From positions 1 through 63,686 of IMG/VR virus record IMGVR_UViG_3300020045_000643: 63,686 nucleotides of DNA, one strand, 5' to 3'. A model generated the notes under the pieces. It did no database searches, had not been told where the DNA came from, and was given only the letters and a program-made list of their open reading frames with translations. Numbering within the stretch: position 1 is the first letter of the stretch; every line of letters starts with the position of its first letter. The stretch comes from a virus (Duplodnaviria; Caudoviricetes). The position numbers were made by a program, and so were the translations under genes. Positions 1-63,686 of this stretch are shown here, in pieces.

Positions 1-121
1 CACAAGTGTTTAAATGCTTGTTGGTCATAGAAGTCAGTCATCAGTATACATCCCCGTTTTGAATGATTTTAGAATCTTCATACGGTGCAGCTACACGGCG
101 GTAGAACTCTATCTTAGCACC
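1..121. repeat. Direct repeat identical to 63566-63686 (circular assembly overlap)
   Basis: The first 121 nt (cacaagtgtt...cttagcacc) match the last 121 nt, and ORFs run continuously across the join. Confidence 0.95.
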
Positions 122-310
122 TTCAAGGGCACCTACGATATCATTGATACTTTGGTAACATGGTTTGTTAGCGAAGTAGTTTTTGATAATCATAGTGATT
201 ACGTAGTTTAATTCACCTGCTTGATCAGGGAACTCGGTGTTGAGGTCAACTAGATTACCACGGTGTTGTGTGATTAGCTTACGTTTTGTTTCAGGGTCTA
301 AGTATGGCAT
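41..310 (-). CDS. Conserved phage hypothetical protein (DUF6899-like)
   Basis: GELNY...GALEGAKIEFYRRVAAPYED..I..NGDVY signature; its stop abuts the start of the ORF at 63606 across the join. Confidence 0.65.
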   Translation of the reverse strand: MPYLDPETKRKLITQHRGNLVDLNTEFPDQAGELNYVITMIIKNYFANKPCYQSINDIVGALEGAKIEFYRRVAAPYEDSKIIQNGDVY

Positions 311-395
311 TAGATGTTTACTTTCTTTGTTTCAAAGATTGGTTGGATAACGGCTAAGAAGCAGATTAGTACGTAGGTTACAAACAAATAGTACA

Positions 396-800
396 TTAGT
401 TTTGTTCTTTAAATGATTTTAGATATTTTATAGCATTGGCTAGGTTTTCTTCTGATTCGTAGAATTTCCCTAATCCAATATTACATGAGGAACACAAGAG
501 TTTTCTTATTTTCCCTGTGTTGTGGCTATGGTCAATTACTGCTGAGTTTTCATCTTTGTCACCTTTACTGAATCTACCAGATAATGCTATTTCTTTTTGG
601 CAAATTGCACATTTATGGTTTTGTTCGTTTAGTAATTTTAAACGATCACCGTTAGTTATACCGTATTTTGATAACAGCTTTGAGCAAGTATGGCACTGCT
701 TATGTTGTATAATCCCTTTTGGTCCTGTTCTAGATGTTGGGCATAAATTATTGCATCCTTCATGTTTACAGATTAGTCTTTCATCGTTTTCTTTGTACAT
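396..800 (-). CDS. Endonuclease VII-like (His-Me finger) endonuclease, probable free-standing homing endonuclease
   Basis: KYGIT...Q..CAIC...DHSHNTGKIRKLLCSSCNIGLG motif. Confidence 0.85.
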   Translation of the reverse strand: MYKENDERLICKHEGCNNLCPTSRTGPKGIIQHKQCHTCSKLLSKYGITNGDRLKLLNEQNHKCAICQKEIALSGRFSKGDKDENSAVIDHSHNTGKIRKLLCSSCNIGLGKFYESEENLANAIKYLKSFKEQN

Positions 801-808
801 TGGTACCT

Positions 809-825
809 CCTATTAGGCTCCGACT
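809..825 (-). promoter_or_regulatory. Putative phage RNAP promoter AGTCGGAGCCTAATAGG
   Basis: Copy of the recurring 17-mer, intergenic, just upstream of the ORF starting at 800. Confidence 0.7.
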
Positions 826-833
826 AACCAATG

Positions 834-1241
834 TCACAGATATTCGCAGATAATAGTGTCACAAGCTTTATCGACAGTTGAACGCCATTCAGTGACTAAT
901 GACTCAAAGAATGGATGGATAACAGAAGCATCAGCTTTGAACGCCACTACGGGTTTACGTAGAACATACGAAGCGTAGAATACTTCCATAGCAGTACCAT
1001 GCTTGGCTACTGTTGGGTTATCAAGGTTGACAAGGATAATGTCAGACTCTTGGATGTCACGTAGGTCTAATTCGAAGATACGTTTCATAGCACGTTGTTC
1101 GAAGTTATGGATACGGCGAGTGGGGTCGAGGGTTAATACATCATTTTGGTTTAGTTGCCATGTAGCAATGTCACGCCAACCTTTAGCGGCTTCAGCTGAT
1201 ACATGCTCCATTGGACCTGCTAGGTATACAGTACGTTTCAT
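834..1241 (-). CDS. Nucleoside 2-deoxyribosyltransferase-like protein
   Basis: VYLAGPM...DLRDIQESDIILV...GTAMEVFYA...KPVV NDT-family pattern. Confidence 0.8.
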   Translation of the reverse strand: MKRTVYLAGPMEHVSAEAAKGWRDIATWQLNQNDVLTLDPTRRIHNFEQRAMKRIFELDLRDIQESDIILVNLDNPTVAKHGTAMEVFYASYVLRKPVVAFKADASVIHPFFESLVTEWRSTVDKACDTIICEYL

Positions 1242-1402
1242 ACATTATCCCTTAACATTTCTTGGTAGATAGCTACAGCTTCATCATGGCCTTGCCAGTT
1301 ATCTACACCAGCAGCGTCTAAAGCTTCGCCCCATAAGGCTGCTTTAACTAACTGGTCATACTCAGATTTGTCAATTACTATTTCGTGTTTATCAAGCGTC
1401 AT
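1238..1402 (-). CDS. Small hypothetical protein (54 aa, ALDAAGVDNWQG motif)
   Basis: Translated by hand; fills the gap with overlapping start/stop codons. Confidence 0.65.
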   Translation of the reverse strand: MTLDKHEIVIDKSEYDQLVKAALWGEALDAAGVDNWQGHDEAVAIYQEMLRDNV

Positions 1403-1938
1403 TTAACAAACATCCATTCTTTTGTTTCAAGTGTTTTGATATGATGACCATGAGCTATTGGTTCAAGAGCCATTGAGAAGTCACGTTCAGATTTACCTTC
1501 AAAGAATAGTACTTTTGCTCCTTTACGGAATTTGATTGAATGAATTTCATTGGCAGTCATTGTGTACCAGTCGCCTTCTCTGAATGTTGTTGTGCTTTGT
1601 GTATAGCTACCTTTACGGATATACTCTAGCTTGTAAAGCCCTTGGGTGCCTTCATAGGTTTGTTTTATTAGCGCGTATTCATCACCATTCTTCTCTGCGT
1701 ATTTGTCCAAACAGGAGTATAAAGTATTTTCAACAAACCCTTCAATAACGAAACAAGAGAATCCGAATCGATGACTATGAGGTGTTATGCTCATATGTTG
1801 ATGACGATTCATTTCGAACATACGTACTTTTGATACCTCACTATCAACAATCATCCAGCTTGTTAAACCGGGAACGATATAGTTGTGTATAGGTGAGTGT
1901 CGCATAGAGACGAGCTGTGCTACTACATCTTTATTCAT
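1399..1938 (-). CDS. Hypothetical protein, possible cupin-like fold
   Basis: ITPHSHRFGF...EIHSIKF His pattern; start trimmed to MNKDVV. Confidence 0.5.
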   Translation of the reverse strand: MNKDVVAQLVSMRHSPIHNYIVPGLTSWMIVDSEVSKVRMFEMNRHQHMSITPHSHRFGFSCFVIEGFVENTLYSCLDKYAEKNGDEYALIKQTYEGTQGLYKLEYIRKGSYTQSTTTFREGDWYTMTANEIHSIKFRKGAKVLFFEGKSERDFSMALEPIAHGHHIKTLETKEWMFVK

Positions 1939-2107
1939 CAGGCTGATACTCCTTGCAGTCAATACTAAAGTCACTGATAGCGATAGGGAATTCAGGGCTA
2001 CCCCACCATTTAGTACCGCCTTCAATTACTTCATCAGTAATTTGTCGGTGGCATTCTTTGTTTTGACACTTTGCATTACAGAATGTCATATCACGATAGC
2101 ACATCAT
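1931..2107 (-). CDS. Small Cys-rich hypothetical protein (MMCYRDMTFCNAKCQNKECHR...)
   Basis: Translated by hand, 58 aa; fits the operon spacing. Confidence 0.55.
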   Translation of the reverse strand: MMCYRDMTFCNAKCQNKECHRQITDEVIEGGTKWWGSPEFPIAISDFSIDCKEYQPDE

Positions 2108-2273
2108 AGATTATTCTTTAGGTAATTTAGCAATTTGGTTGATGTATGCAATTAGTTGTTCCATAGAAGTGCATACTAGCTTATCATCTGTCCAGTCAGC
2201 TTCATTATTGCGTCCGTTGAATTGGATTTTAAAACCGTTGTCAAGGATTTCCACGTTGAACTCTGATACTTCT

Positions 2274-2456
2274 TTAGTTGCTTTGAATGTCATTTGATAC
2301 TCCGTTAAGTTTGTCTGCATAGGTGTTTGCTTCTTTTTCAGTTAAGAATAGAACAGCGTCTTTGTATGTGATTTCTTTACCAGCTACACCGTAGTACATA
2401 CGGTCAAGACCTTGGCGGCGAAACACTAGGTAATGGTTTATTTCAGATGTCTTCAT
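2274..2456 (-). CDS. Hypothetical protein
   Basis: ORF on the coding strand of a tightly packed operon. Confidence 0.5.
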   Translation of the reverse strand: MKTSEINHYLVFRRQGLDRMYYGVAGKEITYKDAVLFLTEKEANTYADKLNGVSNDIQSN

Positions 2457-2703
2457 CTTTGAATTCTTCTAAGAATTGTTGTACGATATAGTCTTTAATA
2501 CCTTCATCAATGAGTGGTTCAATGTTACGTTTTTGGATATCTAGCACAAAGTACATAGATTCGATGTAGCATTCTTCATCGATATCAGGTTCATTCTTTA
2601 AACCGTAGTTATCAAGAGAACCCTTTTCTGCTGGTTGGTAGTACATATCACAGATGAATGTGATTTGGGTTTCTTCATCGAAGTAAATAAAGTCGTGGTT
2701 CAT
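2443..2703 (-). CDS. Acidic hypothetical protein
   Basis: ORF in operon; start trimmed to MNHDF. Confidence 0.55.
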   Translation of the reverse strand: MNHDFIYFDEETQITFICDMYYQPAEKGSLDNYGLKNEPDIDEECYIESMYFVLDIQKRNIEPLIDEGIKDYIVQQFLEEFKDEDI

Positions 2704-2829
2704 GTTGACAACACTTGTAGAGTCATGTTGATAGCTTGCACAATCATCATTTGTTCTTGGGGATGCAGTTGTTCCCAAGGGCGGCTGTTAGGAAAATACT
2801 CTTGCATTTTCTTATAGTACTGTTCTACA

Positions 2830-3846
2830 TCACTCATTTTTCAGTAACCATTCATTGTTAATTGCTTTGAAAGAACTATCATTATCGAGACACTTGAATA
2901 CAACTCCTTCTGCTGGTTTGTTGATAAGGAACGAGATACCTTGACAACCTTCAAGGATAGTCTCTACGGTTTCATCTTCAAGAGTTTGTACTGTGATCAT
3001 TGGTACAGCACGAAGATTCATGTGTTTAGCCATTGAGCGAGTATACTCACAGTCAAGGTACTTTTGCTCATCGATATCCCACATATCATACACAAAGAAT
3101 GTATGCTCAGACAGCTCATAGTAGTTACCTTGGATACCTGGACCGCATAGCTCGCCTTGGATAGCCCAGTTATTACGGATGAGGGGCATAGCTTCATTGA
3201 GCTTTAGTTTAAGAGCCATAGCAACAAAGGCGTTACTAGTATCTTCAACTTTAAGGTCGATGTTACGAGAGCATACACCGAAGACACCGTCTTTGAGGTA
3301 TACAGTCATTGATGAGCCATCAAGCTTTTCAGTGATTTCCCACAATGACGGTTCTTTAGACCATGCTTCAACAGTACGGCTCAGGTTTTGAACTCGTTCT
3401 TGGTCTGTCTTACGGATGAAGTTAGGGAAATTGCCTTTCATCATACCTGCGAGTTGAGCTGGAATATCGAGTTCCCACTTGAGGATGCCTAGTAGCTCAG
3501 TGATATCTTCACCTTCAGCGATACCTACACTTAGCACAGGTACTTCAGAGAATGGTAGTAATAAACCTTGACTGATTTGCTTTTTGAGTTTAACAGTTTT
3601 GAGGCGTTCACCTTTAACACCTTTGTATTCTTTAGGTTCTTTACCTGCTTTAGTTAGGAATGGAGCTACTTCATTAGGAACCCACGAGTCAATCTCTAGG
3701 TACACACATAGGTCACCTACTTCATATAAACCTTTTTGACATACTACTTTCCAACCATCTACAGTAGCTGTTTCAATTTTGTCAGCATCAGGGATAGGTG
3801 TTAGAGCAGAGATTCGGCGAATAGTTGCTAGTTTACGGTCAGACAT
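2830..3846 (-). CDS. RNA ligase (DRB0094/Rnl5-type, ATP-dependent)
   Basis: N-terminal RKLATIRRI..L.PI..AD.IE, then KTDQER, motif I TEKLDGSS, QGELCGPGIQGN, EGVVFK and C-terminal FKAIN. Confidence 0.9.
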   Translation of the reverse strand: MSDRKLATIRRISALTPIPDADKIETATVDGWKVVCQKGLYEVGDLCVYLEIDSWVPNEVAPFLTKAGKEPKEYKGVKGERLKTVKLKKQISQGLLLPFSEVPVLSVGIAEGEDITELLGILKWELDIPAQLAGMMKGNFPNFIRKTDQERVQNLSRTVEAWSKEPSLWEITEKLDGSSMTVYLKDGVFGVCSRNIDLKVEDTSNAFVAMALKLKLNEAMPLIRNNWAIQGELCGPGIQGNYYELSEHTFFVYDMWDIDEQKYLDCEYTRSMAKHMNLRAVPMITVQTLEDETVETILEGCQGISFLINKPAEGVVFKCLDNDSSFKAINNEWLLKNE

Positions 3847-3847
3847 A

Positions 3848-4246
3848 TTAGGATCCCATCATTTCAACATAAGGTTTATACAAGGTGTTACGAGTCTCGA
3901 AGCTACCGTCATCAAACTTCTTAAGTACAGATGAGGTACGTACACGATCAGAACCCCATGCAGGGTGGTTTACAGTACGTACATGAGCTACAGTGTGACC
4001 GGGATACATTTCGGTATCAAAGATAGGTGTACCTACAAAGAATACAGTTGGCTTTTCGTAGTCAGCTGGACGTTCATCAAGGTGTTTGCTGTATGCAACG
4101 GCTGTCTCGATTGATACAATATCGTGAATCATATATTTCTTTCTGTAGTTGTCAGCAGCTTCTTGACGGTTATCATAGAAGCCGGGATGAGTGCATTTAC
4201 CTACGTCACATTCACAGTAGGGACTGCAACAAGGTTTAAGGATCAT
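3848..4246 (-). CDS. Hypothetical protein (HP.WG...VRTS.V......FETRNTLY motif)
   Basis: ORF in operon; start codon uncertain. Confidence 0.6.
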   Translation of the reverse strand: MILKPCCSPYCECDVGKCTHPGFYDNRQEAADNYRKKYMIHDIVSIETAVAYSKHLDERPADYEKPTVFFVGTPIFDTEMYPGHTVAHVRTVNHPAWGSDRVRTSSVLKKFDDGSFETRNTLYKPYVEMMGS

Positions 4247-4482
4247 TTAAGTTCTTTAAGGGCTTTACGGATTAGAGCTGCAGCTTTACGATTTTTACGT
4301 AGGTCGTTTTTCCAGATGTTTAGCTGTTTGAAGTCATGTTCAGTACCTTGTGGCCATGCATTATCAGAACGTTCCCAGTGGTAAGCTACTTTAGCTTTTG
4401 CATAGGTGATACACCATTCGATATGGCTTAGGTCGAACGCTAATGCTTTACGAGCGAGTGTTTTGGTGGATTGGCTGATCAT
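4243..4482 (-). CDS. Hypothetical protein
   Basis: ORF with upstream AAGGA RBS. Confidence 0.55.
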   Translation of the reverse strand: MISQSTKTLARKALAFDLSHIEWCITYAKAKVAYHWERSDNAWPQGTEHDFKQLNIWKNDLRKNRKAAALIRKALKELK

Positions 4483-4535
4483 AGGTGTTCCTTTTGGATA
4501 GAGTTAGCGATAGCTAAGGCTATCTCTAATGAATT

Positions 4536-4578
4536 AAAAAGCCCGTTCAACAGACTTGTGGGTCTGCCGAAGGGCTTA
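4536..4578 (-). terminator. Intrinsic terminator downstream of ssb
   Basis: Minus strand reads aagcccttcggcagac-ccacaa-gtctgttgaacgggcttttt, a bulged stem plus U-tract. Confidence 0.6.
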
Positions 4579-4600
4579 TTTAGAGTGGATAGTTATCGCT

Positions 4601-5128
4601 TCAGAAGTCAGCGTCAGCATGAGATGAAGCAGCTGGTGCATCACCGTCATCATCGAAGTCAACGAAGTTACTATTCTTTGGTTCGTATTTAACGAGGTTA
4701 GATACTTGTACTGCAGTGAGCATTACAGAGGTACCTTCTTTGGTTACAACACCTTTAGGTGTCTTGATCTGGTAGTCTTTCAAGAACACCATGACGTTGC
4801 CTACAGAGCCATTACCGATGGTCTTAGGGTCAAGTGGCTGTTTGCTCATATCAACGACACGTACCTTAGTGGCATCTGTACCGTCTTTCTTTTGAGCTTT
4901 CTTCTTGAGGTTAATAGATACTTTACCTGTATCTTTACCGTCTTTATCTTTGACAGGCTTAGTTTTACCGTAGGCTTCTAGTTCTGCAGCACGTTTAGCA
5001 GGTACTTGAATAGAGATTTCGTACTGTTCAACACCAAATGGTGCTACTGGCTTGTCGAGTTTAACCCAGTGGAGTTCAACGTTTTTGATGATTTCGTTGC
5101 GGCCTTCTTGATTGTTTGCTTGTGTCAT
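4601..5128 (-). CDS. Single-stranded DNA-binding protein (T7 gp2.5-like)
   Basis: IGNGS.GNV and L.AVQV..LV.Y motifs; acidic tail ending in Phe (DDDGD...DADF). Confidence 0.8.
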   Translation of the reverse strand: MTQANNQEGRNEIIKNVELHWVKLDKPVAPFGVEQYEISIQVPAKRAAELEAYGKTKPVKDKDGKDTGKVSINLKKKAQKKDGTDATKVRVVDMSKQPLDPKTIGNGSVGNVMVFLKDYQIKTPKGVVTKEGTSVMLTAVQVSNLVKYEPKNSNFVDFDDDGDAPAASSHADADF

Positions 5129-5174
5129 TTTGATTTCCTTTTGGAAGATAGTTTACGTTTAGATGAAATTTACT

Positions 5175-5191
5175 AGATGGTACCTAATAGG
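5175..5191 (+). promoter_or_regulatory. Putative phage RNAP promoter AGATGGTACCTAATAGG
   Basis: 17-mer variant upstream of the only plus-strand gene in this arm. Confidence 0.65.
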
Positions 5192-5252
5192 TAATGGTGT
5201 TGTTTTGGTTTGTGCCGAAGGCTCCTTACAAAGTTTTTAAAGAAAGAATTTT

Positions 5253-5678
5253 ATGACAGAATCACAATCACAAACAGGTTACCCTGAGTATGAGCGTTCA
5301 ACTAAAGGTCGCAGTGTTCACCCTAACTCACTCGCTAATCTTAAACGACTGACACCTGAGACCGCAAGGGTTAATCAGGTTAAGTCAGTAGAGGCAAAGA
5401 AAGCTAATATTGCAGCTCGTGAAGCAATGAAACTTAATGCTAAACACTTTCAAGAGGTCATGGATGAACTGCCTAAGTTATCCAGTTTAGACATTATGAG
5501 AATGGCTATTCACAAAGCTATTGCTGAGGACAACTACGAGGATGCTGCTAGGTATGCTGCTTTGTTAGCAGAGTATGAACAACCTAAGTTAGCCCGTATT
5601 GAACAGACTAACACTAATCGTACTGCAGACCTTTCAGATGAAGAGTTGCAAGAGATTATTCGTAAAGAAGGTTTATAG
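5253..5678 (+). CDS. Probable terminase small subunit
   Basis: HPNSLANLK N-terminus, LAEYEQPKLARIE and C-terminal DLSDEEL, all typical of TerS-like proteins. Confidence 0.6.
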   Translation: MTESQSQTGYPEYERSTKGRSVHPNSLANLKRLTPETARVNQVKSVEAKKANIAAREAMKLNAKHFQEVMDELPKLSSLDIMRMAIHKAIAEDNYEDAARYAALLAEYEQPKLARIEQTNTNRTADLSDEELQEIIRKEGL

Positions 5679-5702
5679 GATAACGATAGTTATACTATCA
5701 TT

Positions 5703-5742
5703 AAAAATAAAGAGAGAATCAATTAAGATTCTCTTTTTTATT
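5703..5742. terminator. Bidirectional intrinsic terminator
   Basis: aaaaataaagagagaatc-aattaa-gattctcttttttatt inverted repeat with A/T tracts on both sides. Confidence 0.7.
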
Positions 5743-5759
5743 CCTACTTAGAGGTGTTC

Positions 5760-5776
5760 CCTATTAGGTTCCGACT
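5760..5776 (-). promoter_or_regulatory. Putative phage RNAP promoter AGTCGGAACCTAATAGG
   Basis: Consensus copy of the recurring 17-mer. Confidence 0.7.
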
Positions 5777-5960
5777 AAGCAACAACCCAAGTTACGGTTG
5801 CTGTTTTCATCTTACCTAATTCGTAGAAGACCATGCTTTCAGGTTCAGCATCATCATCATGGTAGTTACGGAATTGGTTGAAGGCTGATTCAGGTGTTTC
5901 ACCGAAACCTACTTCAGCGCCTTTACAGCAGTTTTCATCTTCTTTCATACACATCCACAT
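5775..5960 (-). CDS. Hypothetical protein
   Basis: ORF in operon. Confidence 0.5.
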   Translation of the reverse strand: MWMCMKEDENCCKGAEVGFGETPESAFNQFRNYHDDDAEPESMVFYELGKMKTATVTWVVA

Positions 5961-5964
5961 ATGA

Positions 5965-6291
5965 TTAACCTTTCTTTGACAAGAACAAAGCCATACGAGT
6001 AGCTAGTGGGTAAGTTACTTCAGAGTACATACCTTCGTTTTTGTACTTCTCAGGTACTTCAAAGGCAGTAAACAAAGCATGCATACCGTTGAGTTCAGCT
6101 GTAGCTTCTGTATGGAGCTTCGAGTAGTAGTCTTTGTTGCTTTGAGCGTATGATAGCTCTTTCTTAACAGACTCTAGTTCTGTTTTGTACTTTTTGTTAT
6201 CTTCATAGATATTTTTAACTTCAGCATCAGTTAGAGTGATGTTGATTGTTTCGAGGTCAGTGCCAGATACAGAGATAGAGATTGTGTTCAT
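5965..6291 (-). CDS. Hypothetical coiled-coil protein
   Basis: ORF with AGGA RBS. Confidence 0.6.
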   Translation of the reverse strand: MNTISISVSGTDLETINITLTDAEVKNIYEDNKKYKTELESVKKELSYAQSNKDYYSKLHTEATAELNGMHALFTAFEVPEKYKNEGMYSEVTYPLATRMALFLSKKG

Positions 6292-6316
6292 GATGTGTCC
6301 TATTTAGTTGAGAAGA

Positions 6317-6850
6317 TTAAGCGCGTTTTTCGAGTTCAGCTAATACAGCTGCTTTAGCTAGGGCAAGTTCTTGAAGTTGTTTAACTACATAGGCATTTAA
6401 TCCTGCATCAAGGTTGGTTAGTTCGGTTTGTTTGTTCTTGATTCGTACAAGAAGTTCCATGAGGCTGTCAGGACAAGTCTTTTCAATTACTGCGCCAAAT
6501 ACGATTGTTTGAGTGGTGATGATAGGTGTTGACATATTGTTTTCCAAGGTACAGAGTTGAGTATCGCCGATTTTGATTTCAGCACAAGGGTTGGTTATTT
6601 CCCTAGCTACATAGTAACAGCAGCTAACGGGGTCAAAAGTCAGAAGGTTTAGAGCTTTAGCTTTTAAGCAGATAGAGTTAACAGAGCGCTTTAGTTCTTT
6701 CGCTATTTGTAGAGATGACAGATTACCTGCATTGATTTCTACGCGTAGTAGTTGTAGGTCATAGTTTGACCATATTTTACCATGGTTTTCTCTATGATTT
6801 GTTTCATCCTGTTGGATGTTTAGGTATGTTGCGAATATGACTCGGTTCAT
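6317..6850 (-). CDS. Hypothetical protein with possible N-terminal HTH (HGKIWS..D...L....IAKELKRS)
   Basis: ORF; HTH/Myb-like spacing seen by eye. Confidence 0.5.
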   Translation of the reverse strand: MNRVIFATYLNIQQDETNHRENHGKIWSNYDLQLLRVEINAGNLSSLQIAKELKRSVNSICLKAKALNLLTFDPVSCCYYVAREITNPCAEIKIGDTQLCTLENNMSTPIITTQTIVFGAVIEKTCPDSLMELLVRIKNKQTELTNLDAGLNAYVVKQLQELALAKAAVLAELEKRA

Positions 6851-7116
6851 ACGAGTTCGAGAGTTTGTTTAATGCTTTTAATATCACTATTTTTAACTTT
6901 AATGATACGAATACGAGTCAAATCCATTGTATCCCACTGGTCGTTGATTTGTCTTACAATTTCTTGTAATGATGTATTACCGGGGAAGTCAAATAAGCTA
7001 TCTTCATCAATGCTACCATCATTCTTTACAACCCAACTCAGGTATGTGAAATTAGCTTGATTGGTGTTAGGTTTATTGCTCTTTGACACGCTGGACACGG
7101 TTTTGCTAGTAGCCAT
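6847..7116 (-). CDS. Hypothetical protein
   Basis: ORF overlapping neighbours; start uncertain. Confidence 0.45.
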   Translation of the reverse strand: MATSKTVSSVSKSNKPNTNQANFTYLSWVVKNDGSIDEDSLFDFPGNTSLQEIVRQINDQWDTMDLTRIRIIKVKNSDIKSIKQTLELV

Positions 7117-7355
7117 TTGTTAGACTTTCCTGTTCTGAAGATATGAATAGAATGTGCTTTGGTTAAATCTTTGCATCGGATGATAGCATCAATCTCAGCG
7201 TGTAGGAATATTTTTTCAGGTAAACCTACAGCTGCAGCACATTCAGCTTGGTACGGATGAGACTTTGTATAGTTGTTTTGACCTATACTTAGTACTTTAC
7301 CACGTTTATCATAGATGATTGCAGTTAGACTCTCCTTATTCCTGATCTTTGTCAA
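7038..7355 (-). CDS. Zinc-dependent cytidine-deaminase-fold protein
   Basis: HAE (LHAEIDA) and PCxxC (AKPCPACQ) motifs. Confidence 0.8.
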   Translation of the reverse strand: MTKIRNKESLTAIIYDKRGKVLSIGQNNYTKSHPYQAECAAAVGLPEKIFLHAEIDAIIRCKDLTKAHSIHIFRTGKSNKWLLAKPCPACQRAINLTPIKLISHT

Positions 7356-7542
7356 ATGTCACTCCTGAATTTCTTACATACTTAACCCAGATGAGTTTAC
7401 CATCTAGAAAGCATTTTTGAACCCCTGTTACGGGGTCAAATACGATACGTTCCTTATCCTTAACTGACTTACGGAGTCTAACGATAAGTTCTCGATAGAT
7501 TTCGGAAGCGTTTTCGGGATTCCTCGGTAGTAAGCTTGGCAT
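7336..7542 (-). CDS. Hypothetical protein
   Basis: ORF in operon. Confidence 0.45.
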   Translation of the reverse strand: MPSLLPRNPENASEIYRELIVRLRKSVKDKERIVFDPVTGVQKCFLDGKLIWVKYVRNSGVTFDKDQE

Positions 7543-7675
7543 TTAGGTTCTTTCCTTTGTCTATTTCTCTTGAATCAAGGATTTCTTTACGTTTCTTTTC
7601 AGAGCGTTTATCGTACCATACTCTGAACAGCATCATAATGAGAAACCATACACTGAGTATAGCTAACCAGATCAT
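7478..7675 (-). CDS. Small membrane-anchored hypothetical protein
   Basis: N-terminal hydrophobic helix followed by a basic tail. Confidence 0.5.
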   Translation of the reverse strand: MIWLAILSVWFLIMMLFRVWYDKRSEKKRKEILDSREIDKGKNLNAKLTTEESRKRFRNLSRTYR

Positions 7676-8001
7676 AGGATTTCAGCTTTGATTGGTGTAC
7701 CATTTTCATCAAATGTTACTTTGATATTGTCAGCACATGGTTGTTGATCAGCTGTAGCCCATACGGTGTTGTAACGGGTATCAACATGAACATGGATGTT
7801 AGCAGTGGTAGTTTTAGGTTTAATACGGAACTCGAAGTTTGGATTTGACACACGGTAGATGTCGAGTGGATCTTTATATTCTGAAACATTTAACCATTCG
7901 TTTATTCGACACAAGTTAGTACCACGAAACTCAATACGTTCACCTTTAAGGTAAGCATGAGCAATATCTTTATGGAAACCTTGATGGATTTGTGTAGTCA
8001 T
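7672..8001 (-). CDS. Hypothetical protein, paralog of 8002-8298
   Basis: AYLKGERIEFR...FEFRIKP...IKVTFD..G....AEIL. Confidence 0.65.
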   Translation of the reverse strand: MTTQIHQGFHKDIAHAYLKGERIEFRGTNLCRINEWLNVSEYKDPLDIYRVSNPNFEFRIKPKTTTANIHVHVDTRYNTVWATADQQPCADNIKVTFDENGTPIKAEIL

Positions 8002-8298
8002 TTAGATCACCTCTGCGTTGGTTAGTTTGTTGTCTTCGAATGTTAATTTGAGATTGTGGTACGGTTGTTTAGCATTTTCATGTACGGCGTCAGTAAACTG
8101 TGTATTGTAAGCACCATCTTTGAAGACTTTAGTGTATCGTACATGAGTTTCAGGTTTGATACGATACTCGAAGTCATTAGGGTAGAAAGAGATGTCACTA
8201 TTGTATTTGGCTTTGATACCCCATTTAGCATCTTTACGATGTTTCTCACGATACTCAATAGTTTTACCTGCGATATAGGCTTTGATGATTTCAATCAT
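8002..8298 (-). CDS. Hypothetical protein, paralog of 7672-8001
   Basis: AYIAGKTIEYR...FEYRIKP...LKLTFE.....AEVI; start trimmed to MIEIIK after AAGGAG. Confidence 0.65.
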   Translation of the reverse strand: MIEIIKAYIAGKTIEYREKHRKDAKWGIKAKYNSDISFYPNDFEYRIKPETHVRYTKVFKDGAYNTQFTDAVHENAKQPYHNLKLTFEDNKLTNAEVI

Positions 8299-8302
8299 TT
8301 CA

Positions 8303-8644
8303 TTACTCCTTAGTGACAATATAACCAGAGTCTTTGTAGGTAGACTCTTTAACCCTGAAGTAATCTTCAAAGTGATAACTCTTCTTTGATGAACTCCCTT
8401 CATTACTGGCATGTTTCTGTAATCCTACCCAGATACCATCAGTTAGACGTCTGTTTGGACCTCCACCAATAACATTACCAGTAATAGCAACAATAACATC
8501 TACTTGTTCTTGTGTTAAAGTAACTTCATATAGCTTCTGTTCTTTTTCTACAACCTTTGTTCTGGTCTCATAGGTAGTAGTAACAACTGGGATCTCTTCT
8601 GTGATAGTATCATAGGATACTTGGGTGTATGGAATAACTTTCAT
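8303..8644 (-). CDS. Hypothetical protein
   Basis: ORF with GAGG RBS. Confidence 0.6.
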   Translation of the reverse strand: MKVIPYTQVSYDTITEEIPVVTTTYETRTKVVEKEQKLYEVTLTQEQVDVIVAITGNVIGGGPNRRLTDGIWVGLQKHASNEGSSSKKSYHFEDYFRVKESTYKDSGYIVTKE

Positions 8645-8673
8645 TGATAAACCTCTTTGATTATGTTCATTGA

Positions 8674-8763
8674 TAAGACTCTTCTAAGATATAGTCATAG
8701 TATATGGCTATACTATATTCTCTTAGAATAGTCTCTTAAGAATGTCTTATAGGATATTCTCTT
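8674..8763. repeat. AT-rich nested inverted repeats (candidate replication origin)
   Basis: agactcttctaaga/tcttagaatagtct enclosing tatagtcata/tatggctata, then agaatgtctt/aggatattct. Confidence 0.6.
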
Positions 8764-8800
8764 ATTAATATACCTATAATTACCCAACCTAGGGAAAATC

Positions 8801-8817
8801 CCTATTAGGTTCCGGCT
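8801..8817 (-). promoter_or_regulatory. Putative phage RNAP promoter AGCCGGAACCTAATAGG
   Basis: Intergenic copy of the 17-mer. Confidence 0.7.
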
Positions 8818-8843
8818 AGGGAATGGATGTCAGACAAGGGAAC

Positions 8844-9197
8844 TTACTTTTTCTTACTCTCCTTTTCTACTAGTTCATCTAGTTTAGAGTTAACGATAAC
8901 AAGAAGCTTAGAACCAAACTCTTTAGCTTCTGGAGTCTCGACAACACGTTCAACAGCGTAAGCACCTACCATCAGATACATAGTTTTCTTAGCAGGGATG
9001 AATACTAGGAATACGGCTGCAATGATGGCCACGATTGAGGATGTTTTGAATACTCGTACATCTTTATCAGTATTACGCCAACTACCTTCGGTACTGGATA
9101 GTCCTGAGATGAATGCTACTATAGCTGCTCCGATAAGAGCAATGAATGCTAGGCAGTTTAGGTTTTCGAGTACGTCAATTAGATAGATTGTCCACAT
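8844..9197 (-). CDS. Membrane protein (2 TM helices)
   Basis: Two hydrophobic helices and an IPAKKTMY.M motif. Confidence 0.7.
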   Translation of the reverse strand: MWTIYLIDVLENLNCLAFIALIGAAIVAFISGLSSTEGSWRNTDKDVRVFKTSSIVAIIAAVFLVFIPAKKTMYLMVGAYAVERVVETPEAKEFGSKLLVIVNSKLDELVEKESKKK

Positions 9198-9392
9198 GTG
9201 GATGTCCCTTTAGATAGTTTTTGATGATGGTCTGACGGGTATATGTCTGAGAGGTATATTGAGTTTTGTATCCTCAAGAATTCCACCCACAAACCCCGAA
9301 ATCTCCCGAGAATCTCCGCCATGACACTCGTTCTGGTATACTCCATGCAGAATATACCCAAGGAATGCCATAATGGTACCTACTAGGAGCTG

Positions 9393-9620
9393 TTATTCCT
9401 CGAATGTCGCGAGGTATTTGTCGTAGGCTACTGCTTCTTGTTGGTACTTTGTGAGCTCCTGTAGGTATTCTCCTAGGATATGGTCTGTTGTTGGTGTTTT
9501 CACCCTATCTTTGTACACTTCTAGGTGCATTTGGTAGCTTTTCAGCAAGAAAGCTAGGTTATTGACCTCTTCTGAGGACATTTCTAGGTTGAATGTTCCT
9601 CGGTGCTTGGTTAGTCGCAT
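9393..9620 (-). CDS. Early hypothetical protein
   Basis: ORF in operon. Confidence 0.55.
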   Translation of the reverse strand: MRLTKHRGTFNLEMSSEEVNNLAFLLKSYQMHLEVYKDRVKTPTTDHILGEYLQELTKYQQEAVAYDKYLATFEE

Positions 9621-9796
9621 AGGATTCCCTCAAATTGTGGTGTTTTCATGAACTCTTTGATGTAACTCATGAGCTTTTCTGGTGTACCGTTATCTTCGGC
9701 ATTGATAAAGCAGTACATGAGTGTATTTACGACATCTTCTGCTTCTTCTTTGTTACAAGTGATAAGGATTTCGTCTTGGTTTTGTGTTACTTGCAT
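9611..9796 (-). CDS. Early hypothetical protein
   Basis: ORF in operon. Confidence 0.55.
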   Translation of the reverse strand: MQVTQNQDEILITCNKEEAEDVVNTLMYCFINAEDNGTPEKLMSYIKEFMKTPQFEGILCD

Positions 9797-9907
9797 TGTT
9801 TGTCTTTCTTTGGTTGAACTCTTTGTTTGAATCGGTAAGAAGAGCGTTGTTTCAGCTCTTCCTCCGTGTATTTCCTCTTAGTGTTAGCTTTAGCTAGCGC
9901 TAAATCT

Positions 9908-10156
9908 TTAGATTCGGACGAGTTGGTCATATGTAGCAGAGTATTCCACCATAGTTCCGTCAAGATCTACGATAGTACACATCTGTTCGAGTGCTGCCTT
10001 GGTAGAAGCGTATGCGAATGCGATAGGACGACCCTCAACATCAGCAGACATGAGAGCGTTGCATGCGAATTCTTCGAGAGCTTCATAGAGAGCCTCCCAT
10101 GAGTCCATATCGAACTGAGCTGGTGTGAGTGGGTTGAGCAAGAGGTATTTTGTCAT
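9908..10156 (-). CDS. Early acidic hypothetical protein
   Basis: ORF with AAGGA RBS. Confidence 0.6.
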   Translation of the reverse strand: MTKYLLLNPLTPAQFDMDSWEALYEALEEFACNALMSADVEGRPIAFAYASTKAALEQMCTIVDLDGTMVEYSATYDQLVRI

Positions 10157-10181
10157 GGTATTTCCTTAGTTGATGGAGAGA

Positions 10182-10511
10182 TTATTCAGCGATGATGATG
10201 TTGTAGAACCACACGTTAGGATCGTTACCACCAGCCGCAACGAACTGGAGTGTTTCTTGGTTATCGTATGCTTTCTGAAGGTCTTTGGTCAATGACTTCA
10301 ACACTTCAGTGCTAACGATACGATCAATACGGCATTGACGCTTACGATTGTCAGAACCAGTAGCTTCAATAGAACGAGTAGTCTCATTGAAGGTGAGTTC
10401 TTTGAGAGTAACAGCTTGAGAGATACGATCTTCACCCAATGGATTGTTAGTTGAGAATGCAACATTGATCTTGTTGATTGATGTGAACTTAGGTGTGAAA
10501 GCTTTAGTCAT
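10182..10511 (-). CDS. Early hypothetical protein
   Basis: AAAAGGAAATCATC upstream of MTKAF, the same RBS style as ssb. Confidence 0.65.
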   Translation of the reverse strand: MTKAFTPKFTSINKINVAFSTNNPLGEDRISQAVTLKELTFNETTRSIEATGSDNRKRQCRIDRIVSTEVLKSLTKDLQKAYDNQETLQFVAAGGNDPNVWFYNIIIAE

Positions 10512-10595
10512 GATGATTTCCTTTTGGTTAATGATTGATAGCAGGTACATACCCCTGATGCTCTGGTCTCACTTATACTCGTGAAGAGTGTATGA

Positions 10596-10703
10596 TTAGT
10601 AGATGACTACAGTGACCATCGATGGAAGATACTTGTTAAGCTCTTCAATGCTGTTGGTCTTAGTGATCAATCGGTTGGTGTGTTTGAAGTACACGTAGTA
10701 CAT
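10596..10703 (-). CDS. Small early hypothetical protein (35 aa, MYYVYFKHTNRLI...)
   Basis: Translated by hand; AAGGA RBS. Confidence 0.5.
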   Translation of the reverse strand: MYYVYFKHTNRLITKTNSIEELNKYLPSMVTVVIY

Positions 10704-10705
10704 GG

Positions 10706-10870
10706 TTAGTCCTTCAGGTTGTAATAGTCAATGGTCTGTTGCAAGGCGATCTCTTCAGCTTGATCACGATGCATGTTTGCTTGGTACTCTAGTATACCAG
10801 CACGTTCTTCAAAGAACTCTCTTTGGACTTCATTGAGTGCTGATACCTTGATGTGGATCATTAATGACAT
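10706..10870 (-). CDS. Small early protein with FEERAGILEY.....R.QAE motif
   Basis: ORF with GAGGA RBS; start trimmed to MSLMI. Confidence 0.6.
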   Translation of the reverse strand: MSLMIHIKVSALNEVQREFFEERAGILEYQANMHRDQAEEIALQQTIDYYNLKD

Positions 10871-11070
10871 ACTGTTTCCTCTACTTGTGTTAGCAATAAG
10901 AATGCCTGAGCACATGCCATGATACCACAGACAAACAAGATGATAGCGACTAACAAGTCACCACGATCATGTTCAATCTCAATGATGGAATACATAACGC
11001 ATGTACACCAGAAGGCAGCTACTAGAGCGTGAAGGACAGTCTCAAGAGGACGGAAGGGCATTGTGTTCAT
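10861..11070 (-). CDS. Small early membrane protein (2 TM), first gene of the minus arm
   Basis: AAGGAG RBS; two hydrophobic helices. Confidence 0.6.
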   Translation of the reverse strand: MNTMPFRPLETVLHALVAAFWCTCVMYSIIEIEHDRGDLLVAIILFVCGIMACAQAFLLLTQVEETVCH

Positions 11071-11122
11071 GTGATTCTCCTTAGATATGAACGGGAACAG
11101 AGCAAGACGCTCTCGACTGCTA

Positions 11123-11300
11123 GCAGACACCAGCAGACGACAGCACCCAAGCAGACACCACCAGCAGCCAAACAGAAGCTAGGGGGGTCACCAAAGGAAC
11201 AAAGAGGGTTAACCAAATCATTTTAATCCTTTTTCACACACAAAGAAACTTTACCCATAAGACTTCCCCACAGACTTTCCCCACAGAACCCTACCCCACC
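11123..11300. repeat. Short imperfect direct repeats in the divergent non-coding region
   Basis: gcagac(a/g) repeated at 11123-11160 and gactt(t)ccccaca-type units at 11250-11300. Confidence 0.6.
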
Positions 11301-11368
11301 CTCTTAAAAAATTATAGTATATTTTCTCCCAGGAAATTATAATAATTATTACTCTGGACTTTCCTATT

Positions 11369-11385
11369 AGTCGGTTCCTATTAGG
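11369..11385 (+). promoter_or_regulatory. Putative late promoter AGTCGGTTCCTATTAGG
   Basis: 17-mer variant 27 nt upstream of terL at the head of the structural arm. Confidence 0.7.
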
Positions 11386-11412
11386 AAAACATTTTAATAC
11401 TCTAAGGACATA

Positions 11413-13044
11413 ATGAGTAACCACAAAAAACTAGAAGCTCTCCGTGAGCTTAAACGCAGGGAAAAGATTAAAGAGTATGGTACTAACTTTGAGTTATTCG
11501 CCAAGGAACAAATTCGGATTCTCCCAAAAGACTCCCGAGAAGGATTCCAACCTTTTGTCTTTAATGAAGCCCAACATATTGTAAATGATGCTATTGAAAA
11601 ACAGTTGAGAGAGACTGGTAAAGTAAGAGCTATCATTTTAAAAGCCCGTCAAATGGGTCTCTCCACGTATACTGCTTCACGAGTATTCTGGAAGAGTTAT
11701 TTTAATAAGTATAACAAGTCTGTTGTTATGGCGCATGATAGTGCCACATCGGATGCTTTGTTTACGATGAGTAAGAACGTCATTCAGCATATGTCTGAAG
11801 AGTTCCAACCAGAGATGAAGAAGTCTAACGCCAAAGAGATTATGTTTGAACATAATGATAGTGGCTATAGACTGTATACCGCTGGATCTCCTGAAGCGGG
11901 TAGGGGTATTACGCCTACTATCGCACATCTTTCAGAGGTAGCTTTCTGGCTCCATGATGAAAAGATCTTAGCGGGTTTATTTCAGGGTATTTCACAGGCA
12001 GATGGTACTGAGGTTATTCTTGAGAGTACAGCTAACGGTGTAGGTAATTCTTTCCACCGATTGTGGAAGGGTGCCGTAGAAGGTACCAACGAGTATATCC
12101 CTATTTTCGTACCTTGGTATCTCATGTCAGAGTATCGTAGGAAAGCTCCTGAAGGGTTCGAGAGAACTGCGGAAGAAGAAATATTAGTAACAAGATATAA
12201 CTTAGATGATGACCAGTTATATTGGAGAAGATTAAAGGTAGCGGAGGGTGGTCTAGACAAGTTTAGACAAGAGTACCCCAGTAATCCTGAAGAAGCATTT
12301 ATTGTTTCTGGTAGTAATGTATTTAACGTAGAGAAGCTTTCAGCTCTTGTTCCTCAGCCTATACTCGCTCAGATGGACTTTAACTTTGAGTCCCAGATGA
12401 TGGAGCAAATTAGGAATGGATCGATTGAAATATTTAAGTATCCTACTTTTGAAGATTCTTTTGCTATTGGCGCTGACGTTAGTCTCGGGGTGGGGAAGGA
12501 CTTCTCGACGGCGGTGGTAATGAATGCCCAGAGGGAAGTATGTGCAGTATATAGAAATAATACTATTGACCCATCCCAGTTTGGCGATCTTTTGTTCTAC
12601 CTTGGTAGGTATTATAATAATGCTTTATTGGCTGTAGAATCAAACAGTATGGGTATTGCCACCCTAAATAGACTAACTCAAATGGGTTATGTCAACATGT
12701 ATTATCAAACGAAGATGGCTAACGTCTCGAAAGAAGAAGGAACCCGCATAGGGTGGAGAACCACAATGGCATCTAAACCTGCTATTATTGGATTCTTGAA
12801 GAATGCTATTGAGCAAGAAGACATATGGATTCCTTCCCGTATAGTTATCGGGGAGTTGATGAATTATGTGGCAGATGATAACGGACGGACTAACGCTATT
12901 GTCGGTCATAATGACGATACTGTTATTGCTCTTGCGATCGCGCTCGAAGTAATCCGGACTCACGGAGATAGATTAACAACTAACAAAGTATCCTTTACTC
13001 AGAAGATTGGTTCTTTTGAGCAAGATGCTACTAACTGGATATAA
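11413..13044 (+). CDS. terL: Terminase large subunit
   Basis: Walker A-like ILKARQMGLST, Walker B AHLSEVAFW, ESTANG, nuclease IGADVSLG and HNDDTVIA. Confidence 0.95.
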   Translation: MSNHKKLEALRELKRREKIKEYGTNFELFAKEQIRILPKDSREGFQPFVFNEAQHIVNDAIEKQLRETGKVRAIILKARQMGLSTYTASRVFWKSYFNKYNKSVVMAHDSATSDALFTMSKNVIQHMSEEFQPEMKKSNAKEIMFEHNDSGYRLYTAGSPEAGRGITPTIAHLSEVAFWLHDEKILAGLFQGISQADGTEVILESTANGVGNSFHRLWKGAVEGTNEYIPIFVPWYLMSEYRRKAPEGFERTAEEEILVTRYNLDDDQLYWRRLKVAEGGLDKFRQEYPSNPEEAFIVSGSNVFNVEKLSALVPQPILAQMDFNFESQMMEQIRNGSIEIFKYPTFEDSFAIGADVSLGVGKDFSTAVVMNAQREVCAVYRNNTIDPSQFGDLLFYLGRYYNNALLAVESNSMGIATLNRLTQMGYVNMYYQTKMANVSKEEGTRIGWRTTMASKPAIIGFLKNAIEQEDIWIPSRIVIGELMNYVADDNGRTNAIVGHNDDTVIALAIALEVIRTHGDRLTTNKVSFTQKIGSFEQDATNWI

Positions 13045-13053
13045 AGGATACTT

Positions 13054-13314
13054 ATGGCGAAAGACCCAAGATTAGAAAGAGCTGGTGTATCAGGATTTAA
13101 TAAACCTAAAGCTACACCCAGTCACCCTACAAAGAGTCACATTGTTGTGGCTAAGAGTGGTGACACAGTAAAGACTATTCGGTTTGGTGCTCAAGGCGTT
13201 AAGGGTTCACCCGATGGATCCTCTCGTAATGAAGCGTTTAAAGCAAGACATGCGTCTAATATTGCTAAGGGACCACTCTCTGCAGCATATTGGGCTAACA
13301 AGGTTAAATGGTAA
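13054..13314 (+). CDS. Conserved basic phage hypothetical protein
   Basis: KTIRFGAQG...FKARH...SAAYWANKVKW pattern; AAGGA RBS. Confidence 0.75.
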   Translation: MAKDPRLERAGVSGFNKPKATPSHPTKSHIVVAKSGDTVKTIRFGAQGVKGSPDGSSRNEAFKARHASNIAKGPLSAAYWANKVKW

Positions 13315-13315
13315 T

Positions 13316-13459
13316 ATGGCTATTGATTTAAAATTAACTGGTGAACAGAAGAAGCAGATGCAAGCTTTTGTTAAACCAACTCCACAGGGTAAATTAATGA
13401 ACCCCAAGGAAAAGGTAGGCGACAAGTCCGAAAGGACTCTCCCTATTCGTGGTCGCTAA
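13316..13459 (+). CDS. Small basic hypothetical protein (MAIDLKL...)
   Basis: ATG directly after the preceding stop. Confidence 0.5.
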   Translation: MAIDLKLTGEQKKQMQAFVKPTPQGKLMNPKEKVGDKSERTLPIRGR

Positions 13460-13573
13460 GGAATATCCCTTGTGTCCTATCCGTTGGCTACTCATGGCAG
13501 GGATGATAGTAGTAGCAACTTATAACAGTCGTGTTGACTGATTGAATGATTGAATGTTCCAAGGAAGGTTAAC

Positions 13574-15829
13574 ATGACAGACAAACAACAAATCCATCGC
13601 TTTAAAGCTGATAGATATAAAGAGGCAGTAGAGGACGATGAACTCTTAGCCATGATCGAACAGGGTATTACTAACTCTGTTGGTGACTTCTTGAACAGTT
13701 CCGACATGGCTCGTGAACGTCAGAAGGCTACCTACGAATATGGTATGATGCCTCAGTTCCACTTGACTCCTCAAGGCGTATCTCAGATTGTTTCATCTGA
13801 TACAGTAGAGGCAGTGGAAGGTTACACAGCTATCCTAGCTGAGCTTATGTTTAACAATAACAGACTAGCTCGCTTTATCCCTGCTGGTAGCTCACCTAAA
13901 GACTTTCACGAAGCTAAAGCAGCTTCTGACCTAGTCAACTATTCTATCTTTAAACAAAACAATGGTTGGGAAATCCTTAATACATGGGTTAAGTCAGCTT
14001 TGTTATGGAAGAATAGTATTGTTCGTTGGGAGTTCATTGAGGACTTTGACTATAACTTTGAAGAGTACGATGAGATTGAGCAAGCTAACCTAGACATTTT
14101 GTTAGCTGACGTAGACGTAGAAGTGATGGGCCAACTTAAGTACAAGCAAGAGCTTAGTACTGATAACGAAGGTAACTCAACCTACAAGACTATCTATGAG
14201 AATGTTCGCTTACGCCGTAAGAAGAACAAGACTCGAATTAACATTAAGAACGTACATCCAGAATGTTTCCGTATCACTCGTGATGCACATACACTAGATG
14301 ATGCAGCGTTCGTAGGTATTCAGATCGATATGACTCGTTCTGAAATCCGTAAGTATTTCCCTCAAATTGCAGAGAACATTAACTGGGACACTATTGGTGA
14401 TGGGTCATACGATTGGGCCACCAAGTACACCGAAGAGCAGTCAGCTCGTAAACGTCTTGTTGGTGAAGAGTACTGGTTGGGTGGAAATTCACGAGAGCTA
14501 TTTCCATCAGAGGCAAATAGACAAATCACTGTTATCGAATGTTGGCTAAGAGTTGACAGAGACGGTGACGGTATTGCCGAGATGAAGCACTTCATTATTG
14601 CTGGCTCAATGATTCTTCTTGAAGAAGATTGTGACTCAGTACCTTTAGCAACTCTTTGTCCTTTCGAGGTACCTCACGAGTTCTTTGGTTTGTCTGTTGC
14701 TGACATGATTCGTCCAGCTACACTAGCTACTACCGCTATCATGCGTGGTTTCGTAGAGAACGTGTACTTGACAAACTATTCGCCTAAGCTAGCTGACCCT
14801 AACGTAGTTGACTTTAGTGCTCTTCAGAACATGAAGCCTAAACAGATCATTGCTACTAACGGTAACCCTACTGGTGCTGTTCAAGCGTTGTCACCTGATA
14901 CTATCAGTTCAGGTACTGTACCTCTCCTAGAAATGTTGCAGATTCATAAAGAGCAAGCTACTGGTTTATCTAAAGCAGCTCAAGGTTTGAATGATACGCT
15001 ATATGTATCAGGTAACAGTGAAGAAAAGATGGCTAAGGCTATGTCTGCAGCGCAAGTACGTATCCAGTACATGGCTCGTAGATTTGCTGAGACAGGCTTT
15101 AAACGATTAACAGAGGGTATCTACAAAACCCTCCGTGATAAGATGCGTGGCCAGACCATGCACTACTACGATCAAAATGACTTATTCAAGAGTATAGATC
15201 CAGGTACATTACCTTCTAATCTCTTGTTATACATTGATGTGGACGTAGGTGAAAATTCTAACCATAACACCATTAAAAAGATGGCTATGGTTGGTCAACA
15301 GCTAATTCCAGCTCTGCAAGCAGCAGGTGCGGGTGGTGCTGTAAACCCTGAAGCTGCAGTGCGAATTGCCTGTAAGACTTTAGAAGCTTTAGATTTAGAC
15401 CCATTAGACTACATGGTAGACTATACGGATCCTAAATTTAAGGAACAAGCTCAGAAGTCTCGTGATGCTGAAAATACAGCTCAAGAGAAACAAAAAGCTT
15501 TGGAAGAGCAAGCCAAGCAATTGGACTTAGCACAAAGACAGGCTACGGTCGATCTTACTAATGTACAAGCTAAGAACGCTCTCCAAGATAATACAAAACA
15601 ACTTATGGTTGCTCTTGATAAATCATATCAGGAGTGGGGTAAACTATATATCATGGCGGCTAAAGAAGGTGTTCAACCTCCTAAGCAACCTGACGTACAA
15701 GAACTCCTACGCGTAGCACAGGCATTCATTAAAGGTGATGTGACTGGCGATGCTTCCCGCCCACAAGGTGGACAAGCTATGCCGCAAGTAAACGGTCCAG
15801 CCGCTGCTATGGAACAACCACAAATGTAA
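13574..15829 (+). CDS. Portal protein
   Basis: Position after terL; SQIVSSDT.E.VE, VIECWLRVDRDGDGIAE, PHEFFGLSVAD and a C-terminal coiled coil (P22/SU10-type portal); RBS AAGGAAGG. Confidence 0.9.
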   Translation: MTDKQQIHRFKADRYKEAVEDDELLAMIEQGITNSVGDFLNSSDMARERQKATYEYGMMPQFHLTPQGVSQIVSSDTVEAVEGYTAILAELMFNNNRLARFIPAGSSPKDFHEAKAASDLVNYSIFKQNNGWEILNTWVKSALLWKNSIVRWEFIEDFDYNFEEYDEIEQANLDILLADVDVEVMGQLKYKQELSTDNEGNSTYKTIYENVRLRRKKNKTRINIKNVHPECFRITRDAHTLDDAAFVGIQIDMTRSEIRKYFPQIAENINWDTIGDGSYDWATKYTEEQSARKRLVGEEYWLGGNSRELFPSEANRQITVIECWLRVDRDGDGIAEMKHFIIAGSMILLEEDCDSVPLATLCPFEVPHEFFGLSVADMIRPATLATTAIMRGFVENVYLTNYSPKLADPNVVDFSALQNMKPKQIIATNGNPTGAVQALSPDTISSGTVPLLEMLQIHKEQATGLSKAAQGLNDTLYVSGNSEEKMAKAMSAAQVRIQYMARRFAETGFKRLTEGIYKTLRDKMRGQTMHYYDQNDLFKSIDPGTLPSNLLLYIDVDVGENSNHNTIKKMAMVGQQLIPALQAAGAGGAVNPEAAVRIACKTLEALDLDPLDYMVDYTDPKFKEQAQKSRDAENTAQEKQKALEEQAKQLDLAQRQATVDLTNVQAKNALQDNTKQLMVALDKSYQEWGKLYIMAAKEGVQPPKQPDVQELLRVAQAFIKGDVTGDASRPQGGQAMPQVNGPAAAMEQPQM

Positions 15830-15834
15830 ACCCC

Positions 15835-15858
15835 GAGCTTCCTCGAAAGAGGGAGTTC
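15835..15858 (+). promoter_or_regulatory. GAAA-tetraloop hairpin after portal, without U-tract
   Basis: gagcttcctc-gaaa-gagggagttc. Confidence 0.5.
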
Positions 15859-15876
15859 ACCTAACACTTAAGATTA

Positions 15877-16242
15877 ATGGACAAATATAAAGACGGCTTT
15901 CAGAAGAGAACAAAGCCTAAAATGAACCATGATACTGGTGAATATGTTGTAGAACCTTTCCGTGATGCTCAAGTATCACTAGGTAAAGCAGAATTCGCAG
16001 TAAGAGAACGAGAACAATTCTTCGGTGAAGCATACTCAGAGATCTTAGCAGACCTCTTTGTTACTTGGCTGAAGACTGAACCTCACGCTGTTAAAGAGCG
16101 AGAGTTCCTATACCATACAGCTATGGCATTAGGTAGCGTTAAAGAAAAGCTTGTAGGTATTGAGATGCTTGGTAACAACATCAAATACATTAACAAGATG
16201 AAACAAGAAGCCAAAGAAGAGGGCAATAAAGATAATGAATAA
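15877..16242 (+). CDS. Head-module hypothetical protein
   Basis: ORF between portal and scaffold. Confidence 0.7.
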   Translation: MDKYKDGFQKRTKPKMNHDTGEYVVEPFRDAQVSLGKAEFAVREREQFFGEAYSEILADLFVTWLKTEPHAVKEREFLYHTAMALGSVKEKLVGIEMLGNNIKYINKMKQEAKEEGNKDNE

Positions 16243-16486
16243 ATACGTTAAAGCAAGAGAAGTTCTAGTTCGTTCACGAGACGAAGTATTAGGTGAACTC
16301 GTTCGTGCAGGTGAGAGTGGTGGTGTGGGTCTATCCCAACGTTTCGCCCCTATTCTTGTTAATCTGCAGGGTGCTATCGAGGCAATCGATCGCATTACGG
16401 GTACACAAGATCAGCCAAAGGAAAACTTTGCTGAGAAAATGAAGGCTGCTAAAGCAGCTAAAGCGGCTGAAAAAGCTGCACAATAA
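16235..16486 (+). CDS. Head-module hypothetical protein
   Basis: ORF overlapping the upstream stop. Confidence 0.65.
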   Translation: MNKYVKAREVLVRSRDEVLGELVRAGESGGVGLSQRFAPILVNLQGAIEAIDRITGTQDQPKENFAEKMKAAKAAKAAEKAAQ

Positions 16487-16508
16487 AACGGACACAAGGA
16501 AATAACAT

Positions 16509-17642
16509 ATGAATTTATCACATCTCTCTACCAACACCCCTGCATCAGAAGTGAGCAGCGCGAGTTTTGATGACGGAAGTGTAAGTGCAGATTTGGAAGC
16601 AAAAAGTCTTGATGACATTCTACGTAATAGCCCCGCAGCTAAGTTGCTCGGCTTGGAATCTCTACCAGAAGAAGACGAAAGCGTCCCAAATCCAGATGAA
16701 GAGTCGGAAGAAGAACAAGCCCAAGAGAACGACTCGGAGTCTGAAAATGACCTAGATGAAAATGAAGAATCAGAAGAATCTGAAGAAGAGAATACTGTTG
16801 AGGATGACAAGTCTACCCAAGATACAGAGCTACCAACTGAAGAAGATATTGATTGGGAATACCAAGTACCCGTCACTGTTGACGGTAAAACTGAGTATGT
16901 ATCCCTAGAGGAAATCCGCAAGGGTTACTCTACTGATAAACATCTATCTCAAAAAGGGCGCGAACTCGGCGAGCTGAAGAAGCAGATCGAGACTGAAAGA
17001 AATGAAAAGCTACAAGAAGTACTAACACTAGCTACGGTAATCAATGAAGAATTGACTGCCACTGAAACTAAGCTAGCTGAAGACTACCACAAAATCAAGA
17101 GTGATATCGATAAAGCTCGTGAAGAAGGTGATAGCTATACAGCTCGTGAGTTGAAGGAACAACTAGAAGCAGTACAAGAGAAGTATTGGAATGCACGTAA
17201 TAAGCGTGAGTCTAATGCAGCCAAAGTAGCAGAACAGCTAAAGACAAACCAAGAGACACAACAACAAGCGTTACTGAAGTCATATGAGGAAAATATTACG
17301 AAAGTAATTCCTGATTACTCAGAGAAAGTTGCCAAGTCTATCCGTGAGTTTGCTGTTAAAGAAGGTCTACCTGAGACTATCCTTGATGTAATTTATGATG
17401 TTAACATTGTAAAGTTCATTAATGATTATCGCAAGTTAAAGACAGCCAAAGAAACTGGTGAAGTGAAGCGTAAAGCCGCCCCCTCTGTTAAGTCGGTACC
17501 CACTAAAAATGGGATTCCTGCAGCAAAGAAAGCGCAACAAGCTACTACTGAAAACCGTTCTAAGGTTCTTTCCGGTCAAGGATCAAAACAAGACGAATTA
17601 GATTTTCTAAAACGTATCTCTTCTGTGAGCAAAAAATTATAA
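16509..17642 (+). CDS. Capsid scaffolding protein
   Basis: Acidic N-terminus, V.VDG....VSLEEIRKGY motif, coiled coil, directly upstream of MCP. Confidence 0.85.
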   Translation: MNLSHLSTNTPASEVSSASFDDGSVSADLEAKSLDDILRNSPAAKLLGLESLPEEDESVPNPDEESEEEQAQENDSESENDLDENEESEESEEENTVEDDKSTQDTELPTEEDIDWEYQVPVTVDGKTEYVSLEEIRKGYSTDKHLSQKGRELGELKKQIETERNEKLQEVLTLATVINEELTATETKLAEDYHKIKSDIDKAREEGDSYTARELKEQLEAVQEKYWNARNKRESNAAKVAEQLKTNQETQQQALLKSYEENITKVIPDYSEKVAKSIREFAVKEGLPETILDVIYDVNIVKFINDYRKLKTAKETGEVKRKAAPSVKSVPTKNGIPAAKKAQQATTENRSKVLSGQGSKQDELDFLKRISSVSKKL

Positions 17643-17672
17643 AACCAAATTTCACTTTAAGGAAATAATAAA

Positions 17673-18788
17673 ATGGCAGGTACTAACTTTGCAACTGGCG
17701 GTCCAAAAGCCGCCGCACGTAGCGCATCAGCTACAGGTAACGCAGTCAACGCAGGTGAACGCGAAGACTTGGCTAACTTCATCTCAATGATTAGCCGTGA
17801 CGAAACTCCTTTCTTGTCTTCAATCGGTAAGACCAAGGCAACAGCCGTTTTCCACGAATGGCAAACTGACGAATTGGCCGCTCCTGCTTCTGCAGCTGTT
17901 GCCGAAGGTGTCTCTTACTCTACTCAGAACGCTGCTCAAGGCGCTGAACCTTTCCGTACTCGTTTGGGTAACTACACTCAGATCAACAGCAAGACTGTTA
18001 CCGTAACTGGTACTAAGCGTGCTGTCGATCAAGCTGGTGTTGCTGACGAATACGCATACCAGCTCAAGAAGCGTGGTACTGAATTGCGCCGTGACGTTGA
18101 GTTTGACTTGGTCAACTCATGGAACAGCTCAAACGGTTCAGGCACCCGTAAATTCGGTGGCTACCAAGCTTGGGTTAACTACACTGCTGCTAGCACAACT
18201 CCTGCTACCGCTTTGAACGTATTGACTACTGGCGCTGAGTACACTGCACCTACCAACATGGGTGGTGGTATCGCTGGTACTTTCACTACTGTTACTTCTG
18301 CTGATAAAAACAGCTTACAGTTGTCACACGTTGACACCGTAATGCAAGCTATCTACGAAAACGGTGGTAAGGCTACTAAGTTGATGTTGTCTCCAGCTAA
18401 CCGCCGTGTATTCTCAGCTAAGGCTCAGTCTGCTGGTTCTAGCTCAAGCAACGCTGGCGACGGTAACGTTCGTCGTAACATCGATGCTGACGGTAAACTC
18501 CGTCAATCAGTCGAGATCTACATGTCTGACTTCGGCGACATCATGGTTGTTCCTAACTACGTAATGGGTATTTCTAATACTTCCGTTTCTGGTCTCGACC
18601 AAGCCGCTAACTTCAGCGCGTTCTTGTACGACCCAATGTGGTTCAGCTACGCTTCTCTACGTCCTCTACAAGAAGTTGACCTCGGTCAGCTTGGTGACTC
18701 TATCATCGGCCAGATCGTTGAAGAGGGTACCTTGGAGTGCCGTAATCCAAAAGGCGCTGGCTTGATCTTCGGTTTGTCAGGTGCTTAA
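17673..18788 (+). CDS. Major capsid protein (SU10/DUF5309-like)
   Basis: REDL...I..IS..ETPF.S.IG...A....HEWQTDEL and NYTQI..K...VTGT; strongly biased codon usage. Confidence 0.92.
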   Translation: MAGTNFATGGPKAAARSASATGNAVNAGEREDLANFISMISRDETPFLSSIGKTKATAVFHEWQTDELAAPASAAVAEGVSYSTQNAAQGAEPFRTRLGNYTQINSKTVTVTGTKRAVDQAGVADEYAYQLKKRGTELRRDVEFDLVNSWNSSNGSGTRKFGGYQAWVNYTAASTTPATALNVLTTGAEYTAPTNMGGGIAGTFTTVTSADKNSLQLSHVDTVMQAIYENGGKATKLMLSPANRRVFSAKAQSAGSSSSNAGDGNVRRNIDADGKLRQSVEIYMSDFGDIMVVPNYVMGISNTSVSGLDQAANFSAFLYDPMWFSYASLRPLQEVDLGQLGDSIIGQIVEEGTLECRNPKGAGLIFGLSGA

Positions 18789-18798
18789 TTGACCAATT

Positions 18799-18830
18799 AA
18801 AAAGGGAGGGGAGAAATCCTTTCCCTTTTT
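18799..18830 (+). terminator. Intrinsic terminator after MCP
   Basis: aaaaagggagggga-gaaa-tcctttcccttttt. Confidence 0.8.
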
Positions 18831-18847
18831 ATTTCAAAGGAATAAGA

Positions 18848-19135
18848 ATGGAATTTTTAAGAATTACGGCTTCTGATGGTACTCGTAAATATGTACCTGA
18901 TAATTATGTAGCCCAAATTTCTACTGCTGCAGATACAGCGGATGCTGGCTCTAACTATGCTGCTCCTAAAGTAATCCGTGGTAGAATCACTGGCGTAAAG
19001 TACTATGATGGCCTTGTATCCACAGTGGGTGCTTTGGTGGTTGATACTGTTAGCGCATATGCTGCTGGCGGTACATTATATGAATACGGTTGTTTTACCG
19101 TTGATGGTGCTTTCGTAGCAACTATGCGTAACTAA
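18848..19135 (+). CDS. Virion-module hypothetical protein
   Basis: ORF with AAGGA RBS. Confidence 0.65.
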   Translation: MEFLRITASDGTRKYVPDNYVAQISTAADTADAGSNYAAPKVIRGRITGVKYYDGLVSTVGALVVDTVSAYAAGGTLYEYGCFTVDGAFVATMRN

Positions 19136-19150
19136 ACAAAAGAGGACACA

Positions 19151-19474
19151 ATGGGGTTTCTATCACAAGAAGATAACAAAAATAGTTTCACAGTTAAGGC
19201 TGATGAAAAAGATTTTAAACTAGAACAAAACGTTCAAGCATACAAAGACTATGCTGCCCTTTCCCGTGAGCAAGATACATTTGCTGCTAACGGAAGAACA
19301 TACCGCTCATTCGCTATCATCCCAGATATCGTAGCTATTGATATGTTAACTAAATTTGGTTTAGACATTCATGCACCAGACTTCATGCATGACCCTCTTA
19401 ACCTACGTAAATTAAAGAAACTAATTGACACGGAATACCCGGCGCTCAAGACAAGTAATGTAAGAGCCTTATAA
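19151..19474 (+). CDS. Virion-module hypothetical protein
   Basis: FAIIPDIV......KFGLDI pattern; GAGGA RBS. Confidence 0.7.
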   Translation: MGFLSQEDNKNSFTVKADEKDFKLEQNVQAYKDYAALSREQDTFAANGRTYRSFAIIPDIVAIDMLTKFGLDIHAPDFMHDPLNLRKLKKLIDTEYPALKTSNVRAL

Positions 19475-19486
19475 GGAGAATAACAT

Positions 19487-20398
19487 ATGGCAACCCCTAA
19501 ATTTGACGCACTAGTTGCGAAAGTAAGAGACTGGTCAAATAAACCCGAAGTACAAACTATTCCCGACAGCGTCATTCAGGATTGCCTATCTTATTCTGGT
19601 GATGAATGCTACAGACAATTAAAGATTCCTCCACTTGAAACTACTGTAACATACACTGTTACTGCAGACGATAACATTGGTGAGAATAGCTTAGGTCTAC
19701 CTTATGGTAATGCCTACACTTCATTTGCTGTACCTGAAGACTTAACTCAGTTTGTGTTCCTTAGAACATTAGCTCAAGAAAATGCTGGTACTTCTTACTC
19801 AACATTCCCATCTAACGTCAGTAAAGTATTCAACGAGATTACTGATAGACGTACCTTCTTTGACCTTTATGGTGAAAAGTATTCAGTGTATAACTGGATG
19901 TGGATGGACAACAAGATTTATATTCACCCACAGTTAGCTGTCGGGGCTACCGTTCAGATCAGCTATTACCGTAGACTTCCTGCATTGAACGCTTTGTATA
20001 GCGTTATTCCAATTAACTACTTGATTGGTCTAGCGGATGCTAACCAACCTTATTTATCACTAGTAGTTTCTGGTGGTACTAACCTTTACTTCTCTACTTC
20101 TGCAGGTGTAACTAAGTGTTTTGCAACTTACGCAGAAGCTGAAGCTTATAACGCTACCGTTACTACTAAGATGTATACAGGTAACGAAGTACCTAACTGG
20201 TTACGAGATAGTAATGAAAGACTGTTGTTATGGGGTGCTCTCAAAGAATTAGGTGCATACCTATTTGACACAGCAATGGAACAACGCTACGAAAAGCGTA
20301 TGGCAGAAACTATTGCATCTATGAATAAAGAAGAGAAGTGGCGTAGATCACTCGGTGGTAACGTTCAGACTAACTTTAACACTAACGGTTTGATTTAA
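19487..20398 (+). CDS. Head-tail adaptor protein
   Basis: L...VRDWSN N-terminus, YYRRLPAL, NWL......LLLWGAL.E...YL C-terminus. Confidence 0.7.
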   Translation: MATPKFDALVAKVRDWSNKPEVQTIPDSVIQDCLSYSGDECYRQLKIPPLETTVTYTVTADDNIGENSLGLPYGNAYTSFAVPEDLTQFVFLRTLAQENAGTSYSTFPSNVSKVFNEITDRRTFFDLYGEKYSVYNWMWMDNKIYIHPQLAVGATVQISYYRRLPALNALYSVIPINYLIGLADANQPYLSLVVSGGTNLYFSTSAGVTKCFATYAEAEAYNATVTTKMYTGNEVPNWLRDSNERLLLWGALKELGAYLFDTAMEQRYEKRMAETIASMNKEEKWRRSLGGNVQTNFNTNGLI

Positions 20399-20408
20399 GG
20401 AGATCTGA

Positions 20409-22124
20409 ATGGGATATGAACTAAAACCCGGTACAACTAGCAGCATTGCTGCAGGTGGCCAGTATGACGATTTATCAAGCACATCAACACAAACGTATGC
20501 TGTGCTTGGTGCTGAAGCTGTTGCGGCTGCTGCCCTTAGTGCGGCTGCTGCATTAGCATCTCAAAATGCTGCTGCTGCAAGTGCCACTGCTGCTGCAACC
20601 TCAGCAACTAATTCTGCTTCAAGCGCATCTGCTGCTGCTACTAGCGCAACTAATGCAAGCACATCAGCTACTAATGCTGCAGCTAGTGCGACTACAGCAA
20701 CTACCCAAGCGGGTATCGCAACTACACAAGCAACTAATGCAGCAACTAGCGCAACATCTGCTGCTAACTCTGCTACAAGTGCTTCAACAAGTGCTACTAC
20801 AGCAACTACTCAAGCGGGTATTGCTACTACACAAGCTAGTAATGCTGCCGCTTCAGCTACTGCTGCAGCTGCAACTCTAGTTGCTGTTAACCAAGTATTT
20901 GATAACTTTGATGATATCTACTTAGGTGCTAAAGCAAGTGATCCAACAGTTGACAATGATGGTAACCCTCTTGTTGCTGGTCAAATGTACTGGAACACCA
21001 CTGAACAAGAAATTAGATTTTATAACGGTGCAGTTTGGGAACGCCCAGAATACTCTGCATCCCAGTCAGCTTTAGCCGCCGCTGCTTCTGCCGCACAAGC
21101 CGCTACTAGTGCTACTAGCGCTGCAACATCTGCAACTAATGCTGCCACTAGTGAAACTAACGCCGCTAACTCAGCAACAAGTGCATCTACCAGCGCATCT
21201 ACAGCAACTACTCAAGCAGGTATTGCTACTACACAAGCTAACAACGCCGCATCAAGCGCAACATCTGCAGCTACTAGTGCTACTAATGCTGCATCAAGCG
21301 CGACATCTGCAGCTAACTCCGCAAGCGATGCTGCTGACTCTGCCGCTGAAGCTGCTGCAACATTAGCTTCTAAAGCAAATAATGGCGCTAACACTGATAT
21401 TACTTCTTTAGGTGGTATTACTGGTGGTATTAGTACAGTTGACTTTGTTCAGTTTGATACTACACCAGAGACAGTACCCACTGCACCTGGCTCGTTATAT
21501 TGGGACTCAGCTGACGGTAATCAGACACTAGCCTTAGTTATGGCTGATGGTACAGCTACACAACAAATTGGCGAAGAGACTTACTATCGAGTAAAGGCTT
21601 CTTCAGCTATTACTAACGGTCAAGTTGTAATGTTTACAGGTACCGTTGGTGCCTCAGGCGCGTTAACCGCAGCTCCAGCAACTGGTCTAACAGCTGATAC
21701 AGCTTCATATGTCATGGGTATTGCTACTCAAGATATTGCATTAAACGGTTGGGGTTATATTACTTATTTTGGTTTAGTAAGAGGATTAAACACTTCAGCA
21801 TTTGCCGATGGTACTATTCTTTACTATGACCCTTCTGTAGCTGGTGGTTTGACTTCAACAGTCCCAATGGCACCTAGTGCTAAGATACAAGTATGTGCTG
21901 TTGTAAACTCTCATGCATCAAATGGATCATTGTTTGTAAGACCAGCTTTCGGTGGTACCCTTGGACAATATGAAGGTGACGTTGCTATTACAACACCTGC
22001 AACAAATAACTTCTTAGTATACAATACAAATAAGTGGGTTAACCAAACACCAGCCCAAGCACGAACTTCAATGGACGTAGACCAAGCAGGTACTGCAGTA
22101 GCTCTTGCAATTGCCCTCGGATAA
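20409..22124 (+). CDS. Tail fibre protein with Ala/Ser/Thr-rich repeats
   Basis: Two A/S/T-rich coiled-coil blocks flanking FDDIYLGAKASDPTVDNDG; C-terminal AVALAIALG. Confidence 0.75.
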   Translation: MGYELKPGTTSSIAAGGQYDDLSSTSTQTYAVLGAEAVAAAALSAAAALASQNAAAASATAAATSATNSASSASAAATSATNASTSATNAAASATTATTQAGIATTQATNAATSATSAANSATSASTSATTATTQAGIATTQASNAAASATAAAATLVAVNQVFDNFDDIYLGAKASDPTVDNDGNPLVAGQMYWNTTEQEIRFYNGAVWERPEYSASQSALAAAASAAQAATSATSAATSATNAATSETNAANSATSASTSASTATTQAGIATTQANNAASSATSAATSATNAASSATSAANSASDAADSAAEAAATLASKANNGANTDITSLGGITGGISTVDFVQFDTTPETVPTAPGSLYWDSADGNQTLALVMADGTATQQIGEETYYRVKASSAITNGQVVMFTGTVGASGALTAAPATGLTADTASYVMGIATQDIALNGWGYITYFGLVRGLNTSAFADGTILYYDPSVAGGLTSTVPMAPSAKIQVCAVVNSHASNGSLFVRPAFGGTLGQYEGDVAITTPATNNFLVYNTNKWVNQTPAQARTSMDVDQAGTAVALAIALG

Positions 22125-22137
22125 TAAAGGAAAATAA

Positions 22138-22464
22138 ATGGCAAATACATTTACATCTTACGGTAACAAGTCCGTAGGTACATCGGCTGCAACAGTCGTA
22201 ACAATTGGAGCATCTACTCAAACAACCGTTATTGGTATGTCATGTGCAAACACCTCTGTAGCACCTGTTACAGTAGACGCTTACTTTACACGTTCTGCAG
22301 TAGACTACTACTTAGTTAAGGGTGCATTAGTACCTGTAGGTTCAGCTATTGTTCTTGTTGGTGGTGATCAAAAGGTAGTGTTAACTACTGGTGACGTACT
22401 CAAGGTAGTCTCATCTGCAGCATCTTCTATTGACGTAGTCACATCAGTACTCAATATTACTTAA
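22138..22464 (+). CDS. Tail-associated small beta-rich protein
   Basis: MANTF...KVVLTTGDVL.V.S pattern common after AIALG-ending fibres. Confidence 0.65.
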   Translation: MANTFTSYGNKSVGTSAATVVTIGASTQTTVIGMSCANTSVAPVTVDAYFTRSAVDYYLVKGALVPVGSAIVLVGGDQKVVLTTGDVLKVVSSAASSIDVVTSVLNIT

Positions 22465-22473
22465 GGAGAGTCT

Positions 22474-23856
22474 ATGTCTTATATTGGCAATACTCCAGAA
22501 CAACAATCGTTCACTCCACAGGTAGACTATTTCAACGGTAACAACTCAACGACCTCATTTACACTTTCACGAAATGTAGCTTCAGTAGCTCAAGTAGAAG
22601 CTGTTATTGAGAACGTTGTTCAGAACCCTACAGATGCATATACGGTAAACGGTAACACTATTACGTTCACTTCAGCACCTCCAAGTGGTACTAACAATAT
22701 CTATGTAAGATATACTTCTCCTATTACTAACGTAATGGTACCTTCAGCTAGTTCTGTTAACACTAACGAGTTAGCTAACCGAAGTGTAACCTCTGCTAAG
22801 ATGGCTAATAGTGGTTATGAATATGGTATGCGTAACCGTATTATTAATGGCGATATGAAGATTGACCAGCGTAATGCAGGGGCTAGTGTTACATCTGCGG
22901 ATTCTGCATATTCCTTAGACCGTTGGAAAATGGCAGCTAGTCCAGCGGCTAAATACACCGCACAGCAAAATGCAGGGTCGGTTACACCCCCAGTTGGTTT
23001 TGTTAATTATCTAGGTGTCACTTCAAGCTCTTCATACTCCGTTGGTGCTAGTGACTATCAAGGTATTCAACATCGAATTGAAGGCTTTAACGTAGCTGAC
23101 TTAGGATGGGGAACGGTAAACGCAGCACCCATTACGATTTCGTTCTGGGTTCGTAGTTCGTTGACGGGAACTTTTGGTGGGTCTTTGTATAACGCAAATG
23201 CAAACCGCTCTTACCCGTTTACGTTCTCAATCAGTGCATCAAACACTTGGGAACAGAAAACACTTACCGTTGCTGGCGACACAAGCGGTACATGGTTAAT
23301 GGGTACAAATGCTGGTCTAACCATTACATTTGGTATTGGTGTAGGTTCTACATACAGCGGAACTGCTGGCGCATGGGCTGGTGCTTTGTACTTCTCAGCC
23401 ACAGGTGCAACAAGCGTAGTTGGCACATCTGGAGCCACTTTCTACATCACAGGCGTTCAACTAGAAAAAGGCACTCAAGCAACTCCTTTTGAGTATCGTC
23501 CATATGGTACTGAGCTGGCTTTGTGTCAGAGGTATTGCTACGTAATGCGAAGCAGTGACGCATATACACGCTTTGCACCTGGATATAACTCATCCATTAC
23601 ACAATTGGTAACAACAATCCCGTTCAAGCAAACAATGCGCGTGCAGCCAAGCTTAACTTGGAACGGTACGTTTAACGATACCGTTACAGGTGCTGGCCTC
23701 GGCACAGTAGCTACAATGACAACTGATGGAAATTCATACGACCACGCCTCTATGCTTTTCAACTACTCGTCGGGGGTCGTTACCATAAACGCGGCAGGGG
23801 CTTGTCGAATTAACGGGAATGCCAGTTGGTATGCACAATTCAATTCGGAGCTTTAA
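22474..23856 (+). CDS. Tail fibre / receptor-binding protein 1
   Basis: MSYIGN start; RNRIINGDM.IDQRN...GVQLEKG...YGTELALCQRY domain followed by a variable tip. Confidence 0.75.
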   Translation: MSYIGNTPEQQSFTPQVDYFNGNNSTTSFTLSRNVASVAQVEAVIENVVQNPTDAYTVNGNTITFTSAPPSGTNNIYVRYTSPITNVMVPSASSVNTNELANRSVTSAKMANSGYEYGMRNRIINGDMKIDQRNAGASVTSADSAYSLDRWKMAASPAAKYTAQQNAGSVTPPVGFVNYLGVTSSSSYSVGASDYQGIQHRIEGFNVADLGWGTVNAAPITISFWVRSSLTGTFGGSLYNANANRSYPFTFSISASNTWEQKTLTVAGDTSGTWLMGTNAGLTITFGIGVGSTYSGTAGAWAGALYFSATGATSVVGTSGATFYITGVQLEKGTQATPFEYRPYGTELALCQRYCYVMRSSDAYTRFAPGYNSSITQLVTTIPFKQTMRVQPSLTWNGTFNDTVTGAGLGTVATMTTDGNSYDHASMLFNYSSGVVTINAAGACRINGNASWYAQFNSEL

Positions 23857-23858
23857 TC

Positions 23859-24032
23859 ATGTACAAAATTCTTGGTAAAAATACACCACATCAATCTGTA
23901 TACCTCGAAAATGCAGATGGCTCAATCGTGAGCTTTCCATTCGACCCCGATAACACAGACTACCAACAATATCTCAAATGGTTATCTGAAGGTAACACCC
24001 CAGAATCCGCTGATCAACAAGGAGCACAATAA
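23859..24032 (+). CDS. Small fibre-associated (chaperone-like) protein
   Basis: DPDNTDYQQYLKWLSEGNTPE motif. Confidence 0.7.
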   Translation: MYKILGKNTPHQSVYLENADGSIVSFPFDPDNTDYQQYLKWLSEGNTPESADQQGAQ

Positions 24033-24520
24033 TGGCTATTAGTAAAATCGTATCCAACAGTATTGCTCCTTCGCAAACTCTAACTACCCCTGTAATCAGT
24101 GGTTTAATGGATCTCCAAGGAGGTCAGATTAAATTCCCTGTTGCTCAAGTTGCATCAGCTGATGGGAATACATTGGATGACTATGAGGAAGGGACTTGGA
24201 CGCCGACTTCTGGAACATCTGGTTTAACAGTTGCTTCTTTTGAATATGCTGCGTATACAAAAATTGGACGCCTAGTTACAGCGTATTGCTACATCGGTTC
24301 GTTAAATAACACTAGCGGTTCAACCATAACATCATTCCAGTTAAATGGGTTGCCGTTTACTTCACAAAATTATGGCCCGTGCTTTCAGTATTATGGTTCA
24401 ACCAACAGTACCGCTAACTTATACGTGCAAGCGAACCAGCCGTATGCGCTTATATCTCGTAATGTTACTCCGGGTGCGGGTACTAGCGCTATGTTTGCGT
24501 TCGTCTACTTTACCAATTAA
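24032..24520 (+). CDS. Tail fibre-like protein 2
   Basis: NTLDDYEEGTWTP and YTKIGRLV motifs. Confidence 0.7.
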   Translation: MAISKIVSNSIAPSQTLTTPVISGLMDLQGGQIKFPVAQVASADGNTLDDYEEGTWTPTSGTSGLTVASFEYAAYTKIGRLVTAYCYIGSLNNTSGSTITSFQLNGLPFTSQNYGPCFQYYGSTNSTANLYVQANQPYALISRNVTPGAGTSAMFAFVYFTN

Positions 24521-24530
24521 GGAACACATC

Positions 24531-24782
24531 ATGTCACTCCAAGAAACCAAAGTCGTAGACCAGATTACCGTAACAGAAAACGGCACAATACTTTACCGTG
24601 AAGCAACTCGCATTACTCGTGATAACGAACAAATTGCCCAAACATACCATCGCACTAGCCTAACTCCCGGACAAGACCTCACAGGTCAACCCGCTAACGT
24701 TACAGCTATTGCACAAGTAGTATGGACACCTGAAGTAATTGCTGCATACCAAACTCGAGTAGCTATCCAACTAGGAGAATAA
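24531..24782 (+). CDS. Small fibre-associated protein
   Basis: VVDQITV.E.G....R.AT.I......I...YHR...VWTPEVIAAY; AAGGA RBS. Confidence 0.7.
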   Translation: MSLQETKVVDQITVTENGTILYREATRITRDNEQIAQTYHRTSLTPGQDLTGQPANVTAIAQVVWTPEVIAAYQTRVAIQLGE

Positions 24783-25790
24783 ATGTCATACATCGGAAAT
24801 CAACCTACGTATGCTGCTTTTGTCACTGATCAATTCAGCGGTAACGGTGGTACTACCTTCACCATGTCGGTGGCACCTGCAAACACAGCTTCAGTACTCG
24901 TAGCGGTTTCAGGTGTACTACAAGACCCTTCCACATATTCTGTGAATGGTTCTACTCTAACATTCTCTCAGGCACCTCCTGTAGCTACTGCAAACATTTC
25001 AGTACGTTACATGGGTATTCCTGCGAGTGGTGTTACTAACACAGCATATAGAACTGTAACTGAGTTTACAGCGACTAACGCACAAACAGTCTTTAATGTG
25101 CCATCCTATACAGTAGGATTTATTAACGTATATCTTAACGGTGTTCGTTTAGGTGCTGCAGACTTTACAGCTAGTAATGGTACCTCAGTGACACTTACTG
25201 CAGGTGCTCCTACTGGTGCATTAGTTACTACAGAATCTTTCTATGTAAGCTCTGTGTTGAATGCTATCCCCGCTACGGCTGGTGCAGTTAATACTTCTTA
25301 CATTGCTGATAATGCTATTACGTCTGCAAAGATTGCTGCAGGTGCTGTTACTCAGGCTGATCTAGCGGCTAACGTTGCTGGTAATGGTCCTGCGTTTAGT
25401 GCGTATATGAACAACACTCAATCACTGTCAGTGAACACGTCTACAAAATTGCAATACAACACAAAAGAGTACGACACTTCAAGTTTTTATGACACATCAA
25501 CATACAGATTTTTACCGTTAATTGCAGGCTATTACCAGATAAATGCGGCAGCTCAAGTTGGTGGGAGCTCTACATTTATTATGTATATAACTAAAAATGG
25601 AAATTCTGTAAAAAACCAAGGGGCTTCTATAACTGGAACAAACAGTAGTTCTGTAAGTGCTACTATTTATTTAAACGGAACAACAGATTACATTGAGCTG
25701 TATGCTTATCAGTCTTCTGCTGGCAGTCTAAACGTTAATCCTGGTTCACAGTGGTCTTATTTTCAAGGCTTCTTAGCAAGGGCAGCATAA
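24783..25790 (+). CDS. Tail fibre protein 3 with C1q-like C-terminal domain
   Basis: MSYIGN start; PAFSAY...YDT.TYRF.P..AGYYQI...YLNGTTDYIELY. Confidence 0.7.
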   Translation: MSYIGNQPTYAAFVTDQFSGNGGTTFTMSVAPANTASVLVAVSGVLQDPSTYSVNGSTLTFSQAPPVATANISVRYMGIPASGVTNTAYRTVTEFTATNAQTVFNVPSYTVGFINVYLNGVRLGAADFTASNGTSVTLTAGAPTGALVTTESFYVSSVLNAIPATAGAVNTSYIADNAITSAKIAAGAVTQADLAANVAGNGPAFSAYMNNTQSLSVNTSTKLQYNTKEYDTSSFYDTSTYRFLPLIAGYYQINAAAQVGGSSTFIMYITKNGNSVKNQGASITGTNSSSVSATIYLNGTTDYIELYAYQSSAGSLNVNPGSQWSYFQGFLARAA

Positions 25791-25791
25791 T

Positions 25792-25956
25792 ATGACACTC
25801 TACGAAAAAATTAAAGCAATCTATCCAGAACTGCAAAACGCAGATTTTATGAACACTATCCGCTTACAAAACGACAGTGATGGTCGTGGTGACTATATCG
25901 CCAAGTGGGAACATCCCACGTACCCTAAGCCAACGGAGGAACAACTAAATGACTAA
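25792..25956 (+). CDS. XkdW-like small fibre-associated protein (54 aa)
   Basis: Translated by hand: IYPEL...DF...I.LQNDSDGRGDYIAKWEHP..PKPTEEQL. Confidence 0.7.
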   Translation: MTLYEKIKAIYPELQNADFMNTIRLQNDSDGRGDYIAKWEHPTYPKPTEEQLND

Positions 25957-26932
25957 TGCAGTAGCCTTAGCACAGGGTGGTTCCCTTAATACAACCATGA
26001 GGAACCGTATTATCAACGGTGATATGCGGATTGATCAGAGGAATAACGGGGCTAGTGTTACTCCTACTAACGCTCAATATGTTACTGACCGTTGGGCCTT
26101 TGCTGTAACAGCAGCATCAAAGTTTACGGCGCAGCAGGGTGCCGCCTCTAACCCACCAGGTTTCCCGTTGGCAATGTTGGTGACATCATCCTCTGCTTAT
26201 TCAATTGGTAATGGCGATATCTTTGCAATTTTTCAGCGCATTGAAGGCTTTAATACTGCTGATCTTGGATGGGGTACTGCGTCTGCTGCTCCAATTACCA
26301 TTTCGTTTTTTGTTAGAAGTTCTTTGACAGGTACTTTTGGAGGTTCTGTAGCAAATAACGGTAATACTCGTTCGTACCCATTTAGCTACACAATTAATGC
26401 AGCAAATACTTGGGAACAAAAAACTGTTACAATTGCTGGAGACACAACTGGAACGTGGCTGACGACGAACGGTGTTGGACTTAATTTGTCATTAGGTTTT
26501 GGTGTTGGCTCTACATACAGCAGCGCGGCAGGTGCATGGGCATCTGGTAATTATTGGTCATCTACCGGCGCGGTCAGTGTTGTAGGCACATCAGGGGCCA
26601 CCTTCTACGTCACTGGTGTACAACTAGAAGCAGGCACCTCAGCTACTCCGTTTGAGTTCAGACAGTATGGTACTGAGTTGGCTTTGTGTCAGAGGTATTG
26701 TGCAACGTTTGGTGGTCTTTGGAATTTGCCTTCTAATTCATATTTAACAATTAAATTACCAACAGTGATGCGAGGATCAATGTCATTTCCATCGAACACT
26801 ACTGCGTATGGACAATCCTATACACCAACTATTGTTAGCGCATCAAATACGCTAGATGGTGTTTTGGTCTATCCAAATGCGTCAAGTCCAACAATCATTG
26901 GTTTTAACGCCACAGCAACTGCGGAGCTATAA
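25949..26932 (+). CDS. Tail fibre / receptor-binding protein 4 (paralog of 22474)
   Basis: RNRIINGDMRIDQRN...YGTELALCQRY. Confidence 0.75.
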   Translation: MTNAVALAQGGSLNTTMRNRIINGDMRIDQRNNGASVTPTNAQYVTDRWAFAVTAASKFTAQQGAASNPPGFPLAMLVTSSSAYSIGNGDIFAIFQRIEGFNTADLGWGTASAAPITISFFVRSSLTGTFGGSVANNGNTRSYPFSYTINAANTWEQKTVTIAGDTTGTWLTTNGVGLNLSLGFGVGSTYSSAAGAWASGNYWSSTGAVSVVGTSGATFYVTGVQLEAGTSATPFEFRQYGTELALCQRYCATFGGLWNLPSNSYLTIKLPTVMRGSMSFPSNTTAYGQSYTPTIVSASNTLDGVLVYPNASSPTIIGFNATATAEL

Positions 26933-27103
26933 ATGACAACGTACAAAATGCAAAAAGTTTATTTAGATGGAATACCTGCGATGATTATGAGCAGTGACGG
27001 GGTGCTGTTTCCACAAGTAGAAGACAACACAGACTACCAAGCCTATTTGAAATGGCTTGCTGAAGGTAACACACCCGAACCAGCAGAGGAGACTACACAA
27101 TGA
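26933..27103 (+). CDS. Small fibre-associated (chaperone-like) protein (56 aa)
   Basis: Translated by hand: DNTDYQAYLKWLAEGNTPEPA. Confidence 0.7.
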   Translation: MTTYKMQKVYLDGIPAMIMSSDGVLFPQVEDNTDYQAYLKWLAEGNTPEPAEETTQ

Positions 27104-28185
27104 GTTTAACTACAGTTGATCCCGGGTTACTGAGTGGACAATCTCAGTATACGGGGTTTAAGAATCGTATTATTAATGGTGCAATGCAAATTGACCAGCG
27201 TAATGCAGGAGCACAGAATAATTTAAGCACTGGAAATCCCACCCCATTTGTTGCAGATAGATTTAAAACTTTCTTTTTTGGCTCGACATACTCAGGAACA
27301 ATGGCGTTATCACAAGTTGTTTCTGATGCGCCTATTGGTTTTCAAAACTCAGTAAAGTATACAGCAAATCAATCTCTTTCATTTGACTCTAATAAGCTAG
27401 GTGTATTTATGACCCAAGCAATTGAAGCAAATAATTGTTTTGATTTTTATACAAGCGGTGGTGGCATTTCTTCTATGTCAGTTTCATTCTGGGTTAAAGC
27501 CAGTAAAACTGGTACAATTTCCGTTTCTGTTGAGGCTTTAGGTGGGAGTTCAACTGCTAGCTATTTAACCTTTGTTTCAATTACTGCAACAAATACTTGG
27601 GAATACAAAACAGTAAATATCCCTGAGAATTCATTTGGAGGAAGTGGTCTTTTACTCGGTAATTCTGCAGGGTTACTGCTAAATATTGGCTTGGCTTCAA
27701 ACGGTTCTTGGCTTGCGTCTAGTAATACTGGATGGAAAGACTCAGCAAACCGCGCTGTATTTATTTCAACACAAACTAATTTTTTATCTTCTACAAACGA
27801 TACAATTCAAATCACAGGCGTTCAACTAGAAAAAGGGACTACGTCAACATCGTTTGACTACCGCCCGTATGGTACTGAGTTGGCCTTGTGTCAGAGGTAT
27901 TTTGAGCGCGGTAACCCAAAGGTTTTCGTGACCGGTACCTACGCCTTGGGCTCGTACACAAATACTGGAACTGGCATTTACTCATTCAAACAAGTCAAGC
28001 GAGCTAGCCCAACCATGACGATGAACAGTTTTAATAATATCGACAATGCAAGCAATGCAGGCATCTATGCAACAGGTGGTCAAGACTCTGGTGACTCGTT
28101 CTGTTTTACGTTGACTATCAACAGCTACACAAATTACCCGTACGCCGTGGCGTATATAAACTTTAGCGCAAGTTCGGAGCTATAA
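27100..28185 (+). CDS. Tail fibre / receptor-binding protein 5 (paralog)
   Basis: KNRIINGAMQIDQRN...YGTELALCQRY. Confidence 0.75.
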   Translation: MSLTTVDPGLLSGQSQYTGFKNRIINGAMQIDQRNAGAQNNLSTGNPTPFVADRFKTFFFGSTYSGTMALSQVVSDAPIGFQNSVKYTANQSLSFDSNKLGVFMTQAIEANNCFDFYTSGGGISSMSVSFWVKASKTGTISVSVEALGGSSTASYLTFVSITATNTWEYKTVNIPENSFGGSGLLLGNSAGLLLNIGLASNGSWLASSNTGWKDSANRAVFISTQTNFLSSTNDTIQITGVQLEKGTTSTSFDYRPYGTELALCQRYFERGNPKVFVTGTYALGSYTNTGTGIYSFKQVKRASPTMTMNSFNNIDNASNAGIYATGGQDSGDSFCFTLTINSYTNYPYAVAYINFSASSEL

Positions 28186-28380
28186 ATGTATCAAGCAATT
28201 CAAGATTTGCCAAATGGCGTCAAGGTTAATTACGTCAAGCGCCTCGCAGACAAAGCCTTCATCCCCTTCGACTTAGCCAACACAGACTACCAAGCCTATT
28301 TGAAATGGCTGGAAGAAGGCAACACGCCTGAAGAGGCTTTGACTGAAGTCTTAGTACCAGCAGACGAGGTTCAACAATGA
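28186..28380 (+). CDS. Small fibre-associated (chaperone-like) protein
   Basis: IPFDLANTDYQAYLKWLEEGNTPE. Confidence 0.7.
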   Translation: MYQAIQDLPNGVKVNYVKRLADKAFIPFDLANTDYQAYLKWLEEGNTPEEALTEVLVPADEVQQ

Positions 28381-28571
28381 GTGATCACCAATTAACAACA
28401 GAGACGGGGGCTGCAATGATTACTAAAGCAACTCCTCCAGTGACTATATCCTTAGCGACAGTTGCTGGTTATCAAGTATCTGAGCTAGTCTTATGGGCTA
28501 CTCTTATCTACACCGTGTTAATGATCGGTCATAAAGCCTATCAAATCTACAAAGAGTTTAAGGAGCCTTAA
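28377..28571 (+). CDS. Putative holin
   Basis: Small hydrophobic protein at the start of the lysis cluster. Confidence 0.5.
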   Translation: MSDHQLTTETGAAMITKATPPVTISLATVAGYQVSELVLWATLIYTVLMIGHKAYQIYKEFKEP

Positions 28572-29305
28572 TGCCAGTACTCATTCTTGCAGGAGCAATC
28601 AAAGCAGTTGAAGCAATCCAGCAAGGATGCGAGATGTATAAAGAATATAAGGGAACGGTTATGCGAGCAAAGAAAACATTTGATGAAGTTAAAGGTATCG
28701 CTACTGAAGTAACAAACGTCAGTACAGGTATCTGGGGCTTTCTCAAATCAAAATTCTTTACTGATGAACCACCTCCTAAAGTAGTTGCTCCTAAAGCTGT
28801 AGAAGAAATTAAAAAGATCACTAAGCCTACAAAGGAATATGAGGAGTTTGATGAGCAATCTGTTAAGACTGAATTAATTAAACAACTCAAGATATTCTTT
28901 AAGGCTATGATCGCTATGAAAAAGAAGATAGCAGAACAACAGGAACGTATTGACCATAGTGAAATAAACCCTGATGAACTCTTGGATATCTCTCTTGACC
29001 ATGTAGTAGCTCTCAAAGAAATGGAGAAGCTACAAAAAGAAATTCGTGAGATAATGGTTTACCAGAGTCCTCCCGAGCTAGGTGCATTATATACAGACGT
29101 AGTTAATATGTTTGGTATTGTACAAGAAAAACAAGAAGCAACTCATCTTCGTAATATGAGAAAAAAGAAAGAGGCATACCAAAGAAAGCAGAGACTTTTA
29201 AATAAGTTTCATAGTAGAATTTCTTGGGTAGTTGTCGTGGCAGTAATTATTCTAGAAGTATGGGGGCTGTTATTAACAATTCATCTAGCGAAACCGCATA
29301 TATAA
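28571..29305 (+). CDS. Coiled-coil protein with C-terminal TM helix
   Basis: Charged coiled coil and one C-terminal hydrophobic helix. Confidence 0.65.
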   Translation: MPVLILAGAIKAVEAIQQGCEMYKEYKGTVMRAKKTFDEVKGIATEVTNVSTGIWGFLKSKFFTDEPPPKVVAPKAVEEIKKITKPTKEYEEFDEQSVKTELIKQLKIFFKAMIAMKKKIAEQQERIDHSEINPDELLDISLDHVVALKEMEKLQKEIREIMVYQSPPELGALYTDVVNMFGIVQEKQEATHLRNMRKKKEAYQRKQRLLNKFHSRISWVVVVAVIILEVWGLLLTIHLAKPHI

Positions 29306-29408
29306 GCTTCCTTGTATTACTCACGCTATTATTCTTTATTATATTACCCTTTGAGTTATACCTTTATATAATCGTTAAAGACGCAGTTGATGCGTGTAGG
29401 AGATAATC

Positions 29409-29663
29409 ATGGACGAGATTATGAAAAAGAAGTGGACCTATTTAATGGGTCTTACTTACATGGCAATTAACATTGCTGACTTTATTGTCTTCCCTATTAT
29501 GTACACTATTGTACAGTTCTGGGAAGTACAGGCAGCTAACGATGCCTTCCGTCAGTGGGTTCCATTGACATTAACTAATGGTGGCTTTGTGCATATTGCC
29601 TTTGCTGCTATCCTCGGTATCTCTGCTATGAATAAGAAAGAGGAAGATGCTAAGCCTGTTTAA
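29409..29663 (+). CDS. Membrane protein, holin-like (2 TM)
   Basis: W...MG.TYM.I...DFIVFP...W.PLTL..GG.VHIAF.AILGI. Confidence 0.6.
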   Translation: MDEIMKKKWTYLMGLTYMAINIADFIVFPIMYTIVQFWEVQAANDAFRQWVPLTLTNGGFVHIAFAAILGISAMNKKEEDAKPV

Positions 29664-30054
29664 CCCTTCGGTTATTCTTGGTATTATTATTGCTATGGGT
29701 GCCTCATTTGGTTGGGGTCACCACATGGCATACGTTGAGCAACAAGCCGAAATAGGTAGGCTCAATGCAGTTATGGCAGAAGAAGCTGCTGAGACTAATG
29801 CAAAGTATACTAAGGAAAAACAAGATGCACAAATTAAAATCACTAAGCTTAGGGCTGATATTGATGCTGGCGCTGTCAGGTTGTCAATCCCCAGTCCCGT
29901 ATCAAATCCCGCCTCTGGAGCTTCAGAAGCGAGAGCCGAACTTGACAGACAGACTAGTCAAGCTCTTATCACCATCACAACAGACGGAGACGAAGCAATA
30001 AGAGATTTGAATCTCTGTATTGATCGTTATAACCAAGTAAGGAATGTTAAATGA
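29647..30054 (+). CDS. Rz-like inner-membrane spanin
   Basis: N-terminal TM, coiled coil, LRADI.AG..RLSI and C-terminal GD.AI..LN.CI. Confidence 0.8.
   Translation: MLSLFNPSVILGIIIAMGASFGWGHHMAYVEQQAEIGRLNAVMAEEAAETNAKYTKEKQDAQIKITKLRADIDAGAVRLSIPSPVSNPASGASEARAELDRQTSQALITITTDGDEAIRDLNLCIDRYNQVRNVK
29825..30001 (+). CDS. Rz1-like outer-membrane lipoprotein spanin embedded in Rz
   Basis: Alternative frame MHKLKSLSLGLILMLALSG|C lipobox followed by a Pro-rich mature part. Confidence 0.75.
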   Translation: MHKLKSLSLGLILMLALSGCQSPVPYQIPPLELQKREPNLTDRLVKLLSPSQQTETKQ

Positions 30055-30503
30055 ACCTCTCTGAACACTTCACCCTAGACGAAGCCACTCACTCTGACAC
30101 GGCTATTCGTATGGGTATCCCTAATCAACCGTCTACTCTACAACTAGAGAACATGAAGGTTGCTGCCCAAAAACTAGAACAACTCCGTGCTGTTACTGGT
30201 CCACTAAACATTAACTCATGGCTACGTTTGCCTGATGTTAACGTAGCTGTAGGTGGCTCTAAGGTATCCTCACACATGGATGGTTGGGCTATTGACGTCT
30301 CTAGCTCTAAGCTGACCCCTATTCAGCTATGCCAAGAAGTAAAGAAAGCTGGTATTAAGTTTGACCAGATGATCCACGAATTTGGTCGTTGGATGCACAT
30401 CAGCTTTGCACCTGAAATGCGTCAACAGGAACTCACTATCTTCCGTCCAGAAAACAAGTATAAAGCTGGCATCCTCACAGAAGCAGAATACCACGCAGCG
30501 TAA
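30051..30503 (+). CDS. Endolysin, peptidase M15 family
   Basis: LSEHFTL.E...S.TA, INSWLR...N..VGG...SSHM.G.A.D, DQ.I.E...W.H.S. Confidence 0.88.
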   Translation: MNLSEHFTLDEATHSDTAIRMGIPNQPSTLQLENMKVAAQKLEQLRAVTGPLNINSWLRLPDVNVAVGGSKVSSHMDGWAIDVSSSKLTPIQLCQEVKKAGIKFDQMIHEFGRWMHISFAPEMRQQELTIFRPENKYKAGILTEAEYHAA

Positions 30504-30518
30504 TCGGTACCTAATAGG
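30502..30518 (+). promoter_or_regulatory. Putative phage RNAP promoter AATCGGTACCTAATAGG
   Basis: Intergenic 17-mer copy just upstream of phoH. Confidence 0.7.
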
Positions 30519-30526
30519 AAACAATC

Positions 30527-31210
30527 TTGAAAAGAAACCAACGTAACAAGGCAAAGGAGCTTGAGGCACGTCCTCGCTCTTTCCACATCCAACCTAAGAC
30601 ACACAACCAAGGATTATTGTTAGACGCTATCGAGTACTTCCCTATCACAGTCACCTTAGGTGCGGCTGGTGTAGGTAAGACTTACTGTGCAGCCTCGAAG
30701 GTAGCACAACTATTTCAGTCGGGTACATATGACCATATTATTCTTACACGGAGTAATGTCCCTACAGGACGGTCATTAGGTTTCTTTCCCGGCGACATCA
30801 AAGAGAAGTTAGCTCCGTGGCTACTTCCTATGATCACAGTATTACAAAAACAATTAACACAAACTAAGTACGAATACTTACTTGCTAAGGATACAATCCA
30901 GTACCAACCTATTGAGACTATCAGAGGTCGTTCATTTGAGAACGCTCTTATTTTAGTTGATGAAGTACAAAACATTACCATTGAAGAATTAAAAGCTATT
31001 ACTACTCGCTTAGGTGAGAATAGCAAAATGGTTCTTATGGGTGATGCTTCTCAGTCAGACATTAATAATGGTAAAGATATTCTCAAGTTCTGTAAGATGT
31101 GTGAGAACGCAGGTATTGAGATTCCTATTGTGAGATTCACAGTAGACGATATTGTAAGATCAGACATTGTAGGTGACTTAGTCAGAATGTTTATTAAAGA
31201 AAAGATTTAA
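30527..31210 (+). CDS. phoH: PhoH-family ATPase
   Basis: GAAGVGKT, LGFFPGDIKEK, RGRSF, DEVQN, TRLGE, GD..QSD, DIVRS. Confidence 0.93.
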   Translation: MKRNQRNKAKELEARPRSFHIQPKTHNQGLLLDAIEYFPITVTLGAAGVGKTYCAASKVAQLFQSGTYDHIILTRSNVPTGRSLGFFPGDIKEKLAPWLLPMITVLQKQLTQTKYEYLLAKDTIQYQPIETIRGRSFENALILVDEVQNITIEELKAITTRLGENSKMVLMGDASQSDINNGKDILKFCKMCENAGIEIPIVRFTVDDIVRSDIVGDLVRMFIKEKI

Positions 31211-31220
31211 AGGAATTACT

Positions 31221-32762
31221 ATGGCAACACCAGTAGAACAATTAGGTAGAGGTGGTTTAAATACTGATCTCCCGCCTATGATTGTACCTCCGAATACGTT
31301 TACGGATTTATTAAACGTGCGATTTGATGATGAAAGCGTACAAACTACTACTGGTGAAACCACTTCTAGAGTAGTTACTATTACACCTGACTATGGCATT
31401 CACTGGAGACGACCAGACCAAGGATATAATATCTTTGCTAAGAATGGTAATATTGTCCGTGTAGATGCTGCAGGTAACCAGTCAACAATGTATACAAATA
31501 CAGATGCTGGCTATAACAACAGTGATTGGCAAGGTACTTTATTTAATGGAGGTTATGCAATTGTCCTTAATAACGGTGCTACTACCCCTGTATATTGCTT
31601 ATATGGAAGTGCTTCAGCTGGTTCTACCTTCCAACCATTACCCGGATGGAACTACATTGCAGGATTAACTGTTACTGCTAAAGTAATTCGTTCATTGAAT
31701 TATTCTCTGATTGCAGCTAACTTAACGATTAATCAAGGTGGCACAATTACTTATGCCCCTAGTACTGTACGAGTATCTGTTCAAGCTGCTACAGGTAATA
31801 TCCCTACAGTATGGCAACCTGGTATTACTACCGATACTGCCGATGAATTTGAATTAAACTCTACTTCACCTATTTTAGATATGGCTGAATTAAGAGGGAA
31901 TATGTTTATTTATTCTTCAGATTCAATTAATATTTTAACTATTGGTGCAACAACAAGAGTGTCACCATATAGTAAGTCATATGGTATTCTTAGTACAGAC
32001 TGTGTAATCGAGGTTGACGGTAAACATTTTGTTGTTGATCGTAATGATATTTACACTCATAATGGTTCTGGTGCTATTGAATCTATTGCTGACTTCAGAA
32101 TTAAGAAATACTTCTTTAGTAATCTGAATAAAGATTATATTAATAAAGTACATCTTATTAAAAATTCTTTCTATAAAGAAATCTGGATTAATTACCCTAA
32201 AGGTTCATCTACTGTTTGTAATGAAGCTTTAGTTTATAATTATAAAAATAATACATGGTCTAAAAGAACATTACCATCGTTAACATACTCATTTACTGGT
32301 CCATCAAATATCTCTAATGCATTCCAATATGGAAATGAAGTAGTATATATGACTACTAATACGAACCAAACATTAGTTACTGACAGTAATTACTTAATGT
32401 GGAATGGTTCAGCGTTGACTTCATATACTTCTTATGTAGAGAAGAAGAAGCTTAATACAGGTGACGTTACTGGTAGTTCTTTGATTAGTGCTGTGTACCC
32501 TGTTTTTGATAAGGTACCCTCTGATGCTTCGATTACAGTACGTGTTGTAGGCCAGAATAACTACGTTGATGATGTTGATTTATCCGTAGATGATCCAGAA
32601 TTAAAAGATACGTTTACATTTTTACCTAATAACCCTAGAGCTCAAGGCTATAAAGTTGATCCCCGAGTAAATGGTCGTGTAATGAATTACAGGATTACTT
32701 CAGGTGGTCCTTGGCGTATGGCTATGATGGCGCTTGATGCACGAGCTGCAGACAGGAGATAA
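31221..32762 (+). CDS. Tail nozzle / DNA stabilization protein (P22 gp10-like)
   Basis: GLNTD.PP N-terminus, beta-propeller-like composition, EIWINYP...C..ALVYNY....WS. Confidence 0.7.
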   Translation: MATPVEQLGRGGLNTDLPPMIVPPNTFTDLLNVRFDDESVQTTTGETTSRVVTITPDYGIHWRRPDQGYNIFAKNGNIVRVDAAGNQSTMYTNTDAGYNNSDWQGTLFNGGYAIVLNNGATTPVYCLYGSASAGSTFQPLPGWNYIAGLTVTAKVIRSLNYSLIAANLTINQGGTITYAPSTVRVSVQAATGNIPTVWQPGITTDTADEFELNSTSPILDMAELRGNMFIYSSDSINILTIGATTRVSPYSKSYGILSTDCVIEVDGKHFVVDRNDIYTHNGSGAIESIADFRIKKYFFSNLNKDYINKVHLIKNSFYKEIWINYPKGSSTVCNEALVYNYKNNTWSKRTLPSLTYSFTGPSNISNAFQYGNEVVYMTTNTNQTLVTDSNYLMWNGSALTSYTSYVEKKKLNTGDVTGSSLISAVYPVFDKVPSDASITVRVVGQNNYVDDVDLSVDDPELKDTFTFLPNNPRAQGYKVDPRVNGRVMNYRITSGGPWRMAMMALDARAADRR

Positions 32763-32764
32763 CT

Positions 32765-33775
32765 ATGCTTACACCTCCCTATACTGGTAATGCTGAATTA
32801 GATGCTTTCCTTTATGACATTCATTTAGGCGGCATTGAAGGTTCTGGTACTGGTTCTGGATTTGTAGTAGACAGCGTTACTGGTACTATTAAGGACGACC
32901 AAGGTAACGTTGTTGGCTATCTATATCAGTTTATCCATATTAAGTATGCTGATAGTAATACTGGTTTGAATATTAGCAATAGCCCCACTAATAGAAGTTT
33001 CTATGGTGTTCACAATAGTACAAACGGTACTGAGGATACTGTAAATCCTTCTGACTTTACTTGGTATGAAGTTCCATTTGGATTTTCTACTACTCGATTC
33101 TTGTACTACCAAGTACTAGGTGGTAGACAAATTAAGTTCACTGTAGAGACTGCACCTCCTGACTATCGATGGTTAGTTGATTCAGGCGCAGCTGTTAATT
33201 TAGATATCTTAGTACCTACAAAAACTATTTCTTCTAATGAGCTATTAGATGCTGCTGTTACTGAACTAAAAATTGCTAACGCAGCTGTAACATCTGCTAA
33301 AACAAACATTGCTGCCATTAGTGCTGCTACAGGTAACCTTGTGGCTAACTCAGTAGGTACAACCCAAATCACAGACAACGCTATTACTACCCAAAAGATT
33401 GTAGCTAATGCTATTACTGCAGGTACTATTGCTGCTAACGCTGTGACAACTTCTAAGATTGAAGCCTCAGCTATTACTGGTGAAAAGATTGCAGCTGGTT
33501 CTATTACTGCAGATAAGATTGTATCTGATTCAATTACTGCTCTACAGATTGCTGCGGGTGCTATTGGTGCTTCTGAGATTGCTGCTAGTGCAGTTACTGC
33601 TGATAAGATTAACGTAGGTACATTATCAGCTATTTCTGCTAATATGGGTACTATTACTGCAGGTACTATTAGATTACCCGCTACAGGTAGTAGTTACATT
33701 ATTATTGATGGTAGTAATAACCGAATTGATGTTTATGATTCTGGTGTATTAAGAGTTAGGATTGGGCAACTATAA
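32765..33775 (+). CDS. Tail needle/spike-like protein with ITAxKI repeats
   Basis: HIKYAD motif, 10-aa ITA.KI.A.A repeats, LSAISANMGTITAG and C-terminal LRVRIGQL. Confidence 0.65.
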   Translation: MLTPPYTGNAELDAFLYDIHLGGIEGSGTGSGFVVDSVTGTIKDDQGNVVGYLYQFIHIKYADSNTGLNISNSPTNRSFYGVHNSTNGTEDTVNPSDFTWYEVPFGFSTTRFLYYQVLGGRQIKFTVETAPPDYRWLVDSGAAVNLDILVPTKTISSNELLDAAVTELKIANAAVTSAKTNIAAISAATGNLVANSVGTTQITDNAITTQKIVANAITAGTIAANAVTTSKIEASAITGEKIAAGSITADKIVSDSITALQIAAGAIGASEIAASAVTADKINVGTLSAISANMGTITAGTIRLPATGSSYIIIDGSNNRIDVYDSGVLRVRIGQL

Positions 33776-34053
33776 TGGCGTTAGGTATAAAAGTATGGAA
33801 CGCCTCAGGTAATGTTATTTTAGATTCTACTGACTCAATTACAAGGGTTATTGATGTATTTAACATTTCTTCAAGCACAGCAAGCGGTAGTCGAACATAT
33901 ACAAACTTACCTGCAGGTCGAGTGTGGTTTCAATACTATGCGCCTACAGGCGGCGACTATTTGCCTAGCATAACTATATCAGGTAACGTAGTCAGTTGGG
34001 TTTATAATTCTAGTTTTAGAACAAATGCAACTGTTATACTAGGAGTTTTTTAA
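33775..34053 (+). CDS. Tail tip-associated protein
   Basis: MALGIKVWNASG...LD motif typical of genes following central spikes. Confidence 0.6.
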   Translation: MALGIKVWNASGNVILDSTDSITRVIDVFNISSSTASGSRTYTNLPAGRVWFQYYAPTGGDYLPSITISGNVVSWVYNSSFRTNATVILGVF

Positions 34054-34716
34054 ATGTCTTACGGGCTACAAGCTAAAAATCAAAACAATGACGTTGTTAT
34101 TGATTCTGATTTTAGAAACTTTGTTTTTAAACAAAAACAAGTATTATCCTTTTCACCTGTTTCTGAACGTTCGGGGATGACTATTATCAACATTGCTCGC
34201 CAAACAGTAACGTATTATGGTGGTATAAGCCCTATTATTGCTATTAAAACAAATGGTGAAGTTGGTATAACCCAACTAGATATTTCTGGATCTACTTACA
34301 CTTGGACTTTTTCTGCTAATACAGCAACTGGTTGTACGGTTTATATATTTGATGTACCTACAACAGTATCTGGAACTACTGGTATTCAAGTGTTTGATGG
34401 TTCAAGCCAATGTGTTTTTAATAGCGAAAACAAGTACATGAAAGTAATAGACACTTTCCCTATAACTTGGGGTAATAGCTCATGGCCTACGGTAACAAGA
34501 ACTTACACATCAGGAGACTATGCTGTTGCCATTGGATGTCCTCGAACAGTTAGGATAATTGGTGGTTCAGCTGACACGGATGCTATAACTGCTAGTGCAA
34601 CTACCGTGACTGTTAAGTACGGAATTGCAGAGCATACCGCTTTTGTCAGGACATTAGGTACATTCAACGGTGATAACGTTGTAACAGGATTAACAATTAA
34701 CGTTGCAGGATTATAA
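34054..34716 (+). CDS. Tail tip-associated protein
   Basis: MSYGLQ..N.....IDS and GIQVFD.....VFNS repeats. Confidence 0.6.
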   Translation: MSYGLQAKNQNNDVVIDSDFRNFVFKQKQVLSFSPVSERSGMTIINIARQTVTYYGGISPIIAIKTNGEVGITQLDISGSTYTWTFSANTATGCTVYIFDVPTTVSGTTGIQVFDGSSQCVFNSENKYMKVIDTFPITWGNSSWPTVTRTYTSGDYAVAIGCPRTVRIIGGSADTDAITASATTVTVKYGIAEHTAFVRTLGTFNGDNVVTGLTINVAGL

Positions 34717-35133
34717 ATGAAAATAGTACTGATGTCCCACGAGGACGTATTAAAATACTGGGACACAGTCTCTAAGCATCTTAATAAATGTTTAGTTCAT
34801 GGGCAGAGTGAATCTACTCTTACTGACTATCTCAGGAAAATTCTTAATGATCAAGCTCACTGCTGGGCTATCATAGAGAATGCACGTATTACGGGCGTAG
34901 GTCTAACAGAAGTGTTATGCTATGCTCAACATAAAACACTTCACATTATTGCTTTCTCTGGTGAAGATTTTAAACAACAAGCACAAGTATTCCCTACAGT
35001 CGAAGAGTTCGCTAAGGGTCTTGGTTGTAAGGCAATAGAACAATGGGGCCGTCAAGGATGGGCTAAGGTACTACCTGAGTATGTACCCGGATTTAAACAA
35101 GCGTACGTGGTTATGCGAAAGGAATTAGAATGA
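34717..35133 (+). CDS. GNAT-like virion assembly protein
   Basis: FAKGLGC..IE.WGRQGWAKVL; position before the ejection proteins. Confidence 0.55.
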   Translation: MKIVLMSHEDVLKYWDTVSKHLNKCLVHGQSESTLTDYLRKILNDQAHCWAIIENARITGVGLTEVLCYAQHKTLHIIAFSGEDFKQQAQVFPTVEEFAKGLGCKAIEQWGRQGWAKVLPEYVPGFKQAYVVMRKELE

Positions 35134-35774
35134 GTTTATTTAGTGATGTCTTTGGTGGCGGTAATAGCGGTGCAGTAACTGAATCAGTACCTGCTTGGTT
35201 ACGTCCATATATGGAAAAAGCTGCAGGTAGTGCTACTAGCGCGTATGATGCAGGTGAATTAAGTAAGGTTGCAGGTAAGAATTTAAACCTAAATACTGGC
35301 TTTGGAATGGGCAGTACTATTTCTGATACCGCTACATCGGGCTTAGATACGTTACAAGATCAACAAGCAAGGTTATTAGAGCAAGCACAGACAGGTGGTC
35401 GTGCAGATCTCCAAGCAGCTCTTGATCAAAACTTAGGTCGTGCTACTGCTAAAGTAGGTCAAGACTACGGTGCATCTGGTACCTTAGGCTCTGCACGACA
35501 ATCATTAGCAGAAGGTACCGCTAAAGGTGCTATCATTGCTGACAATGAGAAAACTATTATGGCTAACAAAGCTGCAGGTGAAGCTGCCTTATCAGGTAAC
35601 GTAGGTAACCAAACAGGTTTAACAACAGGTACAGCTAGTGCATTAACTAACTTAGGCAGTGCAGAACGTGGTGTTGATCAGTCTCAACTAGACTCAACAT
35701 GGCAGGGTATTCAGCGTATGTCGTCTGCCGTGTATGGTAATCCCGCTAAACAAACTGCTATGGGTGGTAAATAA
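35130..35774 (+). CDS. Internal virion / DNA ejection protein
   Basis: G/A/S/Q-rich; P.WLRPY, GTLGSARQ. Confidence 0.65.
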   Translation: MSLFSDVFGGGNSGAVTESVPAWLRPYMEKAAGSATSAYDAGELSKVAGKNLNLNTGFGMGSTISDTATSGLDTLQDQQARLLEQAQTGGRADLQAALDQNLGRATAKVGQDYGASGTLGSARQSLAEGTAKGAIIADNEKTIMANKAAGEAALSGNVGNQTGLTTGTASALTNLGSAERGVDQSQLDSTWQGIQRMSSAVYGNPAKQTAMGGK

Positions 35775-36223
35775 TGAATAGAAAAGATCCTTGGGATTGG
35801 TCTACCCCTTTTCAGGGTAATCTACCACAACCTTTAGGCGCTCAGATAGCTCCTTTAGGTAATCAAAACAACATGCAAGCCCCTCCACCTATTCCCGGTC
35901 AGCCTAATATGATTAGCCAAGCTGTTCAAAATAGAGTTGTTAGTCGTGGATTGAATGAGGTACTACCTGAGAAAGCAACCGCAGCTATCCCAAATAAGGC
36001 ACCTGTGGTTGATGCTGTCCCTGTTCCTGTTGAACAGATTGCTGCACCTGTAATTGAAGCTGCACCATTAGGTAATGGGCTAGCCGCAGCTGGTGGCGGT
36101 AGTGAATTGCTCGCTGCAGGTGCTGAAGCTCAAGCTTTGTTAGAAGCTCAAATGGCTGCAGCCGCTGCTGCTGAATCAGGTGGTTTAATGGCAATGCTAT
36201 CAAGTGCTGCTGCTGCCGCTTAA
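35774..36223 (+). CDS. Internal virion protein, Pro/Ala-rich
   Basis: Low-complexity ORF in the ejection cluster. Confidence 0.55.
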   Translation: MNRKDPWDWSTPFQGNLPQPLGAQIAPLGNQNNMQAPPPIPGQPNMISQAVQNRVVSRGLNEVLPEKATAAIPNKAPVVDAVPVPVEQIAAPVIEAAPLGNGLAAAGGGSELLAAGAEAQALLEAQMAAAAAAESGGLMAMLSSAAAAA

Positions 36224-36233
36224 GGAGAAATAA

Positions 36234-38495
36234 ATGATTGCACCTTTATCTGCAAAACAAGAACGCGAATGGGCTAAACACCACGCTAAGGAGTCTCGTG
36301 AGTCTAAAAAGATGGAACACGAAGAGAATCGTAAACAACAATTACACGAAATAAAGCTACAAGAAGCCGCTGTTAAAGCAGGTCAAGGTGTTGCTCATAA
36401 AGAAGAACTCCACGGTATCAAAGTAAAAGAGCTAGGTGGGCCTCTCTCTGGTAAGCGAGTGAATCGTCAGAAGCTAGGCTTACCTAGTAACAACCCTTTA
36501 GCTGGTTCTGAAGTATTTAACCGTGGCCAACACATGTTACCTAAGGGTACTGATACGGTACCTGCTATGCTAACTCCCGGCGAAGCTGTTATCCCTCGTG
36601 CTGCAGCTCAAGACCCTAAGAATAAACCATTGATCAAACAAATGGTTCAACAAGGTCGTCAAGTTCAACACCATGCACAAGGTACTACAGGTATTGTTCA
36701 GAAACAAAATATGATTCCTATCTTACCTAAAGTAGCTGCTCATCGTAAAGTAAAAGGTTACGCTGACGGTACTGAAGCGGTTCCAAACATGACTAACTAC
36801 TACCACACAGACAGTGCTGCTAGTATGTCTGATGGTACTACTGAAGTGCAACCACAATACTATATTGACGGTGTAGAGGAAGTGCCACCAGTTGTGGTTC
36901 AACCAGAAGTTGCCCAACAAGAACCTGTACAACCAATTGTACAACAAGAAGTTGTTCAACCTGAAGTACCTCAGCCTGTTGTTCAACAAGAAGCAGTACA
37001 ACCAGTTGTTCAGGCAGAAGTACCTGTACAACCCGTTGAACAACCTAAGCCTGTACCTGTTGCTGAAGTATCTGCTGTACCAACAGTAGAAGATAAAGCA
37101 GTTGTTCCTGCACCTGTTGTAGAAGCTGCTGTTACTACCCCACCTAAACCTGTTGCTCCTGTTAATGAGCGAACTAAACCAGAGTATTGGGTTAAACACT
37201 TACAAGGTGTGCAAGCTGATTTAGACAAAGCCGCTGCAAGCAGTAAAGATCAACAAGGTTTTGTAGACTCCTTTAAAGATATCTTCTCATACAAAGGTTT
37301 GAAAGACGCTCTTGGTTTGAACAATCAAGAAGTGGCTCGTATGGCTGTTACCTACTTAGGTGGTCGTGCTCGTGGCTACAACGGTGCTCAATCATTATCT
37401 TACGCTGGTCGTAGCGCTTTTGATAGCTCATTACAACGTCAGAACCGTGAAGCCTCTGAGAAGGGTGCTAACATGCGTCTTGGTGTACAAATGGCTGCAC
37501 AAGAACGTACAAGTGAACGCCTTGATAACGAGACTAAGCGCAAAGAACTTGCTGCTGAGAAGAAAGAGTACGCTGCATTAGCTGCTGCTAAACGTAAAGA
37601 ACTTGAGAACGATCAAGACCGTTACGAAAACTTTGCTGCTAAAGATGTACCTCCTAGTGTTCGCCAAAAGGCTGTTGATATCGCTTACGCACCGCTTAAG
37701 GGTTCTACACCTGAAGAACGTCTAGAAGAACGTCGCCAGAACATGCGTCAAGCTACTACATTGTTAGCTAACAGTGTTGTATACAAAGACCCTAACAGCG
37801 GTCGTCATGATCGCGTTGCTAAATGGGGTTATTACGAAGATGCTAAAGGTAACACAGTATATGCTGCACAAGACCCTTATGGTTCTGGTGATATGATTGT
37901 ACGTCATCCTAACGGTAAGACTGAAAAGATGGGTGGTCAACTATTACGCCCAGAAGGTACTACCGCTAAACAAGGTGAGCTTGTAGCTAAGGTTACAAAG
38001 AATTACTTAGAAGGTACTAAAGGTGCTGACGGTAAACCTATTGACACTTCTGCTGTTGGCGCTAAGATCATGACCGTTATGCAGGACTTCCCCGGTATTG
38101 GTGATAATCCGTTTGCTGTTAATGCTGCGATTGAACCAACCGTTAAAGCTCTTGCTGAATCTGGTAAAGACTATTCTGCTACAGCAGTACGTGCTGCCTT
38201 CACAGGTAACATGGTTAAGACTTTGATGCCTACTCAAACTGATTTGTTTGTTGCTCAAGGTAGCAAGCCAGGTGCTGTCAAACCAGTATCAGGCAGCTCA
38301 TTAGTAGAGTTTGGTAAAGCTATGCAGGATGCTCAATCAGCTAACAGAGTTGATCTTTCTAAAGCAACTGAAACATATGTTGACGTTTGGAATAAACTAC
38401 CTGTAAATGATAAGCAAAAGATTGCCAACACTACTCGTGATGGTTATTCTCCATTCCAAGAGTTCGTTATTCGTGACGTTAAGAAACAAAAGTAA
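36234..38495 (+). CDS. Internal virion protein with GTDTVPAMLTPGE motif and P/V/Q/E-rich linker
   Basis: 753-aa ORF with AAGGAG RBS, in the ejection cluster. Confidence 0.7.
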   Translation: MIAPLSAKQEREWAKHHAKESRESKKMEHEENRKQQLHEIKLQEAAVKAGQGVAHKEELHGIKVKELGGPLSGKRVNRQKLGLPSNNPLAGSEVFNRGQHMLPKGTDTVPAMLTPGEAVIPRAAAQDPKNKPLIKQMVQQGRQVQHHAQGTTGIVQKQNMIPILPKVAAHRKVKGYADGTEAVPNMTNYYHTDSAASMSDGTTEVQPQYYIDGVEEVPPVVVQPEVAQQEPVQPIVQQEVVQPEVPQPVVQQEAVQPVVQAEVPVQPVEQPKPVPVAEVSAVPTVEDKAVVPAPVVEAAVTTPPKPVAPVNERTKPEYWVKHLQGVQADLDKAAASSKDQQGFVDSFKDIFSYKGLKDALGLNNQEVARMAVTYLGGRARGYNGAQSLSYAGRSAFDSSLQRQNREASEKGANMRLGVQMAAQERTSERLDNETKRKELAAEKKEYAALAAAKRKELENDQDRYENFAAKDVPPSVRQKAVDIAYAPLKGSTPEERLEERRQNMRQATTLLANSVVYKDPNSGRHDRVAKWGYYEDAKGNTVYAAQDPYGSGDMIVRHPNGKTEKMGGQLLRPEGTTAKQGELVAKVTKNYLEGTKGADGKPIDTSAVGAKIMTVMQDFPGIGDNPFAVNAAIEPTVKALAESGKDYSATAVRAAFTGNMVKTLMPTQTDLFVAQGSKPGAVKPVSGSSLVEFGKAMQDAQSANRVDLSKATETYVDVWNKLPVNDKQKIANTTRDGYSPFQEFVIRDVKKQK

Positions 38496-38513
38496 TTAAA
38501 AGGAGGTGAGCCT

Positions 38514-41500
38514 ATGGGTTCATTATTTCAAGAAGCATTAGCTAACAGTAAAGAGGTTAACCCTCAGCCATCTCCAATGAAGGTTAACGGTGTAGAGTCT
38601 ATTACTACACCTAACTGGATTGACCCTGATACGGTAAAGTTGGGTAGCCAAGCATATCGTGTTAAAGGTTACAACGCTCCAGAAGTACCACACATTAAAG
38701 GTGGTGTTTTTGTTCCGGGTGAAGATCAAGGAGCATCGGCAAAGATTCCCGAGTTAGCTCAACCGTTAGGTTACAATAATATCGTTACTACCGGCGATGA
38801 AAGCTACACACGTAAAGTAGGTGATATCCAAGATAAAAGAGGTAATAGCTTAAGTGCTTTAGTTAATGCTACTAGTTTAGCGCCTATTAACAAGTTTACT
38901 TCACCTCAAGACTTAGATGCAAGGGCCGCTACTAATGCTTTTGCCTTCTTAAACCCTAAGATGGCTGACAAAGACCCTGCTATTGCTGCAGGTATTCAAG
39001 CAAAGAAAGAGGAAGAGCAAAGAGCACAATCTTTAAATCGACCTTTGTATATGCCAAAGGTAGAAGTCTTTGATGAAGCTCAATACGCTGGCTTCAAGCG
39101 TAGTATTGGGCACCAAGCTGTTAAACGTGAAGAAGAAGAAATCGCTCGGTTAGAAAAGTCTTTAAAGGAAGACAACTTACCTACCGATCTTCGTGCATCA
39201 TTAGAAAAACGTCTTGAGCAATCTAGACAAACAATTTATGCTGCATCAACTACTCCTGATTTTGTTGGTGGTGTAATGATGAGATCTAATGATCGCACTA
39301 TTATGAACCAAGCACACGATCAAGCCACTGTATCATTTTACAATGGTTTATACGACATTGCTAAAGGTGTTGGTGGTGTATTGCAAATGACTGGTGATAA
39401 AGCTGGTTGGGAATGGTTAAGCAAACGCGCTGACCAAGGTGTTAAGCGTTTAGGGGTTGAACAAAACCAAATGCCTGATACACTATCTTCATTCAGAGAC
39501 ATCAATACAGGTGGTGGTGCTTGGGATACTATTGGTAACTCAGCTACCTATGTAGGTAACTTAGTTGCTGGTACATTACCTCAAATGGTTGTAATGGCTG
39601 GTGCTGCTATGGCTACAGGGGGTACAGGTGCTTCTGCATGGTTACTTAGCTCTGCACCAAGTACTGCTTTATACTCTGGTCAGTTTTATGCTGATCAACC
39701 TGACGATAAAAAGAATGCTGGCTTAGCTACCTCTATGGGTATTGCTTCGGGTATCCTTGACAAGCTTGGCTTAGACTTTATGATGGGTAAGCTCGGTAAG
39801 AATATGTTTACTGCAGCGGGTCATAAGGAGCTGGTGCAAGCTGTTGTTGATAACAGTAAAAAGACTGGTATTAATCTTTCTAAGGAAGCTGCAGAGCAAC
39901 TCATTGAAACAACATCTAAGTCTGAGATTCTTAAATTAGCTCAGTTCAGTGGTGACTTTGCCAAGCGACAAATTGCTGGTATAGAGATCACTGGTAAACG
40001 TGCTGCTGGTTTAGCTGTACAAGCTGGTGGTGAATCCGCTACAGAAGCTGCTCAACAATATGCTCAAGCATGGGGTGAGTCAGGTAGTTGGAGCAACAAC
40101 TTTAAGTATGCTCGTGGCTTTGAAGACCAAATCTTAGAAGCTGCAGTAGGTGGCGGTGTGATGGGTGGAGCGTTCCATGCATCAGGTTCTGCTATGAATG
40201 CAGCTCAATGGCATTCAGCTATGAGCGCTCAAGAAGAGTACCGTAGAGTACTCGGTGAGTCACAAGTGTTTCAAGCTGAGAACGCTAACAAGGTAGCTAC
40301 TAACAATGGTGGTCATCGTGATATCTTAAGTCTTGTTGATGCTACTTCAGGTGAAGCTACTACTGGTAAGTCAGCAAAGTTAGCTGATATCCCTTCTGAA
40401 GATAGTTTCAGATGGAGCAAATTACTAGAGCCAGGTCGCTTAGTACGTCAACTAGCTCACACAGCTATTCCATCTATTGTAGATGAGAACGGTGCTTTAA
40501 AAGAAAACTTAGGTCACCTCAAGGCTATCATGGGTGGTTATGGTATTCTCCCGGGCGATCATGCTTCAGGATACTATCAACGATTACTTGGTAAGTGGTC
40601 TGGTGGTATGGTCATTAAAGACGGTAACACAGAGTTTATCCCTACCAACAAAGACAGTTTAGCTTCTATGTTAGGTGTTAACACTGCAGAAGCTAACAAG
40701 ATGGTACGTGATGCTTGGGTTAACTACTGGTCTAAGGGTCAGGAAGTACCCAACGATACTCCACAAGGGCAACACCTTAACTGGTGGAAGAACGCTTTAG
40801 ATGAGACTCGTACAAACATGCTCGAAGAAGCTCGTGTTGCGGGTGCTGATACTAGTATGGTAACTAACTCTAACGCCTTGTTTGAGTCATCTAAGATTAT
40901 TCCATCACAGATTGTTGCTCACAAGAACGAATTAGTTGATGCTTTAGTTTCAGAAGGTGCTACACCACATGAAGCTCAACAGGCGGTTACTAACATTGTT
41001 TCAGGTAACAAACAAAAAGCTTCTTTAGCTCGACACTTCTTATCTGAACATAAAGTATTCTCTAAGCCTGAGTTAGCTCACTTATTTGAGAGTAACGTGT
41101 TTGATAACATTGAGCACGTTAAAGAAACATTAGCCAACAACATCATGCGTAACCGTTATATCGGTAAAGAAGGTGAAGTTATTGGTAAGCTATTATTAAA
41201 GGCTAAAGCTGCAGGTGAGTTTGGTAACGACCCTAACGATACACAATTTAAAGCTACAGTATCTGAAGTAAAAGCTTGGGTAGATATTATGAATGGTGAT
41301 TATCATTCGCTACGTGACTACCCTAACCTTCAAAAGCTATCTAACTTCTTTTGCACAGCTACAATGTTGTCATCGCTAGGTAAAGCTGCTTTGTCTTCTC
41401 AAGTAGAAACCTACATGGCTACACTTGGTACTCCTGCTCATTTGATTAGCAAACAATTAGCTACTTACTATAAAGAATACGGCAGTGAAATTGCTTCTGA

Positions 41501-42731
41501 CTTAAACAAAGGTAACTCTTGGGCTACTTCTGTTATGGGTATTAGCATGATGCGTAATGTACCTGATATTAAGCTACAACGCAAGCTATCAGAGTTATAC
41601 AATGAAGCTACGCAAGCAGATGTATCTGAGAAACGTGCTACAGAGATCTCTGAGGAAATCGAAGGGCTACACAAACGATTGTTTGGTCGTTCTATCTTTC
41701 ATAGAGTTGGTCTAAGTGAAACAGGCTTTGATGCTGCATCTAAGTTTGAATACCAAGATTCAGTAGGTTCTACTGCTCGTAAAATGATGGGTAGATTTGC
41801 AAGCTTGATTACGTTACGTGCTCAAACAGATGCAAACCGTTTAGCTGTTATCAGTGTTGCTGGTGATATCTTAAGCCAACAGTTAGTTACTCTATCTACA
41901 GTTGATCCTGCTATTCGTAGTAGTGCATTCAGCTCAGGCAAGGGTTTAACTAATGAGCAAGCTCAGGCGTTAACAGAGCTACAACAGTACGGTCTTGATG
42001 TTAACCTAGCACTCAAGTTCCTTGAAGCTACAGATGGTAAGAAATTACCTTTTGATAACTCATTTACTGATGCTGACTTAGCTGGTGACCCTGAACTACA
42101 ACGATTCCAAGATCAAATCTTTACTGTGATAGGTAACTTTGTGGATGCTCGTGTAGTTAATCCGCAAGCACATAACACACCTAAGATTTATAATGACCCT
42201 CGTTGGAAGGCTATTACGTTGATGCAGAAGTTTATGGCGACAGCTCATGCTGTTATCTTACCACGACTGTACAAGCAATACCTCAAAGAAGGTCATGCGG
42301 GTATGAAGTACTCTGCGTTTGCTACTATGGCTGGTTCATTACTAGCTGCTCAATTAATTAATCAATTAAAAGATTTCTTATCATACGATGAAGAAAGAGA
42401 TAATCCGTATCTAAAAACAAGAGCTAAGAAAGCCCAACGGACTCTTAACACTTCTGGTCTACTCGGTCAATTCGAAAAGATCACTGACAAAATGTCACCC
42501 GTTATTCCTAATTCTGGTCCTAAGTTTACTAATGATCCAGCAGGTTGGGGTGTTGACAAAATTAAAGATATGTCTCCAGTTGCTTCTTGGACTTCCAAGG
42601 TAGTAGGTGGTACATATAATACGCTTAACGGCAATACTGAAAAAGGCGTTAAACAGCTCGTAAGAGCCGCGCCCGTGGTAGGTAGCTTTCCTAGATTAGC
42701 TAAAGACTTTGTTTCAGCATTCAAACAATAA
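38514..42731 (+). CDS. Large internal virion (ejection) protein with N-terminal SNase-like domain
   Basis: 1405 aa; GGESATEAAQQ...AVGGGVMGG ejection-protein motif; N-terminal IDPDT...RVKGYNAPE. Confidence 0.7.
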   Translation: MGSLFQEALANSKEVNPQPSPMKVNGVESITTPNWIDPDTVKLGSQAYRVKGYNAPEVPHIKGGVFVPGEDQGASAKIPELAQPLGYNNIVTTGDESYTRKVGDIQDKRGNSLSALVNATSLAPINKFTSPQDLDARAATNAFAFLNPKMADKDPAIAAGIQAKKEEEQRAQSLNRPLYMPKVEVFDEAQYAGFKRSIGHQAVKREEEEIARLEKSLKEDNLPTDLRASLEKRLEQSRQTIYAASTTPDFVGGVMMRSNDRTIMNQAHDQATVSFYNGLYDIAKGVGGVLQMTGDKAGWEWLSKRADQGVKRLGVEQNQMPDTLSSFRDINTGGGAWDTIGNSATYVGNLVAGTLPQMVVMAGAAMATGGTGASAWLLSSAPSTALYSGQFYADQPDDKKNAGLATSMGIASGILDKLGLDFMMGKLGKNMFTAAGHKELVQAVVDNSKKTGINLSKEAAEQLIETTSKSEILKLAQFSGDFAKRQIAGIEITGKRAAGLAVQAGGESATEAAQQYAQAWGESGSWSNNFKYARGFEDQILEAAVGGGVMGGAFHASGSAMNAAQWHSAMSAQEEYRRVLGESQVFQAENANKVATNNGGHRDILSLVDATSGEATTGKSAKLADIPSEDSFRWSKLLEPGRLVRQLAHTAIPSIVDENGALKENLGHLKAIMGGYGILPGDHASGYYQRLLGKWSGGMVIKDGNTEFIPTNKDSLASMLGVNTAEANKMVRDAWVNYWSKGQEVPNDTPQGQHLNWWKNALDETRTNMLEEARVAGADTSMVTNSNALFESSKIIPSQIVAHKNELVDALVSEGATPHEAQQAVTNIVSGNKQKASLARHFLSEHKVFSKPELAHLFESNVFDNIEHVKETLANNIMRNRYIGKEGEVIGKLLLKAKAAGEFGNDPNDTQFKATVSEVKAWVDIMNGDYHSLRDYPNLQKLSNFFCTATMLSSLGKAALSSQVETYMATLGTPAHLISKQLATYYKEYGSEIASDLNKGNSWATSVMGISMMRNVPDIKLQRKLSELYNEATQADVSEKRATEISEEIEGLHKRLFGRSIFHRVGLSETGFDAASKFEYQDSVGSTARKMMGRFASLITLRAQTDANRLAVISVAGDILSQQLVTLSTVDPAIRSSAFSSGKGLTNEQAQALTELQQYGLDVNLALKFLEATDGKKLPFDNSFTDADLAGDPELQRFQDQIFTVIGNFVDARVVNPQAHNTPKIYNDPRWKAITLMQKFMATAHAVILPRLYKQYLKEGHAGMKYSAFATMAGSLLAAQLINQLKDFLSYDEERDNPYLKTRAKKAQRTLNTSGLLGQFEKITDKMSPVIPNSGPKFTNDPAGWGVDKIKDMSPVASWTSKVVGGTYNTLNGNTEKGVKQLVRAAPVVGSFPRLAKDFVSAFKQ

Positions 42732-42743
42732 AGGTAAATTAGA

Positions 42744-45700
42744 ATGAATATTCGTGCTCCTAATGTTAATGCAGCAGTAAGAGCACCACTATCCGCAGAC
42801 CAGCTTCGTGCTATGTCTTCGGGTATGTTTGGTGCACAAGCGGCTCCTGAGATTCCCGGCTCTGAAGCCGTAACACAAGGTATTAAACAGTACAATCCAT
42901 ATGCGGTTGATGTTCCTCAAATGCCTGACACTGGTTTGAAAGGTGTAGTTGAGGCTACCCCTATCACACCTACCTCTGACTATACTGACTTAGCTATGGC
43001 GACTCAGTCACCGTACGCTGCTCGTCCTCGTTACGAACCTGTTCTTGATGAACAAGGTCAGCCTATGTTGGATGAGAGTGGTCAATACCAGACTCGCCCT
43101 ATTGAAATGGGCCGTTTCGGTGAACAACAACAAGCTGAATTAGAACAGGTACCTAACTTTGGTGCTGCTATGGGTGATGGTACTGACTCAGTAGGTATTG
43201 CTAAGAGTATTCTTGGCTTGAAGACTGCTGCCAGTGAGAACGCCCCTGCATCTCCTGCTACTAACCGTAGTGAGATGATGTCTGGTCGTGCTTCACCTGA
43301 GACTATTCGTAAGTGGGCTGATACGTCAGCTCCTTCTTTGTCTCTTGTAACTGAGGATACAACCACTGATTTGTTTAGTCCTGAAGCTGTTGTAGGTTCT
43401 ACGGATGAAGGTTATGAGGGTGTTCCTATTGGTATGAAAGTGTTTCATGACCATGACATTCCCTTCGAATTAGCTCGCCCTGTTTCCACTGTGTTTGGTA
43501 TTGCTCACGCATTAGCTAACGCTCAAACAGGTACTATGCGTGGTGATGAAGCGCCTCCTGTTATTGTAGACAAGAACGGTAAAACTCTTGAAGATGCTCT
43601 TCCAGAGAAAGATATTGTTAACTCTATCATTCATGGTGCTAACAATGCGCTTGACCGTTTGGGTTATAACTTACCTCCAGAAGCTGTACGTAGACTTGCT
43701 GAAGCCAAAGTTAAAGCTGAGATCTACCGTGGTAACTATCGCCCAGTAATGAGTAAAGATGGTCACTGGGTACTAGCCACTTCTCCTGATATGAAGAAGC
43801 AAGCTCGTGACTTAGCTTACTTGACTGCTGCTTTATCTGGTGATGAGCGTAGAAAGTTCCCTTCAAAGGTTCCTCAATTATCTGGTTCAAGCTTCTTGAA
43901 GCCAGGTTCACAGACAACTAAGAACTCACTACGGTTTCCAGGTGCTAAGGCATCTGCAGCTGAAGTTGCTAAGGATATCTTAGGTTCTATTGCTGAAACG
44001 TTCGAGATGATTTCTGTTATGTCAACGACTAAACAGATGCAAGATATTGAAGCCAAGTTGGATGATCCAGCTAACCCTAAATACTCTACAAGTATCTTTG
44101 CTAAAAGACACAAGATGTCCCAAGAAGACTACAACAAGCTAAAGGATAACGTCAGCCCTGATGAGGGTATGTCTATGAATGATCCTCGCTTTAAGGCTAA
44201 ACAAGAACGACATGCAACTGAAGAGATGCAAGCTCGTTTGGCTAAGCTAAAGTATGATGTTCAAAACGCTAACGATATTAAAGGTTTAGCATATACTGGT
44301 TATATGCACTCAACAGCTAACCAACGTTTCTTCCGTACTAATGCTGGTACTGATATCTTAGCCTCTAAGAACGGTACTCGTGAGATGCTTAACTTTGGTC
44401 TCAAGTCATTAGCTAAAGCAGCTGATGTGTTTGACCCTAAACAAGTTAAGCGTATTCAAGATATGTCTAAATCAGTGTTCTCTAAGGTAGGTCGTGCTCG
44501 CCAAGAAGCTCTATTAAAGATGACCCCTAATGATCGTGCTATGCTTGGTCTAATGGAAACTGCTGTTGTTAACTTCTATACATTCTCTGGTGACCCTTCT
44601 ATCCAAGATAAACGTATTGCTAAGTATTCAGAAGTTGACTTGATCAACATGTATACTCCTGAGATTGGTATGCACTTAGCAGGTCTAGGTAAAGAGTTCG
44701 TTCAGTGGTTGTCAGGTGATACACAGGTTAACACCAAGAACATTGAAGAGCTATTAGCAGGTATGCCTCGTGGTGAAGCTCAAAGCTGTCAGAACTTATG
44801 GTTTGATATGGCTAACCTATACGAAGCATTTAAAGATCCAGCTCAGAAAAATAAGCTTATTAAACTTACTACAATGAACTATGATGACGGTAATCAGAAC
44901 GGTGTGTTCTTACAGTCATTGTATGCTGGTAAGCCTGAAGTAGCTGTTCGTTTGGGTTCTTATAATCCTAACCTTGCTGACATGCGTGGATTCGCACTCA
45001 ACAAGATTGGTGATAAGCTTGAAGACTTCTTAAAGAGCAAAGAAGAAAAGCTAGATGCTTGGAAAGAGTTCTTAACTAAAGCTAGTAAGACAGATAGCAT
45101 GGCTTCTGACTTGTTTAAAGTACCGTTGATGCAGTATGCGTATGGTAAAGATGGTTCAATGTTTACTGAACACATCTATGAGTTCATTAAAGACTCTGAT
45201 ACATATGCACCTATTGCTTATGATGCTTTGATTAAGTCTGGTGCTTACTCTGACCTAACTACTGCTGCAGACGATATGTCTAAGGCTATGGAAGCTACTC
45301 TTAATGAAGTTATTGACCCACAATTTACTAGCACACTAAAGCGACTTGGTCGTATGTTTGCTGTGATGGGGACTGTACCTACTATTAAGGGTGTTGCTGG
45401 TGATGACTACGTGTTTAGCCCTGTTGATGTCGGCTTTATCCCTGACGCAGCTAAGGATGAAATCCAACAAGAAGTAGATGAAGAAGGTAATACTTACATC
45501 GCTAAGAAGCGTGGATTCCAGTCTAACACTTATACAACTCCTGATGGTGTTGTTGAGTCTACAACTGCTGTACGCCAATTCAACCCTAACGCTACTAAAG
45601 GTCTACAGAAATTCTTCAACAAGTCAAAGGACAGTTACGACTCTTTCGAGAATCCGTTAGGCTCTGCTTTATCTAGATTACTAGGTGTTATGCCTATCCA

Positions 45701-46442
45701 GTCTACTGACGGTGACTTACTTAAGTTGATGTTAATTGCTGTAAACTCTGATCAGAAAATTCCATTACCTGTAGCAACAGTTCACGACTCGTTGATTACT
45801 ACAATGGACACTATGCATCTATACCGTAATGCTTATAATAACATTGCTATCCCACAAGCTGTACCAGAGATTAAGAAGTTTGCTTCTCGATTGAAAGACG
45901 CTTATGACAAAGCAAGATCAGACTTGTTTGCACAAGTATCTGAAGACAAGTATATTGGTATTGGCGCTAATGGTGACTACCCTTCATTGGGCGCTCTCTT
46001 TGATGAACTAAATAATAAAATCAATAATGATCAATACAAAGAAGTGTTCTTAAGAAGAAACAATAACAAGCTAGAAAAGTGGGAAGAGTACGTAGCAAAG
46101 TCCGAAGAGACTCTACGTGAAGCCCGTAAACAAGGCTGGAGACCTAACACTCCTAACTTAGCTATTGATTCTGCTCAATTCAAACAGTTGTTTAGCCTAT
46201 CAGAATCACTACTTAAAATTGGTGGCGCTGAGAACCGCTTTAAGCAATGGGTAAATAACTTCGCTTCAAACGTTGAGCAAGGCTTTAAGAAATTAAACCT
46301 TAATCCAGACGTTCGTAAGCATGGTATTGCTCAGATGACTCAAGCAGGTGGCTCAGGTAAGCGTATGGTTTCAAAAGAGCCTACTGTTGAACCCCCCAAA
46401 CCTGTTGACTTAGCTTCTATGATTCCTGAATTAAACAGATAA
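42744..46442 (+). CDS. Putative virion-associated single-subunit DNA-dependent RNA polymerase
   Basis: Motif A YDDGNQNG, motif B KVPLMQYAYG, PIQSTDG and motif C VHDS in T7/N4 RNAP order; last gene of the ejection cluster. Confidence 0.8.
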   Translation: MNIRAPNVNAAVRAPLSADQLRAMSSGMFGAQAAPEIPGSEAVTQGIKQYNPYAVDVPQMPDTGLKGVVEATPITPTSDYTDLAMATQSPYAARPRYEPVLDEQGQPMLDESGQYQTRPIEMGRFGEQQQAELEQVPNFGAAMGDGTDSVGIAKSILGLKTAASENAPASPATNRSEMMSGRASPETIRKWADTSAPSLSLVTEDTTTDLFSPEAVVGSTDEGYEGVPIGMKVFHDHDIPFELARPVSTVFGIAHALANAQTGTMRGDEAPPVIVDKNGKTLEDALPEKDIVNSIIHGANNALDRLGYNLPPEAVRRLAEAKVKAEIYRGNYRPVMSKDGHWVLATSPDMKKQARDLAYLTAALSGDERRKFPSKVPQLSGSSFLKPGSQTTKNSLRFPGAKASAAEVAKDILGSIAETFEMISVMSTTKQMQDIEAKLDDPANPKYSTSIFAKRHKMSQEDYNKLKDNVSPDEGMSMNDPRFKAKQERHATEEMQARLAKLKYDVQNANDIKGLAYTGYMHSTANQRFFRTNAGTDILASKNGTREMLNFGLKSLAKAADVFDPKQVKRIQDMSKSVFSKVGRARQEALLKMTPNDRAMLGLMETAVVNFYTFSGDPSIQDKRIAKYSEVDLINMYTPEIGMHLAGLGKEFVQWLSGDTQVNTKNIEELLAGMPRGEAQSCQNLWFDMANLYEAFKDPAQKNKLIKLTTMNYDDGNQNGVFLQSLYAGKPEVAVRLGSYNPNLADMRGFALNKIGDKLEDFLKSKEEKLDAWKEFLTKASKTDSMASDLFKVPLMQYAYGKDGSMFTEHIYEFIKDSDTYAPIAYDALIKSGAYSDLTTAADDMSKAMEATLNEVIDPQFTSTLKRLGRMFAVMGTVPTIKGVAGDDYVFSPVDVGFIPDAAKDEIQQEVDEEGNTYIAKKRGFQSNTYTTPDGVVESTTAVRQFNPNATKGLQKFFNKSKDSYDSFENPLGSALSRLLGVMPIQSTDGDLLKLMLIAVNSDQKIPLPVATVHDSLITTMDTMHLYRNAYNNIAIPQAVPEIKKFASRLKDAYDKARSDLFAQVSEDKYIGIGANGDYPSLGALFDELNNKINNDQYKEVFLRRNNNKLEKWEEYVAKSEETLREARKQGWRPNTPNLAIDSAQFKQLFSLSESLLKIGGAENRFKQWVNNFASNVEQGFKKLNLNPDVRKHGIAQMTQAGGSGKRMVSKEPTVEPPKPVDLASMIPELNR

Positions 46443-46444
46443 GC

Positions 46445-46492
46445 AAATAAAAACCCCTACTAGGATTATTCCTAATAGGGGTTATTTTTTTT
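46445..46492. terminator. Bidirectional terminator where the two genome arms converge
   Basis: aacccctactagga-ttat-tcctaataggggtt with flanking A and T tracts. Confidence 0.85.
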
Positions 46493-46759
46493 TTATTTCT
46501 GTTGAGCCATTAGCTCTTTGACTTGACGTCTTGTGTTAGTGGCCTGTTCAACTGCTGCAGCCATAGCTTGCTCTTCAGTATTACCTTTCTTTAGGTAACC
46601 TTCGTAGTTCTGCTTCTGCATCTTTTGGATTGCTGCTTCATTGATTGCTGGAGTACCAGCTAGGTTAGGGTCTAAACCTAGTTGCTCACATAAGTCAGCA
46701 TCGGAGGTTTCTGAATCACCACGGAGGGCGAAGATATTGTAGTTCTTGTATTCACTCAT
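46493..46759 (-). CDS. Hypothetical protein
   Basis: ORF coupled to dps. Confidence 0.6.
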   Translation of the reverse strand: MSEYKNYNIFALRGDSETSDADLCEQLGLDPNLAGTPAINEAAIQKMQKQNYEGYLKKGNTEEQAMAAAVEQATNTRRQVKELMAQQK

Positions 46760-47217
46760 TTAAAGCTCTTTCCTACAGTTGCTTTTAGTTTCCAACGTAG
46801 CTTGGATAAGTCTTTGAGGTAATCACCTACAAGAGTTTCTAAACCACCATAGCAGCATTCACCAGAAGCTTCGTATAGCCATTGACCGTTACGCATTAGT
46901 ACTTCAAAGTCTTCGAGTAAGTTTTCAATCATACTACGGCTAGACATGTTAGCAGAGGCAGCTTCAGCTACTTCAGAGATACCAAGAATAGCTTTCAAAG
47001 ATGATGGTGCTGGCTTGTCAAGTTGACGTAGCTGTTCACCAAACATATCGTGGTACTCATATAGGAAGTCGTATACTTCACCTAATAGGGCATGGTCTTG
47101 AGCAAACGTTGGACCTTCTACGTTGAAGTGGAAGCCATGTGCTTTGTAGTATGTTACAAAGTTATCTGCAAACAAACATCGTAGTGCTGATACAATAGCT
47201 GTTGAATCATTTTTCAT
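46756..47217 (-). CDS. dps: Dps / DNA-binding ferritin-like protein
   Basis: YYKAHGFHFNVEGPTF...H.LL.E.Y.......D..GE.LRQL and C-terminal K..W.L. Confidence 0.85.
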   Translation of the reverse strand: MKNDSTAIVSALRCLFADNFVTYYKAHGFHFNVEGPTFAQDHALLGEVYDFLYEYHDMFGEQLRQLDKPAPSSLKAILGISEVAEAASANMSSRSMIENLLEDFEVLMRNGQWLYEASGECCYGGLETLVGDYLKDLSKLRWKLKATVGKSFK

Positions 47218-47326
47218 CTTTATCTTCTTTCTTTTCTTCGGGTTTATCTTTAGGTTTAAAAATATTATCCCAGTTATCTCTTACTTTTTCAGCGTCTTCG
47301 TTTCTACGCCCTGAACCTTTACCCAT
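47207..47326 (-). CDS. Small basic protein (39 aa, MGKGSGRR...NWDNIFK)
   Basis: Translated by hand; AGGAG RBS. Confidence 0.55.
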   Translation of the reverse strand: MGKGSGRRNEDAEKVRDNWDNIFKPKDKPEEKKEDKDEK

Positions 47327-47428
47327 ATTAATTCTCCTGATTGAATGTATCCCATGATGACTCATACAATGGGTCATAGGGTAAATTTAATTCGTAGTCT
47401 TCAATGTTATCATCCATGATTGTGTCCT

Positions 47429-47504
47429 TGGTGAGTCATGACGGATTCAAACCGCCGACCAACGGTGTAGAAGACCGATGCTCTATTCACTGAGCTAATG
47501 ACTC
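47429..47504 (-). tRNA. tRNA-Arg(TCT)
   Basis: Cloverleaf GAGTCAT/ATGACTC, anticodon loop CTTCTAC, encoded CCA. Confidence 0.9.
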
Positions 47505-47512
47505 GTTATTAG

Positions 47513-47602
47513 TGGAGGAGACGGTGAGATTCGAACTCACGGAGCCTGTTAGGACTCATCTGGGTTCAAGCCAGATACATTAAACCACTCTGACACGTCT
47601 CC
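47513..47602 (-). tRNA. tRNA-Ser(TGA)
   Basis: GGAGACG/CGTCTCC, loop CTTGAAC, long variable arm, GTTCGAATC, CCA. Confidence 0.92.
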
Positions 47603-47607
47603 GTTAT

Positions 47608-47682
47608 TGGGCAGAAAGACGGGTTACGCTCCCTGTCTACCTGTTTCACAGACAGGTGTGCTACTATTACACTATCTACTGC
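47608..47682 (-). tRNA. tRNA-His(GTG), atypical T-arm
   Basis: CCTGT-CTGTGAA-ACAGG anticodon arm; T-loop reads AGCGTAA; CCA end. Confidence 0.75.
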
Positions 47683-47693
47683 ATATTACTTGC

Positions 47694-47767
47694 TGGCACA
47701 GCGTGAAGGAATCAAACCTCCGTTAGCGGATTTGGAATCCACAGTCCTATCACTGAACGAACGCCGC
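47694..47767 (-). tRNA. tRNA-Trp(CCA)
   Basis: GCGGCGT/ACGCTGT, loop TTCCAAA, CCA. Confidence 0.88.
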
Positions 47768-47771
47768 ATGT

Positions 47772-47849
47772 TGGTCTGTGCGGGTGGATTTGAACCACCG
47801 ATTTCCTGCTTCCAAGGCAGGTAGATTAACCAGACTTTCTCACACACAG
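47772..47849 (-). tRNA. tRNA-Pro(TGG)
   Basis: CCTGC-CTTGGAA-GCAGG, GGTTCAAATCC, CCA. Confidence 0.9.
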
Positions 47850-47857
47850 ATTATTAT

Positions 47858-47942
47858 TGGTGGATCCTCTAGGAGTCGAACCTAGTTGCCATAAGGCCAC
47901 AGATTTACAGTCTGCTGCAGTCGCCAATGCTGCTCAGAATCC
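47858..47942 (-). tRNA. tRNA-Tyr(GTA)
   Basis: GCAGA-CTGTAAA-TCTGT, long variable arm, GGTTCGACTCC, CCA. Confidence 0.9.
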
Positions 47943-47950
47943 TTTGTTCT

Positions 47951-48029
47951 TGGCTCCGGATGTCGGAATCGAACCGACCTAACCATTGATTAACAGTCAA
48001 GCCCATGCACCTTGCTCGGGTTTTCCGGA
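47951..48029 (-). tRNA. tRNA-Asn(GTT)
   Basis: TCCGGA/TCCGGA acceptor, loop CTGTTAA, GGTTCGATTCC, CCA. Confidence 0.9.
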
Positions 48030-48035
48030 ATAAAT

Positions 48036-48176
48036 AAGTATGAGAGGTAACCCATACTCGTTCTTAGTACTTCACCAACGACACCACTCATCAAGTGGAT
48101 TAGCTACTAAGTTTCTCTTTCCCTGTGGGTTTCGCCAAAGAGCACTGGCTAGTCTGATTAGGACGCGTTGGTTTCC
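48036..48176 (-). ncRNA. Candidate structured ncRNA or tRNA-operon leader
   Basis: Non-coding stretch with several complementary segments, directly downstream of a promoter motif. Confidence 0.35.
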
Positions 48177-48191
48177 TATTAGGTTCCAGCT
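48175..48191 (-). promoter_or_regulatory. Putative phage RNAP promoter AGCTGGAACCTAATAGG
   Basis: 17-mer copy overlapping the thioredoxin stop and facing the tRNA cluster. Confidence 0.7.
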
Positions 48192-48442
48192 AGAAACTTA
48201 CGGGTCTCAGCCAGAGTCATTGCACCCTTTTGAGTACGCAAAGTATTACCCTCAGAATCTTCTAAGATAAAGAAAGGAACACTACGGATTTGATGCTTGA
48301 TTAGGATTTCTTTATCCTGACCTGCATCAATCTCATCTAGGGTTGTATTGAACTCACCTTCAAGATCGATATCCTTTAAGATATCAGTCATCATCTTACA
48401 TGGACCACACCACTCAGTGTATACTTTAATTAGTTTGTTCAT
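48179..48442 (-). CDS. Thioredoxin
   Basis: WCGPCK active site; IRSVP cis-Pro loop. Confidence 0.9.
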   Translation of the reverse strand: MNKLIKVYTEWCGPCKMMTDILKDIDLEGEFNTTLDEIDAGQDKEILIKHQIRSVPFFILEDSEGNTLRTQKGAMTLAETRKFLAGT

Positions 48443-48812
48443 TATTTCTTTCTAAATATTTAACAGCTTTGTTTAATCCAGACAAGGTATCACCAAAGAT
48501 ACCAAGCCCTTTGTTACATTGACCACATAGAATACCTCTAATTTTACCAGTAGAATGATCATGGTCTACTACAGCACTTTGTTTAGTAGCTTTACCGTCT
48601 AGTTCTACAGGTAAATTACAAATAGCACAGCAACCATCTTGATCAGCGATTAACTTATCTCTTTCAGGAGAGGTAATACCATACTTTGATCTAAGATGTC
48701 GGCATGTATTACACTCTTTGTATGATGCTGTGTATTCTTTGTTAGTATTATTGGTGTTCTTTACAGAATAAGTTGCTGTTTCATTTTTACAACCTGTATT
48801 CTTACAAATCAT
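48426..48812 (-). CDS. Endonuclease VII-like endonuclease (paralog of 396-800)
   Basis: KYGIT...QDGCCAIC...DHDHSTGKIRGILCGQCNKGLG; start trimmed to MICK. Confidence 0.85.
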   Translation of the reverse strand: MICKNTGCKNETATYSVKNTNNTNKEYTASYKECNTCRHLRSKYGITSPERDKLIADQDGCCAICNLPVELDGKATKQSAVVDHDHSTGKIRGILCGQCNKGLGIFGDTLSGLNKAVKYLERNNEQTN

Positions 48813-50680
48813 AACTCGCAGTTTCCGGCGGTACAAGCTAACATCTGGGCACCTTCTACGTTATCACGGTCTTCAATAAACAATTCCCAATCGATTGATG
48901 GTAATGTATCGAGTAAGTGTTTGTATTCAGATGAATCAATGTTTTCATACGGAGCTTGACGATATGTACCTCCATCATCAGGAAGGAATGAGATGCCTGT
49001 GCATTCATTGAAGTGTTCATATACCCATGCACCAACCATAGGCCACTCATGCTCTTTAACAGAGATAGTTACAGATGGTTTGTGTTCGCACCAGTGACGC
49101 TGATAAGCTAACCAGATCTCAAGATGTTGAATAGCAGTTAAGTCTTCACGAGTAAACCCGGGTGAACGCATAGGAAAGCTAAACACAGCTGTCTGGTCTG
49201 GCTTCATTACACAGTCTTCATTAGGGATACCTTGAGAGATCAAGAACTGAGTCAATGGATCTTTCTTATCCTGACGAATACGGCGAATGTAGTATGGAGC
49301 ATGACCTGCATGGATACCACTAGATGTCAATGTCAACTGGGACACTGTACCTTCTGGCTTAACACAAGTAATAGCTGCCGACTCAGGTACACCTAAGATC
49401 TCAGCCCATTCTTTGTTAGTCTCACGAGCTACATCACGGAGTTCTGATAGGACTGCGTCTAAGTTAAAGCCTTCACCACGGAGAATAGCGTTGTCGAGAA
49501 TACCTGTCATAGATACACCCAACAAACGTTCTGCTTCTGTATTCTGTTTCCAGATATCACGTAGGTAAGGGAAGTCAGTCAAGGTAGACTGCATAGTACC
49601 CATGATAGTAGCAAAGCGAACCTTCAACTTGAGTGATTCAATAGTGTCACCTGCTTCGACCACAATGGTAGAAAGGTTACAGAACTGATATGGCTTAAGG
49701 ATAATCTCTGAGCAAGGGTTAGTACCGTACTGTACGTCTTTTGCTCGGCGACCCCACTTAGCGGCTTGTACCTGAGAAGCTTCACGGTTGAAGATACCAC
49801 GTTCACCTGAGTGACTGTTATAGATATCTAACCATTCCTTCATGAACTCACCAACAGATGGTTTAGTCTGGTATACCGCTGAGTTATTAGCTAAGGCACG
49901 TTCGCCAAAGCCTTTCCACCATTCGCCAGCCTTAGCGGTAGCATGGTCACGATCAGATAAGTCACCTAAGCTAATCATAGCTGAACGGCGTACACCACCT
50001 ACCACTACTACTTCACCGATCTTACACATGATGTCATGTGATTCGATGTTCTTTAGCTTACGACCTTTAGCCTTAGTGAACTTTTTAACTGTGTAGTTAA
50101 ACAAAGCAACCAAAGGTTCAGGACCACTAGCACGACCACCAAAGGTCTTTAGTGGAGCACCTGCTGGACGTACTTTAGATACATCCCATGTAGGGATAAT
50201 ACCTTTGTATAAGCAGTCAACGAGTTCTTGGAAGGCATAACACCAACCTTCTTTGCTGTCATCTACTACAATCAGATGTTCTGACTGGTGTAACTGAGGT
50301 ACAACAGGGAGTTGCTGAGTATATTGAGACTCACATGAGAATCCTACACCAGTACCGCATAGTAAGATGTACATTGCTTCATCGAAACAACGTTGATGAT
50401 CTACAGGTAGGTAGCTACAGTTATAAGCAGCTACGTGAGTCCTGCGGAGTGCCTCACCTGCAGTCATAATTGAGCGCATTGAGGGGAGGGTACTTAGCGT
50501 CTTGATTTCGTTGTTTAACATACCCCAGATGCTGTCTGTGGTATCTAGTTTACCTGCTAATTGTTCCTTAAAGAAGTCTGTCCAGCGGTCTGCTGTTTCA
50601 TCCCAGTTCTCACGGCGCTTTTTCTCAGGGAGATAGCGAGCGTAGCGGGATTTAGCGATAAGTTCTTGATATGAGTTCAT
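48809..50680 (-). CDS. nrdJ: Class II (adenosylcobalamin-dependent) ribonucleotide reductase, monomeric RTPR-type
   Basis: YNCSY, VVVGGVRRSA.I, TNPCSEI, VKPEGTVSQL, EHKPSVT and C-terminal ACTAGNCEL; no beta subunit gene. Confidence 0.92.
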   Translation of the reverse strand: MNSYQELIAKSRYARYLPEKKRRENWDETADRWTDFFKEQLAGKLDTTDSIWGMLNNEIKTLSTLPSMRSIMTAGEALRRTHVAAYNCSYLPVDHQRCFDEAMYILLCGTGVGFSCESQYTQQLPVVPQLHQSEHLIVVDDSKEGWCYAFQELVDCLYKGIIPTWDVSKVRPAGAPLKTFGGRASGPEPLVALFNYTVKKFTKAKGRKLKNIESHDIMCKIGEVVVVGGVRRSAMISLGDLSDRDHATAKAGEWWKGFGERALANNSAVYQTKPSVGEFMKEWLDIYNSHSGERGIFNREASQVQAAKWGRRAKDVQYGTNPCSEIILKPYQFCNLSTIVVEAGDTIESLKLKVRFATIMGTMQSTLTDFPYLRDIWKQNTEAERLLGVSMTGILDNAILRGEGFNLDAVLSELRDVARETNKEWAEILGVPESAAITCVKPEGTVSQLTLTSSGIHAGHAPYYIRRIRQDKKDPLTQFLISQGIPNEDCVMKPDQTAVFSFPMRSPGFTREDLTAIQHLEIWLAYQRHWCEHKPSVTISVKEHEWPMVGAWVYEHFNECTGISFLPDDGGTYRQAPYENIDSSEYKHLLDTLPSIDWELFIEDRDNVEGAQMLACTAGNCEL

Positions 50681-50706
50681 GGAGTCCTTGTTTGTTTTTG
50701 TTGTTC

Positions 50707-50723
50707 GGTATTAGGTACCGACT
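50707..50723 (-). promoter_or_regulatory. Putative phage RNAP promoter AGTCGGTACCTAATACC
   Basis: 17-mer variant between the RNAP gene and nrdJ. Confidence 0.65.
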
Positions 50724-50726
50724 GAA

Positions 50727-52928
50727 TTAGCAAAAGAAATACTTTGAGTTATAAACGTCTTGGAGATCTAAACTTCCGGTCTCAGGTTGAGGGAAAGTGA
50801 ATGATTCTTTATTCTCCATGAGAGTTTCTTGAAGAGTGTTAAAGAAGTTCTCTGTATCATACTGAGCAATGAAGTTCATCTTGGTTACTTCTTGTAGAAA
50901 GTCCACTTCATCAGCGTGAGTACTAAAAGAGTCATGAACTGCACCGAAGCTACCGTTAAAGCCAACAATAGTATTAGCCATGTGAGCAGCATCATAGGAA
51001 TGTACAACGTTAGGGCTAATACCCGAAGCAAAACTCCTACGGCATGGTACTTTTTCCCCAGTTTCTTTATTGAGGACATCCACTTTAATAACGTGCATGA
51101 TACGACCGTCTTTATTTCCCGTAATACCTCGTATCGTACCTCGCTGTTTGCGTTCGTGCTGAAGATAAGCTTTGTAAACCACAGGGAAGCCACTAGGAGT
51201 GTGCCAAGTAAGGTTATTTCTACCGGAGTTAAGTTCATGTTCTGCAATCTTCTGTAAGTATTTAGTTGTTTTAAGTGGACCAGCACATACAGTGTTGATA
51301 GCCTTAATTAAGTTACCTGCAAGAGTATCACACTGATCTTGATCAATGTTGTACTTCACAGTGAAACCTTCTACGTGACAATCATCATACATGTTCTTGG
51401 CGATACGTTGTTTACCTGCTGAGTAAGCACGAGTCATAGAGCCTCGTTTAGCAATACCCTTACGGATATGCTTCATAGGCATCTGCTTCTCTGTAAACCA
51501 GTCAGGCATGATGGTGATAAGTTCTTTAGCAACAGCTACATAGAAGTCTTTTTGGATAGGAGTAGGTACTAAGGACACTAAGGTACCTGCTTGTTTATCC
51601 TTAGACATAGCTGCAAGATGTTGCCAGCCGTTATTAGAGCCATCAATAGGGATAGGGAACCCTGACATGTATACTTGTCGGAGAATCTTTGACTGGTTGT
51701 ACCCTTCAATCTCTAAACAAGCAGCTAAGAAGCTGTAAGGCTTTTCAGCTGATTGGTCTATGATTTTGAAGCGAGCAACACTACCAATGAGTTGTTGGTT
51801 ATTGCGAACCCACAACGCACGATCATCTAGAGTCATTTTATCTAGGGAAATAGTATCGAGACCTTCCTCTAGCAAATAGCTCTTGTAGTCTGTGGTAAAG
51901 TAGCTTGGAATCTCATCAATGTTAAATGATTTGTTATAGCAAGCTGCAGTATGAACACATAGCCAGTAGTAGCCTCGTTCAGTAACTTCCTTTTTGTTAG
52001 CGAATAAAAAGAGACTACGAGCTAAGTCACTACCTTGGAACTCAAGGAATGATTCAGCATAGTAGACTCGTCCACGATAGTCACAAGATACTTCTTGGTA
52101 GAAGGTCTGGTCATTAACTAATCGTGCTTTTTTTAACACCTGATTGTACTCGAAGTACTTACTCAGCATACGTTGTAGCTTAGGGTCTTTCTTACCCATG
52201 AACTTAGTACCATCTAAGTGGTTAAGTTTCTTAGGTAAGTTAAGGTTCTCATGGTGAATGTTGTATACAAAGATCTCACCATTCTCATCAACTAAGTCAA
52301 GAGTTTCTGAAGGGTATGTGTTCTCCATAGCCTCTAGCACTGGTAGGTTAAGCTTCCAAGGCTGTTGACGTAATGTTTCTAGACTCTTGATGAATGGTTT
52401 GTCTAAGTATTCATGGAACAATCGACTGTTAGACCAGCCCTTGATGAACGGTTCTTTAGTAAGGTGACTATACAAACCAGTGATAGGTAGTAGTGGTTCA
52501 AATGATGTGCCGATTAACGTGGGCTTAACATCATCTGTTTGGTTAACAATACGTACCATGTATGGAGCCTTACGACCATCATATTCACGGAAGATATCGA
52601 TTAGACCGTCTTGGAGGAATGTTTCAAGAAGAAGGTCTCCAAGGCTAAGTGTGGATTTGATGTTGTGTTCATCAGTGCCGATAGCCCTTGCAATTCTCTT
52701 GCCGATAAGATCAGATGCGAAGGTGAGTTTAACCGAAGCGCTGTGCGTAGCATTCTTGTTACGTATGCAGTATCGCAGTAATGTGTCCCATGATTCATTG
52801 ATAAACCTTTCTAGATCGTATTCCCATGTGGGGTGGTATGCAAGGAGACGCGCACCCTCATTGTAGATCTTATCTGAGTTTAATACTACCTTGGCTACTC
52901 GTTCAGTAAGATATTGTGTTGGATTCAT
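50727..52928 (-). CDS. T7/T3-family single-subunit RNA polymerase with short N-terminus
   Basis: DYRGRVY, PIDGSNNGWQH, RKGIAKRGSMTRAYS, PNVVHSYDA, VHDSF and C-terminal YFFC. Confidence 0.95.
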   Translation of the reverse strand: MNPTQYLTERVAKVVLNSDKIYNEGARLLAYHPTWEYDLERFINESWDTLLRYCIRNKNATHSASVKLTFASDLIGKRIARAIGTDEHNIKSTLSLGDLLLETFLQDGLIDIFREYDGRKAPYMVRIVNQTDDVKPTLIGTSFEPLLPITGLYSHLTKEPFIKGWSNSRLFHEYLDKPFIKSLETLRQQPWKLNLPVLEAMENTYPSETLDLVDENGEIFVYNIHHENLNLPKKLNHLDGTKFMGKKDPKLQRMLSKYFEYNQVLKKARLVNDQTFYQEVSCDYRGRVYYAESFLEFQGSDLARSLFLFANKKEVTERGYYWLCVHTAACYNKSFNIDEIPSYFTTDYKSYLLEEGLDTISLDKMTLDDRALWVRNNQQLIGSVARFKIIDQSAEKPYSFLAACLEIEGYNQSKILRQVYMSGFPIPIDGSNNGWQHLAAMSKDKQAGTLVSLVPTPIQKDFYVAVAKELITIMPDWFTEKQMPMKHIRKGIAKRGSMTRAYSAGKQRIAKNMYDDCHVEGFTVKYNIDQDQCDTLAGNLIKAINTVCAGPLKTTKYLQKIAEHELNSGRNNLTWHTPSGFPVVYKAYLQHERKQRGTIRGITGNKDGRIMHVIKVDVLNKETGEKVPCRRSFASGISPNVVHSYDAAHMANTIVGFNGSFGAVHDSFSTHADEVDFLQEVTKMNFIAQYDTENFFNTLQETLMENKESFTFPQPETGSLDLQDVYNSKYFFC

Positions 52929-52932
52929 TTTG

Positions 52933-53259
52933 TTATGGCAAGCCGTTTAGTTTAGCGTATTTGTAGAAAGCGTCAGCGAAGTCTTCGTTCATGTCAACGA
53001 GTTCATCACCGAGTTTGATATGATAAATTACTTTATTCAGTTCCTTTTGAAAGCGATAGTCATTCCATTCATTGTACCAATAACCCCAGTGCCATTCTCC
53101 TGACTTAAAGAATTTAAAATTAAACAAACGAGCAAACCAGTGAGACTCATACTCGCGTTTACGTTCATTTACCTTGAACCAGTACTCAACAGTACCTTGA
53201 CGACAGCGCCCGATACGATTGAGTAACCATTGACGGTAGTTTGTTGCTTTTACTTTCAT
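52933..53259 (-). CDS. Hypothetical protein (aromatic-rich)
   Basis: ORF coupled to the primase-helicase gene. Confidence 0.55.
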   Translation of the reverse strand: MKVKATNYRQWLLNRIGRCRQGTVEYWFKVNERKREYESHWFARLFNFKFFKSGEWHWGYWYNEWNDYRFQKELNKVIYHIKLGDELVDMNEDFADAFYKYAKLNGLP

Positions 53260-54860
53260 TCGAAGTCCACAAAAGAAGTTTGATTTAGACGACCTGTTTT
53301 AGCATCATATGATGTACTACCACAGTCACCAGTGCGACCAGTGTGTCGGCATTTAAGGACACGTAGTCGGATTGTGTTCCGGACTTGTTCCATTTCAGCA
53401 ACCATGTTACGGCAGAAGGCAATGATATCAAACGAGATTTGTTTGATAGAGCCTGAGCCTTTGATGTCATCGATAGAAGGCATGTGACCTTCCTCGAATG
53501 GCTTCTCACCTTTACGCAAGTGAGATACAACACCTAACCAGATGTTATGCTTCTTAGTGATCTTGAGCAAGTCAGACATGAAGGAGTCAACTGCTTCATT
53601 ACCTGTCTTACCCTTAACACCTTCAGATACAGCAATAGTAATGTGGTCAAGGATAATATACTTACAACCCATCAATGCTAGGTGTTCGATCTTATCAATC
53701 AATGACTCATCACTAACAGAACCCTGGTGGTCAAGTAGTACTAAGCGTTCATCACCGAAGACAGTCTTGAATGCTTCATACTGTTCTTCCTCGGAGATGT
53801 CAGCTGACTTAAGGTCTTTCTTAAGCTGCATACCAATGAACTTTTCTGCAGTATCACCTACAGATTCTTCGAGTGATACCATACCTACCATGTCTTGAGT
53901 CTTGTCTAGGATTTCTAGGACAATTTCTTTGATGACAGTAGATTTACCTGAGCCCGTACCTGAAGTGAACAGTACGATCTCACCGAGACGCATACCGAAG
54001 AGCTTGTCATTGAGTGAGTTCAAACAAGAAGGGTAAGCTAGGGATACAACAGACTGTTTAAGTTTGAATTGTTCCCATACAGCTTCACCCTTGACTACAT
54101 CAGAAGGGCTGTATGTAACTGCATTGAAGATACAGTTCATTAGTGCTGCAGAACCTTGTTTGATTAGTACATCACAAGGATCTTTCTCAGGTAGTGATGC
54201 TACCTTTACTTTATCGTAGCCAATAATCTTAGCTGCAGCTTGAACAGCTTTCTGACCGGGTTCATCCATGTCAAACATCAATACGACTTCATCGAACCCA
54301 CGTAACCATTCACGTTGTTCAAGGATCATTGATGTAGCTGAGGCAGAGGGTAATGCTACTGCTGGATAGAACCGTTGGTACTTGTCGTATTGGGCTTGTG
54401 CCACAGCGAGCGCATCAAGCTCTCCTTCACAGATGACGATTCGTTTACCACCAGTAGCGTTGGCTTGTCCAAAGAGTTGTACCCCTTTAAAGTCACCGTG
54501 GATGATAAATGACTTAGGTAACTTTCGTTCTTTGTAAGCCACGACCACTCCATCTTTAGTGTAAGGATAAAAATGGCTAGCCATAGTACCATCTTCAGCA
54601 TACGAAACTTTAACTCCGTATTGAGCTGCGACAGTTTTAGTAATACCTCGTTCTTGAAATCCACGGGTGTCATAGTTAGTAATCTCCGATAGTGTGTGCA
54701 TGTTGTAGTCTTCAGTGTGATATTCAGTTGGTGTATAAGTTGGGTCAACAGGAGATGATTTTTGGCAGCTAAAGCAGAAGCCATGTGAGTCATCTTCTTT
54801 GTAACTAAACGCATCGGATGATGAACATTTAGGACACGGTGCGTGGATCCATCGTGACAT
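53256..54860 (-). CDS. DNA primase-helicase (T7 gp4-like)
   Basis: Zn finger CPKC.SSDA...CFSC, TOPRIM CEGELDA / FDMDEPG, Walker A SGTGSGKS, ILDHI, DIKGSGSIKQ. Confidence 0.95.
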   Translation of the reverse strand: MSRWIHAPCPKCSSSDAFSYKEDDSHGFCFSCQKSSPVDPTYTPTEYHTEDYNMHTLSEITNYDTRGFQERGITKTVAAQYGVKVSYAEDGTMASHFYPYTKDGVVVAYKERKLPKSFIIHGDFKGVQLFGQANATGGKRIVICEGELDALAVAQAQYDKYQRFYPAVALPSASATSMILEQREWLRGFDEVVLMFDMDEPGQKAVQAAAKIIGYDKVKVASLPEKDPCDVLIKQGSAALMNCIFNAVTYSPSDVVKGEAVWEQFKLKQSVVSLAYPSCLNSLNDKLFGMRLGEIVLFTSGTGSGKSTVIKEIVLEILDKTQDMVGMVSLEESVGDTAEKFIGMQLKKDLKSADISEEEQYEAFKTVFGDERLVLLDHQGSVSDESLIDKIEHLALMGCKYIILDHITIAVSEGVKGKTGNEAVDSFMSDLLKITKKHNIWLGVVSHLRKGEKPFEEGHMPSIDDIKGSGSIKQISFDIIAFCRNMVAEMEQVRNTIRLRVLKCRHTGRTGDCGSTSYDAKTGRLNQTSFVDFE

Positions 54861-54863
54861 AGG

Positions 54864-55028
54864 TTAATTCCAGTCTCTGTTTTCTCGAATCTCCCTGAGC
54901 ATTTGTCTACGCTCATGGGCTTGTTGTTGAGTTTGTTTCTTCTCTTTGAACTTGTTTTTGAATTCATCCTTCAATGAGACCTCATCCTCATACTGGACAT
55001 TCTTAATTGGTTTATGTTTCTTACTCAT
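54864..55028 (-). CDS. Small charged hypothetical protein (54 aa)
   Basis: Translated by hand: MSKKHKPIKN...RENRDWN. Confidence 0.5.
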   Translation of the reverse strand: MSKKHKPIKNVQYEDEVSLKDEFKNKFKEKKQTQQQAHERRQMLREIRENRDWN

Positions 55029-55443
55029 ACGATTTAGGTTTTAAAAACTTGACGGCTCCAATGTTACCGTTGTACCAGAGACGTTCACCATCAGGTGTTT
55101 CATCTCGTGATAAGACCTCACATTGCCATTGCTCTTGGACTTCGCTATACGTAAGATCTCCGGGGCCAATACACCATTTGTATATAACAAAAGTAAATGA
55201 TTCAAATCCGTAGTACTCAATATCATCAAGGAGTTCTCTACAGGAGGTTCGATATGATCGCCAATCACTCTCTGTTCGAGTAACCCTTCTTCGCTTAAGT
55301 CCGGGGACCACTTTTCTTGATACACTTATTAGCTGCTTTCTGCCGATGTATCGGCGTCCTGTTTGGAGGTTTTCGACATAGTAGATGAATCCAAAGGCAT
55401 CGTCTGGTCTGTCTGTGAGAGGGTGCCAGTGTCCGTATTCCAT
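55021..55443 (-). CDS. GIY-YIG-family endonuclease
   Basis: GFIYYVEN..TGRRYIGRK...ESDWRSY..S...WYNGNI. Confidence 0.75.
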   Translation of the reverse strand: MEYGHWHPLTDRPDDAFGFIYYVENLQTGRRYIGRKQLISVSRKVVPGLKRRRVTRTESDWRSYRTSCRELLDDIEYYGFESFTFVIYKWCIGPGDLTYSEVQEQWQCEVLSRDETPDGERLWYNGNIGAVKFLKPKSYE

Positions 55444-56168
55444 GTTAAACGTTCTTTCAATTCTTCAAAGTTAAGAGGGCGAAGGTCATCAAGAGACTCA
55501 CGCATGTAGATGCAGTTAGCACATTTCAGGAAGTTATTTTCCCATGTTTCAGGTTGTTTCGCTTTCCAGATCTCGATAACCTTATTCCACAGTAGGTTAT
55601 TAGGTGTGTCTTTAGTAAGCTTGATAGCTGTCTTTTCGCCTACACCACGTAGCCCATGAATGTTATCTGTAGCATCTCCTGTTAAGACCTGCATCATCAA
55701 GAAGCGGTAAGCCTCTGAATCATCCATGAAGTAAAACTCTTTCTTACGAAAGTTGTAGTGCCAACCGGGAATACAGTTAAGGTCTTTATCGATATGAGCT
55801 ACTACGTAAGGCCGACCTTCGTCTAAAGCTGTCTTAGCGTAGATAGAACAGTAGTCATCAGCCTCACCGTCCTCACCTTTAGTACAGAACTCTTCGGCAT
55901 ACTCGTATAGTTTTTCAATACGATCTTTGATCTCAGGCTCAATAGTATCCTTACGAGTGTTCTTATACTCAGGGTCACAGAGGTACCTGAAGTTGTTAGA
56001 ACCTTTCATAAAGATAAGAGCAGAACCAGAGTCAGTAGTCTCAATGATATCCTTAATAAAGTTATCAAGAGACTTCTTAGCTAGTGCTGGTGAAGGTGTA
56101 GTGAAAGCAATCTGATAGATGATACTGTCTACGTCAATGATTACTTCCTCGAAGTTATGTTCAGTCAT
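55329..56168 (-). CDS. 5'-3' exonuclease (T7 gp6-like)
   Basis: IDVDSI, NFR....PEYK..R, EADD, IDKDL, Q.LTGD.TDNI.GL.G.G. Confidence 0.92.
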   Translation of the reverse strand: MTEHNFEEVIIDVDSIIYQIAFTTPSPALAKKSLDNFIKDIIETTDSGSALIFMKGSNNFRYLCDPEYKNTRKDTIEPEIKDRIEKLYEYAEEFCTKGEDGEADDYCSIYAKTALDEGRPYVVAHIDKDLNCIPGWHYNFRKKEFYFMDDSEAYRFLMMQVLTGDATDNIHGLRGVGEKTAIKLTKDTPNNLLWNKVIEIWKAKQPETWENNFLKCANCIYMRESLDDLRPLNFEELKERLTWNTDTGTLSQTDQTMPLDSSTMSKTSKQDADTSAESS

Positions 56169-56329
56169 TCCTGTACCCAGTCTCCTAGCTTATCAAATAC
56201 CGTAGCTGTTAATGAAACACCGGCTGCGAATGAACCATACATTGCTGCGGCAATAAAACCAGCAATTACAAATGGTGAAAGGATAGCACTAGTAACTACC
56301 CATACTAAATTTTTAATGAACTTCTGCAT
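56165..56329 (-). CDS. Small membrane protein
   Basis: Hydrophobic ORF; start trimmed to MQKFIK. Confidence 0.45.
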   Translation of the reverse strand: MQKFIKNLVWVVTSAILSPFVIAGFIAAAMYGSFAAGVSLTATVFDKLGDWVQE

Positions 56330-58163
56330 ATGTCTTTCCTGTGTGGGCATCACCGCCCATGCAATTAATACCAAACCACTTAGGCGCTTCAGTGAACGCT
56401 TCAATGGATAACTCTTTTACTTCCTGTTCAAACTGCTCAGGAACCACAATTGCAAATTCATCATGGTAATGAAGAGCAAAGTAGTGAGGGATTCCACGCT
56501 TACGCATCTCATCCTGCATATATACAGCTGCAGCTTTACAAGTGATACCTTCTGTTGTTTGTAATACATAGTTTAATACCTGATGTCCTGAACTTACAAA
56601 TACGATACGACCATCTAAACCTCTGACCCAAGCGTTCCCTTTACCAAACGCAGCTTCAGTCCTTTCGAACTGTCCTGTGAGCTTGGCTTTAAGTTCGGCA
56701 AGTCCGGGGATTGAATTTTCGAACTGAGACATAGCTTTCTGTCCAGCTTTAGCATCGCTTCTTCCGGTAAGGATATTGCCCAGTTTAGCTGCCCCGCCAC
56801 CAAAGAGGAAGGCGTACAAGAATGGCTTAGCCAGTTTACGTGTTGTGCCAATAGCATCTGCGTTTCGTTGGTGGACATCTCCATTGATTACCTCATTAGT
56901 AAAATCATCGTTGCCGATATAGTGACAAAGACCACGCATTTGATTACCCGCTGAGTCAGCACCGATAATGACGGTTCCAGGCTCGCACTGCAATAATCCA
57001 CGCATCTCTTTGCCATAAACAGCGTCAACACTAGGTAAATTAGCAATAACCTCGTGGCGACACCTAAAGGTAGGAGTACCAATAGTCCACATACGACCAT
57101 GAAGACGGTGGTCTGGGTGTTCTGTTGCTTCACGAATCCATCCCTCCAAGATACCCTTACGAGCACGTAGTGTGTAGTACTCACTGATTAGAGGAGCACC
57201 ACCACCAAGAACAGCTAATGAAGTATCAGTAATCTTAGGTGACTTATTGACGAACTTACCATTGACACGTTCAACGTTCCATTCATCAGGTACCCATCCG
57301 ATAGAGTACAAATAGTCTTTTACGACTTCAATACTACCGACCTTACCTTGTTCAAAGGTGATACGACAATATGGTCCCGCAATAGGACGATCTTCTCGAC
57401 CGGACTCTTGAGTATAACCAAAGTGTTTGACGGTAGCCACGGTGTAACAACCATCTTTACGCCAAGCAGGTTCTTTGAATTCATCTGGTTTATCTTTCTT
57501 GATACAACGTAGACCAATCAAAGGCTCTAAGACACCTTCGATACGTTCCATTTCATTGTTCATACGAGTCAACAATGTCTGAGCACCAGCCATATCAAAG
57601 ACCCAACCTTTATTGCGGATGTCAGCTTCAATAGCAGCGAATCGGTTCTCAACATCAAGACCCTTAGCATACAATGGGAACTTACCGATGATCTTCTTGG
57701 CTTCTTCCACTAAGACCTTGTATACTTTAACGTTTAATTCTACGTCTCGAATACAGTAAGTAAGCATTTCTTTAGTGTAGCCGCTCTCGAAGTCATTGAA
57801 TTCGAGCTTGGGGAATCCAAGTTTAGAACCCCATCCTTCCAAACCATGTTTATGTTCTCGTTTGAACTGGTTTGTTTGCGACATAATCCAAGTGTCAATG
57901 ACCTTGACAGTATGTGGAGGCGACCATCCGGTAAGATGTTTAAGAACCACAAGGTCATAGCCAATGAAATTGTGACCATACATAATATCAGCTGTACCGA
58001 TAAAGCTAAGTCCATCAGATAGGCTTGGTAGTTCAGGGTCATAGTCAGAGAAAGAATGTACTTCTCCAGTGTCTGAGTTGACAGCAACCATACACCAGAT
58101 TTTATTTACATGTGGCATAAAACCATTGGTCTCAATGTCAACACACAATCTTAGTTTAGTCAT
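56313..58163 (-). CDS. DNA polymerase family A (T7 gp5-like) with 3'-5' exonuclease
   Basis: DIET, GHN..GYD, YC.RDV; motif A DSAGNQMR, motif B RKLAKPFLYAFLFG, motif C HDE. Confidence 0.95.
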   Translation of the reverse strand: MTKLRLCVDIETNGFMPHVNKIWCMVAVNSDTGEVHSFSDYDPELPSLSDGLSFIGTADIMYGHNFIGYDLVVLKHLTGWSPPHTVKVIDTWIMSQTNQFKREHKHGLEGWGSKLGFPKLEFNDFESGYTKEMLTYCIRDVELNVKVYKVLVEEAKKIIGKFPLYAKGLDVENRFAAIEADIRNKGWVFDMAGAQTLLTRMNNEMERIEGVLEPLIGLRCIKKDKPDEFKEPAWRKDGCYTVATVKHFGYTQESGREDRPIAGPYCRITFEQGKVGSIEVVKDYLYSIGWVPDEWNVERVNGKFVNKSPKITDTSLAVLGGGAPLISEYYTLRARKGILEGWIREATEHPDHRLHGRMWTIGTPTFRCRHEVIANLPSVDAVYGKEMRGLLQCEPGTVIIGADSAGNQMRGLCHYIGNDDFTNEVINGDVHQRNADAIGTTRKLAKPFLYAFLFGGGAAKLGNILTGRSDAKAGQKAMSQFENSIPGLAELKAKLTGQFERTEAAFGKGNAWVRGLDGRIVFVSSGHQVLNYVLQTTEGITCKAAAVYMQDEMRKRGIPHYFALHYHDEFAIVVPEQFEQEVKELSIEAFTEAPKWFGINCMGGDAHTGKTYAEVH

Positions 58164-58645
58164 AGTAGTTTGTCTGCATACATTACAGTATAGAAATGTT
58201 CGAACACACGAGCTTCAACCTCACATGGGTCAAAGAAGTATGATTCGCGAGGAGAGTCTTTATCGTAGTTACACTTAGGGACTCGGAAACCATCACGACC
58301 AGTTAGATGCTGGCACACATGAACAAACTCATGGCACATGATGTATAGAAATAGTTGCTTGGTGAAGTAGTTGTTTTCCCATTCACTTAGGTACGGATCA
58401 CGAATCTGTACTAGAATACGATTCTGTTGGTCTTCACCATGAATAGTCATACCCATCTCATGGCTGTCTTCTGGATACTCAACACAAGCAATACTTACCT
58501 TGAATTTTTCTTCAGTGACCTTTACATTGAATCGACTACAGTAGTCAGCAAGAATGTTGAAGAATACCTGTGCTACATTCTTTTCTGCAGCTGGTAGACA
58601 AGCTACCTCTACCTGTACGGTAGGAAATCTTTTATCCTTCCTCAT
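58160..58645 (-). CDS. Putative zinc metallopeptidase (HEXXH)
   Basis: CHEFVHVCQH...Y..DPCEVEA. Confidence 0.65.
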   Translation of the reverse strand: MRKDKRFPTVQVEVACLPAAEKNVAQVFFNILADYCSRFNVKVTEEKFKVSIACVEYPEDSHEMGMTIHGEDQQNRILVQIRDPYLSEWENNYFTKQLFLYIMCHEFVHVCQHLTGRDGFRVPKCNYDKDSPRESYFFDPCEVEARVFEHFYTVMYADKLL

Positions 58646-58823
58646 TTATCTTCTTCCATGTTACGTTAGGAGAACCTAACTCAGTTAGCTCTTCAGCCAT
58701 TTGCATTAGGAGTTCATTGAAGCTCTCGATTGTCTCATCACGTTCACTGACTTGATACTGTAGGTATACAATATAGAATAGTGAACATAAGAGAAGGAAG
58801 TTTGTCCATCCTTCTGTTAGCAT
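58632..58823 (-). CDS. Small membrane protein
   Basis: N-terminal TM helix. Confidence 0.5.
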   Translation of the reverse strand: MLTEGWTNFLLLCSLFYIVYLQYQVSERDETIESFNELLMQMAEELTELGSPNVTWKKINEEG

Positions 58824-59269
58824 TAGTTTAATCCTGATTTAGCTAACCAAGCAGGGTCAGCGAGACTGTTCTGAGGTAGGTTATAGTTAATAGCTACACC
58901 CATCTTACGTAGGAAAGCTACACCATCCATACATTTATACTCACTGTTGTATACTACTCGCTTAATTCCCACACTAAAAATAAGTTTAGCGCAATCAATA
59001 CAAGGAGAGCAGGTGCAATAAAGAGTAGCACCGATAGTACTGCTATTCGAACGCGCCACCTTAGCGATGGCCTGAGCTTCCGCATGTAGTACGGTATTTG
59101 TTTGAGTGTCATTGTTAGTTTTTGGAGGTGTACCATTGTATGAGAATGAAATGATGTTGTCGTCTTTAACGATTAATGCACCGACTTTACGGTCTTCTGC
59201 ATATGATTGTTGTGCTGTTAGTTCAGCAATTCGTAGGTAGAATTCATCCCAGTCGCGTTGTGATTTCAT
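58823..59269 (-). CDS. dCMP deaminase
   Basis: WDEFYL.IA...A..S....KVGA.IV...YNG, HAE, PC..CAKLI...GI.RVVY. Confidence 0.88.
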   Translation of the reverse strand: MKSQRDWDEFYLRIAELTAQQSYAEDRKVGALIVKDDNIISFSYNGTPPKTNNDTQTNTVLHAEAQAIAKVARSNSSTIGATLYCTCSPCIDCAKLIFSVGIKRVVYNSEYKCMDGVAFLRKMGVAINYNLPQNSLADPAWLAKSGLN

Positions 59270-59417
59270 TATTCGTACTCGTTGTAACGTTCTTGATAAA
59301 GGTTTAAGATGTCAGCTAGCTCTACTAATACTTCTGCAAGTACCTCATCTTGGAAATGATTGTTTGGACGTGCAAAGGTTAGTGTCACAGTTACTGCATC
59401 ATAGTTTGTTTCAATAA

Positions 59418-59687
59418 TCATTTGAGAACTCCGTGTTGTTTATCCCAGTAGTTGTAGTTCATTAGCTTAAGGTCATAAGCACGACCTATAGCGTTACGGT
59501 CTAATTCCCATTGAGCTGATAGTAAGTCAAGCATACACTTGAGCTGACCAACTTCAGTCTCTAAGTGAGCTTTGTTTGTTACACCTGTTTCAGGATGAGG
59601 GTGATTAAGAGTAAATCGAAAACACTTACTGATAGCTTGGATTACTTCAGCACATTCCTCTTGGGTGGCTACAGGGATTAGATTCAT
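59418..59687 (-). CDS. MazG-like NTP pyrophosphohydrolase
   Basis: QEECAEVIQAISK...L..EVGQL (second acidic motif partly degenerate). Confidence 0.7.
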   Translation of the reverse strand: MNLIPVATQEECAEVIQAISKCFRFTLNHPHPETGVTNKAHLETEVGQLKCMLDLLSAQWELDRNAIGRAYDLKLMNYNYWDKQHGVLK

Positions 59688-59830
59688 TGTTCGATGTCCT
59701 CGATGTTTACGATTTGATATGATTCATTCTTGTTTAGTTCTGCTGACATAGAGTCAATAAGGTATTTGACTTCGTCTTCAGTAGAGTCTTCAAGAAAGTA
59801 TACTACGGTTACTACTGTTTGCTTTTTCAT
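59684..59830 (-). CDS. Small hypothetical protein
   Basis: ORF; start trimmed to MKKQT. Confidence 0.45.
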   Translation of the reverse strand: MKKQTVVTVVYFLEDSTEDEVKYLIDSMSAELNKNESYQIVNIEDIEQ

Positions 59831-59840
59831 GGTGTGTTCT

Positions 59841-60773
59841 CTATAAGGTACCGTCTGGGGTTTGAGATAAGTTCTCAAAGATTGTTTTTAGTTCACGTAG
59901 TTCATTAGACACTTTTGTTGCTGCTTCTGTTCTCTTTTTACCTGTACCATAATGAACAGTTGTCATTTCATTTTGAGCACGACACACTGCATTTAATACA
60001 TCTTGAATCGTCACAGTATTCACTGCATCTTTAAGTTCAAACAATGCTGAATTGAGAGCAATCTTAAATGCTTTTTCATTAGCATCTCGATTAGTTTTGC
60101 ATTGTTCTAAGGTACCAATAGAAGTTTTACCTTCTAATTTAAACAAAGGGTTGTTTGAGAAGATATATTTACCATTAATCTTTACATAATAAAGCCCTGA
60201 GTGGGTAGGCACATCATACTTGTATTGAGTATTTTCCTCTTTAAATTTACTAAACAAATCAAATAGATGCTTTGCTGAGTTATAAGAGAACAAGTCTGCT
60301 TTAGAGCTATCTAAACTAAGCATACTTACAATGTAGTTTTCATTAGAATCTACCATACCACGTAGTGTAGTATAACTAATTTCCTCTTCTACAGGGTCAT
60401 ACCCATAAGTAGAGTTCCAATCACGTTTGAAATGTTTATATGCTACTTCTGCTGTGATATCATCGAATACTAGTTCTTCATCGTCATCATCTTCATTTTC
60501 TATTAAAGTACCTTTGGTAGCTAATTTATTAAGACGGATTTTATATTCTTCGCTAGAGATTGTTTCATCTGTTTTAGGATTATGCCACCCTTTGAACACA
60601 GCCTTGTTATACTTATTAGTAATTACAGGCTTGATTTTACTTGTAAAGATTTGTCCATCAATAGACTTAACAGGGATATCATTGATGTAATGTGTATCTG
60701 TTCCATAAGATGGTTTGGTGATTAGATAAATTTCTTTATCTTCGAGATAAACTACTTTGTATTGGTTGCTCAT
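59841..60773 (-). CDS. Hypothetical protein
   Basis: 310-aa ORF on the coding strand, AT-rich. Confidence 0.7.
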   Translation of the reverse strand: MSNQYKVVYLEDKEIYLITKPSYGTDTHYINDIPVKSIDGQIFTSKIKPVITNKYNKAVFKGWHNPKTDETISSEEYKIRLNKLATKGTLIENEDDDDEELVFDDITAEVAYKHFKRDWNSTYGYDPVEEEISYTTLRGMVDSNENYIVSMLSLDSSKADLFSYNSAKHLFDLFSKFKEENTQYKYDVPTHSGLYYVKINGKYIFSNNPLFKLEGKTSIGTLEQCKTNRDANEKAFKIALNSALFELKDAVNTVTIQDVLNAVCRAQNEMTTVHYGTGKKRTEAATKVSNELRELKTIFENLSQTPDGTL

Positions 60774-60789
60774 AGTTAGCCTGAGTATT

Positions 60790-61098
60790 TTAGGGTTTGA
60801 AGTCTTTCAACAAGATTGCTCGTTCAGAAAACATTTGTAGGGTGCTGCATTTGTTGTCATGTTTCTCTCGTTCTTTAGGTGTCATTGGGCGGTATCCGTA
60901 GTTACCTCCTTCTAGTAGGTCAAATACTTCATATGGGTTACCATATAAACCATAAGAACGTTCTATTGGGTGTGCTTTAACCTTTCCATTAACAACATCT
61001 CTGAATTGATACACATTCATAGACGCGCTACGCCCAACAATAGTTGGGTAAGCAAAGTAGTCACCTACATTTACTTCTTGTCCAAGAAAATCTTTCAT
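60790..61098 (-). CDS. Hypothetical protein (MKDFLGQEVNVGD start)
   Basis: ORF directly after the ligase stop. Confidence 0.6.
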   Translation of the reverse strand: MKDFLGQEVNVGDYFAYPTIVGRSASMNVYQFRDVVNGKVKAHPIERSYGLYGNPYEVFDLLEGGNYGYRPMTPKEREKHDNKCSTLQMFSERAILLKDFKP

Positions 61099-61099
61099 A

Positions 61100-61978
61100 T
61101 TACATATCCATTTTATCACGGAAACCCAAGAAGATTGGGTGACGAGGTTTATCTTTAACCCCAATAGGGAAGTGTTTGTACTTTACAATAGCCCCTTTAA
61201 GTTGTTCCTTATCCCTCCAGAAATTTGTTCGATCATCAGAGTCGAAACCTGAGCCAATGTTAAATTCAATTCCGTCACTTGTTCGGCACACAAGAGCACC
61301 GAGAGTTCCTTTACCTCGGAGTCCAGCCTTACTAGTTGACCTCTTAGTGCGTCCAAGTTCATTTGTTTCTGCTTCGTTTCCATTGTGCATTTCCTCTTCG
61401 AATCCTACGATAGTAGCCTCAGCATCTTCAAAGCGTTTAAGCTTAAAGGCATTAGCTTCTTTCATAGTACAACGACCGTACTTATACTTACCTTTAGAGT
61501 TACGAATGATTACTCCTTCATAGCCTTCATTGAGATAGCTTTCTTCAATTTCTAATAGCTCTACCTTAGTCCCTGCTTCAAAGCGAAGTACGTGAACATA
61601 GTTAGGCCATTCATAATGATATTCATGTGGAGTAGTACGATTAATATAGTCACTGATTGTGTCATCCCACCAGTCGAAGTGGTAGAACATAAAGTCACCT
61701 ACTTTATCATGTGACATAACAAAAGAGTTAGTATCACGATAGACAGTAGGTGATGTTGGAGAACCAACGATTAGTTCACCATCCATACCTTGAAAGGTAA
61801 CAGCATTGTTAGAAGCCCACTGCTGGATGTGTTTATTAGGGATAGGCTTGAGTGTACGACTTAACGCAACACCATCTTTAATTAAACAACGGATACCATC
61901 TAATTTAGGTGTTACGATGACAGGATAGTTGAGAGTATCTAGGTCAGGTAACTCTCGGGGTAATAACATTGGTTTCAT
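61100..61978 (-). CDS. ATP-dependent DNA ligase
   Basis: KLDGIR, DGEL, GYEGVIIR, YKYGR, KLKRFED, IGSGF, PRHPIFLGFR. Confidence 0.93.
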   Translation of the reverse strand: MKPMLLPRELPDLDTLNYPVIVTPKLDGIRCLIKDGVALSRTLKPIPNKHIQQWASNNAVTFQGMDGELIVGSPTSPTVYRDTNSFVMSHDKVGDFMFYHFDWWDDTISDYINRTTPHEYHYEWPNYVHVLRFEAGTKVELLEIEESYLNEGYEGVIIRNSKGKYKYGRCTMKEANAFKLKRFEDAEATIVGFEEEMHNGNEAETNELGRTKRSTSKAGLRGKGTLGALVCRTSDGIEFNIGSGFDSDDRTNFWRDKEQLKGAIVKYKHFPIGVKDKPRHPIFLGFRDKMDM

Positions 61979-62211
61979 TTGAAAGCCTCATCAGCAGTTG
62001 TATATAAGAGTTCTTCAGCGATTACTTTTCCGGGCATAACCCCAGTAACATAATAGCGAATTACTAGCTTATGCTCTTCTGGATTCCAAGAGTCAACCAT
62101 TACAATAGGTTGGATAGAACTTACATTTAGTTTACTTACTGACTCTCCATCTCGAAAGTATACAGTGTCATTGATGTTGAACTTAGGCGTGAATGTCCAT
62201 GTTTTGTTCAT
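61975..62211 (-). CDS. Hypothetical protein
   Basis: KFNI.D.VY pattern; translationally coupled ORF. Confidence 0.55.
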   Translation of the reverse strand: MNKTWTFTPKFNINDTVYFRDGESVSKLNVSSIQPIVMVDSWNPEEHKLVIRYYVTGVMPGKVIAEELLYTTADEAFK

Positions 62212-62816
62212 TAGTCTTTCCTTAGATTGTTACTCATGTTGTAGTACAGATGACTCTTGGTAGCTTTCAGCGTGATGATCAGTTGAGTCTCTAACTCATG
62301 CATCTCTTGATCAGTACCATACGCTAGGATTGTACGGATGAATCTTGAGGGACATTCGTTATATTCTGCGATAAGGCTTTCACTGCTGCAGACATATCCA
62401 TCATCAGCTGTTCCCTTGTGCTTTCCGATATACTTTCTATCGGTGTCTTTGTTTGTCCAAAGATAAACAAATGACTCACCGCTGTTGCTGTAGGCGTTAG
62501 TCTCGGCAGGGACTTCGACATTGTACTCTCCCTTGATATGGTCTTGCCATATTTCTTTCACATAAGCAACCATAGGCTTACCCTTAGGTGCTCGCCACAT
62601 GACTACGAATGAAGGGCTACCTTCGTTTTCACAGAGATGCTCATAGACCCATTTGTTATGGAGTCCTGTATACTCAGTGTCACCGATAGTAACCTTCACC
62701 ATAGACTTACCTGAGTCAGAGGTATACTCTTCGACTTCATCTACAGTACATTCGTAGATATCAAAGAGCTTATCACTACCTGCAACCCATCGTTTAACTG
62801 TCTTGATTAGGTTCAT
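62211..62816 (-). CDS. Two-domain protein with C-terminal GIY-YIG-like nuclease domain
   Basis: FVYLWTN....RKYIGKHKG..DDGY.CSS...E..L.......YYN. Confidence 0.65.
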   Translation of the reverse strand: MNLIKTVKRWVAGSDKLFDIYECTVDEVEEYTSDSGKSMVKVTIGDTEYTGLHNKWVYEHLCENEGSPSFVVMWRAPKGKPMVAYVKEIWQDHIKGEYNVEVPAETNAYSNSGESFVYLWTNKDTDRKYIGKHKGTADDGYVCSSESLIAEYNECPSRFIRTILAYGTDQEMHELETQLIITLKATKSHLYYNMSNNLRKD

Positions 62817-62965
62817 TGTGTTAACATATATAAGCCCACGTTACCGAGAGCATATCCAAAGTAGGTTATTGACATACCGATATTACCTTTAGTGAATTGT
62901 TCTATAGAGATATAGAGATACACTAAACCAATACCAGCAATTAGGAGAGGAGATTCAACCTGCAT
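62813..62965 (-). CDS. Small membrane protein (50 aa)
   Basis: Translated by hand: LIAGIGLVYLYISIEQFTKGNIGMSITYFGYALGNVGLY. Confidence 0.55.
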   Translation of the reverse strand: MQVESPLLIAGIGLVYLYISIEQFTKGNIGMSITYFGYALGNVGLYMLTQ

Positions 62966-63222
62966 ATATGCTCCTTGTACTCCTGTTTAGTTAGCCAGAT
63001 AGATTTACATCTGGGACATTCATAGGCATGACCTATTACGACTTTACCGTTGATCTTTGATTGTTGGGTCTTTACGATTCTAGGCTGCAGAATCATATGC
63101 TTGTGTCCTAAGTTGTTCAATGATTTCAGGTGAGATGTCGTCAGGAGAACCATACTCGTATTCAGCGAGCATAGTTTTACCTTCGTATACTCGTAGAATA
63201 TCTTTGAGTATAAGTATTAATC

Positions 63223-63606
63223 TCACTTGAGTTCGCCTAGTTTACCGATGATGGTACCTTCACGCTGTAAGATTTCTAGGCAACGTGTATACCAGACTAC
63301 TTTACGGGTCTCTTGCAATTCGTTATCTTTCTTACCCATACGCATTAGGTACTTGTAGATTTGGCCTAACAAGTGAGCTTTTAAACCTTGGTAGCCGAGG
63401 ATGAACTCCATACATTCGATATACTGGTAGTTACCTACGATACCTTGGTAGTGATCTGGGTTGATTTGGTCTTTGATCATAGGCGGTTCCTGTGTAGTTA
63501 AGATTTGGAAAGAAGTTGCATGGTCATCAATTTCTTTGTTGTAGGCTTTTGCTCGTGCATTAGGCCACAAGTGTTTAAATGCTTGTTGGTCATAGAAGTC
63601 AGTCAT
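63223..63606 (-). CDS. DUF3310 / T7 gp1.7-like protein
   Basis: DQINPDHY......IE......G..KYL.R.GKKD...QE..K..WY. Confidence 0.75.
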   Translation of the reverse strand: MTDFYDQQAFKHLWPNARAKAYNKEIDDHATSFQILTTQEPPMIKDQINPDHYQGIVGNYQYIECMEFILGYQGLKAHLLGQIYKYLMRMGKKDNELQETRKVVWYTRCLEILQREGTIIGKLGELK

Positions 63607-63686
63607 CAGTATACATCCCCGTTTTGAATGATTTTAGAATCTTCATACGGTGCAGCTACACGGCGGTAGAACTCTATCTTAGCACC

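Follow-up and report, generated by a model that had tools for sequence, protein, structure and literature searches.

A divergent single-subunit RNA polymerase, predicted from sequence and structure models, closes the virion operon of a marine phage and may be a compact counterpart of the N4 virion polymerase

The last gene of the virion operon in IMG/VR record IMGVR_UViG_3300020045_000643 (Duplodnaviria; Caudoviricetes) encodes a 1,232-aa protein that standard sequence libraries do not recognize. We asked what this protein is, and whether its place behind a block of presumed internal virion genes indicates that it is packaged and injected with the DNA. The window analysed is the whole 63,686-nt stretch of this record. 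An initial annotation made from the sequence alone had proposed a second, divergent single-subunit RNA polymerase that acts as a compact virion RNAP.

The observation behind that proposal holds: the reading frame is open, and every motif it listed lies where it was placed. YTGYMHSTANQRFF occupies residues 517-530, TMNYDDGNQNGVFLQS 710-725, LADMRG 744-749, DLFKVPLMQYAYGK 789-802, VMPIQSTDGDLL 982-993, and ATVHDSLIT 1011-1019. The D715 codon (44886-44888) falls inside the interval given for motif A (~44875-44915), the K792 codon starts at 45117, and the H1014 codon at 45783. K792 and Y800 are 8 positions apart, as are T7 K631 and Y639 (T7 numbering from our alignment), and the upstream ORFs of 214, 149, 753, and 1405 aa exist on the same strand. 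The interpretation is only partly supported, because the polymerase assignment is well founded whereas packaging and injection remain an inference.

Table 1. Positions of the polymerase gene, its motifs, and neighbouring features in the 63,686-nt window. Conservation is given for an alignment of 75 family members unless the 20-sequence alignment is named.
Position	Strand	Residues	Feature	Observations
42744..46442	+	1-1232	Gene for the predicted divergent single-subunit RNAP (P0001 in our family set); last gene of the + (late/virion) arm	Best structural matches of the model are all single-subunit RNAPs
42744..43400	+	1-219	N-terminal extension rich in Pro, Gln, Ala, and Gly, outside the modelled RNAP fold; candidate packaging or ejection segment (inferred)	Relatives have an extension of similar length; matches to a 220-1232 query start at about residue 215-300 of full-length relatives
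43464..43898	+	241-385	Possible winged-helix-like module inside the N-terminal domain (borderline, only a lead)	Model residues ~22-166 match MukF N-terminus, SSV1 F-93, and other winged-helix chains at Z 6-8.6 with 70-107 aligned
44307..44333	+	522-530	T/DxxGR-type motif, HSTANQRFF	R528 kept in 75/75; aligns to T7 R425 and N4 mini-vRNAP R424
44877..44921	+	712-726	Motif A, NYDDGNQNGVFLQSL, with catalytic Asp D715	D715 kept in 75/75; G720 is G in 66 and N in 9; align to T7 D537/G542 and N4 D559/G564
45105..45152	+	788-803	Motif B (O-helix), SDLFKVPLMQYAYGKD, with K792, P794, Y800, and G801	K792 is K in 60 and R in 15; P794 kept in 62/75, Y800 in 74/75, G801 in 60/75; align to T7 K631/Y639/G640 and N4 K670/P672/Y678/G679
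45381..45653	+	~880-970	Beta-rich insertion with ten strands between the fingers and motif C, where T7 RNAP carries its specificity loop (location inferred)	DSSP strands between model residues 661 and 750; aligns loosely to T7 ~720-780
45687..45725	+	982-994	VMPIQSTDGDLLK, counterpart of T7 PNFVHSQDGSHLR	Q986 replaces T7 H784 and is kept in 72/75, with H in 2; D989 kept in 75/75
45777..45797	+	1012-1018	Motif C, TVHDSLI, with catalytic Asp D1015 and H1014	D1015 kept in 75/75, H1014 in 74/75; align to T7 H811/D812
45822..45854	+	1027-1037	Family-specific signature YRNAYNNIAIP	Invariant in the 20-sequence alignment; N1032 kept in 74/75
46323..46337	+	1194-1198	Conserved C-terminal GIAQM	I1195, Q1197, and M1198 invariant in the 20-sequence alignment; eight of its sequences (P0005-P0012) end 1-3 residues after it; structural alignments end here against the T7 C-terminus (model residue 980 on T7 residue 883)
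46452..46483	.		14-bp-stem hairpin between the convergent arms; likely terminator closing the late unit	Scored on the - strand with a T tail
35130..42731	+		Four co-oriented upstream genes of 214, 149, 753, and 1405 aa; presumed internal or ejection proteins (inferred)	Order conserved in related loci
30502..30518	+		Nearest upstream copy of the 17-bp T7-like promoter motif; probable start of the late unit that ends with the polymerase gene	At the thresholds used, no further copy between 30518 and 46442
50727..52928	-		Co-resident canonical T7-like RNAP, 733 aa, 10 Cys	phrog_414 at E 4.5e-99; relatives carry PF00940

Predicted fold and catalytic residues

Searches of Pfam, PHROG, and PDB sequences and a tblastn search of phages did not recognize the protein. 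There was no PF00940 (RNA_pol) match even at E<=1, nor was this family among those matched by the 20 relatives scanned, although the family of the phage's other RNAP does carry PF00940. We modelled residues 220-1232 with AlphaFold2 using a 75-sequence alignment and obtained a confident model (pLDDT 91.2, pTM 0.89). Comparison of such a model with T7 RNAP and the N4 mini-vRNAP had been named beforehand as a test of the polymerase assignment, and it strongly supports it. Foldseek against the PDB returned 73 matches at E<=1e-3, and every row listed is a T7 or mitochondrial RNAP, the best being yeast mtRNAP (5e-13) and T7 RNAP (4e-12). VIA re-alignment gave Z 27.6 for a T7 RNAP elongation complex (532 aligned, rmsd 4.9), Z 22.3 for yeast mtRNAP (656 aligned), and Z 19.4 for N4 mini-vRNAP (714 aligned), and all 50 rows are single-subunit RNAPs. 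An exhaustive VIA comparison with 48,161 representative chains gave T7 RNAP at Z 21.8 (661 aligned), N4 mini-vRNAP at Z 19.1 (716 aligned), POLRMT at Z 18.3, and yeast mtRNAP at Z 18.1. Searching BFVD likewise gave T7-like RNAPs and N4-type vRNAPs.

Profile-profile alignment (hhalign) with a T7-like profile (probability 28.5, E 6e-4, 410 columns) places R528, D715, G720, K792, Y800, G801, H1014, and D1015 on their T7 counterparts, and alignment with an N4 mini-vRNAP profile (probability 82.3, E 1e-5, 318 columns) places R528, D715, K792, P794, and Y800 on the N4 residues, whereas phmmer, hmmsearch, and tblastn detected no similarity to the N4 protein. The motifs are not chance occurrences, since the key positions are invariant or nearly so in the 75 family members (Table 1), as is R546 (75/75). 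The initial annotation had cautioned that the Arg preceding the motif B Lys appears to be replaced by Ser, and this is also right: the motif B Arg (T7 R627) is not kept, and the position is K in 44, S in 19, N in 4, A in 2, and R in 2 of the 71 counts listed.

A family-A DNA polymerase or primase-like enzyme is a very unlikely alternative. Six of 20 family members give weak PF00476 (DNA_pol_A) matches, the best at E 0.0013, and family-A DNA polymerases match the palm and fingers at Z 7-10. However, these matches reach Z 10.3 or less over about 330 residues, compared with Z 18-27 over 530-716 residues, including the N-terminal domain, for single-subunit RNAPs. In addition, motif A mostly has Gly at the position of T7 G542, where DNA polymerases of this family have a Glu steric gate, motif C is HDS as in T7 RNAP, and the phage already has a family-A DNA polymerase and a primase-helicase.

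It is similarly improbable that the protein is a packaged ejection or structural protein that retains the RNAP fold but no longer polymerises, serving as a DNA clamp, plug, or channel part. Its position among presumed ejection proteins, its fast evolution, the loss of the Arg equivalent to T7 R627, and the replacement of T7 H784 by Gln would fit such a pseudo-enzyme. Yet every residue needed for catalysis stays invariant or nearly so at 16-77% pairwise identity, with K792 always K or R, which is not expected of a dead enzyme. Judged from the model and the conserved residues, we are confident that the protein is an active RNA polymerase, its activity being inferred.

Genomic context and the inference of packaging

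A canonical T7-like RNAP lies downstream on the opposite strand (Table 1), so the proposal of a second RNAP is right, as is the estimate that it is about one third the size of the N4 enzyme (1232 aa against 3500 aa). Assignment to an SU10-type podovirus has some support, in that the 303-aa protein matches PF24175 SU10_adaptor at E 6.7e-10. We examined 47 related IMG/VR loci, of which 38 have at least 4.5 kb upstream. All 38 have the homologue of the 1405-aa protein directly upstream on the same strand, with the polymerase as the last gene of the late arm, and all 33 loci with at least 7 kb downstream have the T7-like RNAP on the opposite strand. Roseobacter phage CRP-7 has the same order. These loci are related to one another, and thus neither the synteny counts nor the correlations below represent independent events. 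A 12-nt gap separates the gene from its upstream neighbour, consistent with a late unit bounded by the promoter motif and hairpin in Table 1.

Cysteine is scarce in this protein (1 in 1232), in the four upstream proteins (1 in 2521), and in the five-protein block as a whole (2 in 3753), compared with 119 in 6316 residues of the minus (replication) arm. Of 81 full-length family members, 63 have no cysteine and 80 have 2 or fewer, while 107 T7-like RNAPs of the co-resident type have 6-17 (median 11). For comparison, N4 gp50 has 0 in 3500, T7 gp15 0 in 747, T7 gp16 0 in 1318, and T7 RNAP 12 in 883. Low cysteine is not exclusive to ejected proteins here, however, as TerL has 1 Cys in 543 residues. 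The protein also diverges at the pace of its neighbour: median identity to the window across loci is 35.6% for this protein and 39.9% for the 1405-aa protein, but 78.6% for the T7-like RNAP and 75.7% for the primase. Its identity tracks that of the 1405-aa protein (Spearman 0.82, n=42) better than that of the T7-like RNAP (0.54, n=35).

The four upstream proteins could not be tied to known ejection proteins. They have no PHROG or Pfam match, and hhalign probabilities against T7 gp13-16, N4 gp51-54, and the N- and C-terminal domains of N4 gp50 are all 1.6 or below. The model of the 753-aa protein is poor (pLDDT 64), and its best match is at Z 7.5 to generic helices. The sizes of the 214-, 753-, and 1405-aa proteins are similar to those of the T7 proteins (196/747/1318 aa), and both sets lack cysteine or nearly so.

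No promoter attributable to this enzyme was found: a crude search, made without knowledge of the physical genome end, detected no repeated hairpin or second motif class in 8800-11420 or genome-wide. The only recurrent promoter motif, the 17-bp T7-like motif, also precedes genes near the start of the minus arm (8801, 5760) and is unchanged in genomes whose copy of this protein is only 28% identical, which fits the T7-like RNAP. The T7-like RNAP gene itself lies about 22 kb into the minus arm, far from any obvious early start.

A possible but less likely reading is that the protein is an active RNA polymerase that is not packaged and works in the cytoplasm late in infection, for example transcribing a special gene set, priming replication, or making RNA needed for packaging or concatemer processing. 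The predicted fold and catalytic residues fit this equally well, no early promoter class was found for the enzyme, and the 17-bp motif alone could serve both arms through the T7-like RNAP. No virion proteomics was found for CRP-7 in the text consulted, and the case for packaging is circumstantial. On the other hand, making an enzyme as the last gene of the virion operon is odd for a cytoplasmic transcription role, selection against cysteine runs through the whole family whereas the cytoplasmic T7-like RNAPs of the same phages have 6-17, the protein and its 1405-aa neighbour diverge together, twice as fast as the replication and transcription enzymes, and N4 gp50 occupies the same place.

We therefore favour, with moderate confidence, the interpretation that the gene encodes an active DNA-dependent RNA polymerase of the T7/N4 single-subunit class that is packaged in the virion. 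What the analysis establishes is the fold, as modelled, the full catalytic set by alignment (two Asp, the O-helix Lys and Tyr, Gly at the ribose-gate position, and the T/DxxGR Arg), and the conservation of these residues across the family. RNA synthesis with rNTP preference, and all that follows, is inferred; the evidence for rNTP preference is only indirect, namely Gly at the position of T7 G542 in 66 of 75 members and Tyr at the position of Y639 in 74 of 75. In this view, the protein would be made late, packed into the capsid with the four proteins encoded just upstream, and ejected through the tail with the DNA. In the cell, it would transcribe the first-entering early genes and perhaps help to pull the genome in, as N4 vRNAP does, before the 733-aa T7-like RNAP takes over at the 17-bp promoters found on both arms. 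This would be an N4-like two-polymerase programme run by a stand-alone enzyme in a CRP-7-type marine podovirus lineage outside the Schitoviridae.

Comparison with known polymerases

The T7 RNA polymerase/PF00940 family, which includes mitochondrial RNAPs, provides the best structural match, and model residues 1-980 align to T7 92-883, so that both the N-terminal and the polymerase domains are covered. Compared with T7 RNAP, the protein has the N-terminal extension, the large beta-rich insert where T7 has its specificity loop, Gln for H784, Ser or Lys for R627, and almost no cysteine, and it is encoded in the virion operon rather than among early genes.

Phage N4 virion RNA polymerase gp50 (Schitoviridae vRNAP; mini-vRNAP domain, PDB 2po4/3c46/3q0a), with its partner N4 RNAPII, gives the longest structural alignment of any hit, and the profile of our protein is somewhat nearer to N4 mini-vRNAP than to T7-like RNAPs, with the match running from T/DxxGR through motifs A and B. 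Both share the K-x-P-L...YG form of motif B, both are the last gene of the late arm and convergent with the replication arm, both have no cysteine or almost none, and both co-exist with a second, T7-like RNAP. The protein is not a giant polypeptide, however: only 219 residues precede the RNAP fold and about 33 follow it, and the ~1000-aa N-terminal and ~1400-aa C-terminal domains of gp50 are absent. Motif C is HDS as in T7, not the FDG of N4, the partner RNAP is a single chain, and the phage is not a schitovirus, its capsid protein being nearest to that of CRP-7.

CRP-7 gp33 (QBQ72826.1, 1235 aa), annotated as a hypothetical protein, is a homologue (hhalign probability 99.2, E 1.3e-19 over 658 columns). 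It lies after two proteins of more than 1200 aa at the end of the structural arm, facing the T7-like RNAP gene, has 0 Cys, and keeps IQGGD, IHDALIT, and NAYNNIAIP. It has only about 21% identity to the window's family profile and belongs to a separate subfamily with family members P0116, P0100, P0103, and others. The paper describing CRP-7, in the parts consulted and leaving aside its supplements, names only ORF30 as an RNA polymerase.

Smaller or unconventional candidate virion RNAPs outside classical N4 are the split vRNAP of Alteromonas phages AltAD45-P1..P4 (PMC3821669) and the putative vRNAP of Stenotrophomonas phage StenR_269 (PMC10747016), for which the authors used absence of cysteine as an argument for injection. 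The AltAD45 proteins (1404 + 2481 aa) are BLAST-detectable pieces of N4 gp50, and in StenR_269 the assignment rests on size, helices, and lack of cysteine, with low-confidence models and no RNAP fold shown. Here, the RNAP fold and active site are shown by a confident model and profile alignments, and the protein is a stand-alone 1232 aa.

Genome context and relatives of the 1232-aa protein

The record is a complete virus sequence of 63,686 bp with a 121-bp direct terminal repeat. The ORF for the 1232-aa protein is open, and the observation made in the initial annotation is confirmed, as every motif string it listed is present in the translation at the place it had assigned. The gene is the last of a long plus-strand arm that runs from terminase, portal, scaffold, and capsid through an SU10-type adaptor, several fibres, lysis genes, and PhoH to more virion proteins. 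It is preceded, with a 12-nt gap, by co-oriented ORFs of 214, 149, 753, and 1405 aa. The fibre genes include three paralogues of 460, 327, and 361 aa, all of which match phrog_4492 tail fibre (E 1.9e-42 to 2.6e-51) and form a multi-fibre array. The gene faces a convergent minus arm carrying a DNA-binding protein, ribonucleotide reductase (RNR), a 733-aa T7-like RNAP (phrog_414, E 4.5e-99), primase-helicase, exonuclease, DNA polymerase, and ligase, as well as a 201-aa ORF that matches a homing-endonuclease PHROG (phrog_314, E 3.4e-10). A hairpin separates the two arms. The RNR is a single 623-aa ORF, whereas Roseobacter phage CRP-7 has two separate CDSs, gp44 and gp46, both annotated as adenosylcobalamin-dependent ribonucleotide reductase, with gp45 between them, which suggests a gene split by an inserted element.

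Positions of the features discussed in the text (record coordinates unless stated otherwise)
Feature	Position	Strand	Detail
Conserved non-coding block	11100-11260		within the ~800-bp divergent region between the minus arm and TerL
17-bp motif before TerL	11369-11393	+	palindromic core
Fibre genes	22474-28185	+	460, 327, and 361 aa
17-bp motif	30502	+	only other copy on the plus arm at the thresholds used
Region with matching RNA-library contigs	30401-50400
Five-protein block	35130-46442	+	214-, 149-, 753-, 1405-, and 1232-aa proteins
753-aa protein (p753)	36234-38495	+
1405-aa protein (p1405)	38514-42731	+
1232-aa predicted polymerase	42744-46442	+	last gene of the plus arm
Winged-helix-like module (borderline)	43464-43898	+	residues 241-385 of the polymerase
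D715 codon	starts at 44886	+
K792 codon	starts at 45117	+
H1014 codon	starts at 45783	+
Hairpin between the arms	46452-46483		14-bp stem
Promoter after the T7-like RNAP stop	50707-50723		window equivalent of the variant site in loci L011-L018
201-aa ORF	62211-62816	-	homing-endonuclease PHROG match
CRP-7 gp44 to gp46	35552-38170 (CRP-7)		split RNR annotation

Sequence libraries did not recognize the 1232-aa protein. Pfam gave only HTH_Tnp_1 at E 0.039, PHROGs gave no family, and tblastn against 50,697 phage records gave no match at 1e-5. Searches of PDB sequences with the single sequence (phmmer) and with a 20-sequence profile (hmmsearch) gave only noise, namely an integrin I-domain at E 0.37 and MinD at E 0.09, and hhalign of the 20-sequence family profile against the phage's own T7-like RNAP as a single sequence gave a probability of 0.08. 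The only hint was weak PF00476 (DNA_pol_A) matches in 6 of 20 relatives, the best at E 0.0013.

A word-indexed search found 19 relatives at 32-97% identity, all of 1196-1389 aa and none named. An exhaustive phmmer search of residues 220-1232 against 1.84 billion cluster representatives found 102 at E<=1e-3 and 55 at E<=1e-30, and the full-length hits have 1034-1464 aa. In the 20-sequence alignment, the motifs listed in the initial annotation are the most conserved blocks. We then aligned 75 sequences, which run down to about 16% identity to the query. In this alignment, R528, R546, D715, D989, and D1015 are invariant, Y800 and H1014 are kept in 74 of 75, K792 is K or R in all, G720 is G in 66 and N in 9, and Q986 is kept in 72 of 75.

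Predicted fold and active site

AlphaFold2 modeling of residues 220-1232 with the 75-sequence alignment gave pLDDT 91.2 and pTM 0.89. A Foldseek search against PDB returned 73 matches at E<=1e-3, and every listed row is a T7 or mitochondrial RNA polymerase, the best being yeast mtRNAP at 5.1e-13 and T7 RNAP at 4.2e-12. Structural re-alignment with VIA gave Z 27.6 to a T7 elongation complex (532 aligned, rmsd 4.9), Z 22.3 to yeast mtRNAP (656 aligned), and Z 19.4 to N4 mini-vRNAP (714 aligned), and all 50 rows are single-subunit RNAPs. An exhaustive comparison with 48,161 representative chains placed T7 RNAP first (Z 21.8, 661 aligned, model residues 1-980 on T7 92-883), followed by N4 mini-vRNAP (Z 19.1, 716 aligned), human POLRMT (Z 18.3), and yeast mtRNAP (Z 18.1). 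Only after these came family-A DNA polymerases, the class hinted at by the weak PF00476 matches, at Z 10.3 or less over about 330 residues. BFVD returned T7-like RNAPs and N4-type vRNAPs. The predicted fold is that of a T7/N4-type RNAP, N-terminal domain included, and not merely a polymerase palm. The N-terminal domain also contains a module that matches winged-helix DNA-binding domains (MukF N-terminus, SSV1 F-93, and Sso10a) at Z 6-8.6, which is borderline.

To place the active site, we built a T7-like profile of 14 sequences (T7 RNAP, the phage's own RNAP, the CRP-7 RNAP, four other named phage RNAPs, and seven metagenomic ones) and an N4 mini-vRNAP profile from 8 schitoviruses. The hhalign match to the T7-like profile is weak but coherent (probability 28.5, E 6e-4, 410 columns). 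It runs through all motifs and pairs R528 with R425, D715 with D537, G720 with G542, K792 with K631, Y800-G801 with Y639-G640, Q986 with H784, D989 with D787, and H1014-D1015 with H811-D812. The match to the N4 profile is stronger (probability 82.3, E 1e-5, 318 columns), covers T/DxxGR to motif B, and pairs R528 with R424, D715 with D559, K792 with K670, P794 with P672, and Y800 with Y678. Motif B thus has the N4 form (K-x-P-L...YG), while motif C has the T7 form (HDS; N4 has FDG). The Arg four residues before the motif-B Lys is not kept, as the initial annotation had cautioned.

Position, cysteine content, divergence, and expression context

In 47 related IMG/VR loci, the order on one strand is p138, p214, p753, p1405, and then this gene (p214, p753, and p1405 being the 214-, 753-, and 1405-aa proteins), and a small ORF, the DNA-binding protein, RNR, the T7-like RNAP, and the primase follow on the other strand. 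All 38 loci with at least 4.5 kb upstream have the p1405 homologue directly upstream on the same strand, and all 33 loci with at least 7 kb downstream have the T7-like RNAP on the opposite strand. The nearest cultured phage is CRP-7, grown on Rhodobacteraceae strain FZCC0042 (capsid protein 53.7% identical, RNAP 31.6%), which has the same layout, and its gp33 (1235 aa, 'hypothetical protein') is a homologue at hhalign probability 99.2, E 1.3e-19. N4 itself has gp50 as the last gene of the late arm, convergent with the replication arm.

The protein has 1 Cys in 1232 residues and the five-protein block has 2 in 3753, whereas the minus-arm proteins have 119 in 6316 and the T7-like RNAP has 10 in 733. 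Across the family, 63 of 81 full-length members have no Cys and 80 have 2 or fewer, in contrast to 107 T7-like RNAPs of this phage group, which have 6-17 (median 11). Low cysteine is not restricted to presumed ejected proteins here, as TerL also has only 1 Cys in 543. Known ejected proteins show the same trait, with 0 in 3500 in N4 gp50, 0 in N4 gp51 and gp52, 0 in 747 in T7 gp15, and 0 in 1318 in T7 gp16, while T7 RNAP has 12 in 883.

Median identity to the window across the loci is 35.6% for this protein, 39.9% for p1405, and 35.4% for p753, but 78.6% for the T7-like RNAP, 75.7% for the primase, and 79.3% for RNR. For example, in one of the related loci (L010), the RNAP, primase, and RNR are 96-99% identical while this protein is 51% and p1405 is 45%. 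Its identity tracks p1405 (Spearman 0.82, n=42) better than the T7-like RNAP (0.54, n=35), and RNAP and primase track each other at 0.92; the loci are related, so these figures are descriptive.

The four upstream proteins have no PHROG or Pfam match. Profiles of p214, p753, and p1405 (14 sequences each) aligned by hhalign with T7 gp13-16, N4 gp51-54, and the N4 gp50 N- and C-terminal domains gave nothing, the best probability being 1.6. An ESM Atlas search gave only unnamed viral clusters for p753 and, for p1405, a sub-threshold SNase lead (score 0.88) to a cluster in which 48% of members carry PF00565. The p753 protein has a conserved N-terminal motif around residues 107-142 (D..PAMLTPGEAVIP...AAQ), followed by about 200 residues of Pro-rich, poorly conserved, and apparently disordered sequence and a helical C-terminal half with pLDDT 75-93. 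Its AlphaFold2 model is poor overall (pLDDT 64.2, pTM 0.34) and its best VIA matches are generic helical pieces at Z 7.5 or below, which gives no verdict on whether it is gp15-like. The sizes of the neighbours do resemble those of T7 (214/753/1405 against 196/747/1318) and they share the scarcity of cysteine, yet calling them ejection proteins is an inference.

A 17-bp promoter motif occurs nine times at the thresholds used, nearly always facing genes, and on the plus arm it occurs only before TerL and at 30502. The gene therefore lies at the end of a late unit, and a polymerase made last, together with virion parts, is most simply explained if it is packaged. The copy before TerL has a palindromic core (CCTATTAGG / CCTAATAGG), so that a second, partial copy reads leftwards towards the minus arm, an arrangement also found in a further locus (G004). 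The motif also precedes genes near the head of the minus arm. After the T7-like RNAP gene, it is letter-for-letter conserved in genomes whose copy of the 1232-aa protein is only 28% identical (loci L051-L054), and one clade (L011-L018) has a variant at this fixed position, GTTGTCCCCTAATACC instead of GTCGGTACCTAATACC, which may be a co-evolving RNAP/promoter specificity switch. This fits recognition by the T7-like RNAP and identifies no template for the new enzyme.

We found no promoter class attributable to the new enzyme. A sigma-70 and terminator scan of 8700-11500 was not above shuffles, a repeat search of 8800-11420 gave only short chance-like families, folding of 11080-11400 as ssDNA gave z -1.75, and a genome-wide count of exact 11- and 12-mers found no second motif class. 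Comparison of six genomes upstream of TerL showed no hairpin family but a conserved non-coding block, in which a T-poor A/C/G-rich tract is followed by GGGGGGTCAC and then TTTTTCACACACAAAGA. Five or six related genomes share this block, although the flanks do not align, and it may be an origin, a packaging or end site, or an early control region. The T7-like RNAP gene lies about 22 kb into the minus arm, which raises the question of what first transcribes it; an injected RNAP would answer this question, but the point is an argument and not evidence. Four metatranscriptome runs from four studies, whose records are labelled freshwater, hold small shares (0.08-0.13) of the gene's sampled words, as contigs of 150-620 nt that are 90-99% alike and scattered over the late arm and beyond. 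Relatives of the phage may thus be present in these RNA libraries, but carried-over DNA is also a possible source, and the contigs show neither transcription nor timing and support no statement on habitat.

Interpretation and relation to known systems

The interpretation in the initial annotation is partly supported. That the protein is a divergent second single-subunit RNAP is established as far as computation can take it, and we hold this with high confidence, whereas its packaging in the virion and injection are plausible and now better supported, more likely than not, but unproven. What the analysis itself shows is the predicted T7/N4-type fold, an active site that appears competent from its aligned and conserved residues, and an N-terminal extension lying outside the modeled RNAP fold; RNA synthesis, packaging, ejection, and the order of events during infection are inferred. 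In the mechanism we consider most likely, the T7-like RNAP would transcribe the late unit from 30502, and the 1232-aa polymerase would be made last and packed in the head with the cysteine-poor internal proteins, in which its 219-residue, low-complexity N-terminal extension may take part. At infection, the polymerase would pass through the tail after or with the channel-forming proteins, refold, and start RNA synthesis on the entering DNA, thereby expressing early genes and perhaps dragging DNA in, before the T7-like RNAP takes over.

A broader reading, which we regard as slightly more likely than not, is that the protein is a natural 'mini-vRNAP', a stand-alone, cysteine-free RNA polymerase of about 1200-1400 aa that travels with a T7-sized set of ejection proteins and starts infection, conserved across a widespread lineage of aquatic CRP-7-type podoviruses (47 IMG/VR loci; 102 clusters at 50% identity). 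On this reading, injecting a single-subunit RNAP would not be an N4/Schitoviridae peculiarity, and the family would be a third deep branch of phage ssRNAPs, sharing motif-B features with N4 vRNAP and motif C with T7. It could be close to the form from which the giant N4 enzyme grew, and it would be a new small orthogonal RNAP whose promoter chemistry is yet to be defined. A one-third-size enzyme in the same genomic place, in an unrelated and environmentally common podovirus lineage, would show how little is needed to deliver a polymerase through a short tail, would give a tractable model for transcription-coupled genome entry, and would add a deeply divergent ssRNAP branch for evolutionary work (the T7, N4, and mitochondrial RNAP relationships) and for biotechnology. 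The presence of a homologue in the cultured roseophage CRP-7 makes these ideas directly testable. Even if the enzyme is not packaged, about 100 sequence clusters now labelled 'hypothetical protein' can be annotated as RNA polymerases.

Our literature searches found no paper that names CRP-7 gp33 or this family as a polymerase (PMC5512222, PMC13492108, and PMC11445570 were among the papers returned). The text of the CRP-7 paper names only ORF30 as an RNAP (PMC6918029), although its supplementary ORF tables, which we did not see, could hold an annotation of ORF33. PMC10386132 and PMC12014285 contained nothing relevant, and PMC12629253 matched only through CRP-7xx phage names. Two related ideas are in print, namely the split, BLAST-detectable vRNAP of AltAD45 phages (PMC3821669) and a 'putative vRNAP' in StenR_269, which was argued from size, helices, and lack of cysteine without a fold (PMC10747016).

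The closest known system is the N4 vRNAP with RNAPII. Virion-delivered single-subunit RNA polymerases are known from N4-like phages, where the enzyme is a 3500-aa giant whose size and flanking domains are thought to be tied to injection. The protein described here differs from the N4 system in its size (one third), the absence of the N4 flanking domains, a T7-type motif C, a single-chain partner RNAP, and a different virus lineage.
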